A DNA stretch of 64,000 nt, taken from IMG/VR virus record IMGVR_UViG_2917791510_000001, positions 34,816 to 98,815 of that record; one strand, written 5' to 3'. The notes below the pieces were generated by a model. That model ran no database searches. It worked only from the letters and a program-made list of their open reading frames with translations, and was not told the DNA's origin. Positions 1 to 64,000 of the stretch are shown here, piece after piece; the first letter of the stretch is position 1; every line of letters begins with the position of its first letter. Origin of the DNA: a virus. Its lineage: Duplodnaviria; Caudoviricetes. Position numbers and translations under genes: made by a program.

Positions 1-130
1 CGTGGACCGCGCTCCACCTGAGCGTGCCGCCCACCGTCCTGGACGACTTCCGCACCCTGACCGAGGAATGTGAGGACCCCGCCGACAACAGTGTCCGCTT
101 CATGTTTCTGGTCCAGCGCGTAAGGAGCCT

Positions 131-679
131 GTGATGGTGAACCCGGGACCCACGGAGCCCTACCAGCCGAAGCCCGGGGACATCGGGCTCACGCGGATCA
201 GCGGCTGGGGCGGCCGGGCGATCCGGGCCGGGCAATGGGCGCTCGGAGACGGGTTCGCCGACTTCGAGCACGCCTACGTCGTGACCGGGGTGGACGCCGA
301 CGGCACGGTGTGGATCGTGGAGGCGATGCCCGGCGGGGCGCAGCACGTCCGCCAGTGGCACACGGTCAACCGGTTCCTGGCCTGCCCCGACGAGTACCGG
401 GCCGGTGTGGCGGCCACGGCCCTCAAGCAGGCGGAGCGCAAGGTCCCGTACTCCGGTCTGGACTACGGGGCTCTCGCGCTGCACCGGTTCCACATCCCGG
501 CGCCAGGCCTGCGGACGTACATCGAGTCAAGCGGGCACCAAATCTGCTCCCAGCTCGCCGACTACTGCGCGGCCAAGGGCGGCTGGCATCTGTTCGCCGA
601 CAACCGTTGGCCAGGGTTTGTCACGCCGGGCGCGCTCAACCGGTTGTGGTCGACCCTGCCGGAAGGAGCACGAGCGTGA
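131..679 (+). CDS. Permuted papain-like (NlpC/P60, YiiX-like) cysteine amidase
   Basis: PGDIG...FEHAYV...IVEA...PY...ICSQL: His precedes Cys, as in permuted NlpC/P60 proteins. Confidence 0.65.
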   Translation: MMVNPGPTEPYQPKPGDIGLTRISGWGGRAIRAGQWALGDGFADFEHAYVVTGVDADGTVWIVEAMPGGAQHVRQWHTVNRFLACPDEYRAGVAATALKQAERKVPYSGLDYGALALHRFHIPAPGLRTYIESSGHQICSQLADYCAAKGGWHLFADNRWPGFVTPGALNRLWSTLPEGARA

Positions 680-945
680 GCGACGTACGCGATCCCGAGC
701 GGGACCAGCCGCTGCCAGTGCCGGGCCGTCTGCCGGTGCAGGCGATCCTCGTTGCGGCCATCCGGGAGCGAGCCGAGCACGGCCGCCGCAAGTACGGCAC
801 GGTGCTCCAGACCGACAACGGGCGGGACGCGTTGACGGACGCCTGGGAGGAGGCCCTGGACCTGGTCACCTACCTGACGCAGATGCGGCTGGAGCGCGGT
901 GACCGGCTTCCCGGGACGGACGCGCCGTCGGAGAACAATCGTTAA
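676..945 (+). CDS. Hypothetical phage protein, possibly all-alpha NTP pyrophosphatase (MazG-like)
   Basis: GTG at 676 overlaps the upstream stop, GGAG RBS; KYGTVLQ...DAWEEALDLVTYL acidic helix. Confidence 0.5.
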   Translation: MSDVRDPERDQPLPVPGRLPVQAILVAAIRERAEHGRRKYGTVLQTDNGRDALTDAWEEALDLVTYLTQMRLERGDRLPGTDAPSENNR

Positions 946-965
946 CCGGATCGGGAGGTTAAGCC

Positions 966-1601
966 GTGCCCAGAGGAGATCCTCCGAGCCGTCAGCCCAG
1001 CCACCGGGCGCACGTGGCGAAGCGCCGGTCCCGTGCGGTGGAGCTGAAAAACAAGGGATTGAGCTGGCAGCAGGTCGCCGAACAGATGGTCTCGGAGTAC
1101 CCGGAGTATCTGGACGGGGAGGGCAGCGTGTCGGCCGCTTTCGCCTGCGTGGACGTCACGCGTGCGCTGAAGGAGGCCAACAAGGAACTGGCCATGGGCC
1201 TGGAGGAGTACCGCGAGGCCGCACGCATGCGGCTGGACGGGCTGCGCCGCCAGGTCTTCGCCGTCCTCGCCCGGCCGCACTACGTGCTGCACCAGGGCCA
1301 GTTCGTCATCGACGAGGACGGCAACAAGGTCCGCGACGACGGCCCGGTCCTGGCGGCCGTGGACCGGCTGCTCCGGATCGAGGAACGCCAGGCGAAGATC
1401 GACGGCACGGACGCGTCGGAGAAGTTGACCATCGCGCTGGACCGCCGGGTCGACGAGGAAACCACGGTGGTCGTGGAGTCCATCCTGGCCGGCGCCAACG
1501 CAGTTGATTTGGAGCCTGCGCAAAGGCAGCGGATGCTCGAGGCCGCCGGCGCCCACCTGCGCACGCTGGAAGGCGAAGTAGTCAGCGAGACGGAGGAGTG
1601 A
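966..1601 (+). CDS. Putative terminase small subunit (N-terminal HTH)
   Basis: AVELKNKGLSWQQVAEQM HTH; AVDRLLRIEERQAKIDG motif typical of actinophage small terminases; GGAGG RBS. Confidence 0.6.
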   Translation: MPRGDPPSRQPSHRAHVAKRRSRAVELKNKGLSWQQVAEQMVSEYPEYLDGEGSVSAAFACVDVTRALKEANKELAMGLEEYREAARMRLDGLRRQVFAVLARPHYVLHQGQFVIDEDGNKVRDDGPVLAAVDRLLRIEERQAKIDGTDASEKLTIALDRRVDEETTVVVESILAGANAVDLEPAQRQRMLEAAGAHLRTLEGEVVSETEE

Positions 1602-1828
1602 TGGTCCCGCAGCACATCGCAGACCCTTCCCGGGGCGCAGCGGAGTCCGAGATCAACGCCGGGATGGAGCGGGACGGCCTGGGGTTCCGTGTGTGCATGC
1701 ACCCGGACCGGACGATCAGAGTGTGCGAGGAAGGGCTGGTCATCGAATGCGACTACTGCCCGGCGGCGCGGACAGTCGATCCGGGGCTGCGGACGGAACT
1801 GCCCACCTGGCTCTGGCGGACGACGTGA
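1598..1828 (+). CDS. Hypothetical protein (Cys-rich)
   Basis: GTGA coupling on both sides, GGAGGAG RBS. Confidence 0.55.
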   Translation: MMVPQHIADPSRGAAESEINAGMERDGLGFRVCMHPDRTIRVCEEGLVIECDYCPAARTVDPGLRTELPTWLWRTT

Positions 1829-2142
1829 GCGGGACGCGGCTCATCACCGTCACCGGCGGAAAGGTGCAGCTCCAGACGTGCGGGCTGTACGCGGGGCACA
1901 GGGTGCCGATCCTCAATGCGCACCACATCTGCCCGGAGTCGTGGTGGCTGGCGGCGGGCAAGCCGGTGGCCACCCCGTTCAAGAGCCTGTGCCCCAACTG
2001 CCATGAATCGGTGCATACGGCGATCGATGGCATTCTCGACGGCTGGGACGTCACGTCCCTGCCGCCCCGGTGCGTGGTCCTGGCCCGCCAGGCGTTCACC
2101 ATCGCCGCCGACTTCGGCCTGACCCCGGCACCGACGCTTTGA
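1825..2142 (+). CDS. HNH-like endonuclease/zinc-binding protein
   Basis: AHHICP...LCPNCHESVH pattern; start inferred at coupled GTG 1825. Confidence 0.55.
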   Translation: MSGTRLITVTGGKVQLQTCGLYAGHRVPILNAHHICPESWWLAAGKPVATPFKSLCPNCHESVHTAIDGILDGWDVTSLPPRCVVLARQAFTIAADFGLTPAPTL

Positions 2143-2155
2143 AGGGACACCGTCC

Positions 2156-3013
2156 ATGACTGTCACTGTCCACCGCTACCAGCCGACCGACCCGCGCCTG
2201 GGACGTCACGTCCGGCACGACTCCCGGTCGGCCAGGCTGCAATACGCCGTCGGTGTCCTGCCCAAGACGGCGATCAAGTCCGTCGTCTGGAACCGGCACA
2301 TACCGATCCTCGATCAGGGGCCGGTCGGCAGTTGCGTGCCCAACACGGGCGTGGAACTGCTCGCCACGGACGCCACCGGATATACCGGCGTCGACCACGT
2401 GATGATCCCCAAGGCGGACACGCAGGGGGAGTTCATAGCCGGTTCCATCTGGGACCTGGACGAGGGCTGCGCGCAGAACCTGTACCGCCTGGTCACACGC
2501 ATCGACGGTTTCCCCGGATCATGGGAGCCGGACGACACCGGCAGCGACGGCCTCACCCTGGCCAAGGCCCTCGTCATGCTCGGCCTGTCCGACGTCTACA
2601 AGCACGCGTTCAGCTACAACGCGGCCGTGAGCGCGCTCCAGAAGGGCCCGGTCGCCTTCGGAACCGTCTGGTACAACTCGATGTTCACGCCCAAGCCGGA
2701 CGGCGAGATCGTCGTGGACCCGACGTCCGGCGTGGCCGGCGGGCACGAGTACATGTCCCGTCAGTTCGACGCCGACAACGACCGGGTGTGGATAGACAAC
2801 CACTGGAACGAGTCCTGGGGTCAGAACGGCCGGGCGTGGATCAGCGGCAAGGGCATGACCACACTGTTGAAGGCTCAGGGCGATGTGACGGTGCCGCACC
2901 TGGTCAACATCGCCGACCCGGGCCCGACTCCGCCGGCGCCTCCGGCCGTGGTCTCGGACCAGGATCACTGGGCCAACACCAAGGCGTGGGCGGCGGCCAA
3001 GGGCTTCAACTGA
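2156..3013 (+). CDS. Papain-family (C1-like) cysteine peptidase
   Basis: DQGPVGSC (Gln/Cys), GGHEY (His), DNHWNESWG (Asn) catalytic motifs. Confidence 0.75.
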   Translation: MTVTVHRYQPTDPRLGRHVRHDSRSARLQYAVGVLPKTAIKSVVWNRHIPILDQGPVGSCVPNTGVELLATDATGYTGVDHVMIPKADTQGEFIAGSIWDLDEGCAQNLYRLVTRIDGFPGSWEPDDTGSDGLTLAKALVMLGLSDVYKHAFSYNAAVSALQKGPVAFGTVWYNSMFTPKPDGEIVVDPTSGVAGGHEYMSRQFDADNDRVWIDNHWNESWGQNGRAWISGKGMTTLLKAQGDVTVPHLVNIADPGPTPPAPPAVVSDQDHWANTKAWAAAKGFN

Positions 3014-3070
3014 CCGTCGGGGCGTAGCAGGGCGGCCGTGCGGGTACACGGTCTGCGGGAGGTGGAACCC

Positions 3071-3142
3071 ATGGACTTGGGTACCGTCCTAGTCTTGGTC
3101 CTGATCGTCATCCTGATCGTGGTCCTTGTGCGCCGGGTCTGA
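3071..3142 (+). CDS. 23-aa hydrophobic membrane micropeptide MDLGTVLVLVLIVILIVVLVRRV
   Basis: GGGAGGTGG RBS, one TM helix with basic tail, followed by a terminator. Confidence 0.65.
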   Translation: MDLGTVLVLVLIVILIVVLVRRV

Positions 3143-3166
3143 CCTGCCGCCACCGCCTCACCACCT

Positions 3167-3205
3167 GGAACCGCCCGGCGCCGCACCGGGCGGTTTCTGC
3201 GTTTT
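3167..3205 (+). terminator. Intrinsic terminator
   Basis: GGAACCGCCCGG/CCGGGCGGTTTC stem followed by a T-rich tail. Confidence 0.7.
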
Positions 3206-3279
3206 CCGGGCCGTTCGGCGATTTCCGGCTCCGTGGCTACCATCCGGCCATCGATCACAGACCAAGGAATGGGGTAGCC

Positions 3280-4326
3280 ATGCGCGTTCTGCTCACCGGG
3301 GCCTCGGGGTTCGTCGGGAGTCATGTCCTGCGCCACCTGCTGGCGAACGACGACTGCGAGATCGTCTGCCCTGTGTCGTTCCGGCACAAGGGCCTGCCCG
3401 CCCGCATCGCCTCGGCCGTCTGCGAGACGGAGTGGCAGCACCGGGTCCACATCGTCCACTGGGACATGCGCGCGCCCGCCGACCCGCTGACCCTGCACGA
3501 GTTCGAGGGCTGCGACGTCATCATGAACGTCGCCTCCGAGTCGCACGTGGACCGGTCGATATCCCACCCCGCCGAGTTCGTGCAGAACAACGTCGCCCTG
3601 ATGCTCAACGTGCTGGAGGTCGCGCGGGCCATCAGCCCCCGGCTGTTGCTCCAGATGTCCACGGACGAGGTGTACGGCCCGGCGTACGGCGACCACCGGC
3701 ACGCGGAGTGGGAGACGGTCATCCCGTCCAATCCGTACAGCGCGTCCAAGGCGGCGCAGGAGGCCATCGCGGTCAGCTACTGGCGAACTTTTGGCGTGCC
3801 CCTGGTCCTCACCAACACGATGAACATCATCGGTGAGATGCAGGACGGCGAAAAGTTCTTGCCGATGATCGTACGCAGCCTGCGCGACGGACTGCCGGTC
3901 ACCGTGCACACCGCGCCGGACGAGACGCCGGGCTCGAGGTTCTACCTCCACGCGCGCAACCTCGCGGACGCGTGGCTGTACCTCACCCGGAGGTACACCG
4001 ACCCGTCGGGGCCGACCCCTTGGCCATCGTCATACGCGAACGGAGCGACCCGCCCCGACCGGTTCCACATCGTCGGCGAGCGCGAGGTCGACAACATCGA
4101 GATGGTGCACCTGGTCGGCTCGGTGATGGGCCTGGACGAGACCGCCGTGAGCAGCCTGATCCGGCCCGTCAGCTTCCACTCCAGCCGGCCGGGCCACGAT
4201 CTGCGCTACGCACTGGACGGAACGAAGCTCGCGAACCTCGGCTGGACGGCCCCAGTGCCGCTGGAGAAGAGCCTCGAGCGCACCGTGCGCTGGACGCTCG
4301 ACAACCCGAAGTGGCTCGCGCTGTGA
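3280..4326 (+). CDS. rmlB: dTDP-glucose 4,6-dehydratase-like NAD-dependent epimerase/dehydratase
   Basis: GASGFVG, ASESHVDRS, STDEVYG, YSASK and RPGHDLRY motifs. Confidence 0.85.
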   Translation: MRVLLTGASGFVGSHVLRHLLANDDCEIVCPVSFRHKGLPARIASAVCETEWQHRVHIVHWDMRAPADPLTLHEFEGCDVIMNVASESHVDRSISHPAEFVQNNVALMLNVLEVARAISPRLLLQMSTDEVYGPAYGDHRHAEWETVIPSNPYSASKAAQEAIAVSYWRTFGVPLVLTNTMNIIGEMQDGEKFLPMIVRSLRDGLPVTVHTAPDETPGSRFYLHARNLADAWLYLTRRYTDPSGPTPWPSSYANGATRPDRFHIVGEREVDNIEMVHLVGSVMGLDETAVSSLIRPVSFHSSRPGHDLRYALDGTKLANLGWTAPVPLEKSLERTVRWTLDNPKWLAL

Positions 4327-4547
4327 GCGGGCCGCAGCAGCCGTCCAAGGCTGAACTGGAACGCATGCGGCACGAGCTGTCGAACGCCCTGCTCATCATG
4401 GCGGAGCAGACGGCGCCGGTCTTCGATGCCGCCGACGGGATACGGGCGGACCTGGAGAAGCGCGGCTGGTCCCCGACGGCGGCCGAACAGGTCGCGCTCA
4501 CCTGGCTGCTGGGCGCCATGGGTTCGATTGCCAGTGGTGCGAGGTGA
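4323..4547 (+). CDS. Hypothetical protein
   Basis: GTGA-coupled ORF. Confidence 0.55.
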   Translation: MSGPQQPSKAELERMRHELSNALLIMAEQTAPVFDAADGIRADLEKRGWSPTAAEQVALTWLLGAMGSIASGAR

Positions 4548-4759
4548 GGCACGCATGCGAGTGGTGCGGGGTGACGCGGTCGTCACGCTCGAGACTGCGC
4601 CTGTGCTTCATCCGCACGGTGGTCTGCCGCATGTGCCGGGACTGCCACCGCAGTCTGCACCGGAAGGGCCCCCACCGACTGCCGCACTGGCCGCGCTGGT
4701 TCCGGGACGGCGAACAGGAGCGATGGTTTAACAAAACCATCTATGGGGGATTTAACTAA
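4544..4759 (+). CDS. Hypothetical zinc-finger protein
   Basis: CEWC...CRMCRDCH; coupled to the upstream stop. Confidence 0.45.
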   Translation: MRHACEWCGVTRSSRSRLRLCFIRTVVCRMCRDCHRSLHRKGPHRLPHWPRWFRDGEQERWFNKTIYGGFN

Positions 4760-4761
4760 AT
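4722..4761. promoter_or_regulatory. AT-rich palindromes resembling the phage operator
   Basis: GATGGTTTAACAAAACCATC and GATTTAACTAAAT, similar to TGRTTTAATTAAWYCA. Confidence 0.45.
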
Positions 4762-4871
4762 GAGAGTGTCCCGGCTGCACCGGTGGAACTGACCTGGGCG
4801 ACGCCGGCCGACAAGGGCCCCGGGTCAGTCCACGTGACCCGGGGCCCACCCAATCTACGGGAGGTGTACCC

Positions 4872-6941
<2,070 letters not shown>

Positions 6942-7018
6942 CCTGGACACCGGAGCCTGCATCTCATCCCCGTGGTGCGGGCTCCGCCGTCTCCAGGAAG
7001 ACCAAGGAACCGAGGACC

Positions 7019-7495
7019 ATGCCACAAACCACGATGGATGAGCTGGTGCGGTGGCTGCGCGCCCAGCTCGACGAGGACGAGCGGATCGCGAAGGCGGCGA
7101 GCGGCAGTACGGTCTTCGGCGAGCCCGGCAGTTGGAAGGCGAAACCCGAGACCTACGGTCCCCGGGTCACAGTCGGCCCCGGCGAGAACGACTATTGGGA
7201 CCGCGAGGCTAATCCGCAGGTCTGGCGGTGCGATGATCCCCAGGACGACTGCGGCGAAGTCAGCGCAGGGATGATGGCCGAAGGCGACCACATCGCCGAG
7301 CATGATCCGGCTCGGGTGCTGCGCGAGATCGGCGCAAAGCGGCAAGCCCTCGACCACTATGCCGAGTTCCGTAGGCTCGCGACGGGCGGCGAGCGGGCAT
7401 ACCGTCTTGCGGTCGGGGCTGTTGCCATGCAGATTCAGATCATGGCGCTGCCCTACGCCGACCGGCCCGGCTATCAGGAGACGTGGCGCCCGTAG
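7019..7495 (+). CDS. DUF6221-like protein
   Basis: LVRWLRAQLDEDERIA...HDPARVLRE...LPYADRPGY; leader motif GACCAAGGAA at 7000. Confidence 0.75.
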   Translation: MPQTTMDELVRWLRAQLDEDERIAKAASGSTVFGEPGSWKAKPETYGPRVTVGPGENDYWDREANPQVWRCDDPQDDCGEVSAGMMAEGDHIAEHDPARVLREIGAKRQALDHYAEFRRLATGGERAYRLAVGAVAMQIQIMALPYADRPGYQETWRP

Positions 7496-7542
7496 CCCCT
7501 GCTCCGGAAAGCCGGGGCCGCGAGGCGCCGCACAATGGCGGG

Positions 7543-9744
7543 ATGGTGGACGCGAGGCTGAGGAGCAGGGCGGCCGACAAGCTGCTGATGCACGCGCGGC
7601 TGGTCACCGAGCCGCGCTGGACGCCGCTGCCCCACCAGGTCCCGCCGGAGCCCGGGTTCTACGGCTGGCTGCTCATGGCCGGCCGTGGCGCCGGGAAGAC
7701 GGACGCCTGCGCGAGGTACGTCCACGAGCACGTCATGGGGCCGCCGTGCCTGCCCGGCCCGATCCCGCACTGGGTGGGCATCATCGCTCCGACCCTCGGC
7801 GACGCGGCCACGTCCTGCTATGCCGGTCCGTCCGGCCTCCGCGTGCACAGCCCTGAGGCAAAGATGACGACCGTGCAGGGCGGAACCGTCATCCGCTGGC
7901 CCAACGGCTCCGAGGCCAAGCTGTTCGGCGCGCACTCACCCGAGGACGTGGAACGCCTGCGGTCCGGTGGTAACCGTTGTGCGGCTGAGGGCACGCTGGT
8001 TCGGACTGAGCACGGCGAACGGCCCATTGAGACGATCCGTCCGGGGGACAGGGTGTGGACGCGCAACGGCCTGCGCGAGGTGTTGCACGTCTGGGACAAC
8101 GGAGTCAAGGAGGTCCGGCGGTACGACCACGCGGCCGGTTCCACGCAGTTGACCCCGGATCACGAAGTATGGACCGATGAAGGCTGGATTCCCGTTTCCT
8201 CCGTCAAGCCAACGGGAACAGTCTTTACATGGGAAAACACGGAGAATCAGTCAGCTACGACGGCGTCTTATGGCACCCGCGCGAAGACGGTTATTACCAG
8301 AACAAGCACCGTGGCCTGCTGCACCGGCACATGTACACCCGCGAGGTCGGACCGATACCCAACGGGATGCAGGTGCACCACAAGAACCACGTCAAGACTG
8401 ACAACCGGGTCAGCAACTTCGTGCTGTTGCGGCCAGGGGAGCACTGGCAGGAGCACCACGGCGAGCGTGGCGAGGACTGGCACGCCAAGGGCGGCCGAGC
8501 GTCCTGGAAGGACGTCGCAGTCCGAGACTTCACCTGCCAGCGGTGTGGCGAACCCTTCCAGTCCCGCAGCCACCATGGCGTGGTCCGGTACTGCTCCAAT
8601 GCCTGCCGTGACTATGGCTCACGACCACGGGAAGAACGGGTGTGCCGCGTGTGCGGCAACACGTTCAAGTGCGCGGTTCGTTCCACGTCCAGCACCTGTT
8701 CGCGCAAGTGCACTGCGGACTACGTCGCACAGATCAAGCGTTCGCGTGTACGACCTGACGGTGGAGCATGACCACGAGTTCTTCGCGGACGGCCTGCTCG
8801 TCTCCAACTGTGTGAGCTGGTTGGAGGAGCTAGCAGCGTGGCGCTATCTCGATGACACGTGGGATCAGATCCGGTTCGGTCTGCGCTCCGGGCCGCGCCC
8901 GCACTGGGTCGCGTCGACCACGCCGAAGCCCCGGGCTCTGATCAAGAAACTGTCTGCCGGCGGTGTGGACAACGTGGTCATCACCCGGGCGACGACGTAT
9001 GACAACCCGCACCTGCCCGAGGACATCCGCGAGGCGCTCGAGGATGCCTACGGCGGGACGCAGATCGGCCGGCAGGAGCTGTACGCCGAGGTCATCGACC
9101 AGGACGAGAACGCCCTGTGGAGCCGGGGAATCATCGACGCGGGCCGGCTGCGCCCGGACGAAGTGCCGCCGCTGGCGCGCAAGTCCGTCGGCGTGGACCC
9201 GTCGGGCGGCCGGGGCGAGCAGGGCATCGTCGTGGTGGGCAAGGCGATGGTGGAGCACCTGCGCACGGTCAACGGACGGGAACGCACGGTGCAGCTCGCC
9301 CACGGCTACGTCCTCGCCGACCGCACGTGCCATCTCTCCCCGGACGGCTGGGGGCGGCGCGCCGTGCAGGCGGCCGTCGACTACGAGGCTGACGACATCT
9401 GCGTGGAGACCAACTTCGGCGGGGACATGGCGCTGAACACGATCCGCTCGGCGGCCGACTCGATGGGGATCAGCATCCCGATCAAGAAGGTCACGGCCAC
9501 TCGGGGGAAGAAGGTCCGCGCGGAGCCGGTAAGCGCCCTGACCGAGCAGGGCCGCTGGCACATGGTCGGCACCTTCCCTGAGCTGGAGGACCAGATGTGC
9601 GAGTGGTACGACGAACTCGACTGGTCGCCCGACCGTTTGGACGCGATGGTGTGGCCGGCCTGGCACCTGCGGATCGTGAAGGCGGCGATGACCGGGAACA
9701 CCACGGCGGGCGGGCTCGCGGCAGCGGGCCGTCAGATCGGGTGA
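7543..9744 (+). CDS. Terminase large subunit with intein
   Basis: Walker A GRGAGKT, WLEELAAW (Walker B), VGVDPSG and SPDRLDA nuclease motifs; start 7543 preferred over 7483 (CACAAT -10, leaderless). Confidence 0.93.
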   Translation: MVDARLRSRAADKLLMHARLVTEPRWTPLPHQVPPEPGFYGWLLMAGRGAGKTDACARYVHEHVMGPPCLPGPIPHWVGIIAPTLGDAATSCYAGPSGLRVHSPEAKMTTVQGGTVIRWPNGSEAKLFGAHSPEDVERLRSGGNRCAAEGTLVRTEHGERPIETIRPGDRVWTRNGLREVLHVWDNGVKEVRRYDHAAGSTQLTPDHEVWTDEGWIPVSSVKPTGTVFTWENTENQSATTASYGTRAKTVITRTSTVACCTGTCTPARSDRYPTGCRCTTRTTSRLTTGSATSCCCGQGSTGRSTTASVARTGTPRAAERPGRTSQSETSPASGVANPSSPAATMAWSGTAPMPAVTMAHDHGKNGCAACAATRSSARFVPRPAPVRASALRTTSHRSSVRVYDLTVEHDHEFFADGLLVSNCVSWLEELAAWRYLDDTWDQIRFGLRSGPRPHWVASTTPKPRALIKKLSAGGVDNVVITRATTYDNPHLPEDIREALEDAYGGTQIGRQELYAEVIDQDENALWSRGIIDAGRLRPDEVPPLARKSVGVDPSGGRGEQGIVVVGKAMVEHLRTVNGRERTVQLAHGYVLADRTCHLSPDGWGRRAVQAAVDYEADDICVETNFGGDMALNTIRSAADSMGISIPIKKVTATRGKKVRAEPVSALTEQGRWHMVGTFPELEDQMCEWYDELDWSPDRLDAMVWPAWHLRIVKAAMTGNTTAGGLAAAGRQIG
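7978..8808 (+). mobile_element. Intein (277 aa) in terminase
   Basis: N-terminus CAAEGTLV...GDRVWT, block B TPDH, C-terminus VYDLTVEHDHEFFADGLLVSN followed by Cys. Confidence 0.9.
8229..8771 (+). CDS. HNH homing endonuclease nested out of frame inside the terminase intein
   Basis: LHRHMY...GPIPNGMQVHHKNHVKTDNRVSN plus C-terminal CxxC repeats. Confidence 0.85.
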   Translation: MGKHGESVSYDGVLWHPREDGYYQNKHRGLLHRHMYTREVGPIPNGMQVHHKNHVKTDNRVSNFVLLRPGEHWQEHHGERGEDWHAKGGRASWKDVAVRDFTCQRCGEPFQSRSHHGVVRYCSNACRDYGSRPREERVCRVCGNTFKCAVRSTSSTCSRKCTADYVAQIKRSRVRPDGGA

Positions 9745-9756
9745 GAGGAGCAAGGC

Positions 9757-10008
9757 GTGGACGATCCGCTGCTCACTGCCGTGGCCGAGGCCCTGCGCGA
9801 GCACGGCGTCACCGACCCCCGGGCCGTCATCTCCGCTGCGGATGCAGCGACGCGCGTCCTCGGCCGGGACCGGTGCGTCTGCCGCCAGGCCGCGCATGTC
9901 CAGCACCACGATGTCCCGGTGGAGTGCTGCTCCTGGTGCAAGCCGGGCGCCGCGCCGAAGACGCGGAAGCGCGGGACGACCACCGTGCCGACGCAGGGCC
10001 TGCTCTGA
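9757..10008 (+). CDS. Hypothetical protein
   Basis: GAGGAG RBS. Confidence 0.55.
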   Translation: MDDPLLTAVAEALREHGVTDPRAVISAADAATRVLGRDRCVCRQAAHVQHHDVPVECCSWCKPGAAPKTRKRGTTTVPTQGLL

Positions 10009-10070
10009 CGAATCGGCGATTCGGCGAATCCGCCCTACCCTGCCCGGGACGTCCCCATCAGGAGGAACCC

Positions 10071-10442
10071 ATGGGCAAGGTGTTCGGCCGCGAACCGGCC
10101 GTGATCCTGGGCGCGTTCAGCGCTCTCGTACAGATCGTCACCGCGTTCGGTCTCAAGGTGGACCCGCAGACGCAGTCCATCATCACGGCCGTGGTCGCCA
10201 CCGCCCTCGGCCTCTACGTCGCCGTCAAGGTCCACGACGGCCTGTACGCGGGCATCCTCGGCCTCGTCCAGTCGGGCACCGCGCTGGTGTCGTACTTCTG
10301 GCTGCACTGGGACACCGCGACGCAGGGCAAGTTCCTGGCGGCCGTCGCCGTCCTCGTCGGCGTGTGGGTGCGGGACAAGGTCACCGCGCCGGTCCCCGCC
10401 ACCGTGTCCCCGGCGGGACGGCTCATCGCGCCCACCGCTTGA
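10071..10442 (+). CDS. Holin
   Basis: GGAGG RBS; FGREPAVIL, several TM helices, close to the endolysin. Confidence 0.7.
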   Translation: MGKVFGREPAVILGAFSALVQIVTAFGLKVDPQTQSIITAVVATALGLYVAVKVHDGLYAGILGLVQSGTALVSYFWLHWDTATQGKFLAAVAVLVGVWVRDKVTAPVPATVSPAGRLIAPTA

Positions 10443-10558
10443 CGCAACCGGGGCACCAGGCGGAACGTCTTCCTCACGGCGGGGCGTTCGGCCTGGTGGC
10501 CACCTCCAATCGTCGCCCGACAGGGCGTCCCGACCACAGACCATGGAGATAAGGAAAC

Positions 10559-10987
10559 GTGCCCGTCTGGCTGCTCATCGCCTGCATGGTCCTCGCGAAC
10601 TACCGCGCCTCGCGATTGATGACCAAGGACGACTTCCCGCCGGTGCTCTGGCTGCGCGACCGCCTCGCCGGCGGCTGGCGCCCGCTGACCCCCAGGGAAG
10701 TGGAGCGGTACCCCGTCTCCGTCACGGACAACGACCTGGCCGTCTCGCACCCCCGGCTCGGCAGCATGATGCGCATCGACGGCCGGATCAATCGCTACGT
10801 GCGCCGCTCCAAGTGGTCCCCGTACTGGCTCGCCGAGCTGGTGTCCTGCCCGTGGTGCGTGTCCGGGTGGCTGGCCGCCGCGCTCACCACCGCCGTGGCG
10901 TTCACCGTGGGCGTGCCCGCCCCGGTCCTCGTCTGGGGCGCGGTCTGGGGTGCCTCGGCTCTGCTTGCCTCGCGGGAGTGGGCGTGA
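10559..10987 (+). CDS. DUF1360-like membrane protein
   Basis: YRASRLMTKDD...LVSCPWCVSGW. Confidence 0.7.
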   Translation: MPVWLLIACMVLANYRASRLMTKDDFPPVLWLRDRLAGGWRPLTPREVERYPVSVTDNDLAVSHPRLGSMMRIDGRINRYVRRSKWSPYWLAELVSCPWCVSGWLAAALTTAVAFTVGVPAPVLVWGAVWGASALLASREWA

Positions 10988-11193
10988 CGACCGCCGCTGA
11001 TCTCCCGCCCCTGCCGCGCCGTCCGATCCCCACGGTCCGCCGCTCCAGCCTCAAGCGGACGATGGAGCGCTACACCAGCCTCCCCGAGGTGTGGGCCGTA
11101 GAACTGGCCCTGTCCGACGGAGAGGTCACCCGCCTGGTCGTGCACTGGGAGACCGGCCGCAAGACCGAACTGACCGTCACGGAGGACGCATGA
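10984..11193 (+). CDS. Hypothetical protein
   Basis: Coupled ORF between the DUF1360-like gene and the lysin. Confidence 0.5.
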   Translation: MTTAADLPPLPRRPIPTVRRSSLKRTMERYTSLPEVWAVELALSDGEVTRLVVHWETGRKTELTVTEDA

Positions 11194-12134
11194 CATCCAT
11201 ACCCGGCGTGGACTACGCCTGGTCGCACCCGGGCGGGGCGGCGCTGAAGGCGGCGGGCAAGGAGTTCGCGTGCCGCTACCTCAGCCCGGACTCGTCCAAG
11301 AACCTGACCAAGGCCGAGGCCGCCGACCTCGCCGCGCACGGCATCTGGGCCGTGGTGGTGTGGGAGGGAACGGCCGCACGGGCCAAGGCCGGCATGCCCG
11401 CCGGTGTCGCCGACGCCAAGACGGCCTCGGTCCAGGCAGCCACGGCGGGCATGCCGAGCAGCAGGCCCATCTACTTCGCCGTGGACTTCGACGCCACCGA
11501 GGCGGACCAGACGTACATCAACGCCTATCTGGACGGCGCCGCGTCCGTCATCGGCCGGGACCGGGTCGGCATCTACGGCGGTTTCTACTCCGTCAAGCGC
11601 GCCCTGGACGGGGGTCACGCGAAGTGGGCGTGGCAGACCATCGCCTGGTCCGGCGGGCAGTGGGATTCCCGCGCCGTCATCCGGCAGGGCGCGCAGGCCA
11701 CCATCGGCGGAGTCTCCTGCGACCTGAACGTGGCGACCGCCGACGACTACGGGCAGTGGATGCCCGGCAAGACACCTACACCCGTGGAGGTAGACGTGCC
11801 ACTCACGAAGGCCGACCTGGTCACACTGGCCAAGACAGACGACGTCATCGGCGCGCCCGACGCAGCGGGCACGCCCGCCGGAAACACTTCCTGGACCCTG
11901 GAGTCGTACCTCCGGTACGGCTTCCTCCAGGACCGGGAGACCCATGATCTGGTCAAGGCGATGGCGACGAAGGTCGACGCGCAGGGCCAGACCATCGCCA
12001 AGCTGGTGCAGGCTGTGGCCACGCTCTCGGCGAACGTCGGCCACATCGACCCGGCGGCGATCGTCGCCGAACTGACGCAGGCCATCGAGTCCATCACCGT
12101 GCATCTGGACGTGCCGCCCGCGCCGACTCCCTGA
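11190..12134 (+). CDS. Endolysin (DUF1906/GH25-like glycoside hydrolase)
   Basis: GVDYAW...FACRYLS...PIYFAVDFD...GIYGG...WQTIAWS. Confidence 0.85.
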   Translation: MTSIPGVDYAWSHPGGAALKAAGKEFACRYLSPDSSKNLTKAEAADLAAHGIWAVVVWEGTAARAKAGMPAGVADAKTASVQAATAGMPSSRPIYFAVDFDATEADQTYINAYLDGAASVIGRDRVGIYGGFYSVKRALDGGHAKWAWQTIAWSGGQWDSRAVIRQGAQATIGGVSCDLNVATADDYGQWMPGKTPTPVEVDVPLTKADLVTLAKTDDVIGAPDAAGTPAGNTSWTLESYLRYGFLQDRETHDLVKAMATKVDAQGQTIAKLVQAVATLSANVGHIDPAAIVAELTQAIESITVHLDVPPAPTP

Positions 12135-12144
12135 CCTGCCCCAC

Positions 12145-12186
12145 CGAAGGCGCCGTGCCCTGCGTCAACGGGGTACGGCGTCTTCG
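12145..12186 (+). terminator. Hairpin terminator after the lysin
   Basis: CGAAGGCGCCGTGCCC/GGGTACGGCGTCTTCG. Confidence 0.6.
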
Positions 12187-12204
12187 CCGTGTTCGCCGGA
12201 CCGC

Positions 12205-12226
12205 TGTCGGTGGTGACCGATAGCGT
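12205..12226 (+). promoter_or_regulatory. RecA-NDp/PafBC-type DNA-damage promoter
   Basis: TGTCGGTG-N8-TAGCGT, ATG 8 nt downstream. Confidence 0.7.
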
Positions 12227-12233
12227 GCTGCGC

Positions 12234-12836
12234 ATGACGACCAAGTGGACTGACCAGCGCCTGGTGCGCTTGGACCGGACGTACGACCACGAGCAGGCCA
12301 GCGACGGGTTCTCCCGGTTCGGTCAGTATTTGAAGCTGAACGCCAACCTGTTCCGCGATGCCTGGCAGGACGAGCCCGCCCCGGTCAAGGACCCGGCAGA
12401 GTTCGCCGCTCACGCCTGGCGGGTGGCGACCGCGCCTGTGATGGCCCCCGGTTACGTCCGGTGGCGGCCGGACCTGCACGGCGTCACTCTGCACCGGGAC
12501 GACTACGACGGAGCCCTGTACGCCGAGATCCGGGTTCCCCTTCAGCACCACTACCTGCACGTAGGTGACAAGAGGCTTCCGTACACCTGGCAGGACTGGG
12601 AGCGGGAACGGTACGACGACCCGTTCACGGACCTGGAGGAGCCCCGCGACCCCAAGCGCCCGACCGTCCTGGCGTCGGCGGTCGTCCGTGTGCCGGGCCG
12701 GGAGTGGACCGGGCTGGTCACCCCGTCCGCCTACGAGGGCCGCAGGCTCACCAACGAGGCCATGGAGGCCGTGTCCATCGCGGTGCAGCACATCAACCGT
12801 GACGCAGGTCCGATCGTGGCACGCCTGCTGAGTTGA
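12234..12836 (+). CDS. Hypothetical protein (leaderless)
   Basis: ORF directly after the promoter. Confidence 0.7.
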   Translation: MTTKWTDQRLVRLDRTYDHEQASDGFSRFGQYLKLNANLFRDAWQDEPAPVKDPAEFAAHAWRVATAPVMAPGYVRWRPDLHGVTLHRDDYDGALYAEIRVPLQHHYLHVGDKRLPYTWQDWERERYDDPFTDLEEPRDPKRPTVLASAVVRVPGREWTGLVTPSAYEGRRLTNEAMEAVSIAVQHINRDAGPIVARLLS

Positions 12837-12844
12837 GCCACGTC

Positions 12845-12866
12845 TGTCAGTGGCAGCCGATAGCCT
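12845..12866 (+). promoter_or_regulatory. RecA-NDp/PafBC-type DNA-damage promoter
   Basis: TGTCAGTG-N8-TAGCCT, ATG 8 nt downstream. Confidence 0.7.
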
Positions 12867-12873
12867 GCGGGGC

Positions 12874-13449
12874 ATGACGACCGAGGAACCCCGGGGCGCA
12901 CGTACCCACGCCATCCCGCTGCCGCAGGCCCGCCAGGTCAAACGGGCCATCAACTCCCTGGACACCGAGCTGGGGATCAGTCGGCCTCCCGGCGCCCAGC
13001 ATCCGATGGGGGACCGGGGCTACGCGGCTCAGTACCTCGGGATGCTGAAGGCGATCGTTGCGCAGATGGAGGAAGGCCTGCGCGGCGGCCCGTTGCAGAC
13101 CGACGTGCAGAAGGGGTGGTTCGGAGCCTACGAACGAGACCTTCCGTCGATGTTCGCCAACACCGCCGCGCAGCTCCGGGACCTGTCGGAGTTCGCCCGG
13201 CAGGGCATCATGCAGGCGCCGCAGGCCTCGCAGCAGATGGCCGTGGCGACGACCGCCCTGCTCGCCGCGTCGCGGGCCTTCGCCGCTGCTGCGGAGATCA
13301 CCGTCGGCCCCGGCTCGCCCGACTTCCACGAGGGCGAGGTGATCCGGCTCTCCGAGGAGATGTACGCGGCGGCCGACATGCTTACCGACTATGTGGCGAA
13401 GAAGCGGGCCGAGTTCGGCGAGGGTGTTGCGGACACGGCCAATGAATGA
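12874..13449 (+). CDS. Hypothetical protein (leaderless)
   Basis: ORF directly after the promoter. Confidence 0.65.
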   Translation: MTTEEPRGARTHAIPLPQARQVKRAINSLDTELGISRPPGAQHPMGDRGYAAQYLGMLKAIVAQMEEGLRGGPLQTDVQKGWFGAYERDLPSMFANTAAQLRDLSEFARQGIMQAPQASQQMAVATTALLAASRAFAAAAEITVGPGSPDFHEGEVIRLSEEMYAAADMLTDYVAKKRAEFGEGVADTANE

Positions 13450-13462
13450 TTTAATCAAATCA
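13427..13462 (+). promoter_or_regulatory. Conserved phage promoter/operator
   Basis: TTGCGG-N17-TTTAAT within TGATTTAATCAAATCA; GACCAAGGAA at 13471. Confidence 0.75.
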
Positions 13463-13483
13463 AGAACAGCGACCAAGGAAGGA

Positions 13484-13678
13484 ATGACCCTGCGAGAAGA
13501 CGCAGCAATCGTGCGTGCTCAGGAAGTCTGGCCAGAAGCGGAAGGTTTCGAGCCCGCCCCCGGCGGCTGGACGTTCAGGGTTGGCGGCGGCTACGCCTGG
13601 GTCACGAACTCTGGCATCGTGTCCCCCGACCCCGAGGGCCTTCGGAGTCATGCACGTCAGCGTCTGGCAGTTCACTGA
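13484..13678 (+). CDS. Hypothetical protein
   Basis: ATG follows the GACCAAGGAAGGA leader. Confidence 0.6.
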   Translation: MTLREDAAIVRAQEVWPEAEGFEPAPGGWTFRVGGGYAWVTNSGIVSPDPEGLRSHARQRLAVH

Positions 13679-13968
13679 TGAGCGCCCTGGAGCTTCGTGC
13701 GTACATCACCAGGGATGACTCGGACCAGCAGCTCCGCGTGACCGTCCATGAGGACTGTTCGCTCTACAGCCGAGGCGTTCCCAACTGGACCCTGTCCTGG
13801 GCGTTCCCGATCGTGGACGATGGGGTGGACCACCTGTTCGGCTCGCAGTCCGAGAAGCCGTTCGAGGAGGCCGACCGCATCCTGGCCGAGCACGGCTGGA
13901 CTCGCGAGGGCCGTTGGGCCGTTGGCGACGTCGTCACCGGCACGTACGCGCGCATCGCTCGCGCCTGA
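13678..13968 (+). CDS. Hypothetical protein
   Basis: TGATG coupling. Confidence 0.6.
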   Translation: MSALELRAYITRDDSDQQLRVTVHEDCSLYSRGVPNWTLSWAFPIVDDGVDHLFGSQSEKPFEEADRILAEHGWTREGRWAVGDVVTGTYARIARA

Positions 13969-13977
13969 CCACGCATC

Positions 13978-14014
13978 ACGAAGCCCCGGAACCGCCTGGG
14001 TTCCGGGGCTTCGT
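13978..14014. terminator. Bidirectional hairpin (GAAGCCCCGG family)
   Basis: ACGAAGCCCCGGAACC/GGTTCCGGGGCTTCGT between convergent genes. Confidence 0.8.
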
Positions 14015-14018
14015 CGCG

Positions 14019-15119
14019 TCACAGGAACCGGTCCACCAAACCCTCGTAGACCTTCACGGCCGCCGCCGCGTGCCGGCGCTTGAGCGCTTCGTCGTCCCGG
14101 CGCCGGATGTAGCGCATCGTCGTGGCGATGTGGGAGTGGTCGGCGTACCGGCGGATGTCGTCCACCGTGGGCTTCCCGTCGTTCGACGCCTGGCCCTCGT
14201 CGTACATGTGCGTCAGCTTGGAGGCGCGCAGCACGTGCGGGGTGAGGTCCCGGCCGGGGAGCACACCGGCCTCACGGCCGAGGCGGTTCAGCAGCCGGTC
14301 CACAGCGTGCCGGTCCATCGCCCGGCCGTCGTCGTCCAGGAACAGCGGCCCGGAGGTGCGCCCCTCCCAGCACCGGGCGCCCAGCTCGCACAGCAGCGGC
14401 GGCAGAGTGAACTTCCGGCCCTTGCCGCCCTTGCGGGTCAGGTCCAGCTTGCACTCCCCGCCGACGGACGTCAGGTGGTGCATGCCGGCGGCGCAGCACT
14501 CGGAGACACGGCCGGCCAGCGTGTAGATGAGCACGGGCACGAACGCCTGCCGTGCCGTGGCCGCCTGCTCCACCACGGCCTGAAACTCCGGGACCTCGAG
14601 GACCGGCGTCATCGCCGTCTCGTCGTCCTGGTCGATCCTCGGCCGGTCGTACTTGGTGACCGGGTTGATGATGTCCAGCCGGGTGCGGAACCTGGTGTAC
14701 TCGATGAGCGAAGTCAGGCTGGACGCCAGGCGGTTGACCCGTCGCGCGCCGAGGCCGATGTCATCGGTCCACGCCCGCCACGCCGGGATCACGTCGGACG
14801 TGATGGCTCCGAGGTACCACGGCTCCGTGCCCGCCAGCTCCCGGCCGGCGCGAGCCCAGTGCCGCACGTCGTCCGCGTACTCGCGCCGCGTGCCGTCGGA
14901 CGTCAGCCGCTCGGAGGACAGCCACCCGCAGACGTGCTCGAACGTCTGCGCCTCGCACAGCTCGTGCAGCAGGTCCAGGCGGTGCACGCGCGGGCCGAGG
15001 CGCCGGGTCCTCGGGTCGCGGGGCGCGACGGTGCCCAGCCGCTCGCGCAGGCGCATCACCGTGCGCAGGGCCGGGTCGTCGGTGGCGAGCGTTCCGTGTT
15101 CCGTGGTCGTGAGGGTCAC
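14019..15119 (-). CDS. Tyrosine recombinase/integrase (XerC-like)
   Basis: GRVSE (R), RKGGK (K), HVLR (HxxR), HSHIATTMRY (H, Y). Confidence 0.9.
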   Translation of the reverse strand: MTLTTTEHGTLATDDPALRTVMRLRERLGTVAPRDPRTRRLGPRVHRLDLLHELCEAQTFEHVCGWLSSERLTSDGTRREYADDVRHWARAGRELAGTEPWYLGAITSDVIPAWRAWTDDIGLGARRVNRLASSLTSLIEYTRFRTRLDIINPVTKYDRPRIDQDDETAMTPVLEVPEFQAVVEQAATARQAFVPVLIYTLAGRVSECCAAGMHHLTSVGGECKLDLTRKGGKGRKFTLPPLLCELGARCWEGRTSGPLFLDDDGRAMDRHAVDRLLNRLGREAGVLPGRDLTPHVLRASKLTHMYDEGQASNDGKPTVDDIRRYADHSHIATTMRYIRRRDDEALKRRHAAAAVKVYEGLVDRFL

Positions 15120-15298
15120 GGCTGAGGAGCCTCCCCGCGCTCGGCGTGCCGCTGCTCGCACCCTTCGCTGTGCTGATGAATCTCGTACCGCCCTTCAGCG
15201 GCCACGGCGCACTCGGCACAGCAGTACGCGACGTGCGGTTTCACCTGCCGGAAGCAGTCCGGCTTGTCGCATTCCTTCAGCATCCACGAGAGGATCAC
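15116..15298 (-). CDS. Small Cys-rich hypothetical protein
   Basis: CDKPDC...YCCAEC; coupled to the recombinase. Confidence 0.55.
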   Translation of the reverse strand: MILSWMLKECDKPDCFRQVKPHVAYCCAECAVAAEGRYEIHQHSEGCEQRHAERGEAPQP

Positions 15299-15501
15299 GG
15301 CTGGCCTCCCGAGTCATCGGCCCGGAGAACGGCGCTGAACTGCCGTAGACCGATGATGGCCGCCGCGACGGTGCCCGGCTTCGGCTGTACGCCGAACAGT
15401 TCATACTCCAGGACCGCGATGCGAGTGTGGTCCGGACGCGGAGCCGGCGACGCGGGGCGTGTACGGCGGGACCAGAGTCTCATGCGCACACGATGCCACA
15501 T
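15295..15501 (-). CDS. Hypothetical protein
   Basis: Coupled ORF; start uncertain. Confidence 0.45.
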   Translation of the reverse strand: MWHRVRMRLWSRRTRPASPAPRPDHTRIAVLEYELFGVQPKPGTVAAAIIGLRQFSAVLRADDSGGQP

Positions 15502-15580
15502 CCCAAGATCATTTAGAACACAAAGCGTGTGTTTTGAGCGGCCATGTTTTGCGCTTCTCCCAGAGCGATTCTGCGAGAAC

Positions 15581-15617
15581 GACGAAGCCCCGGGACACCG
15601 CGTCCCGGGGCTTCGTC
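15581..15617. terminator. Hairpin terminator (GAAGCCCCGG family)
   Basis: GACGAAGCCCCGGGAC/GTCCCGGGGCTTCGTC. Confidence 0.8.
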
Positions 15618-15622
15618 ATGCC

Positions 15623-16288
15623 CTATGTCCGCGCCCGCACGATCAGCGTGCCCGGGTCCCCGGCGGCCGGGCTGGGCAGTACCTCCGCACGCACGTCGGT
15701 GAAGTTGTGCCGCTTGAGGATCCCCGCCCACTGCTCGGCGCTGTACTGCCAGCGGTGGACGACCAGTTCCGACTCGCGGCCCTCAAGCCACTTGCCGCCC
15801 ATCTGCTGCGCCCCGTACTCGTCGCCGGCCGGCTCGCGGTGGGAGAACGCGAACACCCCGCCGGGCGCAAGGCGCCTGATGACGAGCGGGAACAGGCGCT
15901 CGGGGTCGGTGAACCAGACCGCGCCCCATGTCGAGTAGACGGCGTCCCACTGCCACGCGTCGTTGTCGAGGAACGCGCACGCCTCCGCCAGCACGAACTC
16001 CAGGCCGTCGGTGCCCTCCCACAGCGCACGGGCCCGTCTGACCTGGACCTCGGAGAAGTCGACGGCCGTCACCTGCACGCCGTGGCGGACCAGGAACGCG
16101 GCGTTCTCGCCTTCTGCCGGGCCGAGGTCCAGCGCAGTCTTCGGGTCGCCCAGCAGCTCCGCTCCGGGCCCGTGCCCGGGGATGCCGGTCCAGTCGAACC
16201 GGTCTGCCGCCGGCCGTGGCTGCGGCCCGTCTCCCCGGTGGGGCTTGTACGTGTCCCAGTACTCGGCGGCGGTCGTGGGTGCGGGCAT
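15623..16288 (-). CDS. Class I SAM-dependent methyltransferase
   Basis: ALDLGPAEG, VTAVDFS, LAPGGVF. Confidence 0.85.
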   Translation of the reverse strand: MPAPTTAAEYWDTYKPHRGDGPQPRPAADRFDWTGIPGHGPGAELLGDPKTALDLGPAEGENAAFLVRHGVQVTAVDFSEVQVRRARALWEGTDGLEFVLAEACAFLDNDAWQWDAVYSTWGAVWFTDPERLFPLVIRRLAPGGVFAFSHREPAGDEYGAQQMGGKWLEGRESELVVHRWQYSAEQWAGILKRHNFTDVRAEVLPSPAAGDPGTLIVRART

Positions 16289-16434
16289 CGGGGCCTCCAG
16301 TGACGGTGGTGGGCGTCAGAGGCGTCAAGCTACCCGTCTGTCACTCGGGGCATGTGGGAAGACCGGAATTGGCCCCAATGAGTGCAAAAGAGCCCGAAAC
16401 CACCTTCATGGCGGTCCCGGGCTCTTCGCGGGTG

Positions 16435-16899
16435 TCAGTGGCAGTTCGAACCGGGGTGGCACGGCCCGCACTTGCCGAAGTCGGCCTCCCACAGCGACCA
16501 GTCCACCGGGAATCCGGCATCGGCGAGTATGTGCGCGGTGCGCTCGACGCTGCCGTCGTTCTTGAACGCGATCTCCGGGATGTGCTCGAGGAACTTCCCG
16601 TTGAAGTGCTCGGCACAGAACTCGCGGTAGTTCCGGGTGTCGAGGATGAACGTGTGGACGGCGATGTCGACGATCCGCCCGGCGCACATCTCCAGCCGCT
16701 GGCCCCAGCGCTCCATGGCCGTGATGAGGTAGGAGACGGCCTGGCCGAACAGCCTCTCCGCCATCACCTTGTCGAACGGGTAGTCACGCATGAGCAGGGT
16801 GACCTCGCGGTCCCACACCTCGGGGCTGACGTAGTCACGCGGGCTGCGCGTGGCCTCGTAGTCCTCGGGGTTCTTCTGGACGATCGCCGGTGCTGTCAT
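16435..16899 (-). CDS. Glycine-rich-domain (GRDP)-like protein
   Basis: VDIAVHTFILDTRNYREFC...FLEHIP; Cys-rich C-terminus. Confidence 0.7.
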   Translation of the reverse strand: MTAPAIVQKNPEDYEATRSPRDYVSPEVWDREVTLLMRDYPFDKVMAERLFGQAVSYLITAMERWGQRLEMCAGRIVDIAVHTFILDTRNYREFCAEHFNGKFLEHIPEIAFKNDGSVERTAHILADAGFPVDWSLWEADFGKCGPCHPGSNCH

Positions 16900-17171
16900 G
16901 GTGCCCTCGATTCTGGCGGTTCAGGGTCCCGCCGGTGGCCTGTTGTGGGGTGCGTGCGGTCCGGCCGCGTCCGGCTACATCACGAACAGCGGTCGGTACA
17001 GCGCGAGTTGGGGACGACGTCCCTCAGACAATCGTCCCTCCGCACCCGGCGCACGACAAGGGCGGAAACGGGGCGCACAGGGCACAGTGGGGCGCTCCCT
17101 ATGATACCCCGTCAAATCATAGGAATTTGTCCAACCGGCCTTCGCGGGCGCACTCGCTGACCGCAGACACG

Positions 17172-17206
17172 ACGAAGCCCCGGAGCCACCACGCCCCGGG
17201 GCTTCG
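17172..17206. terminator. Hairpin terminator (GAAGCCCCGG family)
   Basis: CGAAGCCCCGG/CCGGGGCTTCG. Confidence 0.7.
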
Positions 17207-17223
17207 CTGCTGAGCCCGACCCG

Positions 17224-17604
17224 TCACACCGGCCAGTGCCGTCCGGTGGCCGGACCGAACGCGGCGGCGTAGGCCTGGTGGAGGTAGTCGCCCGGCTCCC
17301 ACCGGGACCCCTCGGCCCCGTAGACGACGGCATGGCCGGCCCGCTCGATGACGCCGGTCAACTCCGAGAACTGGGAGACGAGCAGCCGCGCGGTGAGTTC
17401 CACGACCGCCGGCGCCGGGAGGGCCGCCGCGCCCTCGTCCTTGGTCTCCGCCAGCACGGCCGCCCGAATGGCGAGCACCCGCACCGCGTCCTCGGCGCAG
17501 CCTGCCACGTCGGGCATCTCCGGATCGGCCGTCCAGGCGGAGAGGATCCGGGCGGCGCGGCGGGCGGTCTCAACGGTGGCGGGCAGAGCGAGGGTCGCAG
17601 GCAT
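17224..17604 (-). CDS. Hypothetical protein
   Basis: GGAGG RBS. Confidence 0.6.
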   Translation of the reverse strand: MPATLALPATVETARRAARILSAWTADPEMPDVAGCAEDAVRVLAIRAAVLAETKDEGAAALPAPAVVELTARLLVSQFSELTGVIERAGHAVVYGAEGSRWEPGDYLHQAYAAAFGPATGRHWPV

Positions 17605-17725
17605 GTCGTCCTCCGGGTGTCGGCTGGCTACGGGTACACCCTGCCCCGTGCCCAGGGGTGTCGTCGGCGCCCTAACGGGGTGTCATTCCGGTGTCATTCC
17701 AAGCCCGTTCGGGTACACCACCGAT

Positions 17726-18436
17726 ATGGCTACCTCACCGAATCTGGCTCTGCGCGCGGTGCGCGAGGGCCTTCTGCTGAGTCAAGAAGAGCTGGCCCGT
17801 GCGCTCCAGCGGGCTGGGGCGTCCACCGCGTCCAAGCGGCTGGTGCAGCGCTGGGAGCACGGGGACATCGCCTGCCCGCAGGCGGCCCACCGCCGCGCCC
17901 TGGAGCGGGTCACCCGCCGGTCCGCCGAAGAACTGGGCTTCAGCGTCTCCGGGGCCGACGACGGAGGACTACCCACGAGCCCGGCAGAGCAGCCGGCCGC
18001 ACCGCTGCACAGCCTGTCCGGCGTGTGGCTGTCCCGGTATGAGTACCCGTCGTCCGGCCGGGGTGCGACTCTCACCGGACTGCACTACGTCGTGCTGCTC
18101 CAGCACGGGTCCCGGCTGACCGTGCAGTCCCTGCCCGGGGCGTCCCTGAACCCGGACTCGCCGCTGTCCATGGACCTCACCGTGGACGGGGTGACCGTCA
18201 CCGGGGCATGGACCGAGCAGACCGCCAAGGACGGCTACTACAAGGGCGCCCGGTATCACGGTGCGATTCAGCTCCTCGTGGACCCGACCGGCCGACGCCT
18301 GGAAGGCATGTGGGTGGGGTTCGGCAAGGACTTCAGCATGAACACCGGCCCGTGGTCCCTGTCCTTCCGCACCGCCAACCGGTCCCGGCAGTCCCTCGCC
18401 CAGTTCCACCGACCGCCCGCCTCCGATGAACGCTGA
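17726..18436 (+). CDS. XRE-family HTH regulator with C-terminal beta domain (candidate repressor)
   Basis: LRAVREGLLLSQEELARAL...VQRWEHG...EELGF; upstream GTGTCATTCC direct repeat at 17680-17700. Confidence 0.8.
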   Translation: MATSPNLALRAVREGLLLSQEELARALQRAGASTASKRLVQRWEHGDIACPQAAHRRALERVTRRSAEELGFSVSGADDGGLPTSPAEQPAAPLHSLSGVWLSRYEYPSSGRGATLTGLHYVVLLQHGSRLTVQSLPGASLNPDSPLSMDLTVDGVTVTGAWTEQTAKDGYYKGARYHGAIQLLVDPTGRRLEGMWVGFGKDFSMNTGPWSLSFRTANRSRQSLAQFHRPPASDER

Positions 18437-18452
18437 TGGGAGGATGTGACCC

Positions 18453-18842
18453 ATGAAACCCCTGGACGTACGGCCCGACATCGACGCGGCAACCGCAGCC
18501 CTGCCCAGCGCTCTCGGCGCCAAGCGAGAGATCCGCAAGCTCCCCGGGGTGCTGTGGGAGGGCGAGACGGTGGAGCGCCTGGCCATAGGCCAGTACGGCG
18601 GCGGGCAGGGTCTGGTCGCCATGACGGACAAGCGGCTGCTGTTCTTCAAGCACGGGTTCCTGTCCCAGACGCTCGAAGACTTCCCGTACAACAGGATCAG
18701 CTCTGTGCAGTGGAGCGCCGGCCCGCTCATGGGCACGCTGACCGTCTTCACCTCGGGCAACCGAGCTGAGATCAAGTCCATGCCGAAGGACCCCGGCAAG
18801 ACCCTGGCCGACAAGCTGCGCGCCCGCCTCGCCGGGATGTGA
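18453..18842 (+). CDS. Bacterial PH-domain (YokE-like) protein
   Basis: GETV...GLVAMTDKRLLF...FPYNRISSV. Confidence 0.75.
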   Translation: MKPLDVRPDIDAATAALPSALGAKREIRKLPGVLWEGETVERLAIGQYGGGQGLVAMTDKRLLFFKHGFLSQTLEDFPYNRISSVQWSAGPLMGTLTVFTSGNRAEIKSMPKDPGKTLADKLRARLAGM

Positions 18843-18851
18843 GCCGGCCCA

Positions 18852-18883
18852 TAAGCCCCGGAACCGTGAGGCTCCGGGGCTTA
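18852..18883 (+). terminator. Hairpin terminator (GAAGCCCCGG family variant)
   Basis: TAAGCCCCGGA/TCCGGGGCTTA. Confidence 0.75.
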
Positions 18884-19038
18884 GTTGTGCGAGTTGGTGC
18901 GAACACGCATCGGACGTACAGTGCGGCACGCGAGCCCCAAGACTTCCTCGGGTCGTGGGTGCGCAGGGGTGCGAGAGTCCCGCCGTTCGTGGTGGCCGGC
19001 GGGGCTCTCGCGCGAACGGCTACCGGTGGGAGGGCTGA

Positions 19039-19770
19039 ATGCCCCGGGACTGGCTGCTGCGGCAGAACAGCGAGCTTCGCCGCGAGGGGATCTTCAACTG
19101 GTCGTTGCCCGCGTGGGCAGGCCGGCTGCCGGACGGCCGGACGTACAACACGTGCCCCTCGGCGGGGGCCTGCGCCAAGATCTGTTACGCGAGGTCGGGG
19201 ACCTACCGCTTCCGGAACGTCCTCGCCGCGCACGAGCGCAACCTGATGATGGTCCTGGACGACCTGCCCGGCTGGGAACGCCGGATGACCGGGGAACTGG
19301 CCCACCGGCGGTACGCCGACCGGCACGTGCGCATACACGATTCCGGAGACTTCCTGAGCCCGGAGTACCTGGACGCCTGGCTGCGCATCATGCGCGCCAC
19401 CCCGGCGACCACGTTCTACGCGTACACCAAGGAAATCGCTCTGTTCAAGGCCCGGGTGGAACCGGACCCGCCTGCCAATTTCAAGTGGGTCTACTCGCTC
19501 GGGGGCACCCAGGACCACCTCGTCGACAAGGACTCCGATCGGCACGCCGACGTCTTTCCCGACGACGAGTCCATGGAAGCCGCCGGGTACACCAGCCAGA
19601 ACGAGTCCGACCTGCTCGCCGTCTACGGCCCACCGAAGGTCGGGATCCCGTCCAACAACATCAGGCACCTCCGCCGGATCCAGGGAGCGGCCAGCTTCGG
19701 CGAGTTGCAGGAGCAGCGGGACAACCGGCGACGCGGCCCCGGCAAGCAGTACCGGACCGACCGCCCGTAG
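19039..19770 (+). CDS. Phage Gp88-like protein
   Basis: TCPSAGACAKICYA, VRIHDSGDF, FYAYTK. Confidence 0.75.
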   Translation: MPRDWLLRQNSELRREGIFNWSLPAWAGRLPDGRTYNTCPSAGACAKICYARSGTYRFRNVLAAHERNLMMVLDDLPGWERRMTGELAHRRYADRHVRIHDSGDFLSPEYLDAWLRIMRATPATTFYAYTKEIALFKARVEPDPPANFKWVYSLGGTQDHLVDKDSDRHADVFPDDESMEAAGYTSQNESDLLAVYGPPKVGIPSNNIRHLRRIQGAASFGELQEQRDNRRRGPGKQYRTDRP

Positions 19771-19849
19771 CGTCCTCGTTCGCCGTGAAAACGGCTATTC
19801 GGATGATCGCGGCTACCATGCCCCCGGATCCGAACCGGGGAGGTATGCC

Positions 19850-21664
19850 GTGCCGTGGTACGACGTGTTCCGGGGCCGTGCGACTGGCGAGCCCGCCCCG
19901 CTGCCGGTCCCGCCCGCCGATGCCCTGACCGCCGCTGCCGCGCCGCCGCGCAGCCCGGAGACGCAGTTCCTGCGCCACTCCGAGCGGTGGCAGAACGAGG
20001 TGTGGGCCTTCCACGACACCCTCGGAGAGTTCAACTTCGGCATCGGCTGGCAGGCCAACATGTTGTCCAGGATCCGGCTGCGCGCCGCCCGGCTCCAGGC
20101 GGACCAGGACGAACCGGAGATCGCCACCAGCGGCCCGGCTGCCGACCTGATGATGCGCCTGTCAGGAGGTGTCGGCGGTCAGGCGCAGCTCATGCGGCGC
20201 CTGTCGGTGCAGCTCTCCCTTCCCGGCGAGGGCTACCTGATCGGCGAGACCACCGGGAAGCTGGAGCAGTGGCAGGTCAGGTCCGTGGACGAGGTCCGCG
20301 TGCAGTCCGGCGTCTACCAGGTGATGGACGAGAACACGGTGACAACGGGCCAGGAGTGGCGCGACCTCGCCGACGACCACCACATCGTCCGGGTGTGGCG
20401 CCCTCATGACCGCTACTACCACCTCGCCGACTCGCCGGCCCGGTCCGCCCGGGAGGTCATGCGCGAGCTGGAACTGATCAACCGGAAGATCACGGCCGAG
20501 TACTTGAGCCGCCTGGCGTCCGCCGGTGTCCTCGCCATCCCGGACGAGATCAGTTTCCCGGTGCGGGAGGAGTTCGCCGACGAGCCCAATCCGCTGATGG
20601 CCGAGTGGGTGGAGATCGCCGCCACGGCCATCAAGAACCCGGGCACCGCGTCCGCCGTCATCCCCATTCCGCTGACCGGTCCGGCCGATGTCATCGACAA
20701 GATCAAGCACATCGACTTCACGTTGAAGATCGATGAGAAGACCATCGAGCGGCGGGACTCGGCGATCCGTCGCCTGGCCATGAAGCTGGACATCCCCAGC
20801 GAAATCCTTCTCGGCATGGGCAAGTCGAACCACTGGAGCGCATGGGCGATCGATGAAGGCGCGCTGAAGGCCCACATCGCGCCGCTGGCGGAACTGATCT
20901 GTGACTCCCTCACGCGTGGCTACCTTCAGCCCCGGCTCGAGGCGTCCGGCGAGGACCCTGCACAGTGGGTCGTCTGGTACGACATGAGTGAGCTGGCCCT
21001 GAAGCCAGACCGGTCCGGGAATGCCACGCTTGCTTACGACCGGCAGGAGCTGTCCGGGTCCGCATACCGGCGGGAACTGGGCTTCGATGAGGACGACGCC
21101 CCGCAGCCGGCCGACATCGAGGACATCGGGCTCAAGCTGCTGCTGCGCACCGTGCCGAACGCGGCACCGTCGGCCCTGGACAAGCTGGCCGGACACAAAG
21201 TGCTCGAGGTGGACGCCGGCTCCACGGCCGCGACGGGCGGGGGCGCGAGCCCTCCCGGCGAGGAACCTCCGCCGACGGCGGAGCAGACGGGGCCGCCGAA
21301 GCAGAACAGTCAGCCCCCGCCGACGGAGAAGACCCCGCCCGGCCAGGCGGCTGCCGAGGCGCGGGCGCAGCGGCTGGTGCAGCAGGCCCGGACGCAGCAC
21401 ATGCTCCGGGTCGGCGCGGCCGGCCGGTGGGATCTGCTCCACCCGGGGTTGTGCGGGGAGCACGAGTACTCGTGTCCGTTCACGCATGCGGTCGCCACGG
21501 CGGCGCCGTCGGTGCGGCCCGGGTCGTCCGGCACGTACCTGTGCCACCTGGACGCCTTCGGCCGCCTGGTCCTCGACGGCCGCAGTCCGTACGCCGACAC
21601 CACCTCCATGATCTCCACGTCCCTGGTGCCGAGGGCGGTGAACGGCCATGCCCCAGCCCACTGA
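19850..21664 (+). CDS. Portal protein
   Basis: Size, position, and RVWRPH...ADSP and NHWSAW motifs of actinophage portals. Confidence 0.8.
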   Translation: MPWYDVFRGRATGEPAPLPVPPADALTAAAAPPRSPETQFLRHSERWQNEVWAFHDTLGEFNFGIGWQANMLSRIRLRAARLQADQDEPEIATSGPAADLMMRLSGGVGGQAQLMRRLSVQLSLPGEGYLIGETTGKLEQWQVRSVDEVRVQSGVYQVMDENTVTTGQEWRDLADDHHIVRVWRPHDRYYHLADSPARSAREVMRELELINRKITAEYLSRLASAGVLAIPDEISFPVREEFADEPNPLMAEWVEIAATAIKNPGTASAVIPIPLTGPADVIDKIKHIDFTLKIDEKTIERRDSAIRRLAMKLDIPSEILLGMGKSNHWSAWAIDEGALKAHIAPLAELICDSLTRGYLQPRLEASGEDPAQWVVWYDMSELALKPDRSGNATLAYDRQELSGSAYRRELGFDEDDAPQPADIEDIGLKLLLRTVPNAAPSALDKLAGHKVLEVDAGSTAATGGGASPPGEEPPPTAEQTGPPKQNSQPPPTEKTPPGQAAAEARAQRLVQQARTQHMLRVGAAGRWDLLHPGLCGEHEYSCPFTHAVATAAPSVRPGSSGTYLCHLDAFGRLVLDGRSPYADTTSMISTSLVPRAVNGHAPAH

Positions 21665-24600
21665 GCACCGGTGCGGCCTGACGGCGGCCGGGGACGACCA
21701 CACCTCCGGCGGGATGATCGCGCTGATGCCGATGGCCGAGGACGCTGCGCGCCTCGCCATCGACGGCGGGGAGCCGCCCGAGGAGCTGCACCTGACGCTC
21801 CAGTACCTCGGGGACGACGGCTCGCTGTTCACCCCGGAGGAGCGCACCGGGCTACTGGACGAACTACGGATGCTCAGCCAGGATCTGCCGCCGGTCGTGT
21901 CGAAAATTTTCGGCATTGCCCACTGGAACGGTGACGGCGACTCCCCGGCGTGGGTGTGGTCCGTCGGCGACAGCCCGGACGGCATCGCACTGGACGCCGT
22001 GCACGAGATGGCCGAGGAGGCAGTGTGGGCCACGGCGCTGGACGTCCCGGACCAGCACTGCCCCTGGGCAGCCCGTATATGCGCTGCGTACACCGACGAT
22101 CTGTCCCTGGCCCCGGAGCTGGAACAGCGCCTCGGCCCGGTGACGTTCGACCGGATCCGCGTCTCCTTCGGCGACGAGGACCACGACATACCCCTGACCG
22201 GTGACCCGGTCACCGCGTCCGCCGCGTGGATGCCCCGCCGGGATCTGACCCCACTGGAAGTCGCGTCCCGGGCCGACTTCGCCTCCGTGCACCACCAGTG
22301 GGAGGCGGCGACGACCCGGGCCCTCGGCGCCCTGGCCTCGGTGACGGCCGCCTGGCGGCTGGACCTGCGCCAGCAGATCACCCAACGGCTCGCGGCCGAC
22401 GACCCCGGCGCCCTGCCTGATCTGACGCTGAACACGGGCGACGCGGCCGGCGTCCTGCTCAGCCTCATGGAGGAGTACGCGGTTCAGGCCGGGCGGGCCT
22501 GCCAGCGTGAGGCCGAGGCACAAGGCGTCACCGTCCCCGACTGGCACATCCCCGACGACGACGGTGAGGACGGGCCCCTGGTGGCGGCCGGCGGCCGGCG
22601 GCTGCTGCGCTCCATCGCCGACTTCACGTCCGACCTGATCGCCGGGTCCATGCTCCAGGCGGCCAAGCGGACCCTGTCCGGCTGGCTTCGCTCCAAGGCC
22701 ACCCCGGAAGCGGTGGCCGGTGAGGTGGACCGCGCGCTCGCGGACGACAAGCCCGGCATGCGCGGGGCGGCCGGGTCGGCGATGACGGCCGCGCAGAACG
22801 CAGGCCGGCTCGCGGTGTTCACGGCCGCCCCGGCGGCGAACACCTACGCAGCCTCGGAGGTCAACGACAACCGGACCTGTCGGGCCTGCAAGCAAATCGA
22901 CGGCACCGAGTTCGCCAGCCTCGGCGAGGCCATGGATGCGTACCCGGTGATGGGTTACGCGAATTGCTCCGGCGCCGCGCACGGCAATGCGTGCCGGGGA
23001 TTCCTGATCGCTCTCTGGCAGGAAGTGCGGGACCCGTCCGTGACGGCGGGTGCCGGAACTCAACTGGCCGCGTCAGGCGCGGCGAAAGGAGACACCATCG
23101 TGACGACCGCGACCGACGCGCAGACCGAGGGTCTGGCAGACAAGCAGTGCCCGCCGGGCATGGAGCCCGACCAGGACGGCAAGTGCGTCAAGGTGCAGGC
23201 AGCCGGCGACGCCGAGGCCCTGGCCAAGGGTGAGCCGAACCCGGGCACGAAGAAGGACAAGCGGCTGAAGGAGAACCGGCAGTCGGCCGCCGGACAGCCC
23301 GACTGCCCGCCCGGGATGAAGCCGGACCCCGACGGGGACGGCTGCGTACCCACCGGGCAGTCAGCCGCCGTGAAGTGCCCTCCCGGCTGGGAGCCGGACA
23401 GCAAGGGCGACGGCTGTGTCCCGTCCAAGAAGTCCGCCGGCGACGCCGAAACCCTGGCGCACGGCGCGGCGGCCGAAGCGCAGGCCGTGGAGGGCAAGCC
23501 GCTGGACGCGATGGACGGCGGGCAGACCGCGCCGTGGCGGGGGCCGCTGACCGTGGAGGGCATCGAGACCGGTGACGGCCGCGAGTTCAAGCCCGAGGCC
23601 CTGACGTGGGCGGACCTGCCGCTGCCGCTGCGCTGGAACAAGGAGGACTCGCACGGCGGGGAGCCGCACACCGTGGCGGTCAACGTCGGCCGGATCGACA
23701 ACATCTGGCGTGAGGACGGCGGCCTGGTCATGGGCGAGGGCGTCCTGGACCTCTCCGACGAGGACGGTCAGCGGGTCCACGACAAGATCAAGAACCAGAT
23801 GCTGCGCGGTGTGTCCGTGGACGTCGACTCCATCAAGGACGCCGACATGGAGCTGGTCTGGCCGAGCGACCCGGACGCCGACGGCGAGGGCAGCCCGTTC
23901 GACATGCTCTTCGCGTCCCCGGAGAAGGTCGTCTTCAACAAGGGCCGGATCAGGGCGGCCACCCTCGTGGACATCCCGGCTTTCGCCGAGGCGTACATCG
24001 CGCTGCTCGGCGAGGACGGCGCGGTCGTCGCCGGCGGCGAGCCCATCGGGGCGATGCGCGAGGTCCGCGTCCTGCGCGCCGCCGCCCTGACCGTGGACGC
24101 GCCGGTGCGTCCGCCGGCCGCGTGGTTCACCGACCCGCACCTGTCCGTGCCGACCGGCATCACCGTGACCCCGGAGGGCCGGGTGTACGGGCACGCCGCG
24201 CTGTGGGGCACCTGCCACATCGGCCAGGCCGGTGTGTGCGTGACGCCGCCTCAAGAGGAGAGCCACCCGTACTTCATGACGGGCAACGTCTGGTGCGAGG
24301 ACCAGTCCTCCGTCCAGGTCGGCCAGATCACGGTGGGCACCGGGCACGCGCCGCTGTCCTACGGCTACCGGGCCGCGTCCGACCACTACGACAACACCGG
24401 CGCGGCGGTCGCCGACGTCGCGGTGGGCAACGACGGCCACGGCATCTGGGTGGCCGGCTCGATCCGGCCCGGGACGGACGAGTCCCGCATCAGGGAGCTG
24501 CGCGCCGCAGGTCAGGTGTCCGGTGACTGGCGCCGTATCGGCGGATCGCTGCGGCTGGTGGGCCTGCTCGCCGTGAACGTCCCCGGCTTCCCGGTGCCGA

Positions 24601-24755
24601 AGCTGCGCACCCACCTGGCGTCCAACCAGCAGCTCGCCCTCGTCGCGGCCGGTATCCCGCAGCTCCACGAGGCCGTCAGCGAGACGGAGCTGGACCAGTG
24701 GGCCTACCGCCGCGTCCTTCAGACCCTGTCCCGCAAAGTCCACGGAGAGGAGTGA
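21648..24755 (+). CDS. Head maturation fusion protein: 2H phosphoesterase + MuF-like + Cys-rich linker + capsid maturation protease
   Basis: LHLTLQYLG; DNRTCRAC...CRG; ETGDGR, VGRID, GVSVD, ATLVDIPAF; lies between portal and capsid. Confidence 0.75.
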   Translation: MPQPTEHRCGLTAAGDDHTSGGMIALMPMAEDAARLAIDGGEPPEELHLTLQYLGDDGSLFTPEERTGLLDELRMLSQDLPPVVSKIFGIAHWNGDGDSPAWVWSVGDSPDGIALDAVHEMAEEAVWATALDVPDQHCPWAARICAAYTDDLSLAPELEQRLGPVTFDRIRVSFGDEDHDIPLTGDPVTASAAWMPRRDLTPLEVASRADFASVHHQWEAATTRALGALASVTAAWRLDLRQQITQRLAADDPGALPDLTLNTGDAAGVLLSLMEEYAVQAGRACQREAEAQGVTVPDWHIPDDDGEDGPLVAAGGRRLLRSIADFTSDLIAGSMLQAAKRTLSGWLRSKATPEAVAGEVDRALADDKPGMRGAAGSAMTAAQNAGRLAVFTAAPAANTYAASEVNDNRTCRACKQIDGTEFASLGEAMDAYPVMGYANCSGAAHGNACRGFLIALWQEVRDPSVTAGAGTQLAASGAAKGDTIVTTATDAQTEGLADKQCPPGMEPDQDGKCVKVQAAGDAEALAKGEPNPGTKKDKRLKENRQSAAGQPDCPPGMKPDPDGDGCVPTGQSAAVKCPPGWEPDSKGDGCVPSKKSAGDAETLAHGAAAEAQAVEGKPLDAMDGGQTAPWRGPLTVEGIETGDGREFKPEALTWADLPLPLRWNKEDSHGGEPHTVAVNVGRIDNIWREDGGLVMGEGVLDLSDEDGQRVHDKIKNQMLRGVSVDVDSIKDADMELVWPSDPDADGEGSPFDMLFASPEKVVFNKGRIRAATLVDIPAFAEAYIALLGEDGAVVAGGEPIGAMREVRVLRAAALTVDAPVRPPAAWFTDPHLSVPTGITVTPEGRVYGHAALWGTCHIGQAGVCVTPPQEESHPYFMTGNVWCEDQSSVQVGQITVGTGHAPLSYGYRAASDHYDNTGAAVADVAVGNDGHGIWVAGSIRPGTDESRIRELRAAGQVSGDWRRIGGSLRLVGLLAVNVPGFPVPKLRTHLASNQQLALVAAGIPQLHEAVSETELDQWAYRRVLQTLSRKVHGEE

Positions 24756-24760
24756 TCCCT

Positions 24761-24832
24761 ATGTGCGGATGTAACCAGCCCCCGCCCCCGCCGCCTCCGC
24801 CCCCGGCGCCGATCGGCGGGGAGCAGGGCTGA
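24761..24832 (+). CDS. 23-aa peptide MCGCNQPPPPPPPPPAPIGGEQG
   Basis: GAGGAG RBS; MCGC start typical of small genes preceding actinophage capsid genes. Confidence 0.5.
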   Translation: MCGCNQPPPPPPPPPAPIGGEQG

Positions 24833-24942
24833 GCAGCACAGACGGCCGAATCGTCCGGAGTCCTTGTGGCTTTTGGCGATTCGGCCGTTTGTATGTACCG
24901 TGCGCGCCGACTTGATCTCGGCCGCTTCCCACGGAGGTTTCA

Positions 24943-26736
24943 GTGCCGGAGCCGGAGCTTTTTACCGCACCTGACGACCTCTCCCTGGTGGGCGAGGCCG
25001 AGCTGCGTGAGCTGGAGACGAGTGCGGTCGCGGAGTTCGACCGCATCTCGGGACTCCAGCACATCACCCCCGACCACATCACCTACTCCCAGCGCCTGAC
25101 CCGCGACCTGGACCGGCTGCGCGCCGAGCTGCGCGTACGTGCCGTCCGTGCCGAAGAGCAGGCCGCCACCGCGCAGCAGGAGGCGACCCGCCAGATGGCC
25201 CTCCTGCGCCAGTCCGTCCACGCCGGCGAAGGCGAGGGCGGCGACGGTGCCGGCGGCGAGGCTGCTGTCCCGGCCGTCACCGCAGGCGGGCGCCTCGACA
25301 TGGCCGCGCTGACCGAGGCCATGGCCCGGGGCATGGTCACCGCGCTGTACGGCGAGGACGCCCCGGAGCCGGTGCGCCGCCGCGTCGCCTCCCTGTCGCA
25401 GGTCCGCGAGCGGGCCCCGCAGGCCAAGGTTCCGGACGCGACGATGGCCGTGACGGCATCCGTCGACATCCCCGGCGTCGCGGCCGGGCAGTCCATGCCG
25501 ACGCTGGAGGCCCTCGGCGAGGCATTCCGTGCCAAGGCGAAGGCCATCCCCACCACGCAGTACGGCGAGCGGGGCGCCCCGCGTCACCTGGTCGCGAGCG
25601 TCCGCAACCAGTTCGATCACACCGTGGACGACAGGACGTCGGCGAGCACCATCGAGGAACTGTGGCACTCGATGACGCAGGAGGGCGGCAAGGCTGAAGC
25701 CCTGCTCGCCGGTGGTGGCTGGTGCGCTCCGTCGCAGATCAGCTACGAGTTCTTCAACATCGCTGACGCCCCCTCCGGGCTCATCGACCTGCCGACCGTC
25801 GGCGTCAGCCGTGGCGGCATCCGCTACCCGGTCAGCCCCGCCATCGGTGACGTGTTCTTCCAGGCGGGCGGGTCCAACCCGGCCACCGGTATGGGCGGCT
25901 TCGCGGCCACCTTCTCCAACGCGTCCGACCCGTGGCTGTGGACCGAGACGGACGACATCCTCACCGTCACCGGATCCGTCAACAAGCCGACCCTGCGCGT
26001 GCCGTGCCCCACGTTCAACGAAACCCGGCTCGAGGCCTACGGCATCTCGCTGACGGCGGGCAACCTGACGGACGACGCGTACCCGGAGGCGACGCAGAAC
26101 TTCATCCGCCTGCTGCGCGCCGCGTACGCCCACACCATCAACGCCCGGAAGATCAGCCTCATGGTGGCGGCGTCCACGTCCGCGATCACGTTCGGCGCGG
26201 GCACGTCCCCGGCCACACAGACGCTGCTGAGCGGTGTGGAGCTGGCCGCGATCGACTACCGGGCCAAGTTCGGCATGCGCGAGGACGCGGTCCTCGAAGT
26301 CGTCCTGCCGGTATGGGTGCTCGCCGTCATCCGGGCCGACCTCGCATGGCGGACCAACGTGGAGCGCGAGTCGGTGTCGAACGCGCAGATCATGTCGTGG
26401 TTCACCGACCGGGCCGTGCGTCCTCAGTTCGTCTCCGACTGGCAGGTGCGCGGTGCGGGCCAGTTCGGCAACGTCGGATCGAACAAGACGTCCTGGCCCA
26501 CCTCGGCGGACTTCCTCATGTACGCGGCCGGCACGTTCCTGCACGGCAACGGCCTCCAGCTCGACCTCGGCGTGATCCGCGACAGCGTCCTGAACGCGGA
26601 GAACGACTACACGGCGCTCTGGGCCGAGGAAGCGCACCTGATCGCCAAGGTCGGCCACGAGTCCCGCCGCTACACCGTCACCTTCGCGGTCGACGGCGCC
26701 GGTACCGCCGGTATCGCTGCCGCCGCGCAGATCTGA
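24943..26736 (+). CDS. Major capsid (hexamer) protein with N-terminal scaffold region
   Basis: Coiled-coil N-terminus; GGWCAPS, LIDLP, RGGI and DSVLNAENDY motifs. Confidence 0.85.
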   Translation: MPEPELFTAPDDLSLVGEAELRELETSAVAEFDRISGLQHITPDHITYSQRLTRDLDRLRAELRVRAVRAEEQAATAQQEATRQMALLRQSVHAGEGEGGDGAGGEAAVPAVTAGGRLDMAALTEAMARGMVTALYGEDAPEPVRRRVASLSQVRERAPQAKVPDATMAVTASVDIPGVAAGQSMPTLEALGEAFRAKAKAIPTTQYGERGAPRHLVASVRNQFDHTVDDRTSASTIEELWHSMTQEGGKAEALLAGGGWCAPSQISYEFFNIADAPSGLIDLPTVGVSRGGIRYPVSPAIGDVFFQAGGSNPATGMGGFAATFSNASDPWLWTETDDILTVTGSVNKPTLRVPCPTFNETRLEAYGISLTAGNLTDDAYPEATQNFIRLLRAAYAHTINARKISLMVAASTSAITFGAGTSPATQTLLSGVELAAIDYRAKFGMREDAVLEVVLPVWVLAVIRADLAWRTNVERESVSNAQIMSWFTDRAVRPQFVSDWQVRGAGQFGNVGSNKTSWPTSADFLMYAAGTFLHGNGLQLDLGVIRDSVLNAENDYTALWAEEAHLIAKVGHESRRYTVTFAVDGAGTAGIAAAAQI

Positions 26737-26772
26737 TCCGTGACCGCACCGGCCGTGAAGGGAGCGTGACTC

Positions 26773-27675
26773 GTGGCAGGAATCCGGGACATAGTCGACG
26801 GCCCCGCCTTCGTCGCGCTCCCCAACGCACTGTGGGACGTCGCCCAGCATCCCGTGCCGGGCGGCCCGCACTGGCAGCAGGGCGTCACCTGGGAGGAATG
26901 GTGCGGCGGCGGCGGCACCCTCATGGACGAGTGCCTCGCCGTCACCGGCACCGGGGGCGCTCCCGCCCCGCAGACGTCGATGACGGGTGGCGTCACTCAG
27001 ACCAACCGGGGAGCGACCGCGTTCACGGTGTTCGCCGAGTTCGACTGCTCGGCCGTCGGCCAGGATCTGGAGCGCAACCAGGCCGAGGAGGCGCTGCTGC
27101 GCACGGAGGCCTGGCAGGTGTCCCGGGCGTTCTGGACCGGCCAGGCGGGCACCACGGCGGGCGGGGCGGCCACCACGGTCTGGCCCCACCTGGCGGCGAA
27201 CGCCGTGCTGAACGACCCGCAGGGCATCAAGCTCCAGACGGCCGCCAGCCCGATGGTCACCGGCGGGGACGACACGGCCGTGGTCCTCGGCGCGCTGGAA
27301 TCGCAGCTCGCCGCCTGCTACGGGGGTGTGGGTGTCATCCACGTCCCCTACGCCGCGCTCCCGTCGTTCGCTTCGCGGATGCTGGTCAAGCAGGGCGATG
27401 ACGGACTGCTGCGCACCACGGCGGGAAACGTCGTGGTCGCCGGGCAGGGGTACACCGGGTCCGGGCCCGACGGCTCGGCACCCGCCGCCGGCACGTCGTG
27501 GATCTACGCCACCGGCGCGCTGTTCGCGTACCGGAGCGACGTGTTCGTGAGGGACTTCCCCGGCACGCTCGACAGGACCAAGAACACCATCCGCAAAATC
27601 GCCAGCCGTACGTACTTGGTTGGTTTTGAATGTTGTCATCTCGCGGCACTCCTGAACCTGGGGGTGCCGACATGA
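26773..27675 (+). CDS. Second capsid (pentamer-like) protein
   Basis: Follows the major capsid gene; HWQQGVTW...FTVFAEFDCS; similarity to actinophage pentamer proteins is inferred. Confidence 0.65.
   Translation: MAGIRDIVDGPAFVALPNALWDVAQHPVPGGPHWQQGVTWEEWCGGGGTLMDECLAVTGTGGAPAPQTSMTGGVTQTNRGATAFTVFAEFDCSAVGQDLERNQAEEALLRTEAWQVSRAFWTGQAGTTAGGAATTVWPHLAANAVLNDPQGIKLQTAASPMVTGGDDTAVVLGALESQLAACYGGVGVIHVPYAALPSFASRMLVKQGDDGLLRTTAGNVVVAGQGYTGSGPDGSAPAAGTSWIYATGALFAYRSDVFVRDFPGTLDRTKNTIRKIASRTYLVGFECCHLAALLNLGVPT
27631..27675 (+). repeat. Synonymously recoded duplicate (copy 1) of the last 14 codons, CCHLAALLNLGVPT*
   Basis: Encodes the same peptide as 28284-28328. Confidence 0.9.
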
Positions 27676-27680
27676 CAGCC

Positions 27681-28256
27681 CTACGTGGAGCGCGTCCTCC
27701 GCTGGCCGCTGCGAATCTTGCTGACCGTGGTGGGGTGGCAACCCAGGCGCGCGGCAATGGCCTTGTTCGTCTCGGGGCTGCTCCGGATCTCTTGGACAAC
27801 CTCGTCCGGGATCCAGAATTGCGGAATTTGGGCTCCGTGTGCGGTCCGACCGTGCCGTTCTCGGTCTTCGGCATTCTCCTGCGCGGTCCCCGCCCGGATG
27901 TGAAGCGGGTTGACGCACGGCGGATTTCCACAGCTATGCCGTGTGTGGCCGCCCGGCGGGGGCAACTCGCGTCCGGTGAGGATCAGTACGGCCCGGCACA
28001 AGTACATCTTGTGCCCGTTGATCCTCACCGCGCCGTAACCGCCGTTCCCCGGATGGAACGGGTGCAGGACACACTCGTCAGTCGGGTGCTCGGCAAGGTG
28101 CTTGAGCGTTTCGCGCAGCCATTGCAGGACCGAGCCACGCCAAGGACCGCCCGCCAGGGGGTCCCCGTACTTGTGGTTCCGCGTGTAGTGCGGTTGGCAG
28201 AAGCCCTTGGCGTAGTACGCCCGGGTGCACCCGTTTATCGTGCAAGATCTCCCCAT
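27681..28256 (-). CDS. Free-standing HNH homing endonuclease
   Basis: CTINGC...FCQPHY; RHSCGNPPCVNPLH...GTAQEN; C-terminal HTH; TATAAT 7 nt before the ATG. Confidence 0.85.
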   Translation of the reverse strand: MGRSCTINGCTRAYYAKGFCQPHYTRNHKYGDPLAGGPWRGSVLQWLRETLKHLAEHPTDECVLHPFHPGNGGYGAVRINGHKMYLCRAVLILTGRELPPPGGHTRHSCGNPPCVNPLHIRAGTAQENAEDRERHGRTAHGAQIPQFWIPDEVVQEIRSSPETNKAIAARLGCHPTTVSKIRSGQRRTRST

Positions 28257-28283
28257 TCGCCCATTATAGCTAACGGCAAAGTG

Positions 28284-28328
28284 TGCTGTCACCTGGCAGC
28301 GCTGCTCAACCTCGGCGTTCCCACCTAA
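28284..28328 (+). repeat. Duplicate (copy 2) of CCHLAALLNLGVPT*
   Basis: Flanks the HNH gene on the other side. Confidence 0.9.
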
Positions 28329-28342
28329 GGGGTGAACAACTC

Positions 28343-29041
28343 GTGACTTCAACCGTGGCCTCTGCGGTAACCCCCATCAAGGGGACGCACTACCGCATCA
28401 TCAAACTCGACGCGTGCGGCAACCCGGTCACCGGAACCGGCAGCATGGTCGTGGTGTCCAAGGGCTTCGTCCAGGTGCAGATGGACGCGCAGTACGAGGA
28501 CGGCACTGAGTTCGTCGAGCGGACGGCGGACGGCACGCTGTGCGTCAACCAGAAGGACAACCCGGTCCTCAAGCGCATGCAGCTCCAGATCGACTTCTGC
28601 GAGATCAACAGCACCGGCGCCTCGTACCTCGCCTCCGCCCGTGAACTGACCGCCAACGCGGCAGGCATCACGGGTCTCGGCTTCGCCTTCTCCGAGGGCT
28701 CACCGACCAACCGGTACTCCCTCGAGGTCTGGCAGCGGGTGGCCGGCTCCGGAGCCTGCGACCCGACCGGCCTCCAGCGCTACATCTACAACGCGTGGCC
28801 CAACTGCGGCGCCACCAAGGTGGGCCAGTACACGATCCAGAACGGGCGGTCCACGTTCCAGATCACGTCCGAGACACAGGCGGCCTCCGCCGCCCCGACA
28901 ATCGGCTGGGGTGACGGCCCCGGATCGGGGGCGACCTGGCTGCCTACGGGCGAGGTAGTGCAGTCGCTGGACCACTGGCTGTGGGCCGTCACCACGACAC
29001 CGCCGCCGAACCCGTCGACCAACCCGACCACCCTGAGCTGA
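28343..29041 (+). CDS. Major tail protein
   Basis: Position; RIIKLDACG, YEDGTE...ADGTLC motifs. Confidence 0.7.
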   Translation: MTSTVASAVTPIKGTHYRIIKLDACGNPVTGTGSMVVVSKGFVQVQMDAQYEDGTEFVERTADGTLCVNQKDNPVLKRMQLQIDFCEINSTGASYLASARELTANAAGITGLGFAFSEGSPTNRYSLEVWQRVAGSGACDPTGLQRYIYNAWPNCGATKVGQYTIQNGRSTFQITSETQAASAAPTIGWGDGPGSGATWLPTGEVVQSLDHWLWAVTTTPPPNPSTNPTTLS

Positions 29042-29042
29042 C

Positions 29043-29336
29043 GTGATCCTGACGGGCGAGCAGCACTGGGTCTGCCCTAACTGTGACTTGCAGGAGCGGA
29101 CCCAGAATCAGGGCAACCGGTTCCACCCCTGTCCGGGGCTCGCCGGGCTGCTCGCTCCGATGGTCCTGGACGGGGTGCGCTGCCGGGTGCGTGCCGTGGT
29201 CCGCGAGGACTACGTGAACGGCGAGGACGTGCGCTTCGACGGTGAGGGGCGGCCGGTCATGGCGGTGACCGTCGAACGGGACGGCGGGCAGGACTGCGCG
29301 GTCTTCGCCCCGGCAGCGCGGGTGAGGAGGGGCTGA
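29043..29336 (+). CDS. Hypothetical protein
   Basis: ORF in the structural operon. Confidence 0.6.
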   Translation: MILTGEQHWVCPNCDLQERTQNQGNRFHPCPGLAGLLAPMVLDGVRCRVRAVVREDYVNGEDVRFDGEGRPVMAVTVERDGGQDCAVFAPAARVRRG

Positions 29337-29339
29337 GCG

Positions 29340-29819
29340 ATGGCATGGACGGACAGCCACGTGTTCCGCGAGTGGCCCTTGCAGACGATGCAGGTGTCCG
29401 GGACCGGCTACACCGGCCTGGACTCCGACACCGTCAAGGTCGCGCTGTTCGACAACACGGTCACTCCGGACAGGGACGCGGCGGTCGCCAACGCCGGGTA
29501 CAACAGCGGCACGTGGACCCTGGCGCGTGAGGTGAGCGGCGGCGCCAACTGGCCTGCGGGCGGCCTGCCACTGACCGGTAAGACGTTCACGTCCCCGGCC
29601 CCGGGCACCGCCATGTTCGACGCGGCCGACCTGCCTGCCAGTGGCACGCTCACCCTGACCAACGCGTACGGCTGCCTGGTCTACGACCACTCCATCACCG
29701 GCGGGACCGTAGCCGACCAGGGCGTGGCCTTCCTGTATTTCGGGGGCGCCCAGTCAGTTACCGCCGGAAATTTCTCGATAATTTTTAGCAGCAACGGGAT
29801 CGTGCGGTTCGCGGCGTGA
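29340..29819 (+). CDS. Virion structural protein
   Basis: DTVKVAL...EVSG...AGG...FDAAD pattern. Confidence 0.6.
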   Translation: MAWTDSHVFREWPLQTMQVSGTGYTGLDSDTVKVALFDNTVTPDRDAAVANAGYNSGTWTLAREVSGGANWPAGGLPLTGKTFTSPAPGTAMFDAADLPASGTLTLTNAYGCLVYDHSITGGTVADQGVAFLYFGGAQSVTAGNFSIIFSSNGIVRFAA

Positions 29820-29830
29820 GGAGGTGACGG

Positions 29831-30469
29831 ATGTCCATCCCCGCAGGTGTTGAGACGGTCGCCGTCTCCGATGGGGGTGTGCCGCTCACCGGGCCCGACG
29901 GGACCCCGCTGGACGGCCACTTCACCGTGGCCGGTCCCGAACTGGCCACGGTGCGGCCGGACGACTTTTTGTTCAGCGGCCTCGCACGCCGGTGGGTGTC
30001 CGGAGGCCTGTTCGCCCCGCTCACCCTGGTGGCCACCGACGCCACCGGCATAGACCCGTCCGGGTTCACGTACACGATCGTCTTCACCCCGAAGTACGGC
30101 ACGCCCTGGACCCGGTACTTCACCCTGCCGAAGGCTGCTCCGTCCGTCGTCCTGGCGGACATCCTGATCCCGGACCCGGTGGCCGGCGCCTACAGCGTGC
30201 TCGCCGATCCGTCCACGCTGGCGTCCCGGTTCGTAGACCTGACTACAGCGCAGACCGTCGCGGGCAATAAAACCTTCAGCGACTACACCGTGCTTGTGAA
30301 CGGTCAAGTCAACGAGGGCTTCCGGTTCTTCGGGACCGTCGGATTCTTCGGTGCGGCTGCGGTGGGGCGTCAGACGGTGACCGGCTCCCGCAGCGACGGC
30401 ACCGCCCTCGCATCAGCCCTGCACGCGCTGGCCGCGCTCGGCCTCATCACCGACAACACCACGGCCTGA
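29831..30469 (+). CDS. Putative minor structural/fibre protein
   Basis: GGAGGTG RBS; AQTVAGNKTF fibre-like motif. Confidence 0.55.
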   Translation: MSIPAGVETVAVSDGGVPLTGPDGTPLDGHFTVAGPELATVRPDDFLFSGLARRWVSGGLFAPLTLVATDATGIDPSGFTYTIVFTPKYGTPWTRYFTLPKAAPSVVLADILIPDPVAGAYSVLADPSTLASRFVDLTTAQTVAGNKTFSDYTVLVNGQVNEGFRFFGTVGFFGAAAVGRQTVTGSRSDGTALASALHALAALGLITDNTTA

Positions 30470-30486
30470 CGGGGAAGGGAGGCACC

Positions 30487-31275
30487 GTGGCTGACTTCGG
30501 TCCTTGTGAGAACTGGCCCGTTTACTGGACCTGCGACATCAGCGCGTACGCGCCCGAGCTGACCGGGTACGCGGTGTCCGCCGCCACGCGCATTCTGTGG
30601 GCCCTGTCCGGCCGGCGGTTCGGTCTGTGCACGACGACGCTGCGCCCGTGCGCTGAGGACTGCCACACGGGTGGCGGGTTCCCGTTCTACGAGTCGTGGG
30701 AGTGGCGGGTCGGCTACGCGATGCCGCCGTGGGACTTCTACCGGCTCCCGTACTGCTCGGGCGGCTGCGCGGGGCACTGCTCCTGCTCCGACCTGTCCGA
30801 GGTGCGCCTGCCCGCCCCGGTGGACCACGTCGTGACGGTGAAGATGGACGGCACGCCGATGGCGACCGGGGCCTACCGCCTCGACAACAACCGGCTGCTG
30901 GTGCGCACCGACGGCTCGAGGTGGCCGCGCTGCAACGACCTGAACAAGAACGACGACCAGCCGGGCACGTGGAGCGTCACGGCCGCCTACGGCGAGGACG
31001 TCCCCGACTCCGGACGCCTGGCGATGGGCGAACTGGCCTGCGAGATAGCCAAGGCCGGGTCCGGGATCGACTGCCGCCTGCCCCCGGCCGTCACACAGCT
31101 CGTGCGCCAGGGCGTGACCATCAGCGTGCCGGACTTCGGGCAGATCCTCTTGCACGGCCGGACCGGGCTGTACCTGGTGGACATGTTCCTGTCGGCGGAG
31201 AACCCCAAGTCTCTGCGGCAGAGGGCCCGCGTGTACGACGTGGACCGCATCGCACCGAGGCGGGCAGGGTCGTGA
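30487..31275 (+). CDS. Head-to-tail adaptor
   Basis: ATRILWALSGRRFG, CRLP, RQGVTI, TGLYLVD. Confidence 0.75.
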   Translation: MADFGPCENWPVYWTCDISAYAPELTGYAVSAATRILWALSGRRFGLCTTTLRPCAEDCHTGGGFPFYESWEWRVGYAMPPWDFYRLPYCSGGCAGHCSCSDLSEVRLPAPVDHVVTVKMDGTPMATGAYRLDNNRLLVRTDGSRWPRCNDLNKNDDQPGTWSVTAAYGEDVPDSGRLAMGELACEIAKAGSGIDCRLPPAVTQLVRQGVTISVPDFGQILLHGRTGLYLVDMFLSAENPKSLRQRARVYDVDRIAPRRAGS

Positions 31276-31354
31276 GCTGGCTGTGGCACGTCCTGTTCGA
31301 CGGGACGCCCTTGTGCCGGTGTGAGCTGTCCCGGCTGCTGCGGAGGGTGGGGTC

Positions 31355-31864
31355 GTGAGCACGTACGCAGGGCCGCTGAAGTGGTTCAGCCTGGCCAAGG
31401 ACATCCTGACCTACGTCAACGCGAACACGACCGCAAAGTACGGCAGGGCGGCCGTCGTCCCCGGGCTCATCGCCTGGGACGGCTGCGACTGCGGCGCGCT
31501 GTACCTGATGGTCAACCAGACGTACGCGTGCGAGACGTTCCCGATGCAGAAGGTCGAAGCGGACCTGTCGGAGGGCTGCTCCGCGCCGTACGAGGGCGCC
31601 GAGCTGGTGCTCCAGGTCATGCAGTGCGCGCCGAGCCCGCAGGGCCAGTCCAGCGCGCCGGCCGTGGCGGCGCAGGAGAACGCGGCCATGCTGGTGCGCC
31701 GGGACGCGTACGAGACGTACCGGGCCGTCAACTCGTTCCTGTGCACGGCCCGCGCGGACCGGGACGTGGAGGACTTCATCGTGGACGCGCAGATGGTGCA
31801 GGGGCCGTCCGGCGGCTGCGTCGGCACTGAGCTGCGCTTCCGCGTCGCACTGACCTGGGAGTGA
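31355..31864 (+). CDS. Tail terminator/completion protein
   Basis: Position; AWDGCDCG and GPSGGCVG motifs. Confidence 0.6.
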   Translation: MSTYAGPLKWFSLAKDILTYVNANTTAKYGRAAVVPGLIAWDGCDCGALYLMVNQTYACETFPMQKVEADLSEGCSAPYEGAELVLQVMQCAPSPQGQSSAPAVAAQENAAMLVRRDAYETYRAVNSFLCTARADRDVEDFIVDAQMVQGPSGGCVGTELRFRVALTWE

Positions 31865-32244
31865 CCGTGGCAGATTTCCTCACCATCGACCGCAACAAGC
31901 TGGAGAACGTGGCCCGCAAGGGTTCCGCTGTGCTGGTGCAGCGGCTCACGCTGCGCACGGCCGCTATCGCGGCGACGATCGCTCCGGGCCACATGGGCCA
32001 GACCGTGCGGCCGATCTTCAAGGGCTCGCTGGCCAACCCGGTGGGCATCGTGATGGTGGATCACCCCGCCGCGTCCTACGTGCTCAACGGGACTCGGCCC
32101 CACGAGATCCCCGCCAAGCCGGGCGGTGTCCTTCGCTTCAAATGGAAGGGCAAAGTCGTCTACTTCAAGTCTGTCCAGCACCCGGGGACGAAGCCGAACA
32201 ACTTCCTGTGGAAGGCGATGCTGGCCGCGAAGTTCAACGGCTGA
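31861..32244 (+). CDS. Neck/head-tail protein (HK97 gp10-like)
   Basis: YVLNGTRPHEI...HPGTKPNNFL. Confidence 0.65.
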   Translation: MTVADFLTIDRNKLENVARKGSAVLVQRLTLRTAAIAATIAPGHMGQTVRPIFKGSLANPVGIVMVDHPAASYVLNGTRPHEIPAKPGGVLRFKWKGKVVYFKSVQHPGTKPNNFLWKAMLAAKFNG

Positions 32245-32288
32245 CGTTCCGGACTGATCTTGGAAAATCTCGTCCTACCCTCCGGCCT

Positions 32289-32711
32289 ATGCGAGATTTC
32301 ACGCGCCAGCCCAAGGTGATCGAGTTCCAGATCGATGCCGACGTGTTCCGGTGCCACCCGCGCCTTCCGGCACAGGTGCTGATCGACTTCGCGCTCAAGG
32401 CCGACGCGATGGGCGACAACCCGACCGGCGAGCAGGGTATCCAGGCGATGCTCGACGTCCTCCAGGCCACGCTCATACCCGAGCACTTCACCCGCTTCCG
32501 GGACCGCATGGGTGACGCGGGCAATCCGATCGACTTCGAGCAGGTCAACGAGGTCGTTCCGTACATCATGGAGGAGTACGGGCTGCGCCCTACCGCGCCA
32601 TCCGGGGAATCCTCGGATGGGCCCTCCAGCCAGGAGTCTGGCACCAGCTTGACGGCGAGCACCTCGCCCGTGGAGTTGATCTCTGCCAGCTCTCCTTCGA
32701 TCGCTTCCTGA
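32289..32711 (+). CDS. Tail assembly chaperone (short form)
   Basis: Upstream of the tape measure gene; RPT plus Ser-rich tail. Confidence 0.75.
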   Translation: MRDFTRQPKVIEFQIDADVFRCHPRLPAQVLIDFALKADAMGDNPTGEQGIQAMLDVLQATLIPEHFTRFRDRMGDAGNPIDFEQVNEVVPYIMEEYGLRPTAPSGESSDGPSSQESGTSLTASTSPVELISASSPSIAS

Positions 32712-32941
32712 ACTGCCTGTACGCGGCCATGTGCGAGCGGCTGAACGGCGGCGAGGACGAAGATCCCGAAGTCACCCGTAAGAAGTTCGACGTCGACATG
32801 GGCGTGAAGCGGTGGCGCATCACCGCTGCCGACGAGGACCCCTACGCGGACGCCGTCGTCGATGAGGCCGCGCCCTGGTGGTGGGAAGGCGACGAAGAGG
32901 CCTCCGACTCCTTCCTCGACGCCATGGGGGTGCAGCTCTGA
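32591..32941 (+). CDS. Tail assembly chaperone extension (-1 frameshift product)
   Basis: The -1 frame reads YRAIRGILGWAL...LDGEHLARGVDL...DRFLNCLY to 32941. Confidence 0.6.
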   Translation, partial: YRAIRGILGWALQPGVWHQLDGEHLARGVDLCQLSFDRFLNCLYAAMCERLNGGEDEDPEVTRKKFDVDMGVKRWRITAADEDPYADAVVDEAAPWWWEGDEEASDSFLDAMGVQL

Positions 32942-35900
32942 TGGAGACGGGCGCGACGGCGGTCGTCGGGCGGGGACTCGTAGAGATCCTGCCCGACTTC
33001 AAAAAGTGGGGCGCCGAACTCGGCACCCAGATGAAGCTCGCCCGGACCCAGCTCGACGGCACGGCCGCCGGGCTCAAGGCCTCGGCTGCCACCGTCGGCA
33101 AGTCGATGGCCGTGGTCGGCAAGGGCACCACGGCTCTCGGCCTCGGCGTCGCGGCCGTCAGCGTGAAAATGGCCGCCGACTTCCAGGCCCACACCGCGAT
33201 CCTCCAGACGGCCGCCGGCGAGACGTCCAAGGGCCTCCAGGTTGTCCGCGCGGGCATCAAGGACATCGCCGTCGGTACCGGCACCGGCATACAGAACCTG
33301 ACCGACGGCATGTACACCATCGAGAAGGCCGGCTACCGGGGCTCGGCCGGTCTTCAAGTGCTCAAGGCGGCAGCGCAGGGCGCCCGCGAGGAGAACGCCA
33401 AGCTGAGTGACGTCACCAACGCGATGACGTCCGTCATGGCGAGCTACCACCTCAAGGCGACCGACAGCACGCGCGTGATGAACGCGATGAAAACAGCCGC
33501 CGGCGAGGGCAAGATCACGATGGAAGAGTTCTCGGGCGCCCTGTCGACCGTGCTACCCATCGCGAGCGCCAACAAGATTGCGTTCGAGGACGTCGCCGGG
33601 TCCATGGCGACCCTTACTCAGCACGGCACCACGGCCCGCGAGGCGACCCACGAACTCGCCGCGACCATCCGGGCCCTGGCCTCGCCGAACAATGTGGCCT
33701 CCCGCGAGATGGCTAGGTTCGGCCTGTCCGCCGTGGACGTCTCCACTCACCTCGGCCAGCGCGGCCTCTCCGGCACCGTGAACCTGCTGGTGCAGACGAT
33801 CCTCTCCAAGATGGGCCCCGCCGGGACCCGGCTCCAGCAGGTCTTCGAGGGGACGAAGCAGTCGGCGCAGGACGCTCAGGTGATGCTCGGCAAGATGTCC
33901 GGCGACGTGAAGGACATCGCCCTCCAGTACCTCAAAGGCAAGATCAGCATTGGCGACTGGAATTCGACGCTCAAAGGGATGGACGTCGCCCACCGGCCGA
34001 TGCTCCAGAACTTCAAGGTGTTGGTGGACCGCAGCCGGGGCTTCTCCCGGGAACTGAAGAACGGCGGTCCGGCCACCCAGACGTTCACCGACGCGCTGAA
34101 GAAGATGTCCGGCGGTGCGATCGGGCTGAACACGATTCTCCAGCTCACCGGCGAGTCGGCGGCAGGCAACGCGGAGCGGATCGCCAAGGTCGGCCACTCC
34201 TTCCACAACAGCAGCAAGGACGTGGAGGGCTGGAAGCAGACCAGCGGGCTCCTGAGCGTGCAACTGGACCGGATGAAGGCGCAGTTCCAGGTGCTCGCCA
34301 TCAACATCGGGACCAAGCTGATCCCGGTCGTCTCCGCTGTCGTCGGGTTCTTTGCCAAGCACAGGTCCATCCTGCTCGCGGTCGCCGTGGCCACCGGGAC
34401 GTTCATCGTCGCCACGTCAGCCGCGTACGTCGGGATGAAGCTGTACGCGGCCGGGGCGAGGATCGCGACCGTCGCGACGGGCGCGTACAACCTCGCGATG
34501 CAGCTCGGCACCAAGTACGCGCTGGGCACGAGGGTGCAGCTCGCCGCACTGGCGATCCAGGAAAAGGCCGTCGCCGTGTGGACTGCCATCACGGAGACCG
34601 CCTTCTGGGGTCTGGCCGCAGCCATGTTGGCGAACCCGGTCACCTGGATCGTGGTCGGCATCGTGGCCCTCGTCGCCGCCATCGTGCTGATCGCGACCAA
34701 GACGCAGTGGTTCCAGAAGCTGTGGGGCGCCATCTGGGGCTTCATCAAGGCGCCGGTCATGGGCTTCGTCCACTGGCTGAAGGACAACTGGCAGCTCGTC
34801 GTCTGGACGATCCTGACCGGCGGTATCGGCCTCGCGGTCGCGATGATCGTCCGTCACTGGGACGGCGTGAAGCACGCGTTCAGCGCCACCATCGACTGGG
34901 TCAAGCACAACTGGCCGTGGCTGCTCGGCGCGCTCGGCGGCCCGGTCGGCCTCGCCGTGGTGTACATCGTCAAGCACTGGGACGCGGTGAAGAAAGGCGC
35001 GGGGGACGTCTATCACGCCGTGACCGGCTGGTTCGTCCGGATGGGCAAGGATGTCGGCGGATTTTTCGAGAAACTGCCGGGACAGCTCGGCAGCTTCTTC
35101 TCCAAGCTGCCCGGCCAGCTCGGCGGATTCTTTTCCGGTCTGTGGAAATCCGTCTCCGGGTACTTCTCCAAGCTGCCCGCGAGGATCGCGTCCACGGCAG
35201 CCGGCTGGGACAAGGCGCTGGAATCCGGCGGCAAGGATCTGATCTCCGGTCTGTTCCACGGGGCCAGTGATTTCTTCACCAAGTCCGTGCCCGGGTTCTT
35301 CAAGATGCTCTGGGGCGGGATTGTCGACTTCTTCAAGGCCGTGTTCGGTATCCACTCGCCGTCCACCGTCATGTCCGACCTCGGCGTCTGGCTCATGCGG
35401 GGCCTGTTCGGCGGCATGCTGTCCATCGCCTCCGGGATCACCCGCTTCCTGGACAAGAACGTGGTCCAGCCCATCAAGGGGTTCTTCACCAAGACCATCC
35501 CGGCCGCCGCGTCCTCGATGTCCACCAAGGTGACCGGCTACTTCCGCGACGAGTACGAGGGAATACTCGTCATCTGGGGCTGGATACAGAAGCACATACT
35601 CCACCCCATCGGGAATTTCTTCACCAAGACCATCCCCGGATGGGCCTCGTTGATGAAGGACCAGGTCGTCAGCGGCTGGCATGACGAGTACACCGGCCTG
35701 CTCAACATCTGGGGCTGGATACAGAAGCACATACTCAACCCCCTCGGTGCGTTCTTCACCAAGACGATTCCCGGGTGGGCCTCCGGCCTGCGGGACGCGG
35801 TGGTGAACCGCTGGAACTCGCTGAGCAGCGGCGTGTCCGACGTCTACAACTCCATACGCGCTCACGTGTTCACTCCCCTCGGAAACTTCTTCACCAGGAC

Positions 35901-37311
35901 CATCCCGGGCTGGGGTACGTCCCTGCGCAACTCCGTGGTGAACAAGTGGAACTCGCTGCGTGACGGACTGGTGGGTGTCTACTCCTCCATCCAGAGCCGC
36001 GTGTTCTCGCCCATCGGGAATTTCTTCACCAAGACCATCCCGGGCTGGGCGTCCACGATGTCCACCAAGGTGAAGCAGTTCTTCAGCAACATGCGCGACG
36101 GGATAGGCACCATCTGGTCCGGGATCAAGGACAAGGCCAAAACGCCGATCAACTGGGTTCTGGACCACGTGTGGAACAACGGGATCGTCTCCGTCTGGAA
36201 GAAGATCACCGGGTGGATCGGTATCGGCGACGCGCTGGGCACGGTGAAGCTGCTCGCCGCAGGCGGCACCGTCGGCGGCGGCCCAATGGGCGTCTTCAAC
36301 AAGCCGACCGCCATCGTCGGCGAGGGCGGCCCGCACCCCGAGTACGTGATCCCCACCGACCCGAAGTACCGCGCCCGCGCGCTCGCGCTGTGGCAGCAGG
36401 CGGGCGCGCACTTCTACGCGGGCGGCGGCATCCTCGGCGGCATCGAACACGCACTGTCCTCGGCGGCCAGCAGCGTCGTCAACTTCGGCAAGGGCGCACT
36501 GGACTTCCTCACCGACCCGATCGGCAAGGCCAAGAAACTGCTCGCCGGACCGCTGGGGTCCCTGTCGCACATCGGGAACTCCCCGTGGGCGTCGATGATC
36601 GCCAAGGTGCCGCACATGGCCGTGGACGGCCTCATGCAGGCGGTCAAGAAAATCGGCAGCTCCATCCTGGGGGCAGTCGGACTCGGCGGGGGCGGCGGGT
36701 CCGGGGTGCAGCGCTGGGCCGGCGTCGTGCAGATGATCCTCCGCCAGGTCGGCCAGGTGCCCGCGCTGCTCGGCATCACGCTGAAGAGGATGAACCAGGA
36801 GTCCGGCGGCAACCCGACCATCGTCAACCGGACGGACAGCAACTGGAAGGCCGGTACGCCGTCGGTCGGCCTCATGCAGGTCATCGGCCCGACCTTCCGC
36901 AGCTTCGCCGGGCCGTACCGCAACGTCGGGCCCTTCGAGTACGGCGTCTCCGTCAACCCGGCCGCCAACATCTACGCGTCCATGAAGTACGCACTCTCGG
37001 CGTACGGCTCCCTGGCATCCGCCTACGGCCGGGCCGGCGGCTACATGACAGGCACCGACGGGGCCACGGCCGGCTGGCACTGGCTCGGCGAGGACGGCCC
37101 CGAGCTGGCGAAGCTGCCTGCGGGCACGCGGATCCGGTCCAGCGCTTCCTCGGCCAGGCATGCCCCGGGTACGCCGTCCGTCATCTATCTGACCGTGGCG
37201 AACCACGGGGTGATCGGAAGCAGGCACGAGGTGGAGGACTGGCTGGTGGCCACCCTCGAGCGGCTGCGCACCCAGCGACGTCTCCCCAAGGCGCTCGGAG
37301 GGACGGCGTAG
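32941..37311 (+). CDS. Tape measure protein with C-terminal lytic transglycosylase
   Basis: About 1456 aa, helical repeats, ANPVTW; QESGGNP...GLMQVI SLT motif. Confidence 0.92.
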   Translation: METGATAVVGRGLVEILPDFKKWGAELGTQMKLARTQLDGTAAGLKASAATVGKSMAVVGKGTTALGLGVAAVSVKMAADFQAHTAILQTAAGETSKGLQVVRAGIKDIAVGTGTGIQNLTDGMYTIEKAGYRGSAGLQVLKAAAQGAREENAKLSDVTNAMTSVMASYHLKATDSTRVMNAMKTAAGEGKITMEEFSGALSTVLPIASANKIAFEDVAGSMATLTQHGTTAREATHELAATIRALASPNNVASREMARFGLSAVDVSTHLGQRGLSGTVNLLVQTILSKMGPAGTRLQQVFEGTKQSAQDAQVMLGKMSGDVKDIALQYLKGKISIGDWNSTLKGMDVAHRPMLQNFKVLVDRSRGFSRELKNGGPATQTFTDALKKMSGGAIGLNTILQLTGESAAGNAERIAKVGHSFHNSSKDVEGWKQTSGLLSVQLDRMKAQFQVLAINIGTKLIPVVSAVVGFFAKHRSILLAVAVATGTFIVATSAAYVGMKLYAAGARIATVATGAYNLAMQLGTKYALGTRVQLAALAIQEKAVAVWTAITETAFWGLAAAMLANPVTWIVVGIVALVAAIVLIATKTQWFQKLWGAIWGFIKAPVMGFVHWLKDNWQLVVWTILTGGIGLAVAMIVRHWDGVKHAFSATIDWVKHNWPWLLGALGGPVGLAVVYIVKHWDAVKKGAGDVYHAVTGWFVRMGKDVGGFFEKLPGQLGSFFSKLPGQLGGFFSGLWKSVSGYFSKLPARIASTAAGWDKALESGGKDLISGLFHGASDFFTKSVPGFFKMLWGGIVDFFKAVFGIHSPSTVMSDLGVWLMRGLFGGMLSIASGITRFLDKNVVQPIKGFFTKTIPAAASSMSTKVTGYFRDEYEGILVIWGWIQKHILHPIGNFFTKTIPGWASLMKDQVVSGWHDEYTGLLNIWGWIQKHILNPLGAFFTKTIPGWASGLRDAVVNRWNSLSSGVSDVYNSIRAHVFTPLGNFFTRTIPGWGTSLRNSVVNKWNSLRDGLVGVYSSIQSRVFSPIGNFFTKTIPGWASTMSTKVKQFFSNMRDGIGTIWSGIKDKAKTPINWVLDHVWNNGIVSVWKKITGWIGIGDALGTVKLLAAGGTVGGGPMGVFNKPTAIVGEGGPHPEYVIPTDPKYRARALALWQQAGAHFYAGGGILGGIEHALSSAASSVVNFGKGALDFLTDPIGKAKKLLAGPLGSLSHIGNSPWASMIAKVPHMAVDGLMQAVKKIGSSILGAVGLGGGGGSGVQRWAGVVQMILRQVGQVPALLGITLKRMNQESGGNPTIVNRTDSNWKAGTPSVGLMQVIGPTFRSFAGPYRNVGPFEYGVSVNPAANIYASMKYALSAYGSLASAYGRAGGYMTGTDGATAGWHWLGEDGPELAKLPAGTRIRSSASSARHAPGTPSVIYLTVANHGVIGSRHEVEDWLVATLERLRTQRRLPKALGGTA
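35482..36060 (+). repeat. Five 135-nt (45-aa) repeats in the tape measure gene
   Basis: FFT(K/R)TIP at 35482, 35617, 35752, 35887 and 36022. Confidence 0.85.
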
Positions 37312-40158
37312 ATGGCCATCGCGTTCCGCTCCGCAGGCGCCCGGCTGAAGGCCGACACCGGTCTGTCAGGCCCGAACCAGTCCGTCGCCCTGCCCGCAGG
37401 CCACGTCAGCGGGGACTACCTGCTGCTGTTCGTCCTCACCGACGACAACACCAACACGGCCGCCGACCCGGCCGGGTGGACCCGCCTCGCATACCTCACG
37501 ACGACCGGGACCGCCGCACAGTCGCCCTACTACGCACCGCCCCGGCTGAAGGTCTACACCCGGGTGGACAACGGCTCCCTGGGCGCCACGGTGGCGCTCA
37601 CGTTCTCCACGGCGCTGTGGCCCGCCGGGTCCCCGTGGGTCATCGCATTCACCGTCGCCTACAGCGGCACGGACCCGGCCGCGCCCCTCGAGCGGTGGAA
37701 CTGGATCTCCACCACATCGACGGCCGGCGCGCAGGCCGCACCGGCCCTCACGACGACCAACGCCAACGACTGGTTGGTCACCTTCCGGGCTGCGAGCGCG
37801 TTCGCGGACACCTCGTTCACCGACTCGGTGGGCACCGACGTGGAACGGGTGGACGACAACGACGGCTTCGGCGAGCTGAGCCTGGCGCTGTACGACTCGA
37901 ACGCGGCCCTGGCGGCGGGCGCGCAGACGGTGCGCACCACCACGGCCGGACGGCCGACCGACTACGGCTCCATCAGCATCAGCCTGGCGCTGAAGCCGCC
38001 CGCTCCCGTCGGCAGCACGACCGCCGGGGCGGGCGAGGGGGACGTGACCGCGACGGCCTACGCGCCCACCGTGCAGGCGCAGGACGGACCGTGGGCGCTG
38101 TGCAACGGAGGCCTGCCGGACTATCAGGTCGCCATCGACTGGGACGGCCTGCCCGGCCCGCTCAACTCGAACCCCGACTTCGAGAACCCGGGCGGCTGGA
38201 CGGCCTACAACGGGGCGACGTTCGCCCGTTCGCAGGTCCGCGCGTACAGCGGGGTGTGGTCCGGCCTGCTGACCACCGGGGCCGGCGGCGGCCCGCACAT
38301 CGAGTCGGACAAGACGCCGGTCGTCGCAGGCCGTCTGTACCGGGCCTCCGGGCGGGTGTGGGCCGAGTCCCCGTTCCCGGCCGGCGTCGGATTCAGCGTC
38401 AACTTCTACGACGCGGGCGGCGGCTACCTGACCACTTTCTCCAACTTCTTCGTCCCTCCCGTGGGCGCCTGGCAGTACGCGGACGGGTTCTTCCCCGCGC
38501 CGGCGGGCGCTGCCCTGGCCGGGATCCTGCTGGACACCAGCGGCACCCCCGGAGCGGGCCTGCGGATCTGGGGCGACGGGATCCGCCTCGACGACTGGAA
38601 TGCTCTGTCCGACCCGGCGCAGGTCGTCGGCCAGGGCGAGGACGTCACCGACGACATCGTCTCCGACATCTCACTGACCTACGGCCGGGACCAGGCACGC
38701 CAGCTCGCCCCGGCGGCCGTCGGTACGGCGTCCTTCACCCTGAACAACGTCACGAGGCGGTACTCCCCGGAGAACACCGCATCCCCGCTGTCCGGCAACC
38801 TGGACCCTGCACGGACGATGCGCGCCCTGGTGACGTGGGGCGGGCTGACCTACCCGCTGTTCCGGGGCCGGATCGATGACTTCACCGTCAAAGCCGACTT
38901 CGGCGACCGCACGGTGGACCTCACCTTCCTGGACCGGATGAACGACCTGGCAGGCAAGAACCTCTCCACCGGCGTCTACGCCTCGATGCGCACCGGCACG
39001 CTGGTCAACACCGTGCTGGACGAGGCGGGGTGGACCGGTGGACGGGACATCGACCTGGGCGCCACCGTGGTCCGGTACTGGTGGGCGGACGGCACCGACG
39101 CCCTGTCCGCCGTCAACGACCTGGTCAAATCCGAGGGGCCGCCGGCTGTGGCGTACGTCGCTCCGGACGGCACGTTCGTCTTCCGAGACCGCCACCACCG
39201 GATGCTGCGCCAGAACTCGAGGACGTCCACGGCCACGTTCCACGCGGGCACGCTGGGGGACTGCACCCCCGACGGCGTCCCCGAGGGGGCCCTCAGCATC
39301 GCCCGGCCGTTCGTCTACGCGCACGGCTGGAAGGACATCGTCAACGCGGTGACGTTCGACGTCCCCAGCCGGGCGCCGACGGCGACCGTGCAGCAGGTGT
39401 GGCAGGACACCTCCACCTACACCCTCGGTATCGGGCAGTCCCTGGACCTGACGGTGTCCTCGTCCGACCCGTTCATGAACGCGATCACGCCGGTGGTGGG
39501 CACGGACATCACCGTCTCCGGGCCGGGCGTGCTCAGCGTGCTGCTCAGCCGGACCTCGGGGGTCTCGGCAAAGCTGACCCTCCAGGCCGTCGGCGGGACG
39601 GTGACCGTCAGCTCCGTGCAGGTCCGCGCGCAACTGTTGTCCGTGCAGCAGACCTACCGGGTGAGCATGCAGGATCCGGGGTCCATCACCCGGCACGGGG
39701 AGCGCGCCTACCCCAGCGACGCGCCGTGGGCCGGGCCGCAGGACGCGCAGGCGATCGCCAGCACTGTCCTGCTGCACTACGCGGAGCGGCGGCCGACGGT
39801 GCAGATCCGTCTCGTCTCGAGCGATCCCGCGCACTTCGTGCAGGTGCTGAAGCGCACGGTCTCCGACCGGGTGCGGATCGTCAACGACGAAATGGGCCTG
39901 GCAGACGACTTCTTCGTGGAGCGGGTGACCCACCAGGTCCAGCGCACCGGGACGACGGGACGGCCGCCGGTGCACTCGGTGGTCCTCGGCTGCGAGAAGG
40001 ATCTGGACGTCAACCCCAACCCGTTCACGTTCGACAAGCGAGGCGCCGGGTTCGACCAGGGCGTGTTCGACCCGCTCCAGGCCGACGACGCAAGCCAGGT
40101 GTTCATCTTCGACGACCCGGTGCAGGGCCAGTTCGACCTCGGGGAGTTCGGGACATGA
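37312..40158 (+). CDS. Minor tail protein (hub plus carbohydrate-binding module)
   Basis: Directly after the tape measure gene; NPDFE...W CBM-like segment; LFRGRI. Confidence 0.75.
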   Translation: MAIAFRSAGARLKADTGLSGPNQSVALPAGHVSGDYLLLFVLTDDNTNTAADPAGWTRLAYLTTTGTAAQSPYYAPPRLKVYTRVDNGSLGATVALTFSTALWPAGSPWVIAFTVAYSGTDPAAPLERWNWISTTSTAGAQAAPALTTTNANDWLVTFRAASAFADTSFTDSVGTDVERVDDNDGFGELSLALYDSNAALAAGAQTVRTTTAGRPTDYGSISISLALKPPAPVGSTTAGAGEGDVTATAYAPTVQAQDGPWALCNGGLPDYQVAIDWDGLPGPLNSNPDFENPGGWTAYNGATFARSQVRAYSGVWSGLLTTGAGGGPHIESDKTPVVAGRLYRASGRVWAESPFPAGVGFSVNFYDAGGGYLTTFSNFFVPPVGAWQYADGFFPAPAGAALAGILLDTSGTPGAGLRIWGDGIRLDDWNALSDPAQVVGQGEDVTDDIVSDISLTYGRDQARQLAPAAVGTASFTLNNVTRRYSPENTASPLSGNLDPARTMRALVTWGGLTYPLFRGRIDDFTVKADFGDRTVDLTFLDRMNDLAGKNLSTGVYASMRTGTLVNTVLDEAGWTGGRDIDLGATVVRYWWADGTDALSAVNDLVKSEGPPAVAYVAPDGTFVFRDRHHRMLRQNSRTSTATFHAGTLGDCTPDGVPEGALSIARPFVYAHGWKDIVNAVTFDVPSRAPTATVQQVWQDTSTYTLGIGQSLDLTVSSSDPFMNAITPVVGTDITVSGPGVLSVLLSRTSGVSAKLTLQAVGGTVTVSSVQVRAQLLSVQQTYRVSMQDPGSITRHGERAYPSDAPWAGPQDAQAIASTVLLHYAERRPTVQIRLVSSDPAHFVQVLKRTVSDRVRIVNDEMGLADDFFVERVTHQVQRTGTTGRPPVHSVVLGCEKDLDVNPNPFTFDKRGAGFDQGVFDPLQADDASQVFIFDDPVQGQFDLGEFGT

Positions 40159-40168
40159 GGAGCAGCGG

Positions 40169-40528
40169 ATGGAAGAGCCCCTTGAGCGGGTGCCGGTGGC
40201 CCGCGCGTACGTCTACAGCGGTGACTGGGTGGCCGACTGCCCCCGGCCCGGCTGCGCCAACGTGGAGCACCTGTACCGGCCTTCACGGCGGGGCGGTCCA
40301 CGGGACCTGGCCCTCGGGTACTTCCACTGTTCGTACTGCGGGATGCAGGCGGACATCACGTGGCCGGACAACCGGCTCGGCATCCTCGCCGTGCTCGCCC
40401 GCAGGCCGCTGCCCGACACCCGGAACTGGTACCCCACGGACCACCCGGTGGCGGTCAGATTCAGACTGCCGCACGGCCAGTCGGTGCGGGACCTGGAGGA
40501 CGAGAACGCGGCACACGACGTGCGTTGA
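40169..40528 (+). CDS. Hypothetical zinc-binding protein
   Basis: WVADCP..GC...CSYC...RNW. Confidence 0.6.
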   Translation: MEEPLERVPVARAYVYSGDWVADCPRPGCANVEHLYRPSRRGGPRDLALGYFHCSYCGMQADITWPDNRLGILAVLARRPLPDTRNWYPTDHPVAVRFRLPHGQSVRDLEDENAAHDVR

Positions 40529-40569
40529 GCCGGGGCCCGCAGGGCCGTCGCGGGGCCGGGAGGCAGGCG

Positions 40570-40760
40570 TGGAAATGTTAGGCGCAGTAACGGTTAAGGT
40601 CGAAAATCCGCAGGTGAAGGGCAAGTACAAGATCCGGTACCTTCGGTACCGTGTTGGTCGGTTAACCGTGAAATCTCTCTCTCATAGACGTTATAGGGAG
40701 CACACGGTACCGGGTGTACCGAAACTGATTCGTTTCGATAAGCATGCTCCGGAGGGTGGC
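40570..40760. other. AT-rich intergenic segment, possible replication origin
   Basis: Sharp GC drop, GGTACC repeats, CCGCAGGT, TCTCTCTCTCATAGACGTTATAGGG. Confidence 0.35.
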
Positions 40761-40769
40761 TGAAAACCG

Positions 40770-41312
40770 ATGGCCTGGACCGCACCCATGACCGCCGTCG
40801 CCGGCTCCACCTTCAGCGCGGCTCAGTTCAACCAGCACGTGCGCGACAACCTGAACGAGACCGCGCCCGCCAAGGCGACCGCCGCCGCGCAGTTCTTCGT
40901 GTCCACGGGCCCGAACGCCCTCGCCGCCCGGCAGATGTCGAACGCCTTCATCAGCACGGCGCAGACCACGACGTCCACCACCTACGCCGACCTCGCCACC
41001 CCCGGGCCGTCCGTCACCGCGACGACCGGCACCCTGGCCCTGGTGCTGTACGGCTGCGGCCTGGACAACAACGTCGACAACGCCAGCTCGGAGGCCTCCA
41101 TCAAGGTGTCCGGGGCGACGTCCATCGCCCCGAGCGTGGACTGGGCACTGCGCCGCGACGGCGCCGTGGGGACCAACTCCTGCCGTTACGGCGCGGTCCA
41201 CATGTTCAGCGGCCTGACCCCCGGCAGCAACACGTTCACGATGCAGTACCAGGTGGGCACCGGGTCCACCGGAAGTTTCTTCAGCCGCGAGCTGATCGTC
41301 CTACCGTTCTAG
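40770..41312 (+). CDS. Minor tail/fibre protein (paralog A)
   Basis: MAWTAPMTAVAG...VRDNL. Confidence 0.7.
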   Translation: MAWTAPMTAVAGSTFSAAQFNQHVRDNLNETAPAKATAAAQFFVSTGPNALAARQMSNAFISTAQTTTSTTYADLATPGPSVTATTGTLALVLYGCGLDNNVDNASSEASIKVSGATSIAPSVDWALRRDGAVGTNSCRYGAVHMFSGLTPGSNTFTMQYQVGTGSTGSFFSRELIVLPF

Positions 41313-41321
41313 GAGACCCCC

Positions 41322-41573
41322 ATGGCCATGTCCTTCGAAGACGCAGCCCTCAGCATGCTGAACGTGTCCGCGTTCGTTCCTGTCACCGTGCGGTACGACG
41401 GGGCCCGGTGGGATCTCCTGACGGACACCAACGGCTATACGCTCACCGACGCCACCGACGCGGCCAGCGCCAGGGCGGCAGCCGTCGACCAGATGGCCGT
41501 CAACAACTACAAGCTGATCTCGAAGTGGATCGGCTGCGATGACGACAACGGCTACCAGGCCCTGTTCATCTGA
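41322..41573 (+). CDS. Hypothetical protein
   Basis: AGGAG RBS. Confidence 0.6.
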   Translation: MAMSFEDAALSMLNVSAFVPVTVRYDGARWDLLTDTNGYTLTDATDAASARAAAVDQMAVNNYKLISKWIGCDDDNGYQALFI

Positions 41574-41866
41574 TGGCGACCTTCAAGCAGTACACCCTCA
41601 AGATCTGGCAGGCGCACCGGACGGTCTCCGCCCGGCTCGGCGCCGATGTCTCGTCCGGCTCGCTGGCCGAGCGTGCCGCAGCCCTCAGCGCGGACGCCAT
41701 GGTCGGGATCCTCATCAAGTGCCTCACCGACAACGCCATCCTGACCGACGTCCAGTTGAACGCCGCCCTGGCCGCCGCGCAGGCCGTGACCTACCCGCCG
41801 CTGCCCCCCGGGGTGACGCGGACGTCCGACCAGCCCGTGGTGCCGGACCCGGACCTGGGAGCGTGA
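41573..41866 (+). CDS. Hypothetical protein
   Basis: TGATG coupling. Confidence 0.6.
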   Translation: MATFKQYTLKIWQAHRTVSARLGADVSSGSLAERAAALSADAMVGILIKCLTDNAILTDVQLNAALAAAQAVTYPPLPPGVTRTSDQPVVPDPDLGA

Positions 41867-41869
41867 GCC

Positions 41870-42409
41870 GTGGCCTGGAGCGCACCCATGACAGCGGTGG
41901 CCGGCTCGGTGTTCACGGCCGCCCAGTTCAACCAGACCATCCGCGACAACCTCGCCGAGACGGCCCCGTCCAAGGCGACCGTGCCCGGGTCCTACTTCGC
42001 CGTCTCCGACACCAACCAGATCAGCCAGCGGACCCCTGCGGCCAGCACCGTCAACGTCAGCGAGTCCACGTTGTCCACGTCCTTCGTCGACCTGACCACC
42101 CTCGGGCCGCAGGTCACCGTGAACACGTCCACGTCAGCGCTGATCCTCGTCACCGCCGAAATCAGCAACAACACCGCGTCCCAGGCCGGACGTGTCGGCG
42201 TCAACATCTCCGGGGCGACCACGGAGACGGTGGACGGGACCTACGTGCTGCGCCAGGAGACCAACGGCACCGCTGAGTTCAACCGGTGCACGGTCGCCCG
42301 CCTGCACACCACGCTGACCCCCGGCACCAATACGTTCCGGATGGTCTACTGCGCCACCGGCGGAACGGCTGCCTTCAACTACCGCAACTTGATCGTCTTC
42401 CCTTACTGA
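41870..42409 (+). CDS. Minor tail/fibre protein (paralog B)
   Basis: MAWSAPMTAVAG...IRDNL. Confidence 0.7.
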   Translation: MAWSAPMTAVAGSVFTAAQFNQTIRDNLAETAPSKATVPGSYFAVSDTNQISQRTPAASTVNVSESTLSTSFVDLTTLGPQVTVNTSTSALILVTAEISNNTASQAGRVGVNISGATTETVDGTYVLRQETNGTAEFNRCTVARLHTTLTPGTNTFRMVYCATGGTAAFNYRNLIVFPY

Positions 42410-42421
42410 CGAGGCAGGCCC

Positions 42422-42748
42422 ATGGACTGGACTACGTACCTGACCCCGGCCCTGGGGGCGTCGGGGCTGCTCGCGGCCGTCGTCCTCATGGTGCTCACGG
42501 GCAGGCTCCTGCCGAAGGCCTCCGTGGACGAGCGGCTCGCCGACCGGGACCGGCAGATCGAGACCTGGCGGGCAGCCTACGAACGCGGCCTGGAAGTCCA
42601 GGACGAGCAGCGCAAGTTGCTCACGGCCCTGGTGGAGGCCAACGAGACGGCCACGAAGGTGATCCAGGCCATCCCCCGGGCAAGTGAACGGCCACGCAAC
42701 CGTGCGGAGGGGAGGCGCCGTGAGCTGGCTGCGGACACTGATCAGTAA
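42422..42748 (+). CDS. Membrane protein (TM + coiled coil)
   Basis: N-terminal TM helix. Confidence 0.65.
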   Translation: MDWTTYLTPALGASGLLAAVVLMVLTGRLLPKASVDERLADRDRQIETWRAAYERGLEVQDEQRKLLTALVEANETATKVIQAIPRASERPRNRAEGRRRELAADTDQ

Positions 42749-42947
42749 GCTGCGCCGCCGTCCGCTCGCTCCGTCGCCGGAGCTGCGCGAGGCGGAGCGG
42801 GCCCTGGAGCGTACCGAGCAGCGTCTCGGAGTGATCAGGGGCGAGGCCTCTGCGATCCTGGGTATCGCCGATCAACTCGTACAACTGGGCGAGCAGAATG
42901 ATTTCGCGGCCCGGCTCCGGACCGCTCTCGGAGGGCCCCGTGAGTAA
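42720..42947 (+). CDS. Hypothetical protein
   Basis: GGAGG RBS before the GTG. Confidence 0.55.
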   Translation: MSWLRTLISKLRRRPLAPSPELREAERALERTEQRLGVIRGEASAILGIADQLVQLGEQNDFAARLRTALGGPRE

Positions 42948-43254
42948 CTCGTTCATCACGCTGTACCTCTGCTTCACGGGCTATCTCGTCACCTCCGGGC
43001 TGACCATGATCGTGGCGTACAGCCTGAGCTATCCGTGGTGGCGGTCCGGGCTGGGCAGGGTCGTGGTTCTCTACGCTTCGGCGGAAATCCTGATGTCTGT
43101 CATCCTGTGCCTCGCCGTCGTATGGCACATCAACCCGGCGTGGTTCCGAGCCCTGTGGTTCGGTCTCCAGGCCGTCGTCGGGACCACCTTCTGTGTCCAG
43201 ACGGCCGTGATAGTGCGGCTCCGCCGGGGCCGTCGGCAGCGGGAGCACGCGTAG
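42940..43254 (+). CDS. Putative holin-like membrane protein
   Basis: Three TM helices, YPWWRSGLGR. Confidence 0.6.
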   Translation: MSNSFITLYLCFTGYLVTSGLTMIVAYSLSYPWWRSGLGRVVVLYASAEILMSVILCLAVVWHINPAWFRALWFGLQAVVGTTFCVQTAVIVRLRRGRRQREHA

Positions 43255-43275
43255 GACGGAAGGGGACCACGGACC

Positions 43276-43545
43276 ATGTCTGCGGAAGCACGGATGCAGG
43301 GACTCATCGAGGACGCGGTACGGGCGGCGGTCAAGCCGCTGGAGGACGCCGTGGAGGCGCTCGGCGCCCGTCTCGCGGCCGTGGAGGGCTCGAGCGGCCC
43401 GGCGGACGCAGCGCCCGCCAAGCGGGCCGCAGGGGGCCGTACGGCCAAGGCGAAGGCGCAGCCGTCCGAGGCCACGGCCACGGCCGAGGATGCCGGGCCC
43501 AAGGCGGCCGAAGAGGTTCCGGCGCAGCGGAAGAGCAGCGAGTGA
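43276..43545 (+). CDS. Hypothetical protein
   Basis: Ala/Lys-rich ORF. Confidence 0.55.
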   Translation: MSAEARMQGLIEDAVRAAVKPLEDAVEALGARLAAVEGSSGPADAAPAKRAAGGRTAKAKAQPSEATATAEDAGPKAAEEVPAQRKSSE

Positions 43546-43835
43546 TCCCGTCCGTCGGGCGCATCGTCCACTACGTGTCCTACGGGTCTCCGGTGCGCGA
43601 GGACGGCACGCAGGCGTTCTCGTCCAAGTGCCGCGCCGCGATCGTGGCCGACGTCTACTCCGCCGACAACCCGCACCCGGACCCCGAAGTGCACACCGAC
43701 GCCGAGGGCTCTGAGTGGGCCGCGCTTGTCGTGCTGAACCCGTCGGGGATGTTCTTCAACGATGCCTGCCACGACGAACTGACCAAGCAGGGCGGCACCT
43801 GGCACTGGCCCGAGCGGACGGGGGACGACACGTGA
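43542..43835 (+). CDS. Conserved actinophage protein
   Basis: PSVGRIVHY...RAAIV...GTWHWP. Confidence 0.7.
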   Translation: MIPSVGRIVHYVSYGSPVREDGTQAFSSKCRAAIVADVYSADNPHPDPEVHTDAEGSEWAALVVLNPSGMFFNDACHDELTKQGGTWHWPERTGDDT

Positions 43836-44086
43836 GCCCGCAGCCGGGTCCCCGGCCGTTCATGGATCTCTCGGAGTCCGGGCTGCTGTGGCTGATCAAC
43901 CGCGTCGTGTTCCACCCGCGAGGCCTCGCGCTCGCGCTCCACGAGACCGGCGGCGAAGCCCGGGGGTGGGAGCTGCAAGCCGCTGCCGAGGGCGAGCCGT
44001 TCGTCTTCCCGGAGGCCGTAGACAACACGGGGTACCGGCGGGCTGAGGCGACCCTGGCCGACGCGCTGACCGGGAGGCGGGGATGA
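43832..44086 (+). CDS. Hypothetical phage protein
   Basis: GLLWLINRVVFHPRGLAL; coupled on both sides. Confidence 0.65.
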   Translation: MSPQPGPRPFMDLSESGLLWLINRVVFHPRGLALALHETGGEARGWELQAAAEGEPFVFPEAVDNTGYRRAEATLADALTGRRG

Positions 44087-46269
44087 GGGTCGTCTGTTAC
44101 CCGGCGGACAAGGGCGGGTGCGGGTCGTTCAGAGTGATCTGGCCCGCGCAACTGCTCGCGGCGGCCGGGCACGACGTGGAGATCCGCCCGCCGGAGAACC
44201 GGGGGCTGAAGCTGCGCATCGGCCCGAACGACCACGTGGACGACGTGCTCGACACCGACGGCGTGGACGTCATCGTCTTCCAGCGCCTGACCCACCAGTG
44301 GATGTCGCAGTCCGTGCCGCTGCTGCGCGCCAAGGGCATAGCGGTCGTGGTGGACGTGGACGACGACCTCTCCACGGTCCACCCGCGTAATCCCGCGTAC
44401 CGGTCGATGCACCCGAGGACCGGCGGCAAGCACTCGTGGCAGCACCTCGCCGCCGCGTGCCGGGACGCCACCCTCGTCACCGTCTCCACCCCGGCGCTGC
44501 TCGAGCGGTACGCCCGGCACGGGCGCGGCCACGTCATCTACAACCACCTGCCGGACGCCTACTTCGGCGTGGAGCACACCGACTCCACGGTGCTCGGCTG
44601 GCCCGCCGCGCTCGCCTCCCACCCCGACGACCCGGCCGTCCTGGGCGGGGCCGTGGCGCGGCTGGTGTCCGAGGGTGCCCGGTTCCGCGTGACCGGTGAT
44701 CCGGTGGGCGTCGGCGCCGCGTTCGGCCTGCCCGCTGATCCGCCGGGACGCCACGGCATCAACCCGGAGCAGTGGCCGGCCGCCGTCGCGGAGCTGGGCA
44801 TCGGCGTTGCCCCGCTCGCGGACACTGTTTTTAATCGCGCAAAGTGCGTAGACTTTAGTATGCGAATCTGCACCCGTAGAGGGGTACTTGAGGCCGGGGA
44901 GATCGAGCCCGGCGACCAGGTGTGGCGCGGCGGCTGGAAGTTGGTGGAAGCCGTCAAGCACGACGTACCGGAGCCGGGGTTCGAGATCACCACGGAAGGC
45001 GGCTACACGCTGCGCCTGACACCGGATCACCGGATGCTCGTCAACGGCGAGTGGACCTACGCAAAGGACATCGCGGTCGGCGACACGATGGCGATGGAGC
45101 CCGAGCCGGTCGGCCCGACAGCGGAGGTACGCTCACCATGGCCTGCGGACAGCCGGATGGGCTCGCGGGGCGCGCAGCCTACCGACCCGTACGCGTTCCT
45201 CAGCGCCTCGGACGGCCCGCGTCTGGACATCACGCCCCGGTGGGGTCGGTTCCTCGGCGCATTCGTCGGCGACGGATGCGCGGGGCAGTCGACACAGATC
45301 ACCATCTCGTGTGACGGCCAGGACCAGGACTGGATAGATCTTCTCATGGAGGACTTCCGGGCGTTCGGGTTCAACCCCCTGACTCAGAGCCGGAAGACGT
45401 TCGGTGGCGAGGTCATCCGAAGGCGTGACGTGCGTGTCGCGTCGGCACACCTGCTGCGGGTCCTGAAGAGCTGGGGACTGGCCGTGGACCGGGACAACGG
45501 CAGGCCGCTCCGGGTGACCAAGGTCCCGGAGATCATCTGGCGGTCACCCCGTGAAGTGATCGCGGAGTTCCTGGCCGGGTACTTCGAGGCGGACGGGTGT
45601 TGCACCAGCACCGGAGTCAGCGCTCTTTCGAAGGACGAACAACTGATCCGTGACGTCCAGCGGCTACTCCTGCTGTTCGGAATCGTGTCCAAGATCAGCA
45701 TGAAGACGCACCGGGCGCAGAACGGGTTCTCCGGGAACTACTGGCGCGTGACGCTGGGTCGGGACGCGGCCGATGTGTTCGCCCGGGAGATCGGGTTCAG
45801 GTCCGCTCGGAAGTCGGCGCGGCTCGCGGAGATTACGGGCAAGCCGCACTCGAACGCATTCCGCCCGATGAACTGGGCTCCGAAGGTCATCGGGGTCAAT
45901 CCGTGCATGGTGACGCCGGTGGACCTCCAGGTGGAAGGTCACGAGTACATGGCCGCCGGGTTCGTCAGCCACAACTCGTGGCTGAAGCCGCTGGAACTCT
46001 CCGCGCTCGGTATCCCGTGGGTCGCATCACCCCGCGCGGAATACACCCGGCTCCACACGATGGGTGCCGGCGTCCTGGCGGATACTCCCCGGCGCTGGTA
46101 CCGCGAGCTGCGGCGCCTGATGGACAACGAGGCGCTGCGCGCGGAACGCGCCGAGGCGGGCCGGGCCGTCGCCGAGGGCCTGCGGCTGTCCGGCAACGAG
46201 TGGCGCTGGCTCGAAGCGTGGGAGCGCGCGCTGAGCCTCCAGCGTGAGCCGGGCATATGCGCCGCTTAA
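44083..46269 (+). CDS. GT-B glycosyltransferase interrupted by an intein
   Basis: GCGSFRV, VFQR, VDVDDDL, IGVAPL..TVFNRAK/SWLKPLELSALGIPWVAS. Confidence 0.85.
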   Translation: MRVVCYPADKGGCGSFRVIWPAQLLAAAGHDVEIRPPENRGLKLRIGPNDHVDDVLDTDGVDVIVFQRLTHQWMSQSVPLLRAKGIAVVVDVDDDLSTVHPRNPAYRSMHPRTGGKHSWQHLAAACRDATLVTVSTPALLERYARHGRGHVIYNHLPDAYFGVEHTDSTVLGWPAALASHPDDPAVLGGAVARLVSEGARFRVTGDPVGVGAAFGLPADPPGRHGINPEQWPAAVAELGIGVAPLADTVFNRAKCVDFSMRICTRRGVLEAGEIEPGDQVWRGGWKLVEAVKHDVPEPGFEITTEGGYTLRLTPDHRMLVNGEWTYAKDIAVGDTMAMEPEPVGPTAEVRSPWPADSRMGSRGAQPTDPYAFLSASDGPRLDITPRWGRFLGAFVGDGCAGQSTQITISCDGQDQDWIDLLMEDFRAFGFNPLTQSRKTFGGEVIRRRDVRVASAHLLRVLKSWGLAVDRDNGRPLRVTKVPEIIWRSPREVIAEFLAGYFEADGCCTSTGVSALSKDEQLIRDVQRLLLLFGIVSKISMKTHRAQNGFSGNYWRVTLGRDAADVFAREIGFRSARKSARLAEITGKPHSNAFRPMNWAPKVIGVNPCMVTPVDLQVEGHEYMAAGFVSHNSWLKPLELSALGIPWVASPRAEYTRLHTMGAGVLADTPRRWYRELRRLMDNEALRAERAEAGRAVAEGLRLSGNEWRWLEAWERALSLQREPGICAA
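44845..45975 (+). mobile_element. LAGLIDADG intein (377 aa)
   Basis: Starts CVDFSMRI, block B TPDH, FLGAFVGDG and FLAGYFEADG, ends VSHN followed by Ser. Confidence 0.92.
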
Positions 46270-46351
46270 TCAACTTTTAACGCGCTACAGCACAAGTCTG
46301 GCCGGTCGGACTCTCACTGAGCAGTCTGACCGGCCAGTACGTTGTCCCCTA

Positions 46352-46390
46352 CTGAGGGCCCTCCCTGTTTGCGTCAGGGAGGGCCCTCAG
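46352..46390. terminator. Bidirectional terminator between the two arms
   Basis: CTGAGGGCCCTCCCTG/CAGGGAGGGCCCTCAG. Confidence 0.8.
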
Positions 46391-46788
46391 CCCGCCGGCC
46401 GCAACGAGGTGCGGGAGCGGGGCTGTGCGGCCGAGGCGGTCAGCCAGGACAGTCCGCAGGCGAGGCACAGTGCGTCGTCGCTGCCGTCCATGTCGACCAC
46501 CCTCCGCGACTCGCAGACCGGGCATTTGACCCGGTCCTTCTTCGCCTTCAGACGACGCCGCTCGGCAGTGTCGGTCCCACCCCAGTACCCACGTTGACCA
46601 TAAGTCAACGCGTAGCGCAGGCAGGTCGCTTTGACGGGACAGACGTTGCAGTAGCCCCGGGCCTCTTCCAGGCCCTCGGGGTCTTCCTTCTCGGGGACGA
46701 ACACTTCCAGCGGGACGCCGTTGCACAGCGCGTCGTCCTGCCATCTCACCTCGGAGGCGGCCCAGCCGCCTGTGAGTCCACGTATCAC
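46387..46788 (-). CDS. whiB: WhiB-family transcription factor with C-terminal zinc ribbon
   Basis: WQDDALC...CNVCPVKATC...GYWGG; extra CPVC...CLAC. Confidence 0.88.
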   Translation of the reverse strand: MIRGLTGGWAASEVRWQDDALCNGVPLEVFVPEKEDPEGLEEARGYCNVCPVKATCLRYALTYGQRGYWGGTDTAERRRLKAKKDRVKCPVCESRRVVDMDGSDDALCLACGLSWLTASAAQPRSRTSLRPAG

Positions 46789-47020
46789 CTAGCTGCTCCT
46801 CGGACGCAGTGGCACCTTCAGGACAGAACTATTGCTCTATGCACCCATGCTCGGAACGGTGCACACCTGACTAAATCCGACCGTCACCGAAAGTGGGAGA
46901 CACGTTTCCGATTGTGACACTGCCAAACCGGGCGGGCCGTCTTTCACCCGATCGGGTGTGCCGGACCTGCGTGTTGCCCCAACTCGTGCACAGGGCAACG
47001 GAGTTGCGCGGGGCAAGCGA

Positions 47021-47055
47021 AAGGCCCCGCTCCGTATCGGAGGACGGGGCCTTCC
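47021..47055 (-). terminator. Hairpin terminator
   Basis: AAGGCCCCG...CGGGGCCTT. Confidence 0.55.
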
Positions 47056-47077
47056 GTGGCTGAAAAGTGACGGTGTG

Positions 47078-47464
47078 TCAGTCCTCGTTCCCGGCGGCCA
47101 TTTCCTCGGCGGTCATCCGCCCGGTGACGCCGTCGTGGTACCCGGCCCGGCCGGCCTCGGTCGTCACCGATTTGGCGTTGACCCTCAGCACCCTGTACCA
47201 GGCGCCCCGGTAGCGGACGAAGTCGCCGGGCTCGAAGTCGGCCCGGGACCAGATCTTGAATCCCCCGGCCCCGGCGCGGGCGACGACGTCCCGCCAGTGG
47301 GCGAGCTGCCTGTCGATCTCTGCGGTCTGCCGCGTGAACTCGTCCGCGAGGCCGGAGGGTGCGGTGCAGCGCTTCAGGGCCCGCCTGACGCGGCGCCTGT
47401 CGGCTTCCAACTTGTCGATGCGGCGCAGCGCGGCATACGGATCGGTGATGTTCGTGGGGCCCAT
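47078..47464 (-). CDS. Hypothetical protein
   Basis: Start after GACCAAGGAA...GGAGG; WYRVLRVNAKSVT. Confidence 0.65.
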   Translation of the reverse strand: MGPTNITDPYAALRRIDKLEADRRRVRRALKRCTAPSGLADEFTRQTAEIDRQLAHWRDVVARAGAGGFKIWSRADFEPGDFVRYRGAWYRVLRVNAKSVTTEAGRAGYHDGVTGRMTAEEMAAGNED

Positions 47465-47778
47465 GCGGGCGCCTCCCCTGCTTCCTTGGTCTGTGATCTG
47501 TGGTGCGAGCGTCCTGCCTGGGGGGTGGGGACACGGCGCTCTGGCCCGGCGCCGTCCTGCGGCGGGGGCCGGTTGTTCGGTCAATACGTGCTGCCTCACG
47601 GGCGTTCCCCTCTGACGCGGTCCTTTCCTGCTCTACGGGGAGGGGCGCCGCGTCCGTCGGCGGCGGTTGTGCGAGTGCCCCGCCCTGGGGGAGGTGGGCG
47701 GGGCACTGGCGCCGTGGCGTGGGCGGGGGATTGCCTGCCACGGTGTACTGGCACGGAGTGTGCCAGCGGTTCGGTGAA

Positions 47779-48219
47779 TCACCGAACAGGCAGCTCAGGC
47801 CAGCTCTCGGCGTCCATCCGGCGCAGCCACGCGGCGACGCCCTGCCGTGCTTCGGGCGACAGCGTCACGGTGAAGCCGCCGGTACGGCCGCGCTGCCCGA
47901 TCGTCACCCCGGCTTTGCCGAACGGCAGTGTGCACCGCATCCGCGCCTCGGTGTGCGTGCCGTACATCACGGCAGCCTCGTCCCCACCGATGGTCAGCCA
48001 GCGGCCGTACGGCGTGCCGTACTCGTCGTGGCCCACGATGCCAGGGCACGCCTCTCCGGCGAACCACGCGGCCAGTGGGAGCAGGTAGCTGGGCTCGAGG
48101 GCCACGCTGCGGTGCTCCGGAACGCTTCCGGTCAGCACGGACAGGACCAGCTTTCCGTCGCCGGGTGCGAGGCGCAGCGCGGTGTCGGCGACGCTCCCGG
48201 AGATCTCGAAGGGTTCCAT
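47779..48219 (-). CDS. Hypothetical protein
   Basis: Start after the leader motif. Confidence 0.65.
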   Translation of the reverse strand: MEPFEISGSVADTALRLAPGDGKLVLSVLTGSVPEHRSVALEPSYLLPLAAWFAGEACPGIVGHDEYGTPYGRWLTIGGDEAAVMYGTHTEARMRCTLPFGKAGVTIGQRGRTGGFTVTLSPEARQGVAAWLRRMDAESWPELPVR

Positions 48220-48349
48220 GGGTTCTGCTTTCCTTGGTCGGTTGTGAGGGGTCACGATCCGGCGAGTCCCATTAGCCCACGGGGGCGGGTTGGGACCTAA
48301 CGGCCCCGGAGGTCGGCAACCCCGGGGCCTCACTGGTTCTGTCGCCGCG

Positions 48350-48685
48350 TCAGCGCTGCTCGCACTTGTGCTGGACGATAACGGCGGCCTGCTCCCAGTC
48401 GACGGACTCGGTTCCGGCTCCCTGCCGCATCTGGTCGGCGGCCCACTGGGTGCCGTACAGCGCGATACCGGCGCACATGGCGTCCTTGCGGGACTCGGAG
48501 GTCCCCGCCCAGGTGATGTCCACGATGAGGGCGGTTTCGTCCTCGGTGGGCGTGGGCGTGGGGTCGACGGCCGGCCGCTCGACGCTGCGGGTGGTGCCGG
48601 TGCTGGGTGCGGGAGAGGTGCTGGTGCCGCAGGCCGTGAGCAGGCCGAGAAGAACGGCGGCGGGTGCTATGCGGTGCAGGTTCAC
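48350..48685 (-). CDS. Lipoprotein
   Basis: LLGLLTAC lipobox. Confidence 0.7.
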   Translation of the reverse strand: MNLHRIAPAAVLLGLLTACGTSTSPAPSTGTTRSVERPAVDPTPTPTEDETALIVDITWAGTSESRKDAMCAGIALYGTQWAADQMRQGAGTESVDWEQAAVIVQHKCEQR

Positions 48686-48772
48686 GTTCGGTTCCTTCGT
48701 TCCTTGGTCAGTGTTCGATGAGTTGATTAAGCCGGGGCCCCGGGACCATGAGGACCCGGGGCTCGGAGCGGG

Positions 48773-49318
48773 TCAGGCAGCGGCGGCCTCGCGCACGTAG
48801 CGCTTGATCAGTCCGTAGCGCAGGGCGTAGCCCTGCGCCTCAGCCATGTCGGCGAACCACAGGCCGTCGTGAACGGGGTGACGGATCAGCACGCCCTTAC
48901 CGCCCATGTCGTTCACGACGTCGTCGTCCCAGTCGTAGACGTTGAGCGTCACGCCAGGTTTGCCGCCACCGAAGGGGTAGGAGACGCCCCACGATGTCGC
49001 CGTCACGTACGTCTCGCCGGCGTCGTGCTCGGCGTCCCGGGTGCCCCGCAGCGCAGCAGCGCCGTCCAGCGTCTGGTCCAGCCAGTACGCGAATTCCTCG
49101 CCCCGGCCGTCCTTGAACATCCGCAGCGCGGTGCGCAGGTTGTCGGCGACCGCGCGCTGGTAGGTGGGCCCGTAGGTGATGAGTTCCAGCAACTCGTTGG
49201 AGACGACCCGCAGGAACGCCGCACGGGAGACCGGCTCGCGGCCTTCCGCAGTCGCCTCGGCGGGCAGGGCCCGCTCGAACGTCGCGAGGGCTTCGGCGGT
49301 CTGGTGCGAACCGAACAT
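48773..49318 (-). CDS. Hypothetical protein
   Basis: GGAGG RBS, downstream of a conserved promoter. Confidence 0.65.
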   Translation of the reverse strand: MFGSHQTAEALATFERALPAEATAEGREPVSRAAFLRVVSNELLELITYGPTYQRAVADNLRTALRMFKDGRGEEFAYWLDQTLDGAAALRGTRDAEHDAGETYVTATSWGVSYPFGGGKPGVTLNVYDWDDDVVNDMGGKGVLIRHPVHDGLWFADMAEAQGYALRYGLIKRYVREAAAA

Positions 49319-49355
49319 GACGGCCTCCCGGGAGGTTGTGTCGGGGCCGTTCCCC

Positions 49356-49393
49356 GATGAATTAATTAAACCATGAAGCCCCGGGGTCGGCAA
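49356..49393 (-). promoter_or_regulatory. Conserved phage promoter/operator
   Basis: TTGCCG-N17-TTTAAT; the -35 lies in the loop of hairpin 49375-49405. Confidence 0.8.
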
Positions 49394-49425
49394 CCCCGGG
49401 GCTTCGGTTCTTCGGCGGACTGCGG

Positions 49426-49632
49426 TCAGGCTTCGCCGTCCCTGGCGGCCGGCCGGCGCGTGGCCCACCCGATGACCAGGGTCGTGGTGCCCAGGGCAGT
49501 GAAGGCCCCGGTCAGGATCCCGCCTGCGACAGCAACGGTCATAGCGCCGTGCTCGGACGCCTCGGCGGCCACCAGGGCAGCGCCCGCGCCGATCGCCGTC
49601 AAGGCGACGCCCAGCTTCGTGTTCTTCTGCAT
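49426..49632 (-). CDS. Small membrane protein
   Basis: Two TM helices; leader motif. Confidence 0.6.
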   Translation of the reverse strand: MQKNTKLGVALTAIGAGAALVAAEASEHGAMTVAVAGGILTGAFTALGTTTLVIGWATRRPAARDGEA

Positions 49633-49681
49633 GGTCTGCTTCCTCATTCCTTGGTCAGTGGTCGACTTATAGGTTTGTCGT

Positions 49682-49954
49682 TCAGTTGTCCAGGGCGGTG
49701 ATGTGCTGCTCGACGATACCGACGCGGGCGATCTCCATCAGGGCCGTGCCCTCGGAGCAGTCCGGCCGGCTGTCGTCGATGCAGGCGGGGCAGCCGGTGA
49801 CGTGGTCGGAGAACTCGGAGAACGCGCTGTAGTACGGCAGCACCTCCAGCAGGTCCCGCTCCGGTATGGGCATCGAGTCCAGGCCTGCGAGTCCCTCGGC
49901 ATCGGCCGCGTCCTGCATGTCCGCCAGGTCCCAGTTCTTCCACGTCGTACGCAT
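49682..49954 (-). CDS. Hypothetical protein
   Basis: Leader motif; HVTGCPAC. Confidence 0.65.
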   Translation of the reverse strand: MRTTWKNWDLADMQDAADAEGLAGLDSMPIPERDLLEVLPYYSAFSEFSDHVTGCPACIDDSRPDCSEGTALMEIARVGIVEQHITALDN

Positions 49955-49997
49955 GGCCGCTTCCTCATTCCTTGGTCTGTGGTCGGCGGTGCTCAGG

Positions 49998-50198
49998 TCA
50001 GCCGGCCCGCCGGGCCAGCTCGCGGCGGATGGCCTCGTAACAGAGGTCGTCCTCGCGGGTGCGGCCGGCGAAGTTGCTCGGCTTGTACGCGTCGCGGTAG
50101 CCCTGGAGTTGACCGAGGTTCAGCCGCGCCGTGTTCTTGGCCGTCGCGGCGAGGATGCGCTCCTCGTCCTCCGTGAACTGCGGCTCCGTGGCGTCCAT
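49998..50198 (-). CDS. Hypothetical protein
   Basis: Leader motif. Confidence 0.6.
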   Translation of the reverse strand: MDATEPQFTEDEERILAATAKNTARLNLGQLQGYRDAYKPSNFAGRTREDDLCYEAIRRELARRAG

Positions 50199-50238
50199 CG
50201 TGTCCTCGTTCCTTGGTCGGTGGTCTCGCCGATCGGGG

Positions 50239-50418
50239 TCAGACGTCCTCGTACTTCGCGGCCTGGTTCAGTGCGTGCATGACGTTCTGCGCAGCGGCCT
50301 CGTCGGTGTACTCGGCCACCGTCCGGACGTTGCCACCTCGGGTCCGGATGACACGGTGTACCGCGTATCCGTCGGGCTTGCTGGTCTCGTAGCCGTAGCT
50401 GGGTGTCCGGTTGGACAT
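50239..50418 (-). CDS. Hypothetical protein (59 aa, MSNRTPSYGY...)
   Basis: GAGGGG RBS, directly after a promoter. Confidence 0.55.
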   Translation of the reverse strand: MSNRTPSYGYETSKPDGYAVHRVIRTRGGNVRTVAEYTDEAAAQNVMHALNQAAKYEDV

Positions 50419-50441
50419 GGTGTGCCCCTCTCAGTCGGTTC

Positions 50442-50479
50442 GATGAATTGATTAAATCATAGGCCCAGGGGCGGGGCAA
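50442..50479 (-). promoter_or_regulatory. Conserved phage promoter/operator
   Basis: TTGCCC-N17-TTTAAT. Confidence 0.8.
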
Positions 50480-50519
50480 TACCCTCGGCACGGTTCACCT
50501 CCGGATAGGCTCCGCCGTC

Positions 50520-51314
50520 ATGACCACCACACTCATCACCGCCGTCACGAACCAGAAGGGCGGCGTGGGCAAGACAGCCACGACCATCGGCCTCGCCGGT
50601 GCGCTCGCCGAAGCCGGGAAGAACGTCCTCATCGTCGACCTGGACCCGCAGGGCCACCTCACCGACGGACTCAAGGTCCCGAAGGCTCCGTCCGGTACCG
50701 GCGCCGCCAACCTCTACCGCGCGCTGGTCGGCGAGTTCACCGGATCCCTCGCCGACCTGATCGCCACGCACTCCGAGCCCGCAGGCCGCATCGACGTCGT
50801 CCCGAACGCGTACGAGATGTTCATGGCCGTGCGTGACGTCGACAAAGTGAAGGCCCGTGAGCAGCGCCTGGCCAAGATGCTTGCCCCTGCCCGGGGTGTC
50901 TACGACCAGGTGCTCATCGACTCCCCGCCGTCCCTGGACATCCTCACCGACAACGCGCTCACGGCTGCCGACGGCGTGCTGATCCCGGTGCAGGCGGAAG
51001 ACTCGAGCCTGACCGCGCTCCAGCTCCTGCTCCCGCAGATCGCATCGGTGGACGCGGATCTGCGCACCAAGCCCCTGGAACTGCACGGCCTGGTCGTCAA
51101 CCTGCTGCGACGGCCGGTCAACACCCTCGCCAAATCCGTCCTGGACGAGCTGGGCAAGCTGGAGGGCCTGCCGATCCTGGCCACGGTGCCGCTGTCCGTC
51201 GTCATCACCGAGGCGTGGCGGTACGGCAAGACTCCGGTGGACTACGCGCCCGACAGCGAGCACGCCGGGGCGTACCGGACCCTCGCCAAGGTGCTCACCG
51301 AGGCCGCACGGTGA
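50520..51314 (+). CDS. parA: ParA partition ATPase
   Basis: NQKGGVGKT, DLDPQG, IDSPP. Confidence 0.92.
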   Translation: MTTTLITAVTNQKGGVGKTATTIGLAGALAEAGKNVLIVDLDPQGHLTDGLKVPKAPSGTGAANLYRALVGEFTGSLADLIATHSEPAGRIDVVPNAYEMFMAVRDVDKVKAREQRLAKMLAPARGVYDQVLIDSPPSLDILTDNALTAADGVLIPVQAEDSSLTALQLLLPQIASVDADLRTKPLELHGLVVNLLRRPVNTLAKSVLDELGKLEGLPILATVPLSVVITEAWRYGKTPVDYAPDSEHAGAYRTLAKVLTEAAR

Positions 51315-52126
51315 GCCCCAAGGAACTCCCGGCGCCGGGCAGGGCGGGCGACCTCACCGCGCTGCTGCGCTCCAGGCACAGCGCTCCCACAGTCCCTGCC
51401 GCGCCGGCGCCCGCGCTGAACCCGTTCGCCCCGCAGCCCGTCGACCCGGCCGCCGTCACCGGGTCCGCCGAGCAGCGCCTGGCCGTGTTCGAGGCAGCCA
51501 TCGACCGGGCGAAGGAGACCGCAGGCACCACGCTCAAGGCGGCCCGCGCCCGGTTCGTCGTGGAAGCGGGCACAGCCCTGCGCGCCATCCGCGACGAGGA
51601 CGGCGGGCTCTACAAGCTGACCCACGAGACGTTCGAGGACTACATCACCGCCCGGTGGGACATGGACCGCACCCGCGCGTACCAGCTCATCGACGCCGCG
51701 CCGGTCATGCTCGTCATGTCGAAAATTTTCGATACGGCGCCGGTGGAGTCGCACGCCCGCGTGCTGGCCCCGGTGCTCGAGGGCCACGGCGAGCCGGCCG
51801 TGCGCGAGGTCTACGCGGCCATGCAGACGAAGGGAGAGAAGGTCACGGCGCAGGCCATCAGGGACGCGGCCGACCGCCTGGGCTACGCCCGGGTGCCGGT
51901 GCAGCCGACGGCCGACGAGCGGGAGGCCCTGCCGGTGGACCACACATCGAGCGAGGCCCGCGCGCTGGTCCGGCTCGAGCAGGGACTGGCCGCACTGCGG
52001 GGAGCCCATCGCGCCCTGCGCGGGCGGGTCATCCCGGACGCGGTGGCCGCCGACCACGCGCACGGCAGCCTGCTGGTGGCCGAAGTCGCCGACCTCGCCG
52101 CGAAGATCAGCCGCCTCGCGCAGTGA
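51311..52126 (+). CDS. ParA partner, putative centromere-binding HTH protein
   Basis: Coupled to parA; TFEDYITARWDMDRTRAYQLI HTH. Confidence 0.6.
   Translation: MSPKELPAPGRAGDLTALLRSRHSAPTVPAAPAPALNPFAPQPVDPAAVTGSAEQRLAVFEAAIDRAKETAGTTLKAARARFVVEAGTALRAIRDEDGGLYKLTHETFEDYITARWDMDRTRAYQLIDAAPVMLVMSKIFDTAPVESHARVLAPVLEGHGEPAVREVYAAMQTKGEKVTAQAIRDAADRLGYARVPVQPTADEREALPVDHTSSEARALVRLEQGLAALRGAHRALRGRVIPDAVAADHAHGSLLVAEVADLAAKISRLAQ
51717..51734. promoter_or_regulatory. Palindrome TGTCGAAAATTTTCGAYA, candidate parS
   Basis: Related copies at 21898-21915 and 63480-63497. Confidence 0.5.
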
Positions 52127-52134
52127 GGCAGACC

Positions 52135-52167
52135 GAAGCCCCGGAACCGTCGCGGCTCCGGGGCTTC
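52135..52167. terminator. Bidirectional hairpin (GAAGCCCCGG family)
   Basis: GAAGCCCCGGA/TCCGGGGCTTC between convergent genes. Confidence 0.75.
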
Positions 52168-52180
52168 TGGTCGGGCTGGG

Positions 52181-52504
52181 TCAGGCGCCTGGTTCGGCCA
52201 GACCGGGGCACCAGTAGCTTTCGCTGCGCTGGACCCGGTAGACGTGAGCCGGGTGAATCTTTCGGTCTCGGGGGATCTCGTGGCACGGACGCTCCCGCAG
52301 GGCGGACCCGTTGGCAGCGGTGTGCAGTTCGCGGACTCGGTCTTGGATCACGTCCCACGGCGCGCTGGTGCCAAGGCCGAGCGCGAGTGACAGGACCAAC
52401 CGGTAATCCACGGGTGCGGTTGCCCGCGTAGCACCGCACCCCGGGTCGCAGGACACGACGCGGTGGCAGCCCTCTTCGAACTTGCATACAGGCTCGGCGC
52501 TCAC
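52181..52504 (-). CDS. Hypothetical Cys-rich protein
   Basis: Coupled GTG start. Confidence 0.5.
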   Translation of the reverse strand: MSAEPVCKFEEGCHRVVSCDPGCGATRATAPVDYRLVLSLALGLGTSAPWDVIQDRVRELHTAANGSALRERPCHEIPRDRKIHPAHVYRVQRSESYWCPGLAEPGA

Positions 52505-53094
52505 CGCTCCGCACCTCCCCGACGGCGCGGGTGGCAGACCGCGCACCCGTCCGCGTCGGGCAGACCGAGGACGCCGTGAGCTGCCCGCGTGGCGGTGCGC
52601 CAAGGTCCGTAGCCGCCCCCATGCTTGCGGAACGGGGCGAGCCACGCTATCTCGTTGGCCACCCTGTCGAGCCAGTCCCCGAGGGGAGCGGTGTAGAACT
52701 CCCGCTCCGGGTCCAGGTTCGGGCCGTGCTCGCGGGTCTGGTCAGCGGCCTGCTGGAGGTGCTGCGCTGCGGGCCACCGGGTGCGGGACGATGCGTGTTT
52801 CCGGACCAGCTCGGCACACCGGCGGCACACTCTTACCTCATTGCACCGGCATTCCCGGCGGAGGGGGTGGTCCAGAGGCAGGTTCTCCGCGTACGGAGCC
52901 GGGGCGTTGAGTCGTTCCCGCACCCATTGCGCGTCGGACTCCGCAACGTGGGCGCCTGCTGACCGGGCCACGGTGATCTGCATCGGCTGACCGTCGGCGT
53001 CGCGCACTGAGTCAACCCAGGCGCTCCAGGGCTGACTACCGCCGTTCGGGTCCTGATGGCCGTCAGGGCAGTGCGGGCAGTTCTGGTCGTCCAT
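52501..53094 (-). CDS. Hypothetical protein
   Basis: GAGGAG RBS; CxxC motifs. Confidence 0.6.
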   Translation of the reverse strand: MDDQNCPHCPDGHQDPNGGSQPWSAWVDSVRDADGQPMQITVARSAGAHVAESDAQWVRERLNAPAPYAENLPLDHPLRRECRCNEVRVCRRCAELVRKHASSRTRWPAAQHLQQAADQTREHGPNLDPEREFYTAPLGDWLDRVANEIAWLAPFRKHGGGYGPWRTATRAAHGVLGLPDADGCAVCHPRRRGGAER

Positions 53095-53097
53095 GGC

Positions 53098-53595
53098 TCA
53101 GCACTCCTCGGGCAGCGGAGCCCACGGACCGTAGAACTCCGAGCCGTCCTCCCACTCGCGCACGATGCGCTGCTGCGCGTAGGCCCCGCACTTCGGGTGC
53201 TCGCGCAGCCACTTGGCAACGGCCGCCCGCGCGTCCTCAGCACTGTCTGCGCTATCCACGCCCCAGTCACCGACGACCTCATAGATCACGGATTCCGTGG
53301 GGTAAGGGTCCTCGGTCTCTTCACCGGCGAGTCGCTTGAGCGATGTCACGGCGGAACGGTCCACGGCGGCGAACTCGTCCGGCTCGACGGCCATCTTGTC
53401 CTCGGCCAGCTCCAGGGCGTACCGAAGCACCGCGCGCTCGGCTGAGTTGATACGGGTTTCTGCGAGAACCGCGTCCGCGTAGGCGAGGTACACCCGCCAG
53501 AACGGGTGATCCACCGGCGGTACCTTGGTGCCCCACTTCTCTGTATCGACCCGGGCAATGGCGCCCGCGATAGCAGTGCGCTGCTCGTCGCTCAC
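53098..53595 (-). CDS. Hypothetical protein
   Basis: Coupled GTG start. Confidence 0.6.
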   Translation of the reverse strand: MSDEQRTAIAGAIARVDTEKWGTKVPPVDHPFWRVYLAYADAVLAETRINSAERAVLRYALELAEDKMAVEPDEFAAVDRSAVTSLKRLAGEETEDPYPTESVIYEVVGDWGVDSADSAEDARAAVAKWLREHPKCGAYAQQRIVREWEDGSEFYGPWAPLPEEC

Positions 53596-54050
53596 CGTGC
53601 CTCGCCTCCCCGGCCGCCGGCGGCCACGAGGGCGGCGATGCCGATCCATCCCTTATGCCAGGCCTGGTCCATCAGGTACCCGGCGCCCGGGTCCCGCTGG
53701 AGCCACGTGGTCTTGCCGGTGGCGGCGGCCAGCCGGACGATGCCGCGCGGCTGCTCGTCGCCCCAGTGTCCGCCCTGCCGGTCGGCGATGTAGTGCGTCG
53801 CGGCGGAGACGGCCAGGGCCAGCGCACCCCGTTTCCACGACAGCCGCGCCCCGGTGGACCGGTTGACGGCCGCGAGGGCGAGGGCCTGCGTCGCGGTGTA
53901 CGTGGCCACGTGCTTGGCGCAGGCCACCGCTCCGCTGCGGCCAGGGTCGCCCTTGGCCGTGGCCTGGCTGTCCATCTGCACCCAATGATCGGCGACCTCG
54001 TGGGACGCCGTGAGGGCCGCGTAGGCGGCGGCGAACTGTGCGGTGGTCAT
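53592..54050 (-). CDS. DUF3307-like membrane protein
   Basis: HEVADHWVQ, THYIADR, DQAWH. Confidence 0.75.
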   Translation of the reverse strand: MTTAQFAAAYAALTASHEVADHWVQMDSQATAKGDPGRSGAVACAKHVATYTATQALALAAVNRSTGARLSWKRGALALAVSAATHYIADRQGGHWGDEQPRGIVRLAAATGKTTWLQRDPGAGYLMDQAWHKGWIGIAALVAAGGRGGEAR

Positions 54051-54067
54051 CACTCCTCGTTCCGTGG

Positions 54068-54484
54068 TCAGTTGCGGGTCTGGAAGGTCCACCAGCCGTC
54101 GTACCCCTCGGGCAGCGACGGGTAGCTATCGAGCATCGGCCGCAGGATGGCAAGGTGCTGCTCCTGGACGTCCGGTATCTCGGAGCCCCAGTAGCCGGTG
54201 CCGTCCCAGCGGCCCGCCGTGTCCCCGCCGTAGCGGCTGTCCAGGTCGTTGCCGAGCATGGCCTGCGGGCTGGACAGGTCGGGCGCTTCACGCCGCCACT
54301 GCGCCCACAGGGACAGGCCGCCGATACACGCCCGGGTGACTCCGTCCTTGCGGCGGTACCAGACGGCCTGGCAGTGACCCTTCAGCCAGTAGATGCCGTC
54401 CCGCTCGGTGGCTTCCATCTTGACGGTGGACAGGTCGATGCCGAACGGCTTGCGGCTGATGAGGAACTTGTCCTCCCGGATCAT
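54068..54484 (-). CDS. Hypothetical protein
   Basis: Leader variant GACCATGGAA. Confidence 0.65.
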   Translation of the reverse strand: MIREDKFLISRKPFGIDLSTVKMEATERDGIYWLKGHCQAVWYRRKDGVTRACIGGLSLWAQWRREAPDLSSPQAMLGNDLDSRYGGDTAGRWDGTGYWGSEIPDVQEQHLAILRPMLDSYPSLPEGYDGWWTFQTRN

Positions 54485-54526
54485 GTCTGCCTCGCTTCCA
54501 TGGTCGTCGTCGTCTGTCTGCCTGAG

Positions 54527-54623
54527 TGGGCCCGTCCGGAGTCGAACCGGAGTCTCCCGGAGCGCGGGAACCGACCAAGGATGCGCGCTCGACGGGTGCT
54601 CTGCCTGACTGAGCTATAGGCCC
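54527..54623 (-). ncRNA. tRNA-like RNA with extended anticodon arm carrying a 17-nt antisense loop
   Basis: GGGCCTA TA GCTC-AGTCAGGCA-GAGC A CCCG TC GAGCGCG-[CATCCTTGGTCGGTTCC]-CGCGCTC CGGG AGAC TCCGG-TTCGACT-CCGGA CGGGCCC A. Confidence 0.85.
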
Positions 54624-54660
54624 TCGTTGCCGGGATCGCGGCTCCCGGCCGGCCGTCACG

Positions 54661-55038
54661 CTACAGTTCGTCTTCGCCGAGGCCGCGCCGGATCGCGTTG
54701 GCGAGCCCCAGCGGGTCGCCGTGGAACCGCGAGCCGTGGTCGACGCGGACCCCGACCTCGCTCAGATACTCACTTGCGCGGGACCGACGCTGGTTCCACG
54801 CCCACTGTTCGTCGGTGTAGATGCGGCCGTGCCCCGACTCGCTCGCCCGGGTGTCCATGCGGAACCGGCAGCAGTAGTGCGGAAGATAGGCTCCGTTCAA
54901 GGGGTACACGTCGACCCACAGCCGGCCGACCTTGAGCACCTCGACGCGTACCTCCAACGTCCGGCGCCCGTCACGTGCGGACACCATCAGTTCGTCGCCC
55001 TTGGCAGGCCTGCCCAGCTCGGGTTCCTTGTCGCTCAT
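54661..55038 (-). CDS. Hypothetical protein (beta-barrel-like)
   Basis: GAGGAACCGGCCATG leader. Confidence 0.65.
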   Translation of the reverse strand: MSDKEPELGRPAKGDELMVSARDGRRTLEVRVEVLKVGRLWVDVYPLNGAYLPHYCCRFRMDTRASESGHGRIYTDEQWAWNQRRSRASEYLSEVGVRVDHGSRFHGDPLGLANAIRRGLGEDEL

Positions 55039-55071
55039 GGCCGGTTCCTCGCTTCCGTTGTCCAGGGATCG

Positions 55072-55737
55072 TTACGGGGTGGTGCGGCGAGCGATGAAGT
55101 CGGCCGCGTTGACGGCGACGAACATGCCGCGCGAGCCGGCGGGGCCGACGGCCGACCACACACCGCAGGGCTCGCCCGTTACCGCGTGGGGTTCCGGGCG
55201 CAGCGTCCAGTCGATGTCGTTCGCCTTCACGGTCACCGTGCCGTCCAGGCGTACGAGGGGCTCCAGACCCTTCGCCTGGAGGGCCGTGACGAGCGGGGCT
55301 GACAGGTCGGGCACGGCCGGGGCAGTCAGCTCATCGGCCGGCGGGCCGAGACGCTGGAACAGGTTGTCCAGCCCCGAGTCGAGAGTCTCCCGCACCGTGT
55401 CGGCGGTCAGGTCGTCCTCGTCGCATTCGTCGCACAGCGCGTAGTTCTCGCCCGTGAGACGGCTCACCTCCGTGGCCCACCGGTTGCCGCACACGACGCA
55501 GCGCTGCGGGGTGGCGATGGTCTCGCCGGTCGCACGGTCGATGATCCGGACGTCCAGCTCGCTCTCACGCCAGTTCGCGGTGGACAGCATCGTGCGCATG
55601 TCCTCCCAGGCGGCGCCCAGGGTCCACGTGGGTTTGCGGCCGGATCCGCCGTCAGCCCACGTCCACACGACTGCGTACGGCATGGTCTGGCCCTTGCTGT
55701 GGCCGCCGCCCTTGCCGCTGCCTCGCGTTCCGCTCAT
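55072..55737 (-). CDS. Hypothetical protein
   Basis: GGAACCGACCATG leader; CxxC pairs. Confidence 0.65.
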   Translation of the reverse strand: MSGTRGSGKGGGHSKGQTMPYAVVWTWADGGSGRKPTWTLGAAWEDMRTMLSTANWRESELDVRIIDRATGETIATPQRCVVCGNRWATEVSRLTGENYALCDECDEDDLTADTVRETLDSGLDNLFQRLGPPADELTAPAVPDLSAPLVTALQAKGLEPLVRLDGTVTVKANDIDWTLRPEPHAVTGEPCGVWSAVGPAGSRGMFVAVNAADFIARRTTP

Positions 55738-55780
55738 GGTCGGTTCCTTACTCCCTGGTCAGCCGGTCCGCCCGGCCTCT

Positions 55781-55816
55781 TGATTTAATTAAACCATAGG
55801 GCCCCGGGGTGTGCAA
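55781..55816 (-). promoter_or_regulatory. Conserved phage promoter/operator
   Basis: TTGCAC-N17-TTTAAT; the -35 lies in a hairpin loop. Confidence 0.8.
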
Positions 55817-55844
55817 CCCCGGGGCCCCGATGACTTCGGCCGGC

Positions 55845-56375
55845 TCAGGCGCCGGCGGCCTCGTGCTCGAGGATCCACTGCTCGGCGATCTTCCCGGAGA
55901 CGGCCCGGTACGCGGTGCGGCCGGTGTCCCGGTCGACCACGCTGTACTTCAGCGGCGGCGCGGGCATGAAGTCCCGGGCGCTGTAGTACCGGCCCTTGTC
56001 CCCGACGAGGCCGACCAGGCGCAGCCGGTCCATCGTGATGTACGGCTTGCCGCGCAGGTCGGTGCGCCGGTGCCAGCCCTTGATGCCGTGCTCGGCCGCG
56101 TAGGCGTCCACGCGGGCGGCGTGCCAGGGGCGGGTGTCGTCCGGGGCCGCGCTCTCGGCGTTCGCCAGGGCCTTGAACACCAGCGTCACGGCGGCTCCCT
56201 CGGCCTGACGCTCGCAGGCTTGCACGGCGTACCCGTGCGCCTTCACGCGGTCCACGTGGTCGTCCAGCAGCCGGAAGGCGGTGACGATGTCGATGTGCGC
56301 CTGCCCGGTGAGCAGGGGTCGCAGGGTCTCACCCGTCGGCTTCACGGGCGGGGCCGGTATCTCCAGCAGGGCCAT
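55845..56375 (-). CDS. Hypothetical protein
   Basis: Leader motif. Confidence 0.65.
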   Translation of the reverse strand: MALLEIPAPPVKPTGETLRPLLTGQAHIDIVTAFRLLDDHVDRVKAHGYAVQACERQAEGAAVTLVFKALANAESAAPDDTRPWHAARVDAYAAEHGIKGWHRRTDLRGKPYITMDRLRLVGLVGDKGRYYSARDFMPAPPLKYSVVDRDTGRTAYRAVSGKIAEQWILEHEAAGA

Positions 56376-56399
56376 GGCCGGTTCCTCATTCCTTGGTCG

Positions 56400-56594
56400 T
56401 CAGGCAGCGGTGGCGCCGGCGAGCCGCAGACCGCAGTGCAGGCCCCGGTCCAGGCCGACGGAGTACACACGATTCACGACCTTCATCGCCTCGCCGTACG
56501 GCACGCCGAGGGCGCGCAGCTCGTTGATGGCAGCCTCGGTCTGGTCCATGGCGGCGGTGAAGCCGGGGTCTGCGATGCGGTCCTGCTTGTTCAC
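56400..56594 (-). CDS. Hypothetical protein
   Basis: GGAGGGG RBS. Confidence 0.55.
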   Translation of the reverse strand: MNKQDRIADPGFTAAMDQTEAAINELRALGVPYGEAMKVVNRVYSVGLDRGLHCGLRLAGATAA

Positions 56595-56683
56595 GGCGGG
56601 GTTCCCCTCCCTGTCACCTCTCGGCCGGACGGATCATACGGCCGAGGGCGGATTTAACGTTCCTGGTTCCTTGGTCGTGCGGG

Positions 56684-56926
56684 TCAGAGTTCGACGACGG
56701 TGAAGGTGCCGTAGTTCTCGCCGGCCTCGCTGAGCAGGTAGCCACCGAGCCCGTTGGCGTCCAGGCCTCCGCCGATTACCTCGCGGTTGCGCTGGGCGGT
56801 CCGGCTGCTGTTGACGTAGTCGCCGATGTTCAGCTCCAGCTCGGTCCGGTCGCTCGCCTCGGTGACGAGGGGCGCCACGTTGAACTCCCGGCCGATGCGG
56901 GCGAAGCTGACGCGGTACTTAGCCAT
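56684..56926 (-). CDS. Hypothetical protein
   Basis: Full leader GACCAAGGAATGAGGAACCGACCATG. Confidence 0.65.
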   Translation of the reverse strand: MAKYRVSFARIGREFNVAPLVTEASDRTELELNIGDYVNSSRTAQRNREVIGGGLDANGLGGYLLSEAGENYGTFTVVEL

Positions 56927-56973
56927 GGTCGGTTCCTCATTCCTTGGTCTGCCGGTCCGGGTAACCCCGTTCC

Positions 56974-57012
56974 GATGGATTAATTAAACCATGAAGCCCC
57001 GGGGAGGTGTAA
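56974..57012 (-). promoter_or_regulatory. Conserved phage promoter/operator
   Basis: TTACAC-N18-TTTAAT; hairpin at 56993-57024. Confidence 0.75.
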
Positions 57013-57041
57013 CCCCGGGGCTTCGGTTCGATGTTCGGTTG

Positions 57042-57995
57042 TCAGGCGACGCCCACCGCCCGGAACAGGGCCGCCGCCAGACCGACGGGGCAGGCGTTGC
57101 CGATCTGCTGGCCGATGTCCCGGCCGGACCACGGGTGGTCCAGCGGGAAGTCCTGGAGCCGCCCCGCCTCGGCCCACGAGAAGCGGGGCAACTCCTCACC
57201 GTCCGGCCCGACAAGCCGGTTGCGGCTGATCTTCCCGGTCACCGTGAACGCCGGCTGGTGGCTGGTGCGCTCTCCCCGGTTGTCCGGGTCCCCGCCGGTG
57301 CCGTAGTTCGAGATGACGGTGAACGGGCCCCGGCCGGGCAGGGCGCCACCCATCGTCACGTACGGAGCCAGCGACGGGTCTCCGTCGTGCACGTGGACGT
57401 CCTTGACGTACGGGCGGCAGATCGGAGAGGGCAGGGCCACGTCGCCGTCCCGCCGGGCCAGCAGTACGGCCCGGCGCCGGGTCTGCGGTACGCCGTACTG
57501 CTCGGCGTTCAACACGCCGTGGGCGACCGCGTAGCCCTCGGCCCGCAGCACCTCCGCGTACGCCTCCCACACGTGACGTGCCGCCTGCACCTGCTCCAGC
57601 ACCACGGCGCGGTACGGCCGGCCCGCGTCCTTCGCCCGGAGGATCCACCGCAACGGCTCCAGGACCAGGGCGGAGCGCTCGTCCAGCCCGTCCTCGGGCA
57701 CCGTCTCGCGGGCGGCCATGAGTTTGACGCGGCGGTGGACCAGGTCCAGCCGCTTGCGGCCCTCGCCCCGGCCGGCGACCGAGAAGCCCTGGCACGGCGG
57801 ACCACCCGCGAGGGTGTCCGACTCGGGCAGGTCGGCCGGCCCGTACTTCGTCACGTCGCCGTGGATCGTGTCGAGCCGGGCGGCCAACCTTGTGGCCACG
57901 GCGTCGTCGTCCCACTCGATGCCCACCGACTTCACTTTGAGGGCGCGAGCCGCGACGTCCATGCCACCGGGTCCCGCGAAGAGATCCGTGATCAC
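57042..57995 (-). CDS. DNA (cytosine-5) methyltransferase
   Basis: DLFAGPGG, GPPCQGFS, EQV, YGVPQTRRR, IGNACP. Confidence 0.9.
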   Translation of the reverse strand: MITDLFAGPGGMDVAARALKVKSVGIEWDDDAVATRLAARLDTIHGDVTKYGPADLPESDTLAGGPPCQGFSVAGRGEGRKRLDLVHRRVKLMAARETVPEDGLDERSALVLEPLRWILRAKDAGRPYRAVVLEQVQAARHVWEAYAEVLRAEGYAVAHGVLNAEQYGVPQTRRRAVLLARRDGDVALPSPICRPYVKDVHVHDGDPSLAPYVTMGGALPGRGPFTVISNYGTGGDPDNRGERTSHQPAFTVTGKISRNRLVGPDGEELPRFSWAEAGRLQDFPLDHPWSGRDIGQQIGNACPVGLAAALFRAVGVA

Positions 57996-58273
57996 CTCGC
58001 CACCGCCTCGGGCAGCACCGAGGCCCGGTGGCCAGGCAGCAGCGTCTTCCACTCCTCGGCCGAGCAGGGCAGGCACAGCGTCCCGGCGCCGGTCTCGGGC
58101 AGCGGGTTGCGGCAGTCGCCGAAGTGGCACTGCCCGTCGCCCTGGCAGAAGCCGTCCAGGCAGCGGCCCGCGTCGGCGCAGGGGCCCAGCAGCGTAGCCC
58201 GCACGAACCGGCCGTCACTGAGCTGTATGCGCCCCTGGAAATTGATCCGGGGCGCGAACGTCACCGTCGCCAT
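57992..58273 (-). CDS. Cys-rich hypothetical protein
   Basis: Coupled to the methyltransferase. Confidence 0.55.
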   Translation of the reverse strand: MATVTFAPRINFQGRIQLSDGRFVRATLLGPCADAGRCLDGFCQGDGQCHFGDCRNPLPETGAGTLCLPCSAEEWKTLLPGHRASVLPEAVAR

Positions 58274-58276
58274 GAA

Positions 58277-58723
58277 TCAGCCCTCCCGCCGGACCGAGTG
58301 CAGCGTGAAGCTCCAGTTGGACCGGGGGCCGTGCTCCGCGCGGACCTGCTTGAGCGCCTCGAACCGCGCCTCCAGCTCGGTGCGCGCGTTGACGAAGACG
58401 GGCAGCAGCTCGTTCCCGCTGCCGTCAGCCTCCACGGCCTTGTGCTGAAGCGTCACGGTCCACCGGCGGTAGGTCACCCGGCGCGGGAAGACCTGGGACG
58501 GCTGGTAGCGGCGCGTGTCGTTCTCACCCTCCCGGGCGCAGCGCAGGTGCAGGCCGTCGGTGCGCACGTAGACCGCCGGGAACTCGATCTCCCGGCCGTC
58601 CTCGTCCAGGGTGCGGATGGTCACCGGCTGGCCGATGGTCACCTGGCCGGGGCGCAGGTGTGCGAGTCCGGGGCGGACGCCGGGCCGGCGGGTCGGACGC
58701 TCCACCGAGTAACTGGTCATCAC
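58277..58723 (-). CDS. Hypothetical protein
   Basis: Leader motif at 58741. Confidence 0.65.
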   Translation of the reverse strand: MMTSYSVERPTRRPGVRPGLAHLRPGQVTIGQPVTIRTLDEDGREIEFPAVYVRTDGLHLRCAREGENDTRRYQPSQVFPRRVTYRRWTVTLQHKAVEADGSGNELLPVFVNARTELEARFEALKQVRAEHGPRSNWSFTLHSVRREG

Positions 58724-58767
58724 GGGCCCTACTTTCCTGGTTCCTTGGTCTCTGACCTAACGGCCAT

Positions 58768-58803
58768 TGAATTAATTAAACCAGGAAGCCCCGGGGTCGG
58801 CAA
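58768..58803 (-). promoter_or_regulatory. Conserved phage promoter/operator
   Basis: TTGCCG-N17-TTTAAT; hairpin at 58785-58815. Confidence 0.8.
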
Positions 58804-58835
58804 CCCCGGGGCTTCGGCTTTCTGCTGTCGGGCGG

Positions 58836-59618
58836 TCAGTCGTCCCTCTGCGTCCACCCCATGAACTCGACACCGGATACAGCGCCGTCCCGAGAGGTGG
58901 CCACTCCGGTGGGCGCCCAGCCGGCGTCGATGAACTTCCGTGCGGTTTCGGCGGGCACCCAGCGGTCGCCGCGCTCCGGGTCGGACATCCACCCGGCCAG
59001 TGCGTCCGCCGTGGGGAACACCGGGCTGATGGGCGAGCCGTCGGACACGGTCTCCCAGAGCTGCCAGCCCTCGCCTTCCGGCGGGCCGGTAGGTACCCAC
59101 GCGTCGGCCTCGGTGCGCTGCCCCGGGTACTTCTCCGTCGAGCCGTGGCCATCGCAGACCTTGCAGCTCACGTCCGTACCGGTCACCTCCAGTAGCTTGG
59201 TCATTACGGCGTAGTTCGGCTGCCGCCCGAACAGCGACCCGGTGATCTGTTCCTTGTCGACGCCCATCAGGACGGCGAAGAAGTCCAGGGCGTCCGTGGA
59301 GGGGCGGTCGATGACGAAGCGTCCCGGCCCGGACTGCGGATCACCGGCCACCGGGTACTCCCAGTGGCCGTGCGGGTGCGGGAACTGGCTCAGCCACGGG
59401 TGCATCGGCTTGCCGCGCTCCTGCTCCCGGACGTCCTCGGCGAGCATCCCCATGACGTACGAGAATTTCTGGAGCCACCAGCCGAAATGAGTCTGGCCGC
59501 TTCCGTCGCACTCCTCGCAGCGCGTTCCCTCCAGCTCGGCCGGGCGGATGTAGCCGCCCCACACCTTGTTCAGCGGCCAGTCGAAATCAAGCGGCACGCG
59601 CCGCACTTCGTTGCTCAT
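58836..59618 (-). CDS. Conserved phage protein with DnaJ-like CxxCxGxG motifs
   Basis: EVRRVPLDFDWP, CEECDGSG, CKVCDGHG, WQLWETVSDGSPISPVF. Confidence 0.7.
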   Translation of the reverse strand: MSNEVRRVPLDFDWPLNKVWGGYIRPAELEGTRCEECDGSGQTHFGWWLQKFSYVMGMLAEDVREQERGKPMHPWLSQFPHPHGHWEYPVAGDPQSGPGRFVIDRPSTDALDFFAVLMGVDKEQITGSLFGRQPNYAVMTKLLEVTGTDVSCKVCDGHGSTEKYPGQRTEADAWVPTGPPEGEGWQLWETVSDGSPISPVFPTADALAGWMSDPERGDRWVPAETARKFIDAGWAPTGVATSRDGAVSGVEFMGWTQRDD

Positions 59619-59681
59619 GGTCGGTCCCTTCCTTGGTCGGTGCCGGGACCGTCACGGTAGCGGTCCCGGGGCTCTGGCCGG

Positions 59682-59897
59682 TCAGACGGTGTCGTGCTTC
59701 CCGCCGACGTAGCAGCGGCAGGTCTCGCCGGGCTTGCAGGCGTGGAAGACGGCTCGTTTCGCCTCCATGTCCTGCGGCTGGTCGCCCTGCTCGCGGCGCC
59801 ACCCGCACCGGCACAGGGTCTGGTCCAGGAACGGGATGTACGTGATGAGGGCGTGGCCACGTGCCGCGCACCAGGTCCTCGTGGATTCCGACACCAT
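59682..59897 (-). CDS. Hypothetical Cys-rich protein
   Basis: AAGGAG RBS. Confidence 0.5.
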   Translation of the reverse strand: MVSESTRTWCAARGHALITYIPFLDQTLCRCGWRREQGDQPQDMEAKRAVFHACKPGETCRCYVGGKHDTV

Positions 59898-59898
59898 G

Positions 59899-60066
59899 TC
59901 ACTGCTCCTTCGGCGTACGGCCGATGACAACCAGAAAGTCGTCCGACGCGCGGTCCATGATGACCTCTGCGTCCGGGTTCCCCGCCTTGCGCTCCTCAGC
60001 GGCCCGTGCTTCGGCCGGCCAGGATCCCTGCGGGTGTCCTGCGGGGGAGCTGAAAAGTACCTTCAT
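59899..60066 (-). CDS. Hypothetical protein (55 aa, MKVLFSSP...)
   Basis: Full leader motif. Confidence 0.6.
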   Translation of the reverse strand: MKVLFSSPAGHPQGSWPAEARAAEERKAGNPDAEVIMDRASDDFLVVIGRTPKEQ

Positions 60067-60087
60067 GATCGGTTCCTCATTCCTTGG

Positions 60088-60351
60088 TCAGGCCTGCGTG
60101 ACGCCGTACAGGGCGTCCACCGCGTCGCCGTGGATCCTCGCCGCGTCCCCGGACGTCTCGGCCCGGAGGCTCGTCTCCCCCACGGTCCACCCGGCGTAGG
60201 CCTTGCCCTGGTGCCGCTGAGTGGGGGTGTCGTCAACGACGACCGTGACGTAGTACGCCTCGACGCCGTCCCGGTGGGTGACCGTGGCCCGCACCGTGGA
60301 GACGGAGACGGTCAGGGCGGCCGTGCGCACGGGTGTCTGCTTCGGCTGCAT
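60088..60351 (-). CDS. Hypothetical protein
   Basis: Leader motif. Confidence 0.6.
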   Translation of the reverse strand: MQPKQTPVRTAALTVSVSTVRATVTHRDGVEAYYVTVVVDDTPTQRHQGKAYAGWTVGETSLRAETSGDAARIHGDAVDALYGVTQA

Positions 60352-60438
60352 CGCCGGTTCCTCAATTCCTTGGTCGGTGAGGCTGAGCGGCCTCGTGGGG
60401 AGCACGGACGGCGGAACGGCCGCACTCCCGGGCGGGGC

Positions 60439-60585
60439 TCAGTACCCGTACCTGCGCTTGTAGATGCGATTCGCCAGGATGACCGGGCGCACCTCGGGGT
60501 GCCGGTAGCTGCGGGGCGTCTCCCGGGCCTCGCCCTGGAGGTACGCCGCCTGCTCGTTCTTGCGGACGAGGATGATCCTCAGCAT
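60439..60585 (-). CDS. Hypothetical protein (48 aa, MLRIILVRK...)
   Basis: GAGGAACCGACATG leader. Confidence 0.55.
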   Translation of the reverse strand: MLRIILVRKNEQAAYLQGEARETPRSYRHPEVRPVILANRIYKRRYGY

Positions 60586-60643
60586 GTCGGTTCCTCTCTG
60601 CTTCGGGCCGGGGCCGCCGGTCGACGGCCCCGAGGTGGTTCGG

Positions 60644-61063
60644 TCAGGCGTTGACCAGCTTGCGGGCCGGGCGGACGGCCTGGCGGACGGTCACCGGGGC
60701 GCCGTTGGCCAGGACCATGAGCACCACGGCCGCCTTGACGTCCGCGCGGCGGGGCTTGTAGTTGCGGAGCAGGACGCCGACCTGAGCGGTGGTGAAGTGG
60801 TACGTGACCTTCGTCCGCTTCTCCTTGCCCCGCACGGTGCGGTGGCGGCGGACGACCTTGACGGGCTTCATCCCGAGCCGCTTGGCCACCGACCGCAGGC
60901 CGTTCGCCACGCCCTCGACGGTCTCGGTGCTCTCCACGCCGGCCGCGATGGCGTGCGTGGCCAGGGCCCGACCGCGCTTCAGCGAAGCGGTGAACCGGGT
61001 GGCGGAGGCGCGCTCGCGGATGACCTGGAGGCGGCGGCGGGAGGGCTTCAGCGTCTTCGTCAT
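60644..61063 (-). CDS. Highly basic hypothetical protein (possible nucleic-acid binder)
   Basis: K/R-rich; first gene after a promoter; leader motif. Confidence 0.65.
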   Translation of the reverse strand: MTKTLKPSRRRLQVIRERASATRFTASLKRGRALATHAIAAGVESTETVEGVANGLRSVAKRLGMKPVKVVRRHRTVRGKEKRTKVTYHFTTAQVGVLLRNYKPRRADVKAAVVLMVLANGAPVTVRQAVRPARKLVNA

Positions 61064-61095
61064 GGTCGGTTCCTGCTTCCTTGGTTCCTTGTTCC

Positions 61096-61133
61096 GATGA
61101 CTTAATTAAATCAGGGTTCGGACGACAGGGCAA
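61096..61133 (-). promoter_or_regulatory. Conserved phage promoter/operator
   Basis: TTGCCC-N17-TTTAAT. Confidence 0.8.
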
Positions 61134-61192
61134 CCCCTGGACGCGAAGAAGCCCCGACCCGGTGAAGGATCGGGGCTCAGTGCCGGCGCCGG

Positions 61193-61444
61193 TCAGGCGG
61201 TCGCGCGTGCCGCGCGCTTGGCAATCTCCTCGGCTGCCTCGTCCATGGCCTGCTTGAGCCGGGTCGTGCACAGGCTCTCCTCCACACCGATGTGCTCGCC
61301 GAGGCCCATCAGGTGCCAGGACGGTCCGTCGGTGAGGAAGAGCTGCCAGCCGTCGGGCGCGGTCTCCCACCGGATCCCGGGCGTCTGGCAGTACCAGGTG
61401 TGTCCGGCCCGGGTAAGGCTGCGGCCGGTACGGAAGTCGTTCAT
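61193..61444 (-). CDS. Hypothetical protein
   Basis: GAGGT RBS. Confidence 0.6.
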   Translation of the reverse strand: MNDFRTGRSLTRAGHTWYCQTPGIRWETAPDGWQLFLTDGPSWHLMGLGEHIGVEESLCTTRLKQAMDEAAEEIAKRAARATA

Positions 61445-61462
61445 ATGATTACCTCTCTGCGG

Positions 61463-61678
61463 TCAGCGGCTGCGGGGCTCCAGCCGCTCGCGGGCGATGC
61501 GCTGCTCGCGCCAGTCGTTGTTACCGACGGCTCGACCGCGCCCGGTGCTGCGCGTCGTCTGCCACCGAACCTTGACCTTGGCCCCGCCGGTGTCCTCTAC
61601 GACATCGGCGGCGCGGTCGGCGGTGATGCTCCCGGGGTACGTGATCCACACCGCGTCCCCGGGCTTGAAGTACTCCAT
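61463..61678 (-). CDS. Hypothetical SH3-like protein
   Basis: FKPGDAVWI; leader motif. Confidence 0.6.
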   Translation of the reverse strand: MEYFKPGDAVWITYPGSITADRAADVVEDTGGAKVKVRWQTTRSTGRGRAVGNNDWREQRIARERLEPRSR

Positions 61679-61696
61679 GGTCCGTTCCTTCCTTGG

Positions 61697-61924
61697 TCAG
61701 TGCGCGGCGAGCCAGTTCAGAATCGCGGCCGTACCCGTGAGGGGGCGGGACGCAGTGGCCGCCCATCGGATGTGCCCGTTCAGGCCGAAGCCGACCCGGA
61801 GGTACCCGCCGCCTCGCTTGCGGTACTCCACGGTCGTGCTCAGACCGTCCCGGTTGTGGACGTGCCAGCCGTGGTCCTCGGCGTGCGCGGTGATGCGCTG
61901 CTCGTTGCGAGACGGTGCGGCCAT
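61697..61924 (-). CDS. Hypothetical protein
   Basis: Leader variant GACCGAGGAA. Confidence 0.55.
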   Translation of the reverse strand: MAAPSRNEQRITAHAEDHGWHVHNRDGLSTTVEYRKRGGGYLRVGFGLNGHIRWAATASRPLTGTAAILNWLAAH

Positions 61925-61944
61925 GGCTGGCTGTCCTTCCTCGG

Positions 61945-62220
61945 TCAGACGCCGCAACGGGCGTTCATCGCGACGTGGCGGCGCATGTAGCTGCGGTACC
62001 CGGCCTCTGCCATGCGCTTGGCGTCGGCCAGAGTGCGGTACCCGGTCACCTGCCAGCCCAGGCCGGCCTTGCCGAAGGGCTTGACCATGTAGGACCAGGT
62101 CCCGTCGTCGCTCCGCGCGATCTCGGCGAGGACGGTCTGGCCGTCGCTGCCGATGCGCTTGTAGAAGCCGGCGAAGACGCGGGTCCAGGTGCTGGCCTTG
62201 GAGTTCGTGGTCTTCGTCAT
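61945..62220 (-). CDS. Hypothetical protein
   Basis: AAGGAG RBS, after a promoter. Confidence 0.6.
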   Translation of the reverse strand: MTKTTNSKASTWTRVFAGFYKRIGSDGQTVLAEIARSDDGTWSYMVKPFGKAGLGWQVTGYRTLADAKRMAEAGYRSYMRRHVAMNARCGV

Positions 62221-62249
62221 CGTCGGCTCCTTCGTCCTGTGTCTCTCTC

Positions 62250-62287
62250 GATGATTTAATTAAACCATGGATGCCCGGGGTCGACAA
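62250..62287 (-). promoter_or_regulatory. Conserved phage promoter/operator
   Basis: TTGTCG-N17-TTTAAT. Confidence 0.8.
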
Positions 62288-62336
62288 CCCCAGACGCAGA
62301 GAAGCCCCAGAAATCCGAAGATTTCCGGGGCTCCGT

Positions 62337-62528
62337 TCAGGACCGGACGGTGAACCCGCCGGACAACGCGCGGCGGATCTCCGCACCCGGCGCCCGGATC
62401 ACGCCGGGGCCGAGGGCGACCAGTCCCGGGGCGAGCCGGTCCATCTCGTTCAGCAGCTCGGCCACCCGGGCCGCTAGCTCAGCCATCCGCTCTTCCTCGT
62501 CCCGGATCTCGCGCATGCTTCCCTTCAT
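62337..62528 (-). CDS. Hypothetical protein
   Basis: Coupled ORF. Confidence 0.55.
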   Translation of the reverse strand: MKGSMREIRDEEERMAELAARVAELLNEMDRLAPGLVALGPGVIRAPGAEIRRALSGGFTVRS

Positions 62529-63109
62529 GACACTGCCTCCTCGGTTGTGTAGCCGATGGCCTGGTCCAGGACGGACCAGAGCACGTCGTCGCGGCCCCAG
62601 ACGGGGTCGATGACGGCCAGGGCGACGCCCTCACGGGCCATTTGACGACGGGCGCGGCGTCCGATGCCAGGCAGTGCGGAACGCCGCCAGCCGCGCCCTG
62701 ACCGGCCTCCGAAGCCGGTGTGCGGCTCGCTGCCCCACCGGGTCGCTGCGACGCCGCGACGGGGCCCTACAGCGCGTCCGGCACCGTGGGCCGTGACGAT
62801 GAGCCCCGCCGCCCGCGCCGCCCGGATGATCCGGGGCAGCAGCGGATCGCCAACGGCGATGTAGCCCTGTACGGCCGCGCGCTGGGTCCACGGCCTGCCG
62901 TCGAACGCGACGTCATCGAGCCCCGGCTGTGAGTCGGTGGTGACGAAGCCGCGCCGGTTCAGCCGGGCCAGGACCGGAACCCGGGGCAGCGTCTCGTCGT
63001 CCGGGCCGGCTGAGCAGCCGGGCTGCGAGTCGATGTGGCCCTCCAGCCAGCCGGCCATCGCGCCGCCGAGGTCACCGATGCTGCGGGCATCCCGCCAGAT
63101 GCGGTCCAT
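62525..63109 (-). CDS. DUF6919-like protein
   Basis: WLEG...PDDET...LNRRGFVTTDSQPG...QRAAVQG...DPVWGR. Confidence 0.65.
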   Translation of the reverse strand: MDRIWRDARSIGDLGGAMAGWLEGHIDSQPGCSAGPDDETLPRVPVLARLNRRGFVTTDSQPGLDDVAFDGRPWTQRAAVQGYIAVGDPLLPRIIRAARAAGLIVTAHGAGRAVGPRRGVAATRWGSEPHTGFGGRSGRGWRRSALPGIGRRARRQMAREGVALAVIDPVWGRDDVLWSVLDQAIGYTTEEAVS

Positions 63110-63111
63110 GG

Positions 63112-63366
63112 TCAGCCGGCCAGGAACGGGGCGGGGTCGACCGCGTCGCCGTCGGTGAACAGCCAGGCCTCGAACTTCTCCGGGCTCATGCGCTTCTCCA
63201 GCTCGTCCGTCAGCCAACCCCGGACGACAGGCAGTTCGTCGCTCATCGGCATGGTCTCGGTCTTCAGCCACGCCACGCTCAAGGCCCCGTCCGTCAGGCG
63301 GCTGAGCTTTTCCCGGGCGGCGCCTTCGGACTTGCGGGCCCGCTCTTGCAGTGCGTACGCGTCCAT
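63112..63366 (-). CDS. Hypothetical protein
   Basis: Leader motif. Confidence 0.6.
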   Translation of the reverse strand: MDAYALQERARKSEGAAREKLSRLTDGALSVAWLKTETMPMSDELPVVRGWLTDELEKRMSPEKFEAWLFTDGDAVDPAPFLAG

Positions 63367-63396
63367 GTCTTCCTCGTTCCTTGGTCGGTGTCCCGT

Positions 63397-63432
63397 TGAA
63401 TTAATTAAACCATCCCTTGAGCGGCCGGGCAA
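63397..63432 (-). promoter_or_regulatory. Conserved phage promoter/operator
   Basis: TTGCCC-N17-TTTAAT. Confidence 0.8.
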
Positions 63433-63497
63433 CCCCCGGACGCAACGAAGCCCCGAGGCCTCACGGCCAGGGGACTCCATGTCGAAATTTTTCGACG

Positions 63498-63728
63498 TCA
63501 GGCGCGGTCGACGCGGAAGGCGTAGCCGCTCGCCTCATGCCGCACCATCGTTCCGAGCGGCCCGCCGGCCAGGCCGTGGGCGAACGTCCGGGCCTCGCCG
63601 CGCGGCACCCGGGAGTTGTCCATCAGGACGTACGCGGCGGCGAACTCCACCTCGCGCAGCGTCGACAGCGGCCGGTGCGCCTTCTCCGTGCCGTCCGGCA
63701 GGGTCCGGGTCAGGGTGTACTTGGTCAT
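63498..63728 (-). CDS. Hypothetical protein
   Basis: Coupled ORF. Confidence 0.55.
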   Translation of the reverse strand: MTKYTLTRTLPDGTEKAHRPLSTLREVEFAAAYVLMDNSRVPRGEARTFAHGLAGGPLGTMVRHEASGYAFRVDRA

Positions 63729-63955
63729 CGCGGCTCCGTCCCCGTGCCGCTCAGGTACGCGGCGAGGTCGCGCCGCATGCCGCCCCAGACGGCCAGGGCG
63801 AACTCGGCGGCGGTGATGCGCTGGCCGTCACCGGCGGCGCGGGCCTTGTCCAGCCGGCCCTCGAACGCGTCCACGATGGCCTGCTCGCTCAGGCCGTCCC
63901 TCGCGCGCAGGTCGGCGAGGATGCGGGTCGTGACGGTGAAGCCCGTGGTTGCCAT
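63725..63955 (-). CDS. Hypothetical protein
   Basis: ORF at the window edge. Confidence 0.5.
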   Translation of the reverse strand: MATTGFTVTTRILADLRARDGLSEQAIVDAFEGRLDKARAAGDGQRITAAEFALAVWGGMRRDLAAYLSGTGTEPR

Positions 63956-64000
63956 GTCCCGGGCGGCCTCGGGGGTCAGGGACCCGTCGATGACCCAGCG

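Follow-up and report, generated by a model that had tools for sequence, protein, structure and literature searches.

The stretch of viral DNA analysed here (the window, 64,000 nucleotides) encodes on its minus strand a tRNA-shaped RNA, RNA-A, whose anticodon arm ends in a loop complementary to a leader motif of the same genome, and which probably switches off the translation of about 30 non-structural phage genes. RNA-A is real, conserved and non-random. As far as can be judged from sequence, it would represent a new form of antisense control in phages, with an exapted tRNA as its scaffold and an entire regulon as its target. The phage record is 98.8 kb long, with 69% GC; the window, its right-hand 64 kb, encodes terminase, portal, capsid and tape-measure proteins.

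The first-pass annotation had described the minus strand at 54527-54623 as a tRNA cloverleaf, which is borne out by a match to the Rfam tRNA family RF00005 (42.2 bits against a gathering score of 29, E 4.5e-6), whose alignment places a 33-nt insertion within the anticodon arm, and by the minimum-free-energy fold, which is the cloverleaf itself, at an unexceptional fold energy (z −0.59). The D loop, T loop and acceptor stem are those of a canonical tRNA, by the same score and by covariation, while the 5-bp anticodon stem, 7-nt loop and U33 are replaced by an 11-bp arm (4 bp, a 2-nt bulge and 7 bp) and a 17-nt loop at 54567-54583, just as annotated. The structural checks then proposed gave a divided answer: ARAGORN at default settings calls no tRNA at 54527-54623 (−), whereas the minimum-free-energy fold and the Rfam tRNA model are positive. 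CCA is not encoded after RNA-A here and is encoded in several homologues. An 8.2-kb contig from a sequencing run is identical to the RNA-A region, the run being possibly the source of this DNA itself. The parts of the RNA are the following:

54527..54623, minus strand: tRNA-like RNA (RNA-A), 97 nt up to the discriminator A, from fold, RF00005 and covariation
54598..54614, minus strand: D arm, with GG in the D loop; in homologues one pair shows a compensatory change from U-A to A-U
54556..54596, minus strand: extended anticodon arm, 4 bp, 2-nt bulge, 7 bp and loop
54567..54583, minus strand: antisense loop, 17 nt, with a 14-nt core (54567-54580) invariant in the close clade
54535..54551, minus strand: T arm with canonical T loop; its first pair has undergone a compensatory U-A/C-G change
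54629..54649, minus strand: 5′ leader hairpin, which also precedes canonical tRNA genes of related phages

The fold model predicts that the loop is closed into an apical hexaloop UUGGUC with a YUNR-type tetramer; the hexaloop so predicted is the exact complement of GACCAA, the core of the first of two sites found in the leaders. The loop pairs these sites in two overlapping registers. Site 1, ACCGACCAAGG, contains the SD-like AAGG and, in the close clade, precedes the start by about 8–18 nt, in most cases with a second SD-like element on its 3′ side. At site 2, GGAACCGACCA, pairing spans the 3′ half of the SD (GGAACC), the spacer and the A of the AUG. The pairings annotated earlier were all reproduced, namely 13 bp at 48231-48243, 12 bp at 50210, 59630, 60367 and 63378, and 11 bp at the three GGAACCGACCA sites (55735, 56924 and 61061). 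Candidate target leaders and other motif copies in the window, together with the ParA gene, are:

56924..56949, minus strand: target leader with both sites (GACCAAGGAA, 3 nt, GGAACCGACC, ATG)
55735..55747, minus strand: site 2 of the first gene of RNA-A's own operon, 11 bp including the A of AUG
61061..61073, minus strand: site 2, 11 bp
48230..48243, minus strand: site 1, longest match, 13 bp
47482..50218, minus strand: cluster of six site-1 leaders (47482, 48230, 48700, 49647, 49968, 50209)
56389..63386, minus strand: cluster of nine site-1 copies (56389, 56667, 56940, 58741, 59629, 60080, 60366, 61689, 63377)
3260..3269, plus strand: site-1 leader of a nucleotide-sugar epimerase gene
7000..7009, plus strand: site-1 leader of a 158-aa gene upstream of the terminase large subunit
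13471..13480, plus strand: site-1 copy
50520..51314, plus strand: ParA-type ATPase, with no motif in its leader

Outside the window, the gene at L422:10749-15086 (+) encodes a 1446-aa fusion of a primase/D5-like helicase and a family A DNA polymerase, and its leader holds two tandem site-1 copies.

No 10-mer of the genome is more over-represented than GACCAAGGAA, with 35 copies against 0.22 expected, 18 of them inside the window. Genome-wide, 28 copies precede a called start by no more than 40 nt in sense orientation and no copy does so in antisense, which upholds the earlier statement that all gene-associated copies are sense to their genes. The same orientation is found across six genomes (20–29 sense copies per genome within 40 nt of starts placed by a simple gene caller, mostly at 8–18 nt; antisense, 0). 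The motif had been credited to about 20 genes: its presence is evident, the count was too low, as it reaches about 30 genome-wide, and the window copy at 56668 has no start behind it. When leaders with at least 8 contiguous loop-complementary bases are counted, this genome has 33 against a mean of 1.1–1.4 for shuffled or random 14-mers, so that the comparison with shuffled controls named in the first-pass annotation comes out in favour of the loop; RNA-bearing genomes have 26–35 such leaders each, with a null mean of 1–1.5. None of the 26 leaders of the structural block is loop-complementary, against 33 of 116 elsewhere in this genome (p 6e-4), and the structural block of every RNA-bearing genome has 0–1. 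Host assemblies contain about 12 motif copies per 8–9 Mb outside the phage contig, against about 30 per 93-kb phage contig. The leader motif marks about 30 non-structural genes, is phage-specific and is kept out of structural genes.

The motif is nevertheless under some further constraint besides RNA-A, since the two A's that follow site 1 are nearly invariant (155/158 and 151/158) and cannot be paired by most loops, and since the frequent leader variant GACCACGG breaks pairing with the loop. Substitutions in site 2 are wobble-compatible in 39 cases against 15 others, figures to be read knowing that 7 of the 10 possible transitions are compatible, that the genes are homologous and that the RNA-less genome G010 follows the same trend.

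Relatives were first collected by a capsid search (80–84% identity), and the six large ones all carry both the motif (11–40 copies) and the RNA. A pattern search on the scaffold only recovered an identical loop in every member having this scaffold. The 14-nt loop core is invariant in 13 of 13 distinct close-clade sequences, and their stems are paired in 88% of cells, with 15 double-sided changes at three pairs; none of 500 shuffles scored as high, a statistic inflated by the kinship of the sequences. In one subgroup the D arm is shortened and the D-loop GG and T loop are retained. A covariance model built from this set found a divergent copy in G007 (capsid 61–63% identical), whose four stems are all different and whose loop has the sequence UUCGGUCGGUUCC; in G198 (capsid 60%) the acceptor, arm and T stems are different and the loop contains CUUUGGUCGGUUCC. 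Despite the changed stems, GGUCGGUUCC is retained in the loops of both deep homologues, and the part kept is the anti-site-2 half. G198 and the other loop-pattern finds were ascertained on the loop; unbiased are the homologues that came from the capsid search or from searching with the scaffold alone.

In G198 the motif is the ribosome-binding site itself (CCGACC-AAGGAG, 16 leaders, 5–9 nt before the start in most), and the loop covers the first SD bases, with a single C-to-U change that remains paired as G-U. In G007 the loop has lost the full site-1 match and the leaders still carry GACCAAGG/GACCACGG. A true compensatory change of loop and motif was found in none of the homologues, the wobble-compatible one of G198 being the only change of the kind. 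Of the idea of a guide RNA whose loop tracks its genome's leader motif, the antisense loop stands, as do the homologues and the co-occurrence of RNA and motif in related phages; programmable covariation is conjecture. A YUNR tetramer, a feature of fast-binding antisense loops (PMC6562991), occupies the seed position in 3/3 lineages, being a short sequence and hence weak evidence.

All complete motif-rich genomes that were examined have the RNA, and the covariance model finds no such RNA in G010, G014, G016, G026 and G031, which have 0–6 complementary leaders. On the capsid tree, whose base is weakly resolved, presence of RNA and motif needs two changes, and 61 of 500 shuffles are as low. With essentially one clade and two changes on a weak tree, these data amount to one or two events, not to statistical co-evolution. 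Among the INPHARED cultured phages none carries RNA-A and none is close (capsid about 30–34% identical). An exact 17-mer loop match in L001 was set aside as chance.

No promoter of RNA-A's own was found. A possible −10 had been annotated at 54658-54663 (TAGCGT), which we reject: the TAG within it terminates the upstream ORF, and relatives do not conserve the hexamer. The relevant elements are:

55788..55816, minus strand: putative sigma70-like promoter TTGCAC, 17 nt, TTTAAT, with overlapping AT-rich palindrome, the nearest upstream of RNA-A
49370, 50457, 55793, 56988, 58780, 61111, 62264, 63409 (minus strand) and 13449 (plus strand), among others: promoter-like units
54661..55038, minus strand: upstream ORF, Phage_ProQ_C_like (PF24203), neighbour of RNA-A

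The promoter at 55788..55816 falls below the threshold of a generic promoter scan. In eight close genomes, RNA-A lies 0.6–2.2 kb downstream of a promoter of the type TTG-N17-TTTAAT with an AT-rich palindrome. About 20 promoter-like units, GGGGTTG, about 17 nt and TTTAAT, overlapped by an AT-rich imperfect palindrome, precede early genes; in all likelihood these are early promoters that carry repressor operators, comparable to ESAS. In soil contigs that lack the intervening 221-aa gene, the promoter is joined directly to the next ORF, and in one soil contig RNA-A is kept while the flanking genes on both sides differ. The upstream early-class promoter and these rearrangements suggest that RNA-A is probably cut out of an early transcript, and its substrate-like shape, together with the missing promoter, suggests processing by RNase P. 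The ProQ-C-like neighbour was considered as an obligate partner and discarded (PF24203 matches only this genome, the RNA-less G010 and, weakly, G004; by blastp also G007 and G198), and a dedicated protein partner for RNA-A is likewise rejected.

As for origin, G010 carries a canonical 72-nt tRNA after the orthologous upstream gene, that is, at the syntenic site of RNA-A, and the leader hairpin of this tRNA is nearly the same as the leader of the RNA in G007; similar hairpins precede tRNA genes in other relatives. The syntenic tRNA and the shared hairpin suggest, as the probable direction of change, descent of RNA-A from a phage tRNA gene. Apparently, a tRNA gene has been caught as it was exapted for regulation, and G010 would still show the ancestral tRNA. 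RNA-A shares with canonical phage tRNA genes the acceptor, D and T arms, the discriminator A, an often encoded CCA, and the leader hairpin and position of the G010 tRNA; it differs from them in that its homologues have no anticodon, an 11-bp arm, a 13–18-nt loop and no U33 geometry.

We consider it on balance probable that a phage tRNA gene has been exapted into a trans-acting, multi-target antisense RNA, combining a stable host-processed scaffold, early co-transcription and occlusion of the SD or spacer. What is seen in the sequences is an intact D/T elbow, acceptor stem and discriminator, and a loop conserved under stem turnover. A strong sigma70-type promoter 0.6–2.2 kb upstream would drive RNA-A together with early genes, and the host tRNA machinery (RNase P, 3′ trimming, CCA addition) would free a stable RNA of about 100 nt which, being far more stable than mRNA, would build up with a delay. 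The apical UUGGUC would then seed on GACCAA, pairing would spread over site 1 (SD-like AAGG) or site 2 (GGAACC, spacer and A of AUG), and the loop-leader duplex would exclude the 30S subunit, so that translation of early and replication genes would drop and motif-free structural mRNAs would be spared. Co-transcription, the processing delay and tRNA-like stability would together produce a delayed early shut-off that spares late mRNAs, in effect a timer working by delayed negative feedback; it could serve lysogens as well, by damping leaky lytic translation. The loop had been suggested earlier either to block ribosomes or to recruit them: the tRNA scaffold with its antisense loop gains strong support from the comparison of relatives, and blocking is favoured over recruitment, since both registers would compete with 30S binding (SD bases or SD-to-AUG spacer). 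A point against the repression model is that one RNA with a constrained loop must titrate about 30 strongly transcribed mRNAs through contacts of 9–13 bp.

The purpose of such blocking had been given as global switch-off or superinfection immunity. An intra-lytic timer appears likelier, and immunity less likely, because RNA-A lies downstream of its targets' promoter class and has no promoter of its own. The immunity reading may be modelled on the CI RNA of satellite P4, a related antisense regulator: RNA-A would pair nascent leaders and cause polarity or premature termination, locking the plasmid-prophage and blocking superinfecting kin. Several observations are in line with this. Close relatives are whole 92–96 kb contigs in Streptomyces isolate assemblies, and the best sequencing matches to our DNA are assemblies of 12 Mb, from which, with ParA and a tyrosine recombinase, we infer that the group consists of temperate Streptomyces phage-plasmids; there is an 11-bp site on the first gene of RNA-A's own operon; and, besides CI, C4 of phages P1/P7 offers a precedent, being processed by RNase P and partly occluding ribosome-binding sites (PMC5320573). 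However, the promoter upstream of RNA-A bears the same operator-like palindrome as the early promoters, and the clade shares one identical loop, unlike immunity determinants, which usually diversify (C4 a′ loop, PMC5320573); this leaves this reading unlikely.

The comparison with C4 (RF01695) is nonetheless instructive. Both RNAs are phage-encoded and small, with loops that pair, or in RNA-A would pair, with phage mRNA at the ribosome-binding site, the processing and stability of RNA-A being putative. C4 consists of three stem-loops with two target loops directed at one operon and a specificity loop varying between phages, whereas RNA-A is a full cloverleaf with a D/T elbow, with one loop in two registers, 26–35 dispersed targets and a clade-invariant loop. 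The C4 covariance model gives no match to RNA-A at E≤1. The loop of RNA-A is, as in C4, complementary to phage RBS regions. C4 controls an antirepressor operon and confers immunity; RNA-A has about 30 dispersed putative target genes, in a temperate context. By analogy, RNA-A would work like C4 but is not a member of its family. A literature search, with subscription papers mostly beyond its reach, found no description of RNA-A, and the earlier claim that no such system has been described holds for the architecture and not for the mode of action, which is close to that of the C4 and CI antisense RNAs.

An opposite reading makes RNA-A a translation activator or adaptor, whose loop would bind upstream of the SD at site 1 while the tRNA body loads or holds ribosomes, giving early mRNAs an advantage over those of the host. 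RNA-A would be co-expressed with its targets, to judge from the shared promoter class; conservation extends to its elbow and acceptor stem, genes needing early expression are those on which the motif is enriched, and site 1 of the close clade lies mostly 5′ of the second SD-like element. Yet pairing at site 2 covers the 3′ half of the SD and the entire spacer to the AUG, site 1 is the SD itself in G198, and the loop part conserved in deep lineages is the anti-site-2 half. Also, the geometry of the ribosomal tRNA sites does not accommodate an 11-bp arm with a 17-nt loop. We regard activation as improbable. A phage-private variant, in which the tRNA body engages the ribosome or a host factor and the loop reads site 1 and then site 2 up to the AUG, we hold to be equally doubtful; if true, motifs of this kind would be addresses for RNA-guided initiation or cutting and not mere blocking sites.

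Motifs of this kind are known in other actinophages as start-associated sequences (SAS), which in Cluster K mycobacteriophages and Microbacterium cluster EF are oriented, over-conserved RBS motifs of non-structural genes (PMC3203893, PMC11373665, PMC7302621). Their partner was left open as "either RNA or protein" (PMC3203893) and they were still without one in PMC11373665. The target motif of RNA-A is likewise asymmetric, oriented, over-conserved, near non-structural starts and rare in the host; it differs in being another sequence (the 13-bp Cluster K consensus is not that of our leader motif), in being bipartite (site 1 and site 2) and in having a tRNA-shaped complementary RNA.

The remaining reading of some weight, which we also find hard to credit, takes RNA-A as a processing or stability element that merely punctuates a transcript, as many tRNA-like inserts of Streptomyces mobile DNA would, or as a decoy for tRNA-targeting defence. 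A protein would then recognise the motif, or the motif would be no more than a strong RBS, and the complementarity would be left over from a leader captured in inverted orientation. In favour are the two invariant A's and the GACCACGG variants, which pairing does not explain, and the phages AnnaSerena, TM4 and Pixie, in which SAS are present and an antisense copy is absent. The many other tRNA-like RNAs with extended arms, a wide family, point the same way. In prophages and islands of Streptomyces (L252, L254, L273, L364, L365, L375, L347, L328, L070 and L392-L396) such RNAs have variable, often pyrimidine-rich loops, with no consistent complement in their flanks except in L273, where a near-perfect one lies about 100 nt downstream. 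A second tRNA-like RNA of our phage, RNA-B (L421:17113-17209, −, outside the window and upstream of a 195-aa gene), occurs in at least 7 relatives with a conserved acceptor stem and an arm varying freely in length and sequence, and no repeated target of it was found. RNA-B and the Streptomyces family indicate that extended-arm tRNA scaffolds are common raw material. However, RNA-B also serves as an internal control: in the same phages its arm turns over, unlike the fixed RNA-A loop, in which 10–14 bases are held while the adjacent stems change. What appears peculiar to RNA-A is thus a loop kept unchanged as the complement of the leader motif of its own genome. Moreover, the phage genome encodes no protein of the CsrA type (PF02599) and no Ro60/TROVE gene.

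That the motif is a DNA-level site (stoperator or operator), with an inverted copy in the RNA gene by chance, is very improbable: asymmetric oriented repeats are typical of Cluster A stoperators (PMC3203893), but here the repeats keep a narrow distance to start codons, and the inverted copy lacks the motif's invariant AA in most homologues and coincides exactly with the loop of an RNA structure that covaries. An intron-containing tRNA spliced to a normal 76-nt tRNA, conceivable from the complete tRNA body and the insertion inside the anticodon arm, can be dismissed, as no single excision restores a canonical arm (5-bp stem, 7-nt loop, U33, purine 37) in any of nine homologues, the lower stem differs in length between them, and bacteria to our knowledge lack a tRNA splicing endonuclease.

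Other comparisons set RNA-A apart. YrlA and other tRNA mimics use a tRNA-like elbow in a non-decoding role, as RNA-A would; unlike the Y RNAs, RNA-A has no Y RNA match in Rfam and no Ro60, and it ends at the acceptor stem without circular permutation. In a CsrA/RsmA regulon the sponge RNA is sense, whereas RNA-A is antisense. The closest likeness in design is the engineered tRNA scaffold, in which the insert is placed in the anticodon arm and a host-processed, nuclease-resistant body carries foreign RNA in place of the anticodon; RNA-A differs in being natural, conserved and provided with genome-wide complementary sites.

Returning to repression, RNA-A would give the actinophage SAS, without a partner since 2011 (PMC3203893, PMC11373665), their first candidate partner and a testable mechanism, the shut-off of an early regulon by RNA. 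The same logic may extend to the genetically tractable Cluster K phages. A single unexplained inverted SAS in K1 phages is mentioned in the SAS literature (PMC3203893; PMC11373665), and this lone copy forms the terminal loop (CCUCCUAUCC) of a hairpin (about 19 bp, z −2.8). The hairpin has matches in 126 records that cover at least 80% of it, and it shows pair-preserving changes. Examples are:

L383:14851-14901, Mycobacterium phage Anaya 59850-59900, plus strand: anti-SAS hairpin
L390, Adephagia, gap between genes 92 and 93: anti-SAS hairpin, where late transcription starts
L388, OkiRoe about 1030-1080: anti-SAS hairpin, at the left end

In Amgine and Ekdilam the hairpin loop is degraded and the SAS unchanged. 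The hairpin is suggestive of a candidate anti-SAS RNA, and of an analogue of RNA-A only, since it is not tRNA-shaped, is degraded in these two phages and is absent in TM4 and Pixie. More RNAs like RNA-A probably stand unannotated, being invisible to default ARAGORN, and, if repression is true, the scaffold would be a ready-made, host-processed antisense tool for Streptomyces.

A number of further observations were made. Extended-arm tRNA-like RNAs with other loops (one UUUGACA) and no leader regulon occur at G010:4331-4421 (+, L189) and G016:75679-75766 (−, L190). The window holds at 48250-48300 (−) the deleted remnant of a 71-nt tRNA-like gene with a CUC anticodon and an unusual T loop, intact in G001 and G002. 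Gordonia phage Ghobes has an unannotated intergenic tRNA-like element with a 4-nt anticodon loop (39293-39362; L232:19962-20031, +), and two high-GC phages (L441 and L447, from G186 and G187) have tRNA gene arrays with several enlarged or irregular anticodon arms. A parA operon (50520-52126, +) and a tyrosine recombinase gene (14019-15119, −) are both present in the window; G001 and G006 have a non-homologous gene in place of the first par gene. The gene at 21648-24755 (+) encodes a 1035-aa head protein with portal- and protease-like regions, whose residues 13-184 match a PHROG annotated as RNA ligase. Finally, GAAGCCCCGG occurs in 27 copies in the phage genome against 0.8 expected, and probably represents the arms of terminator hairpins.
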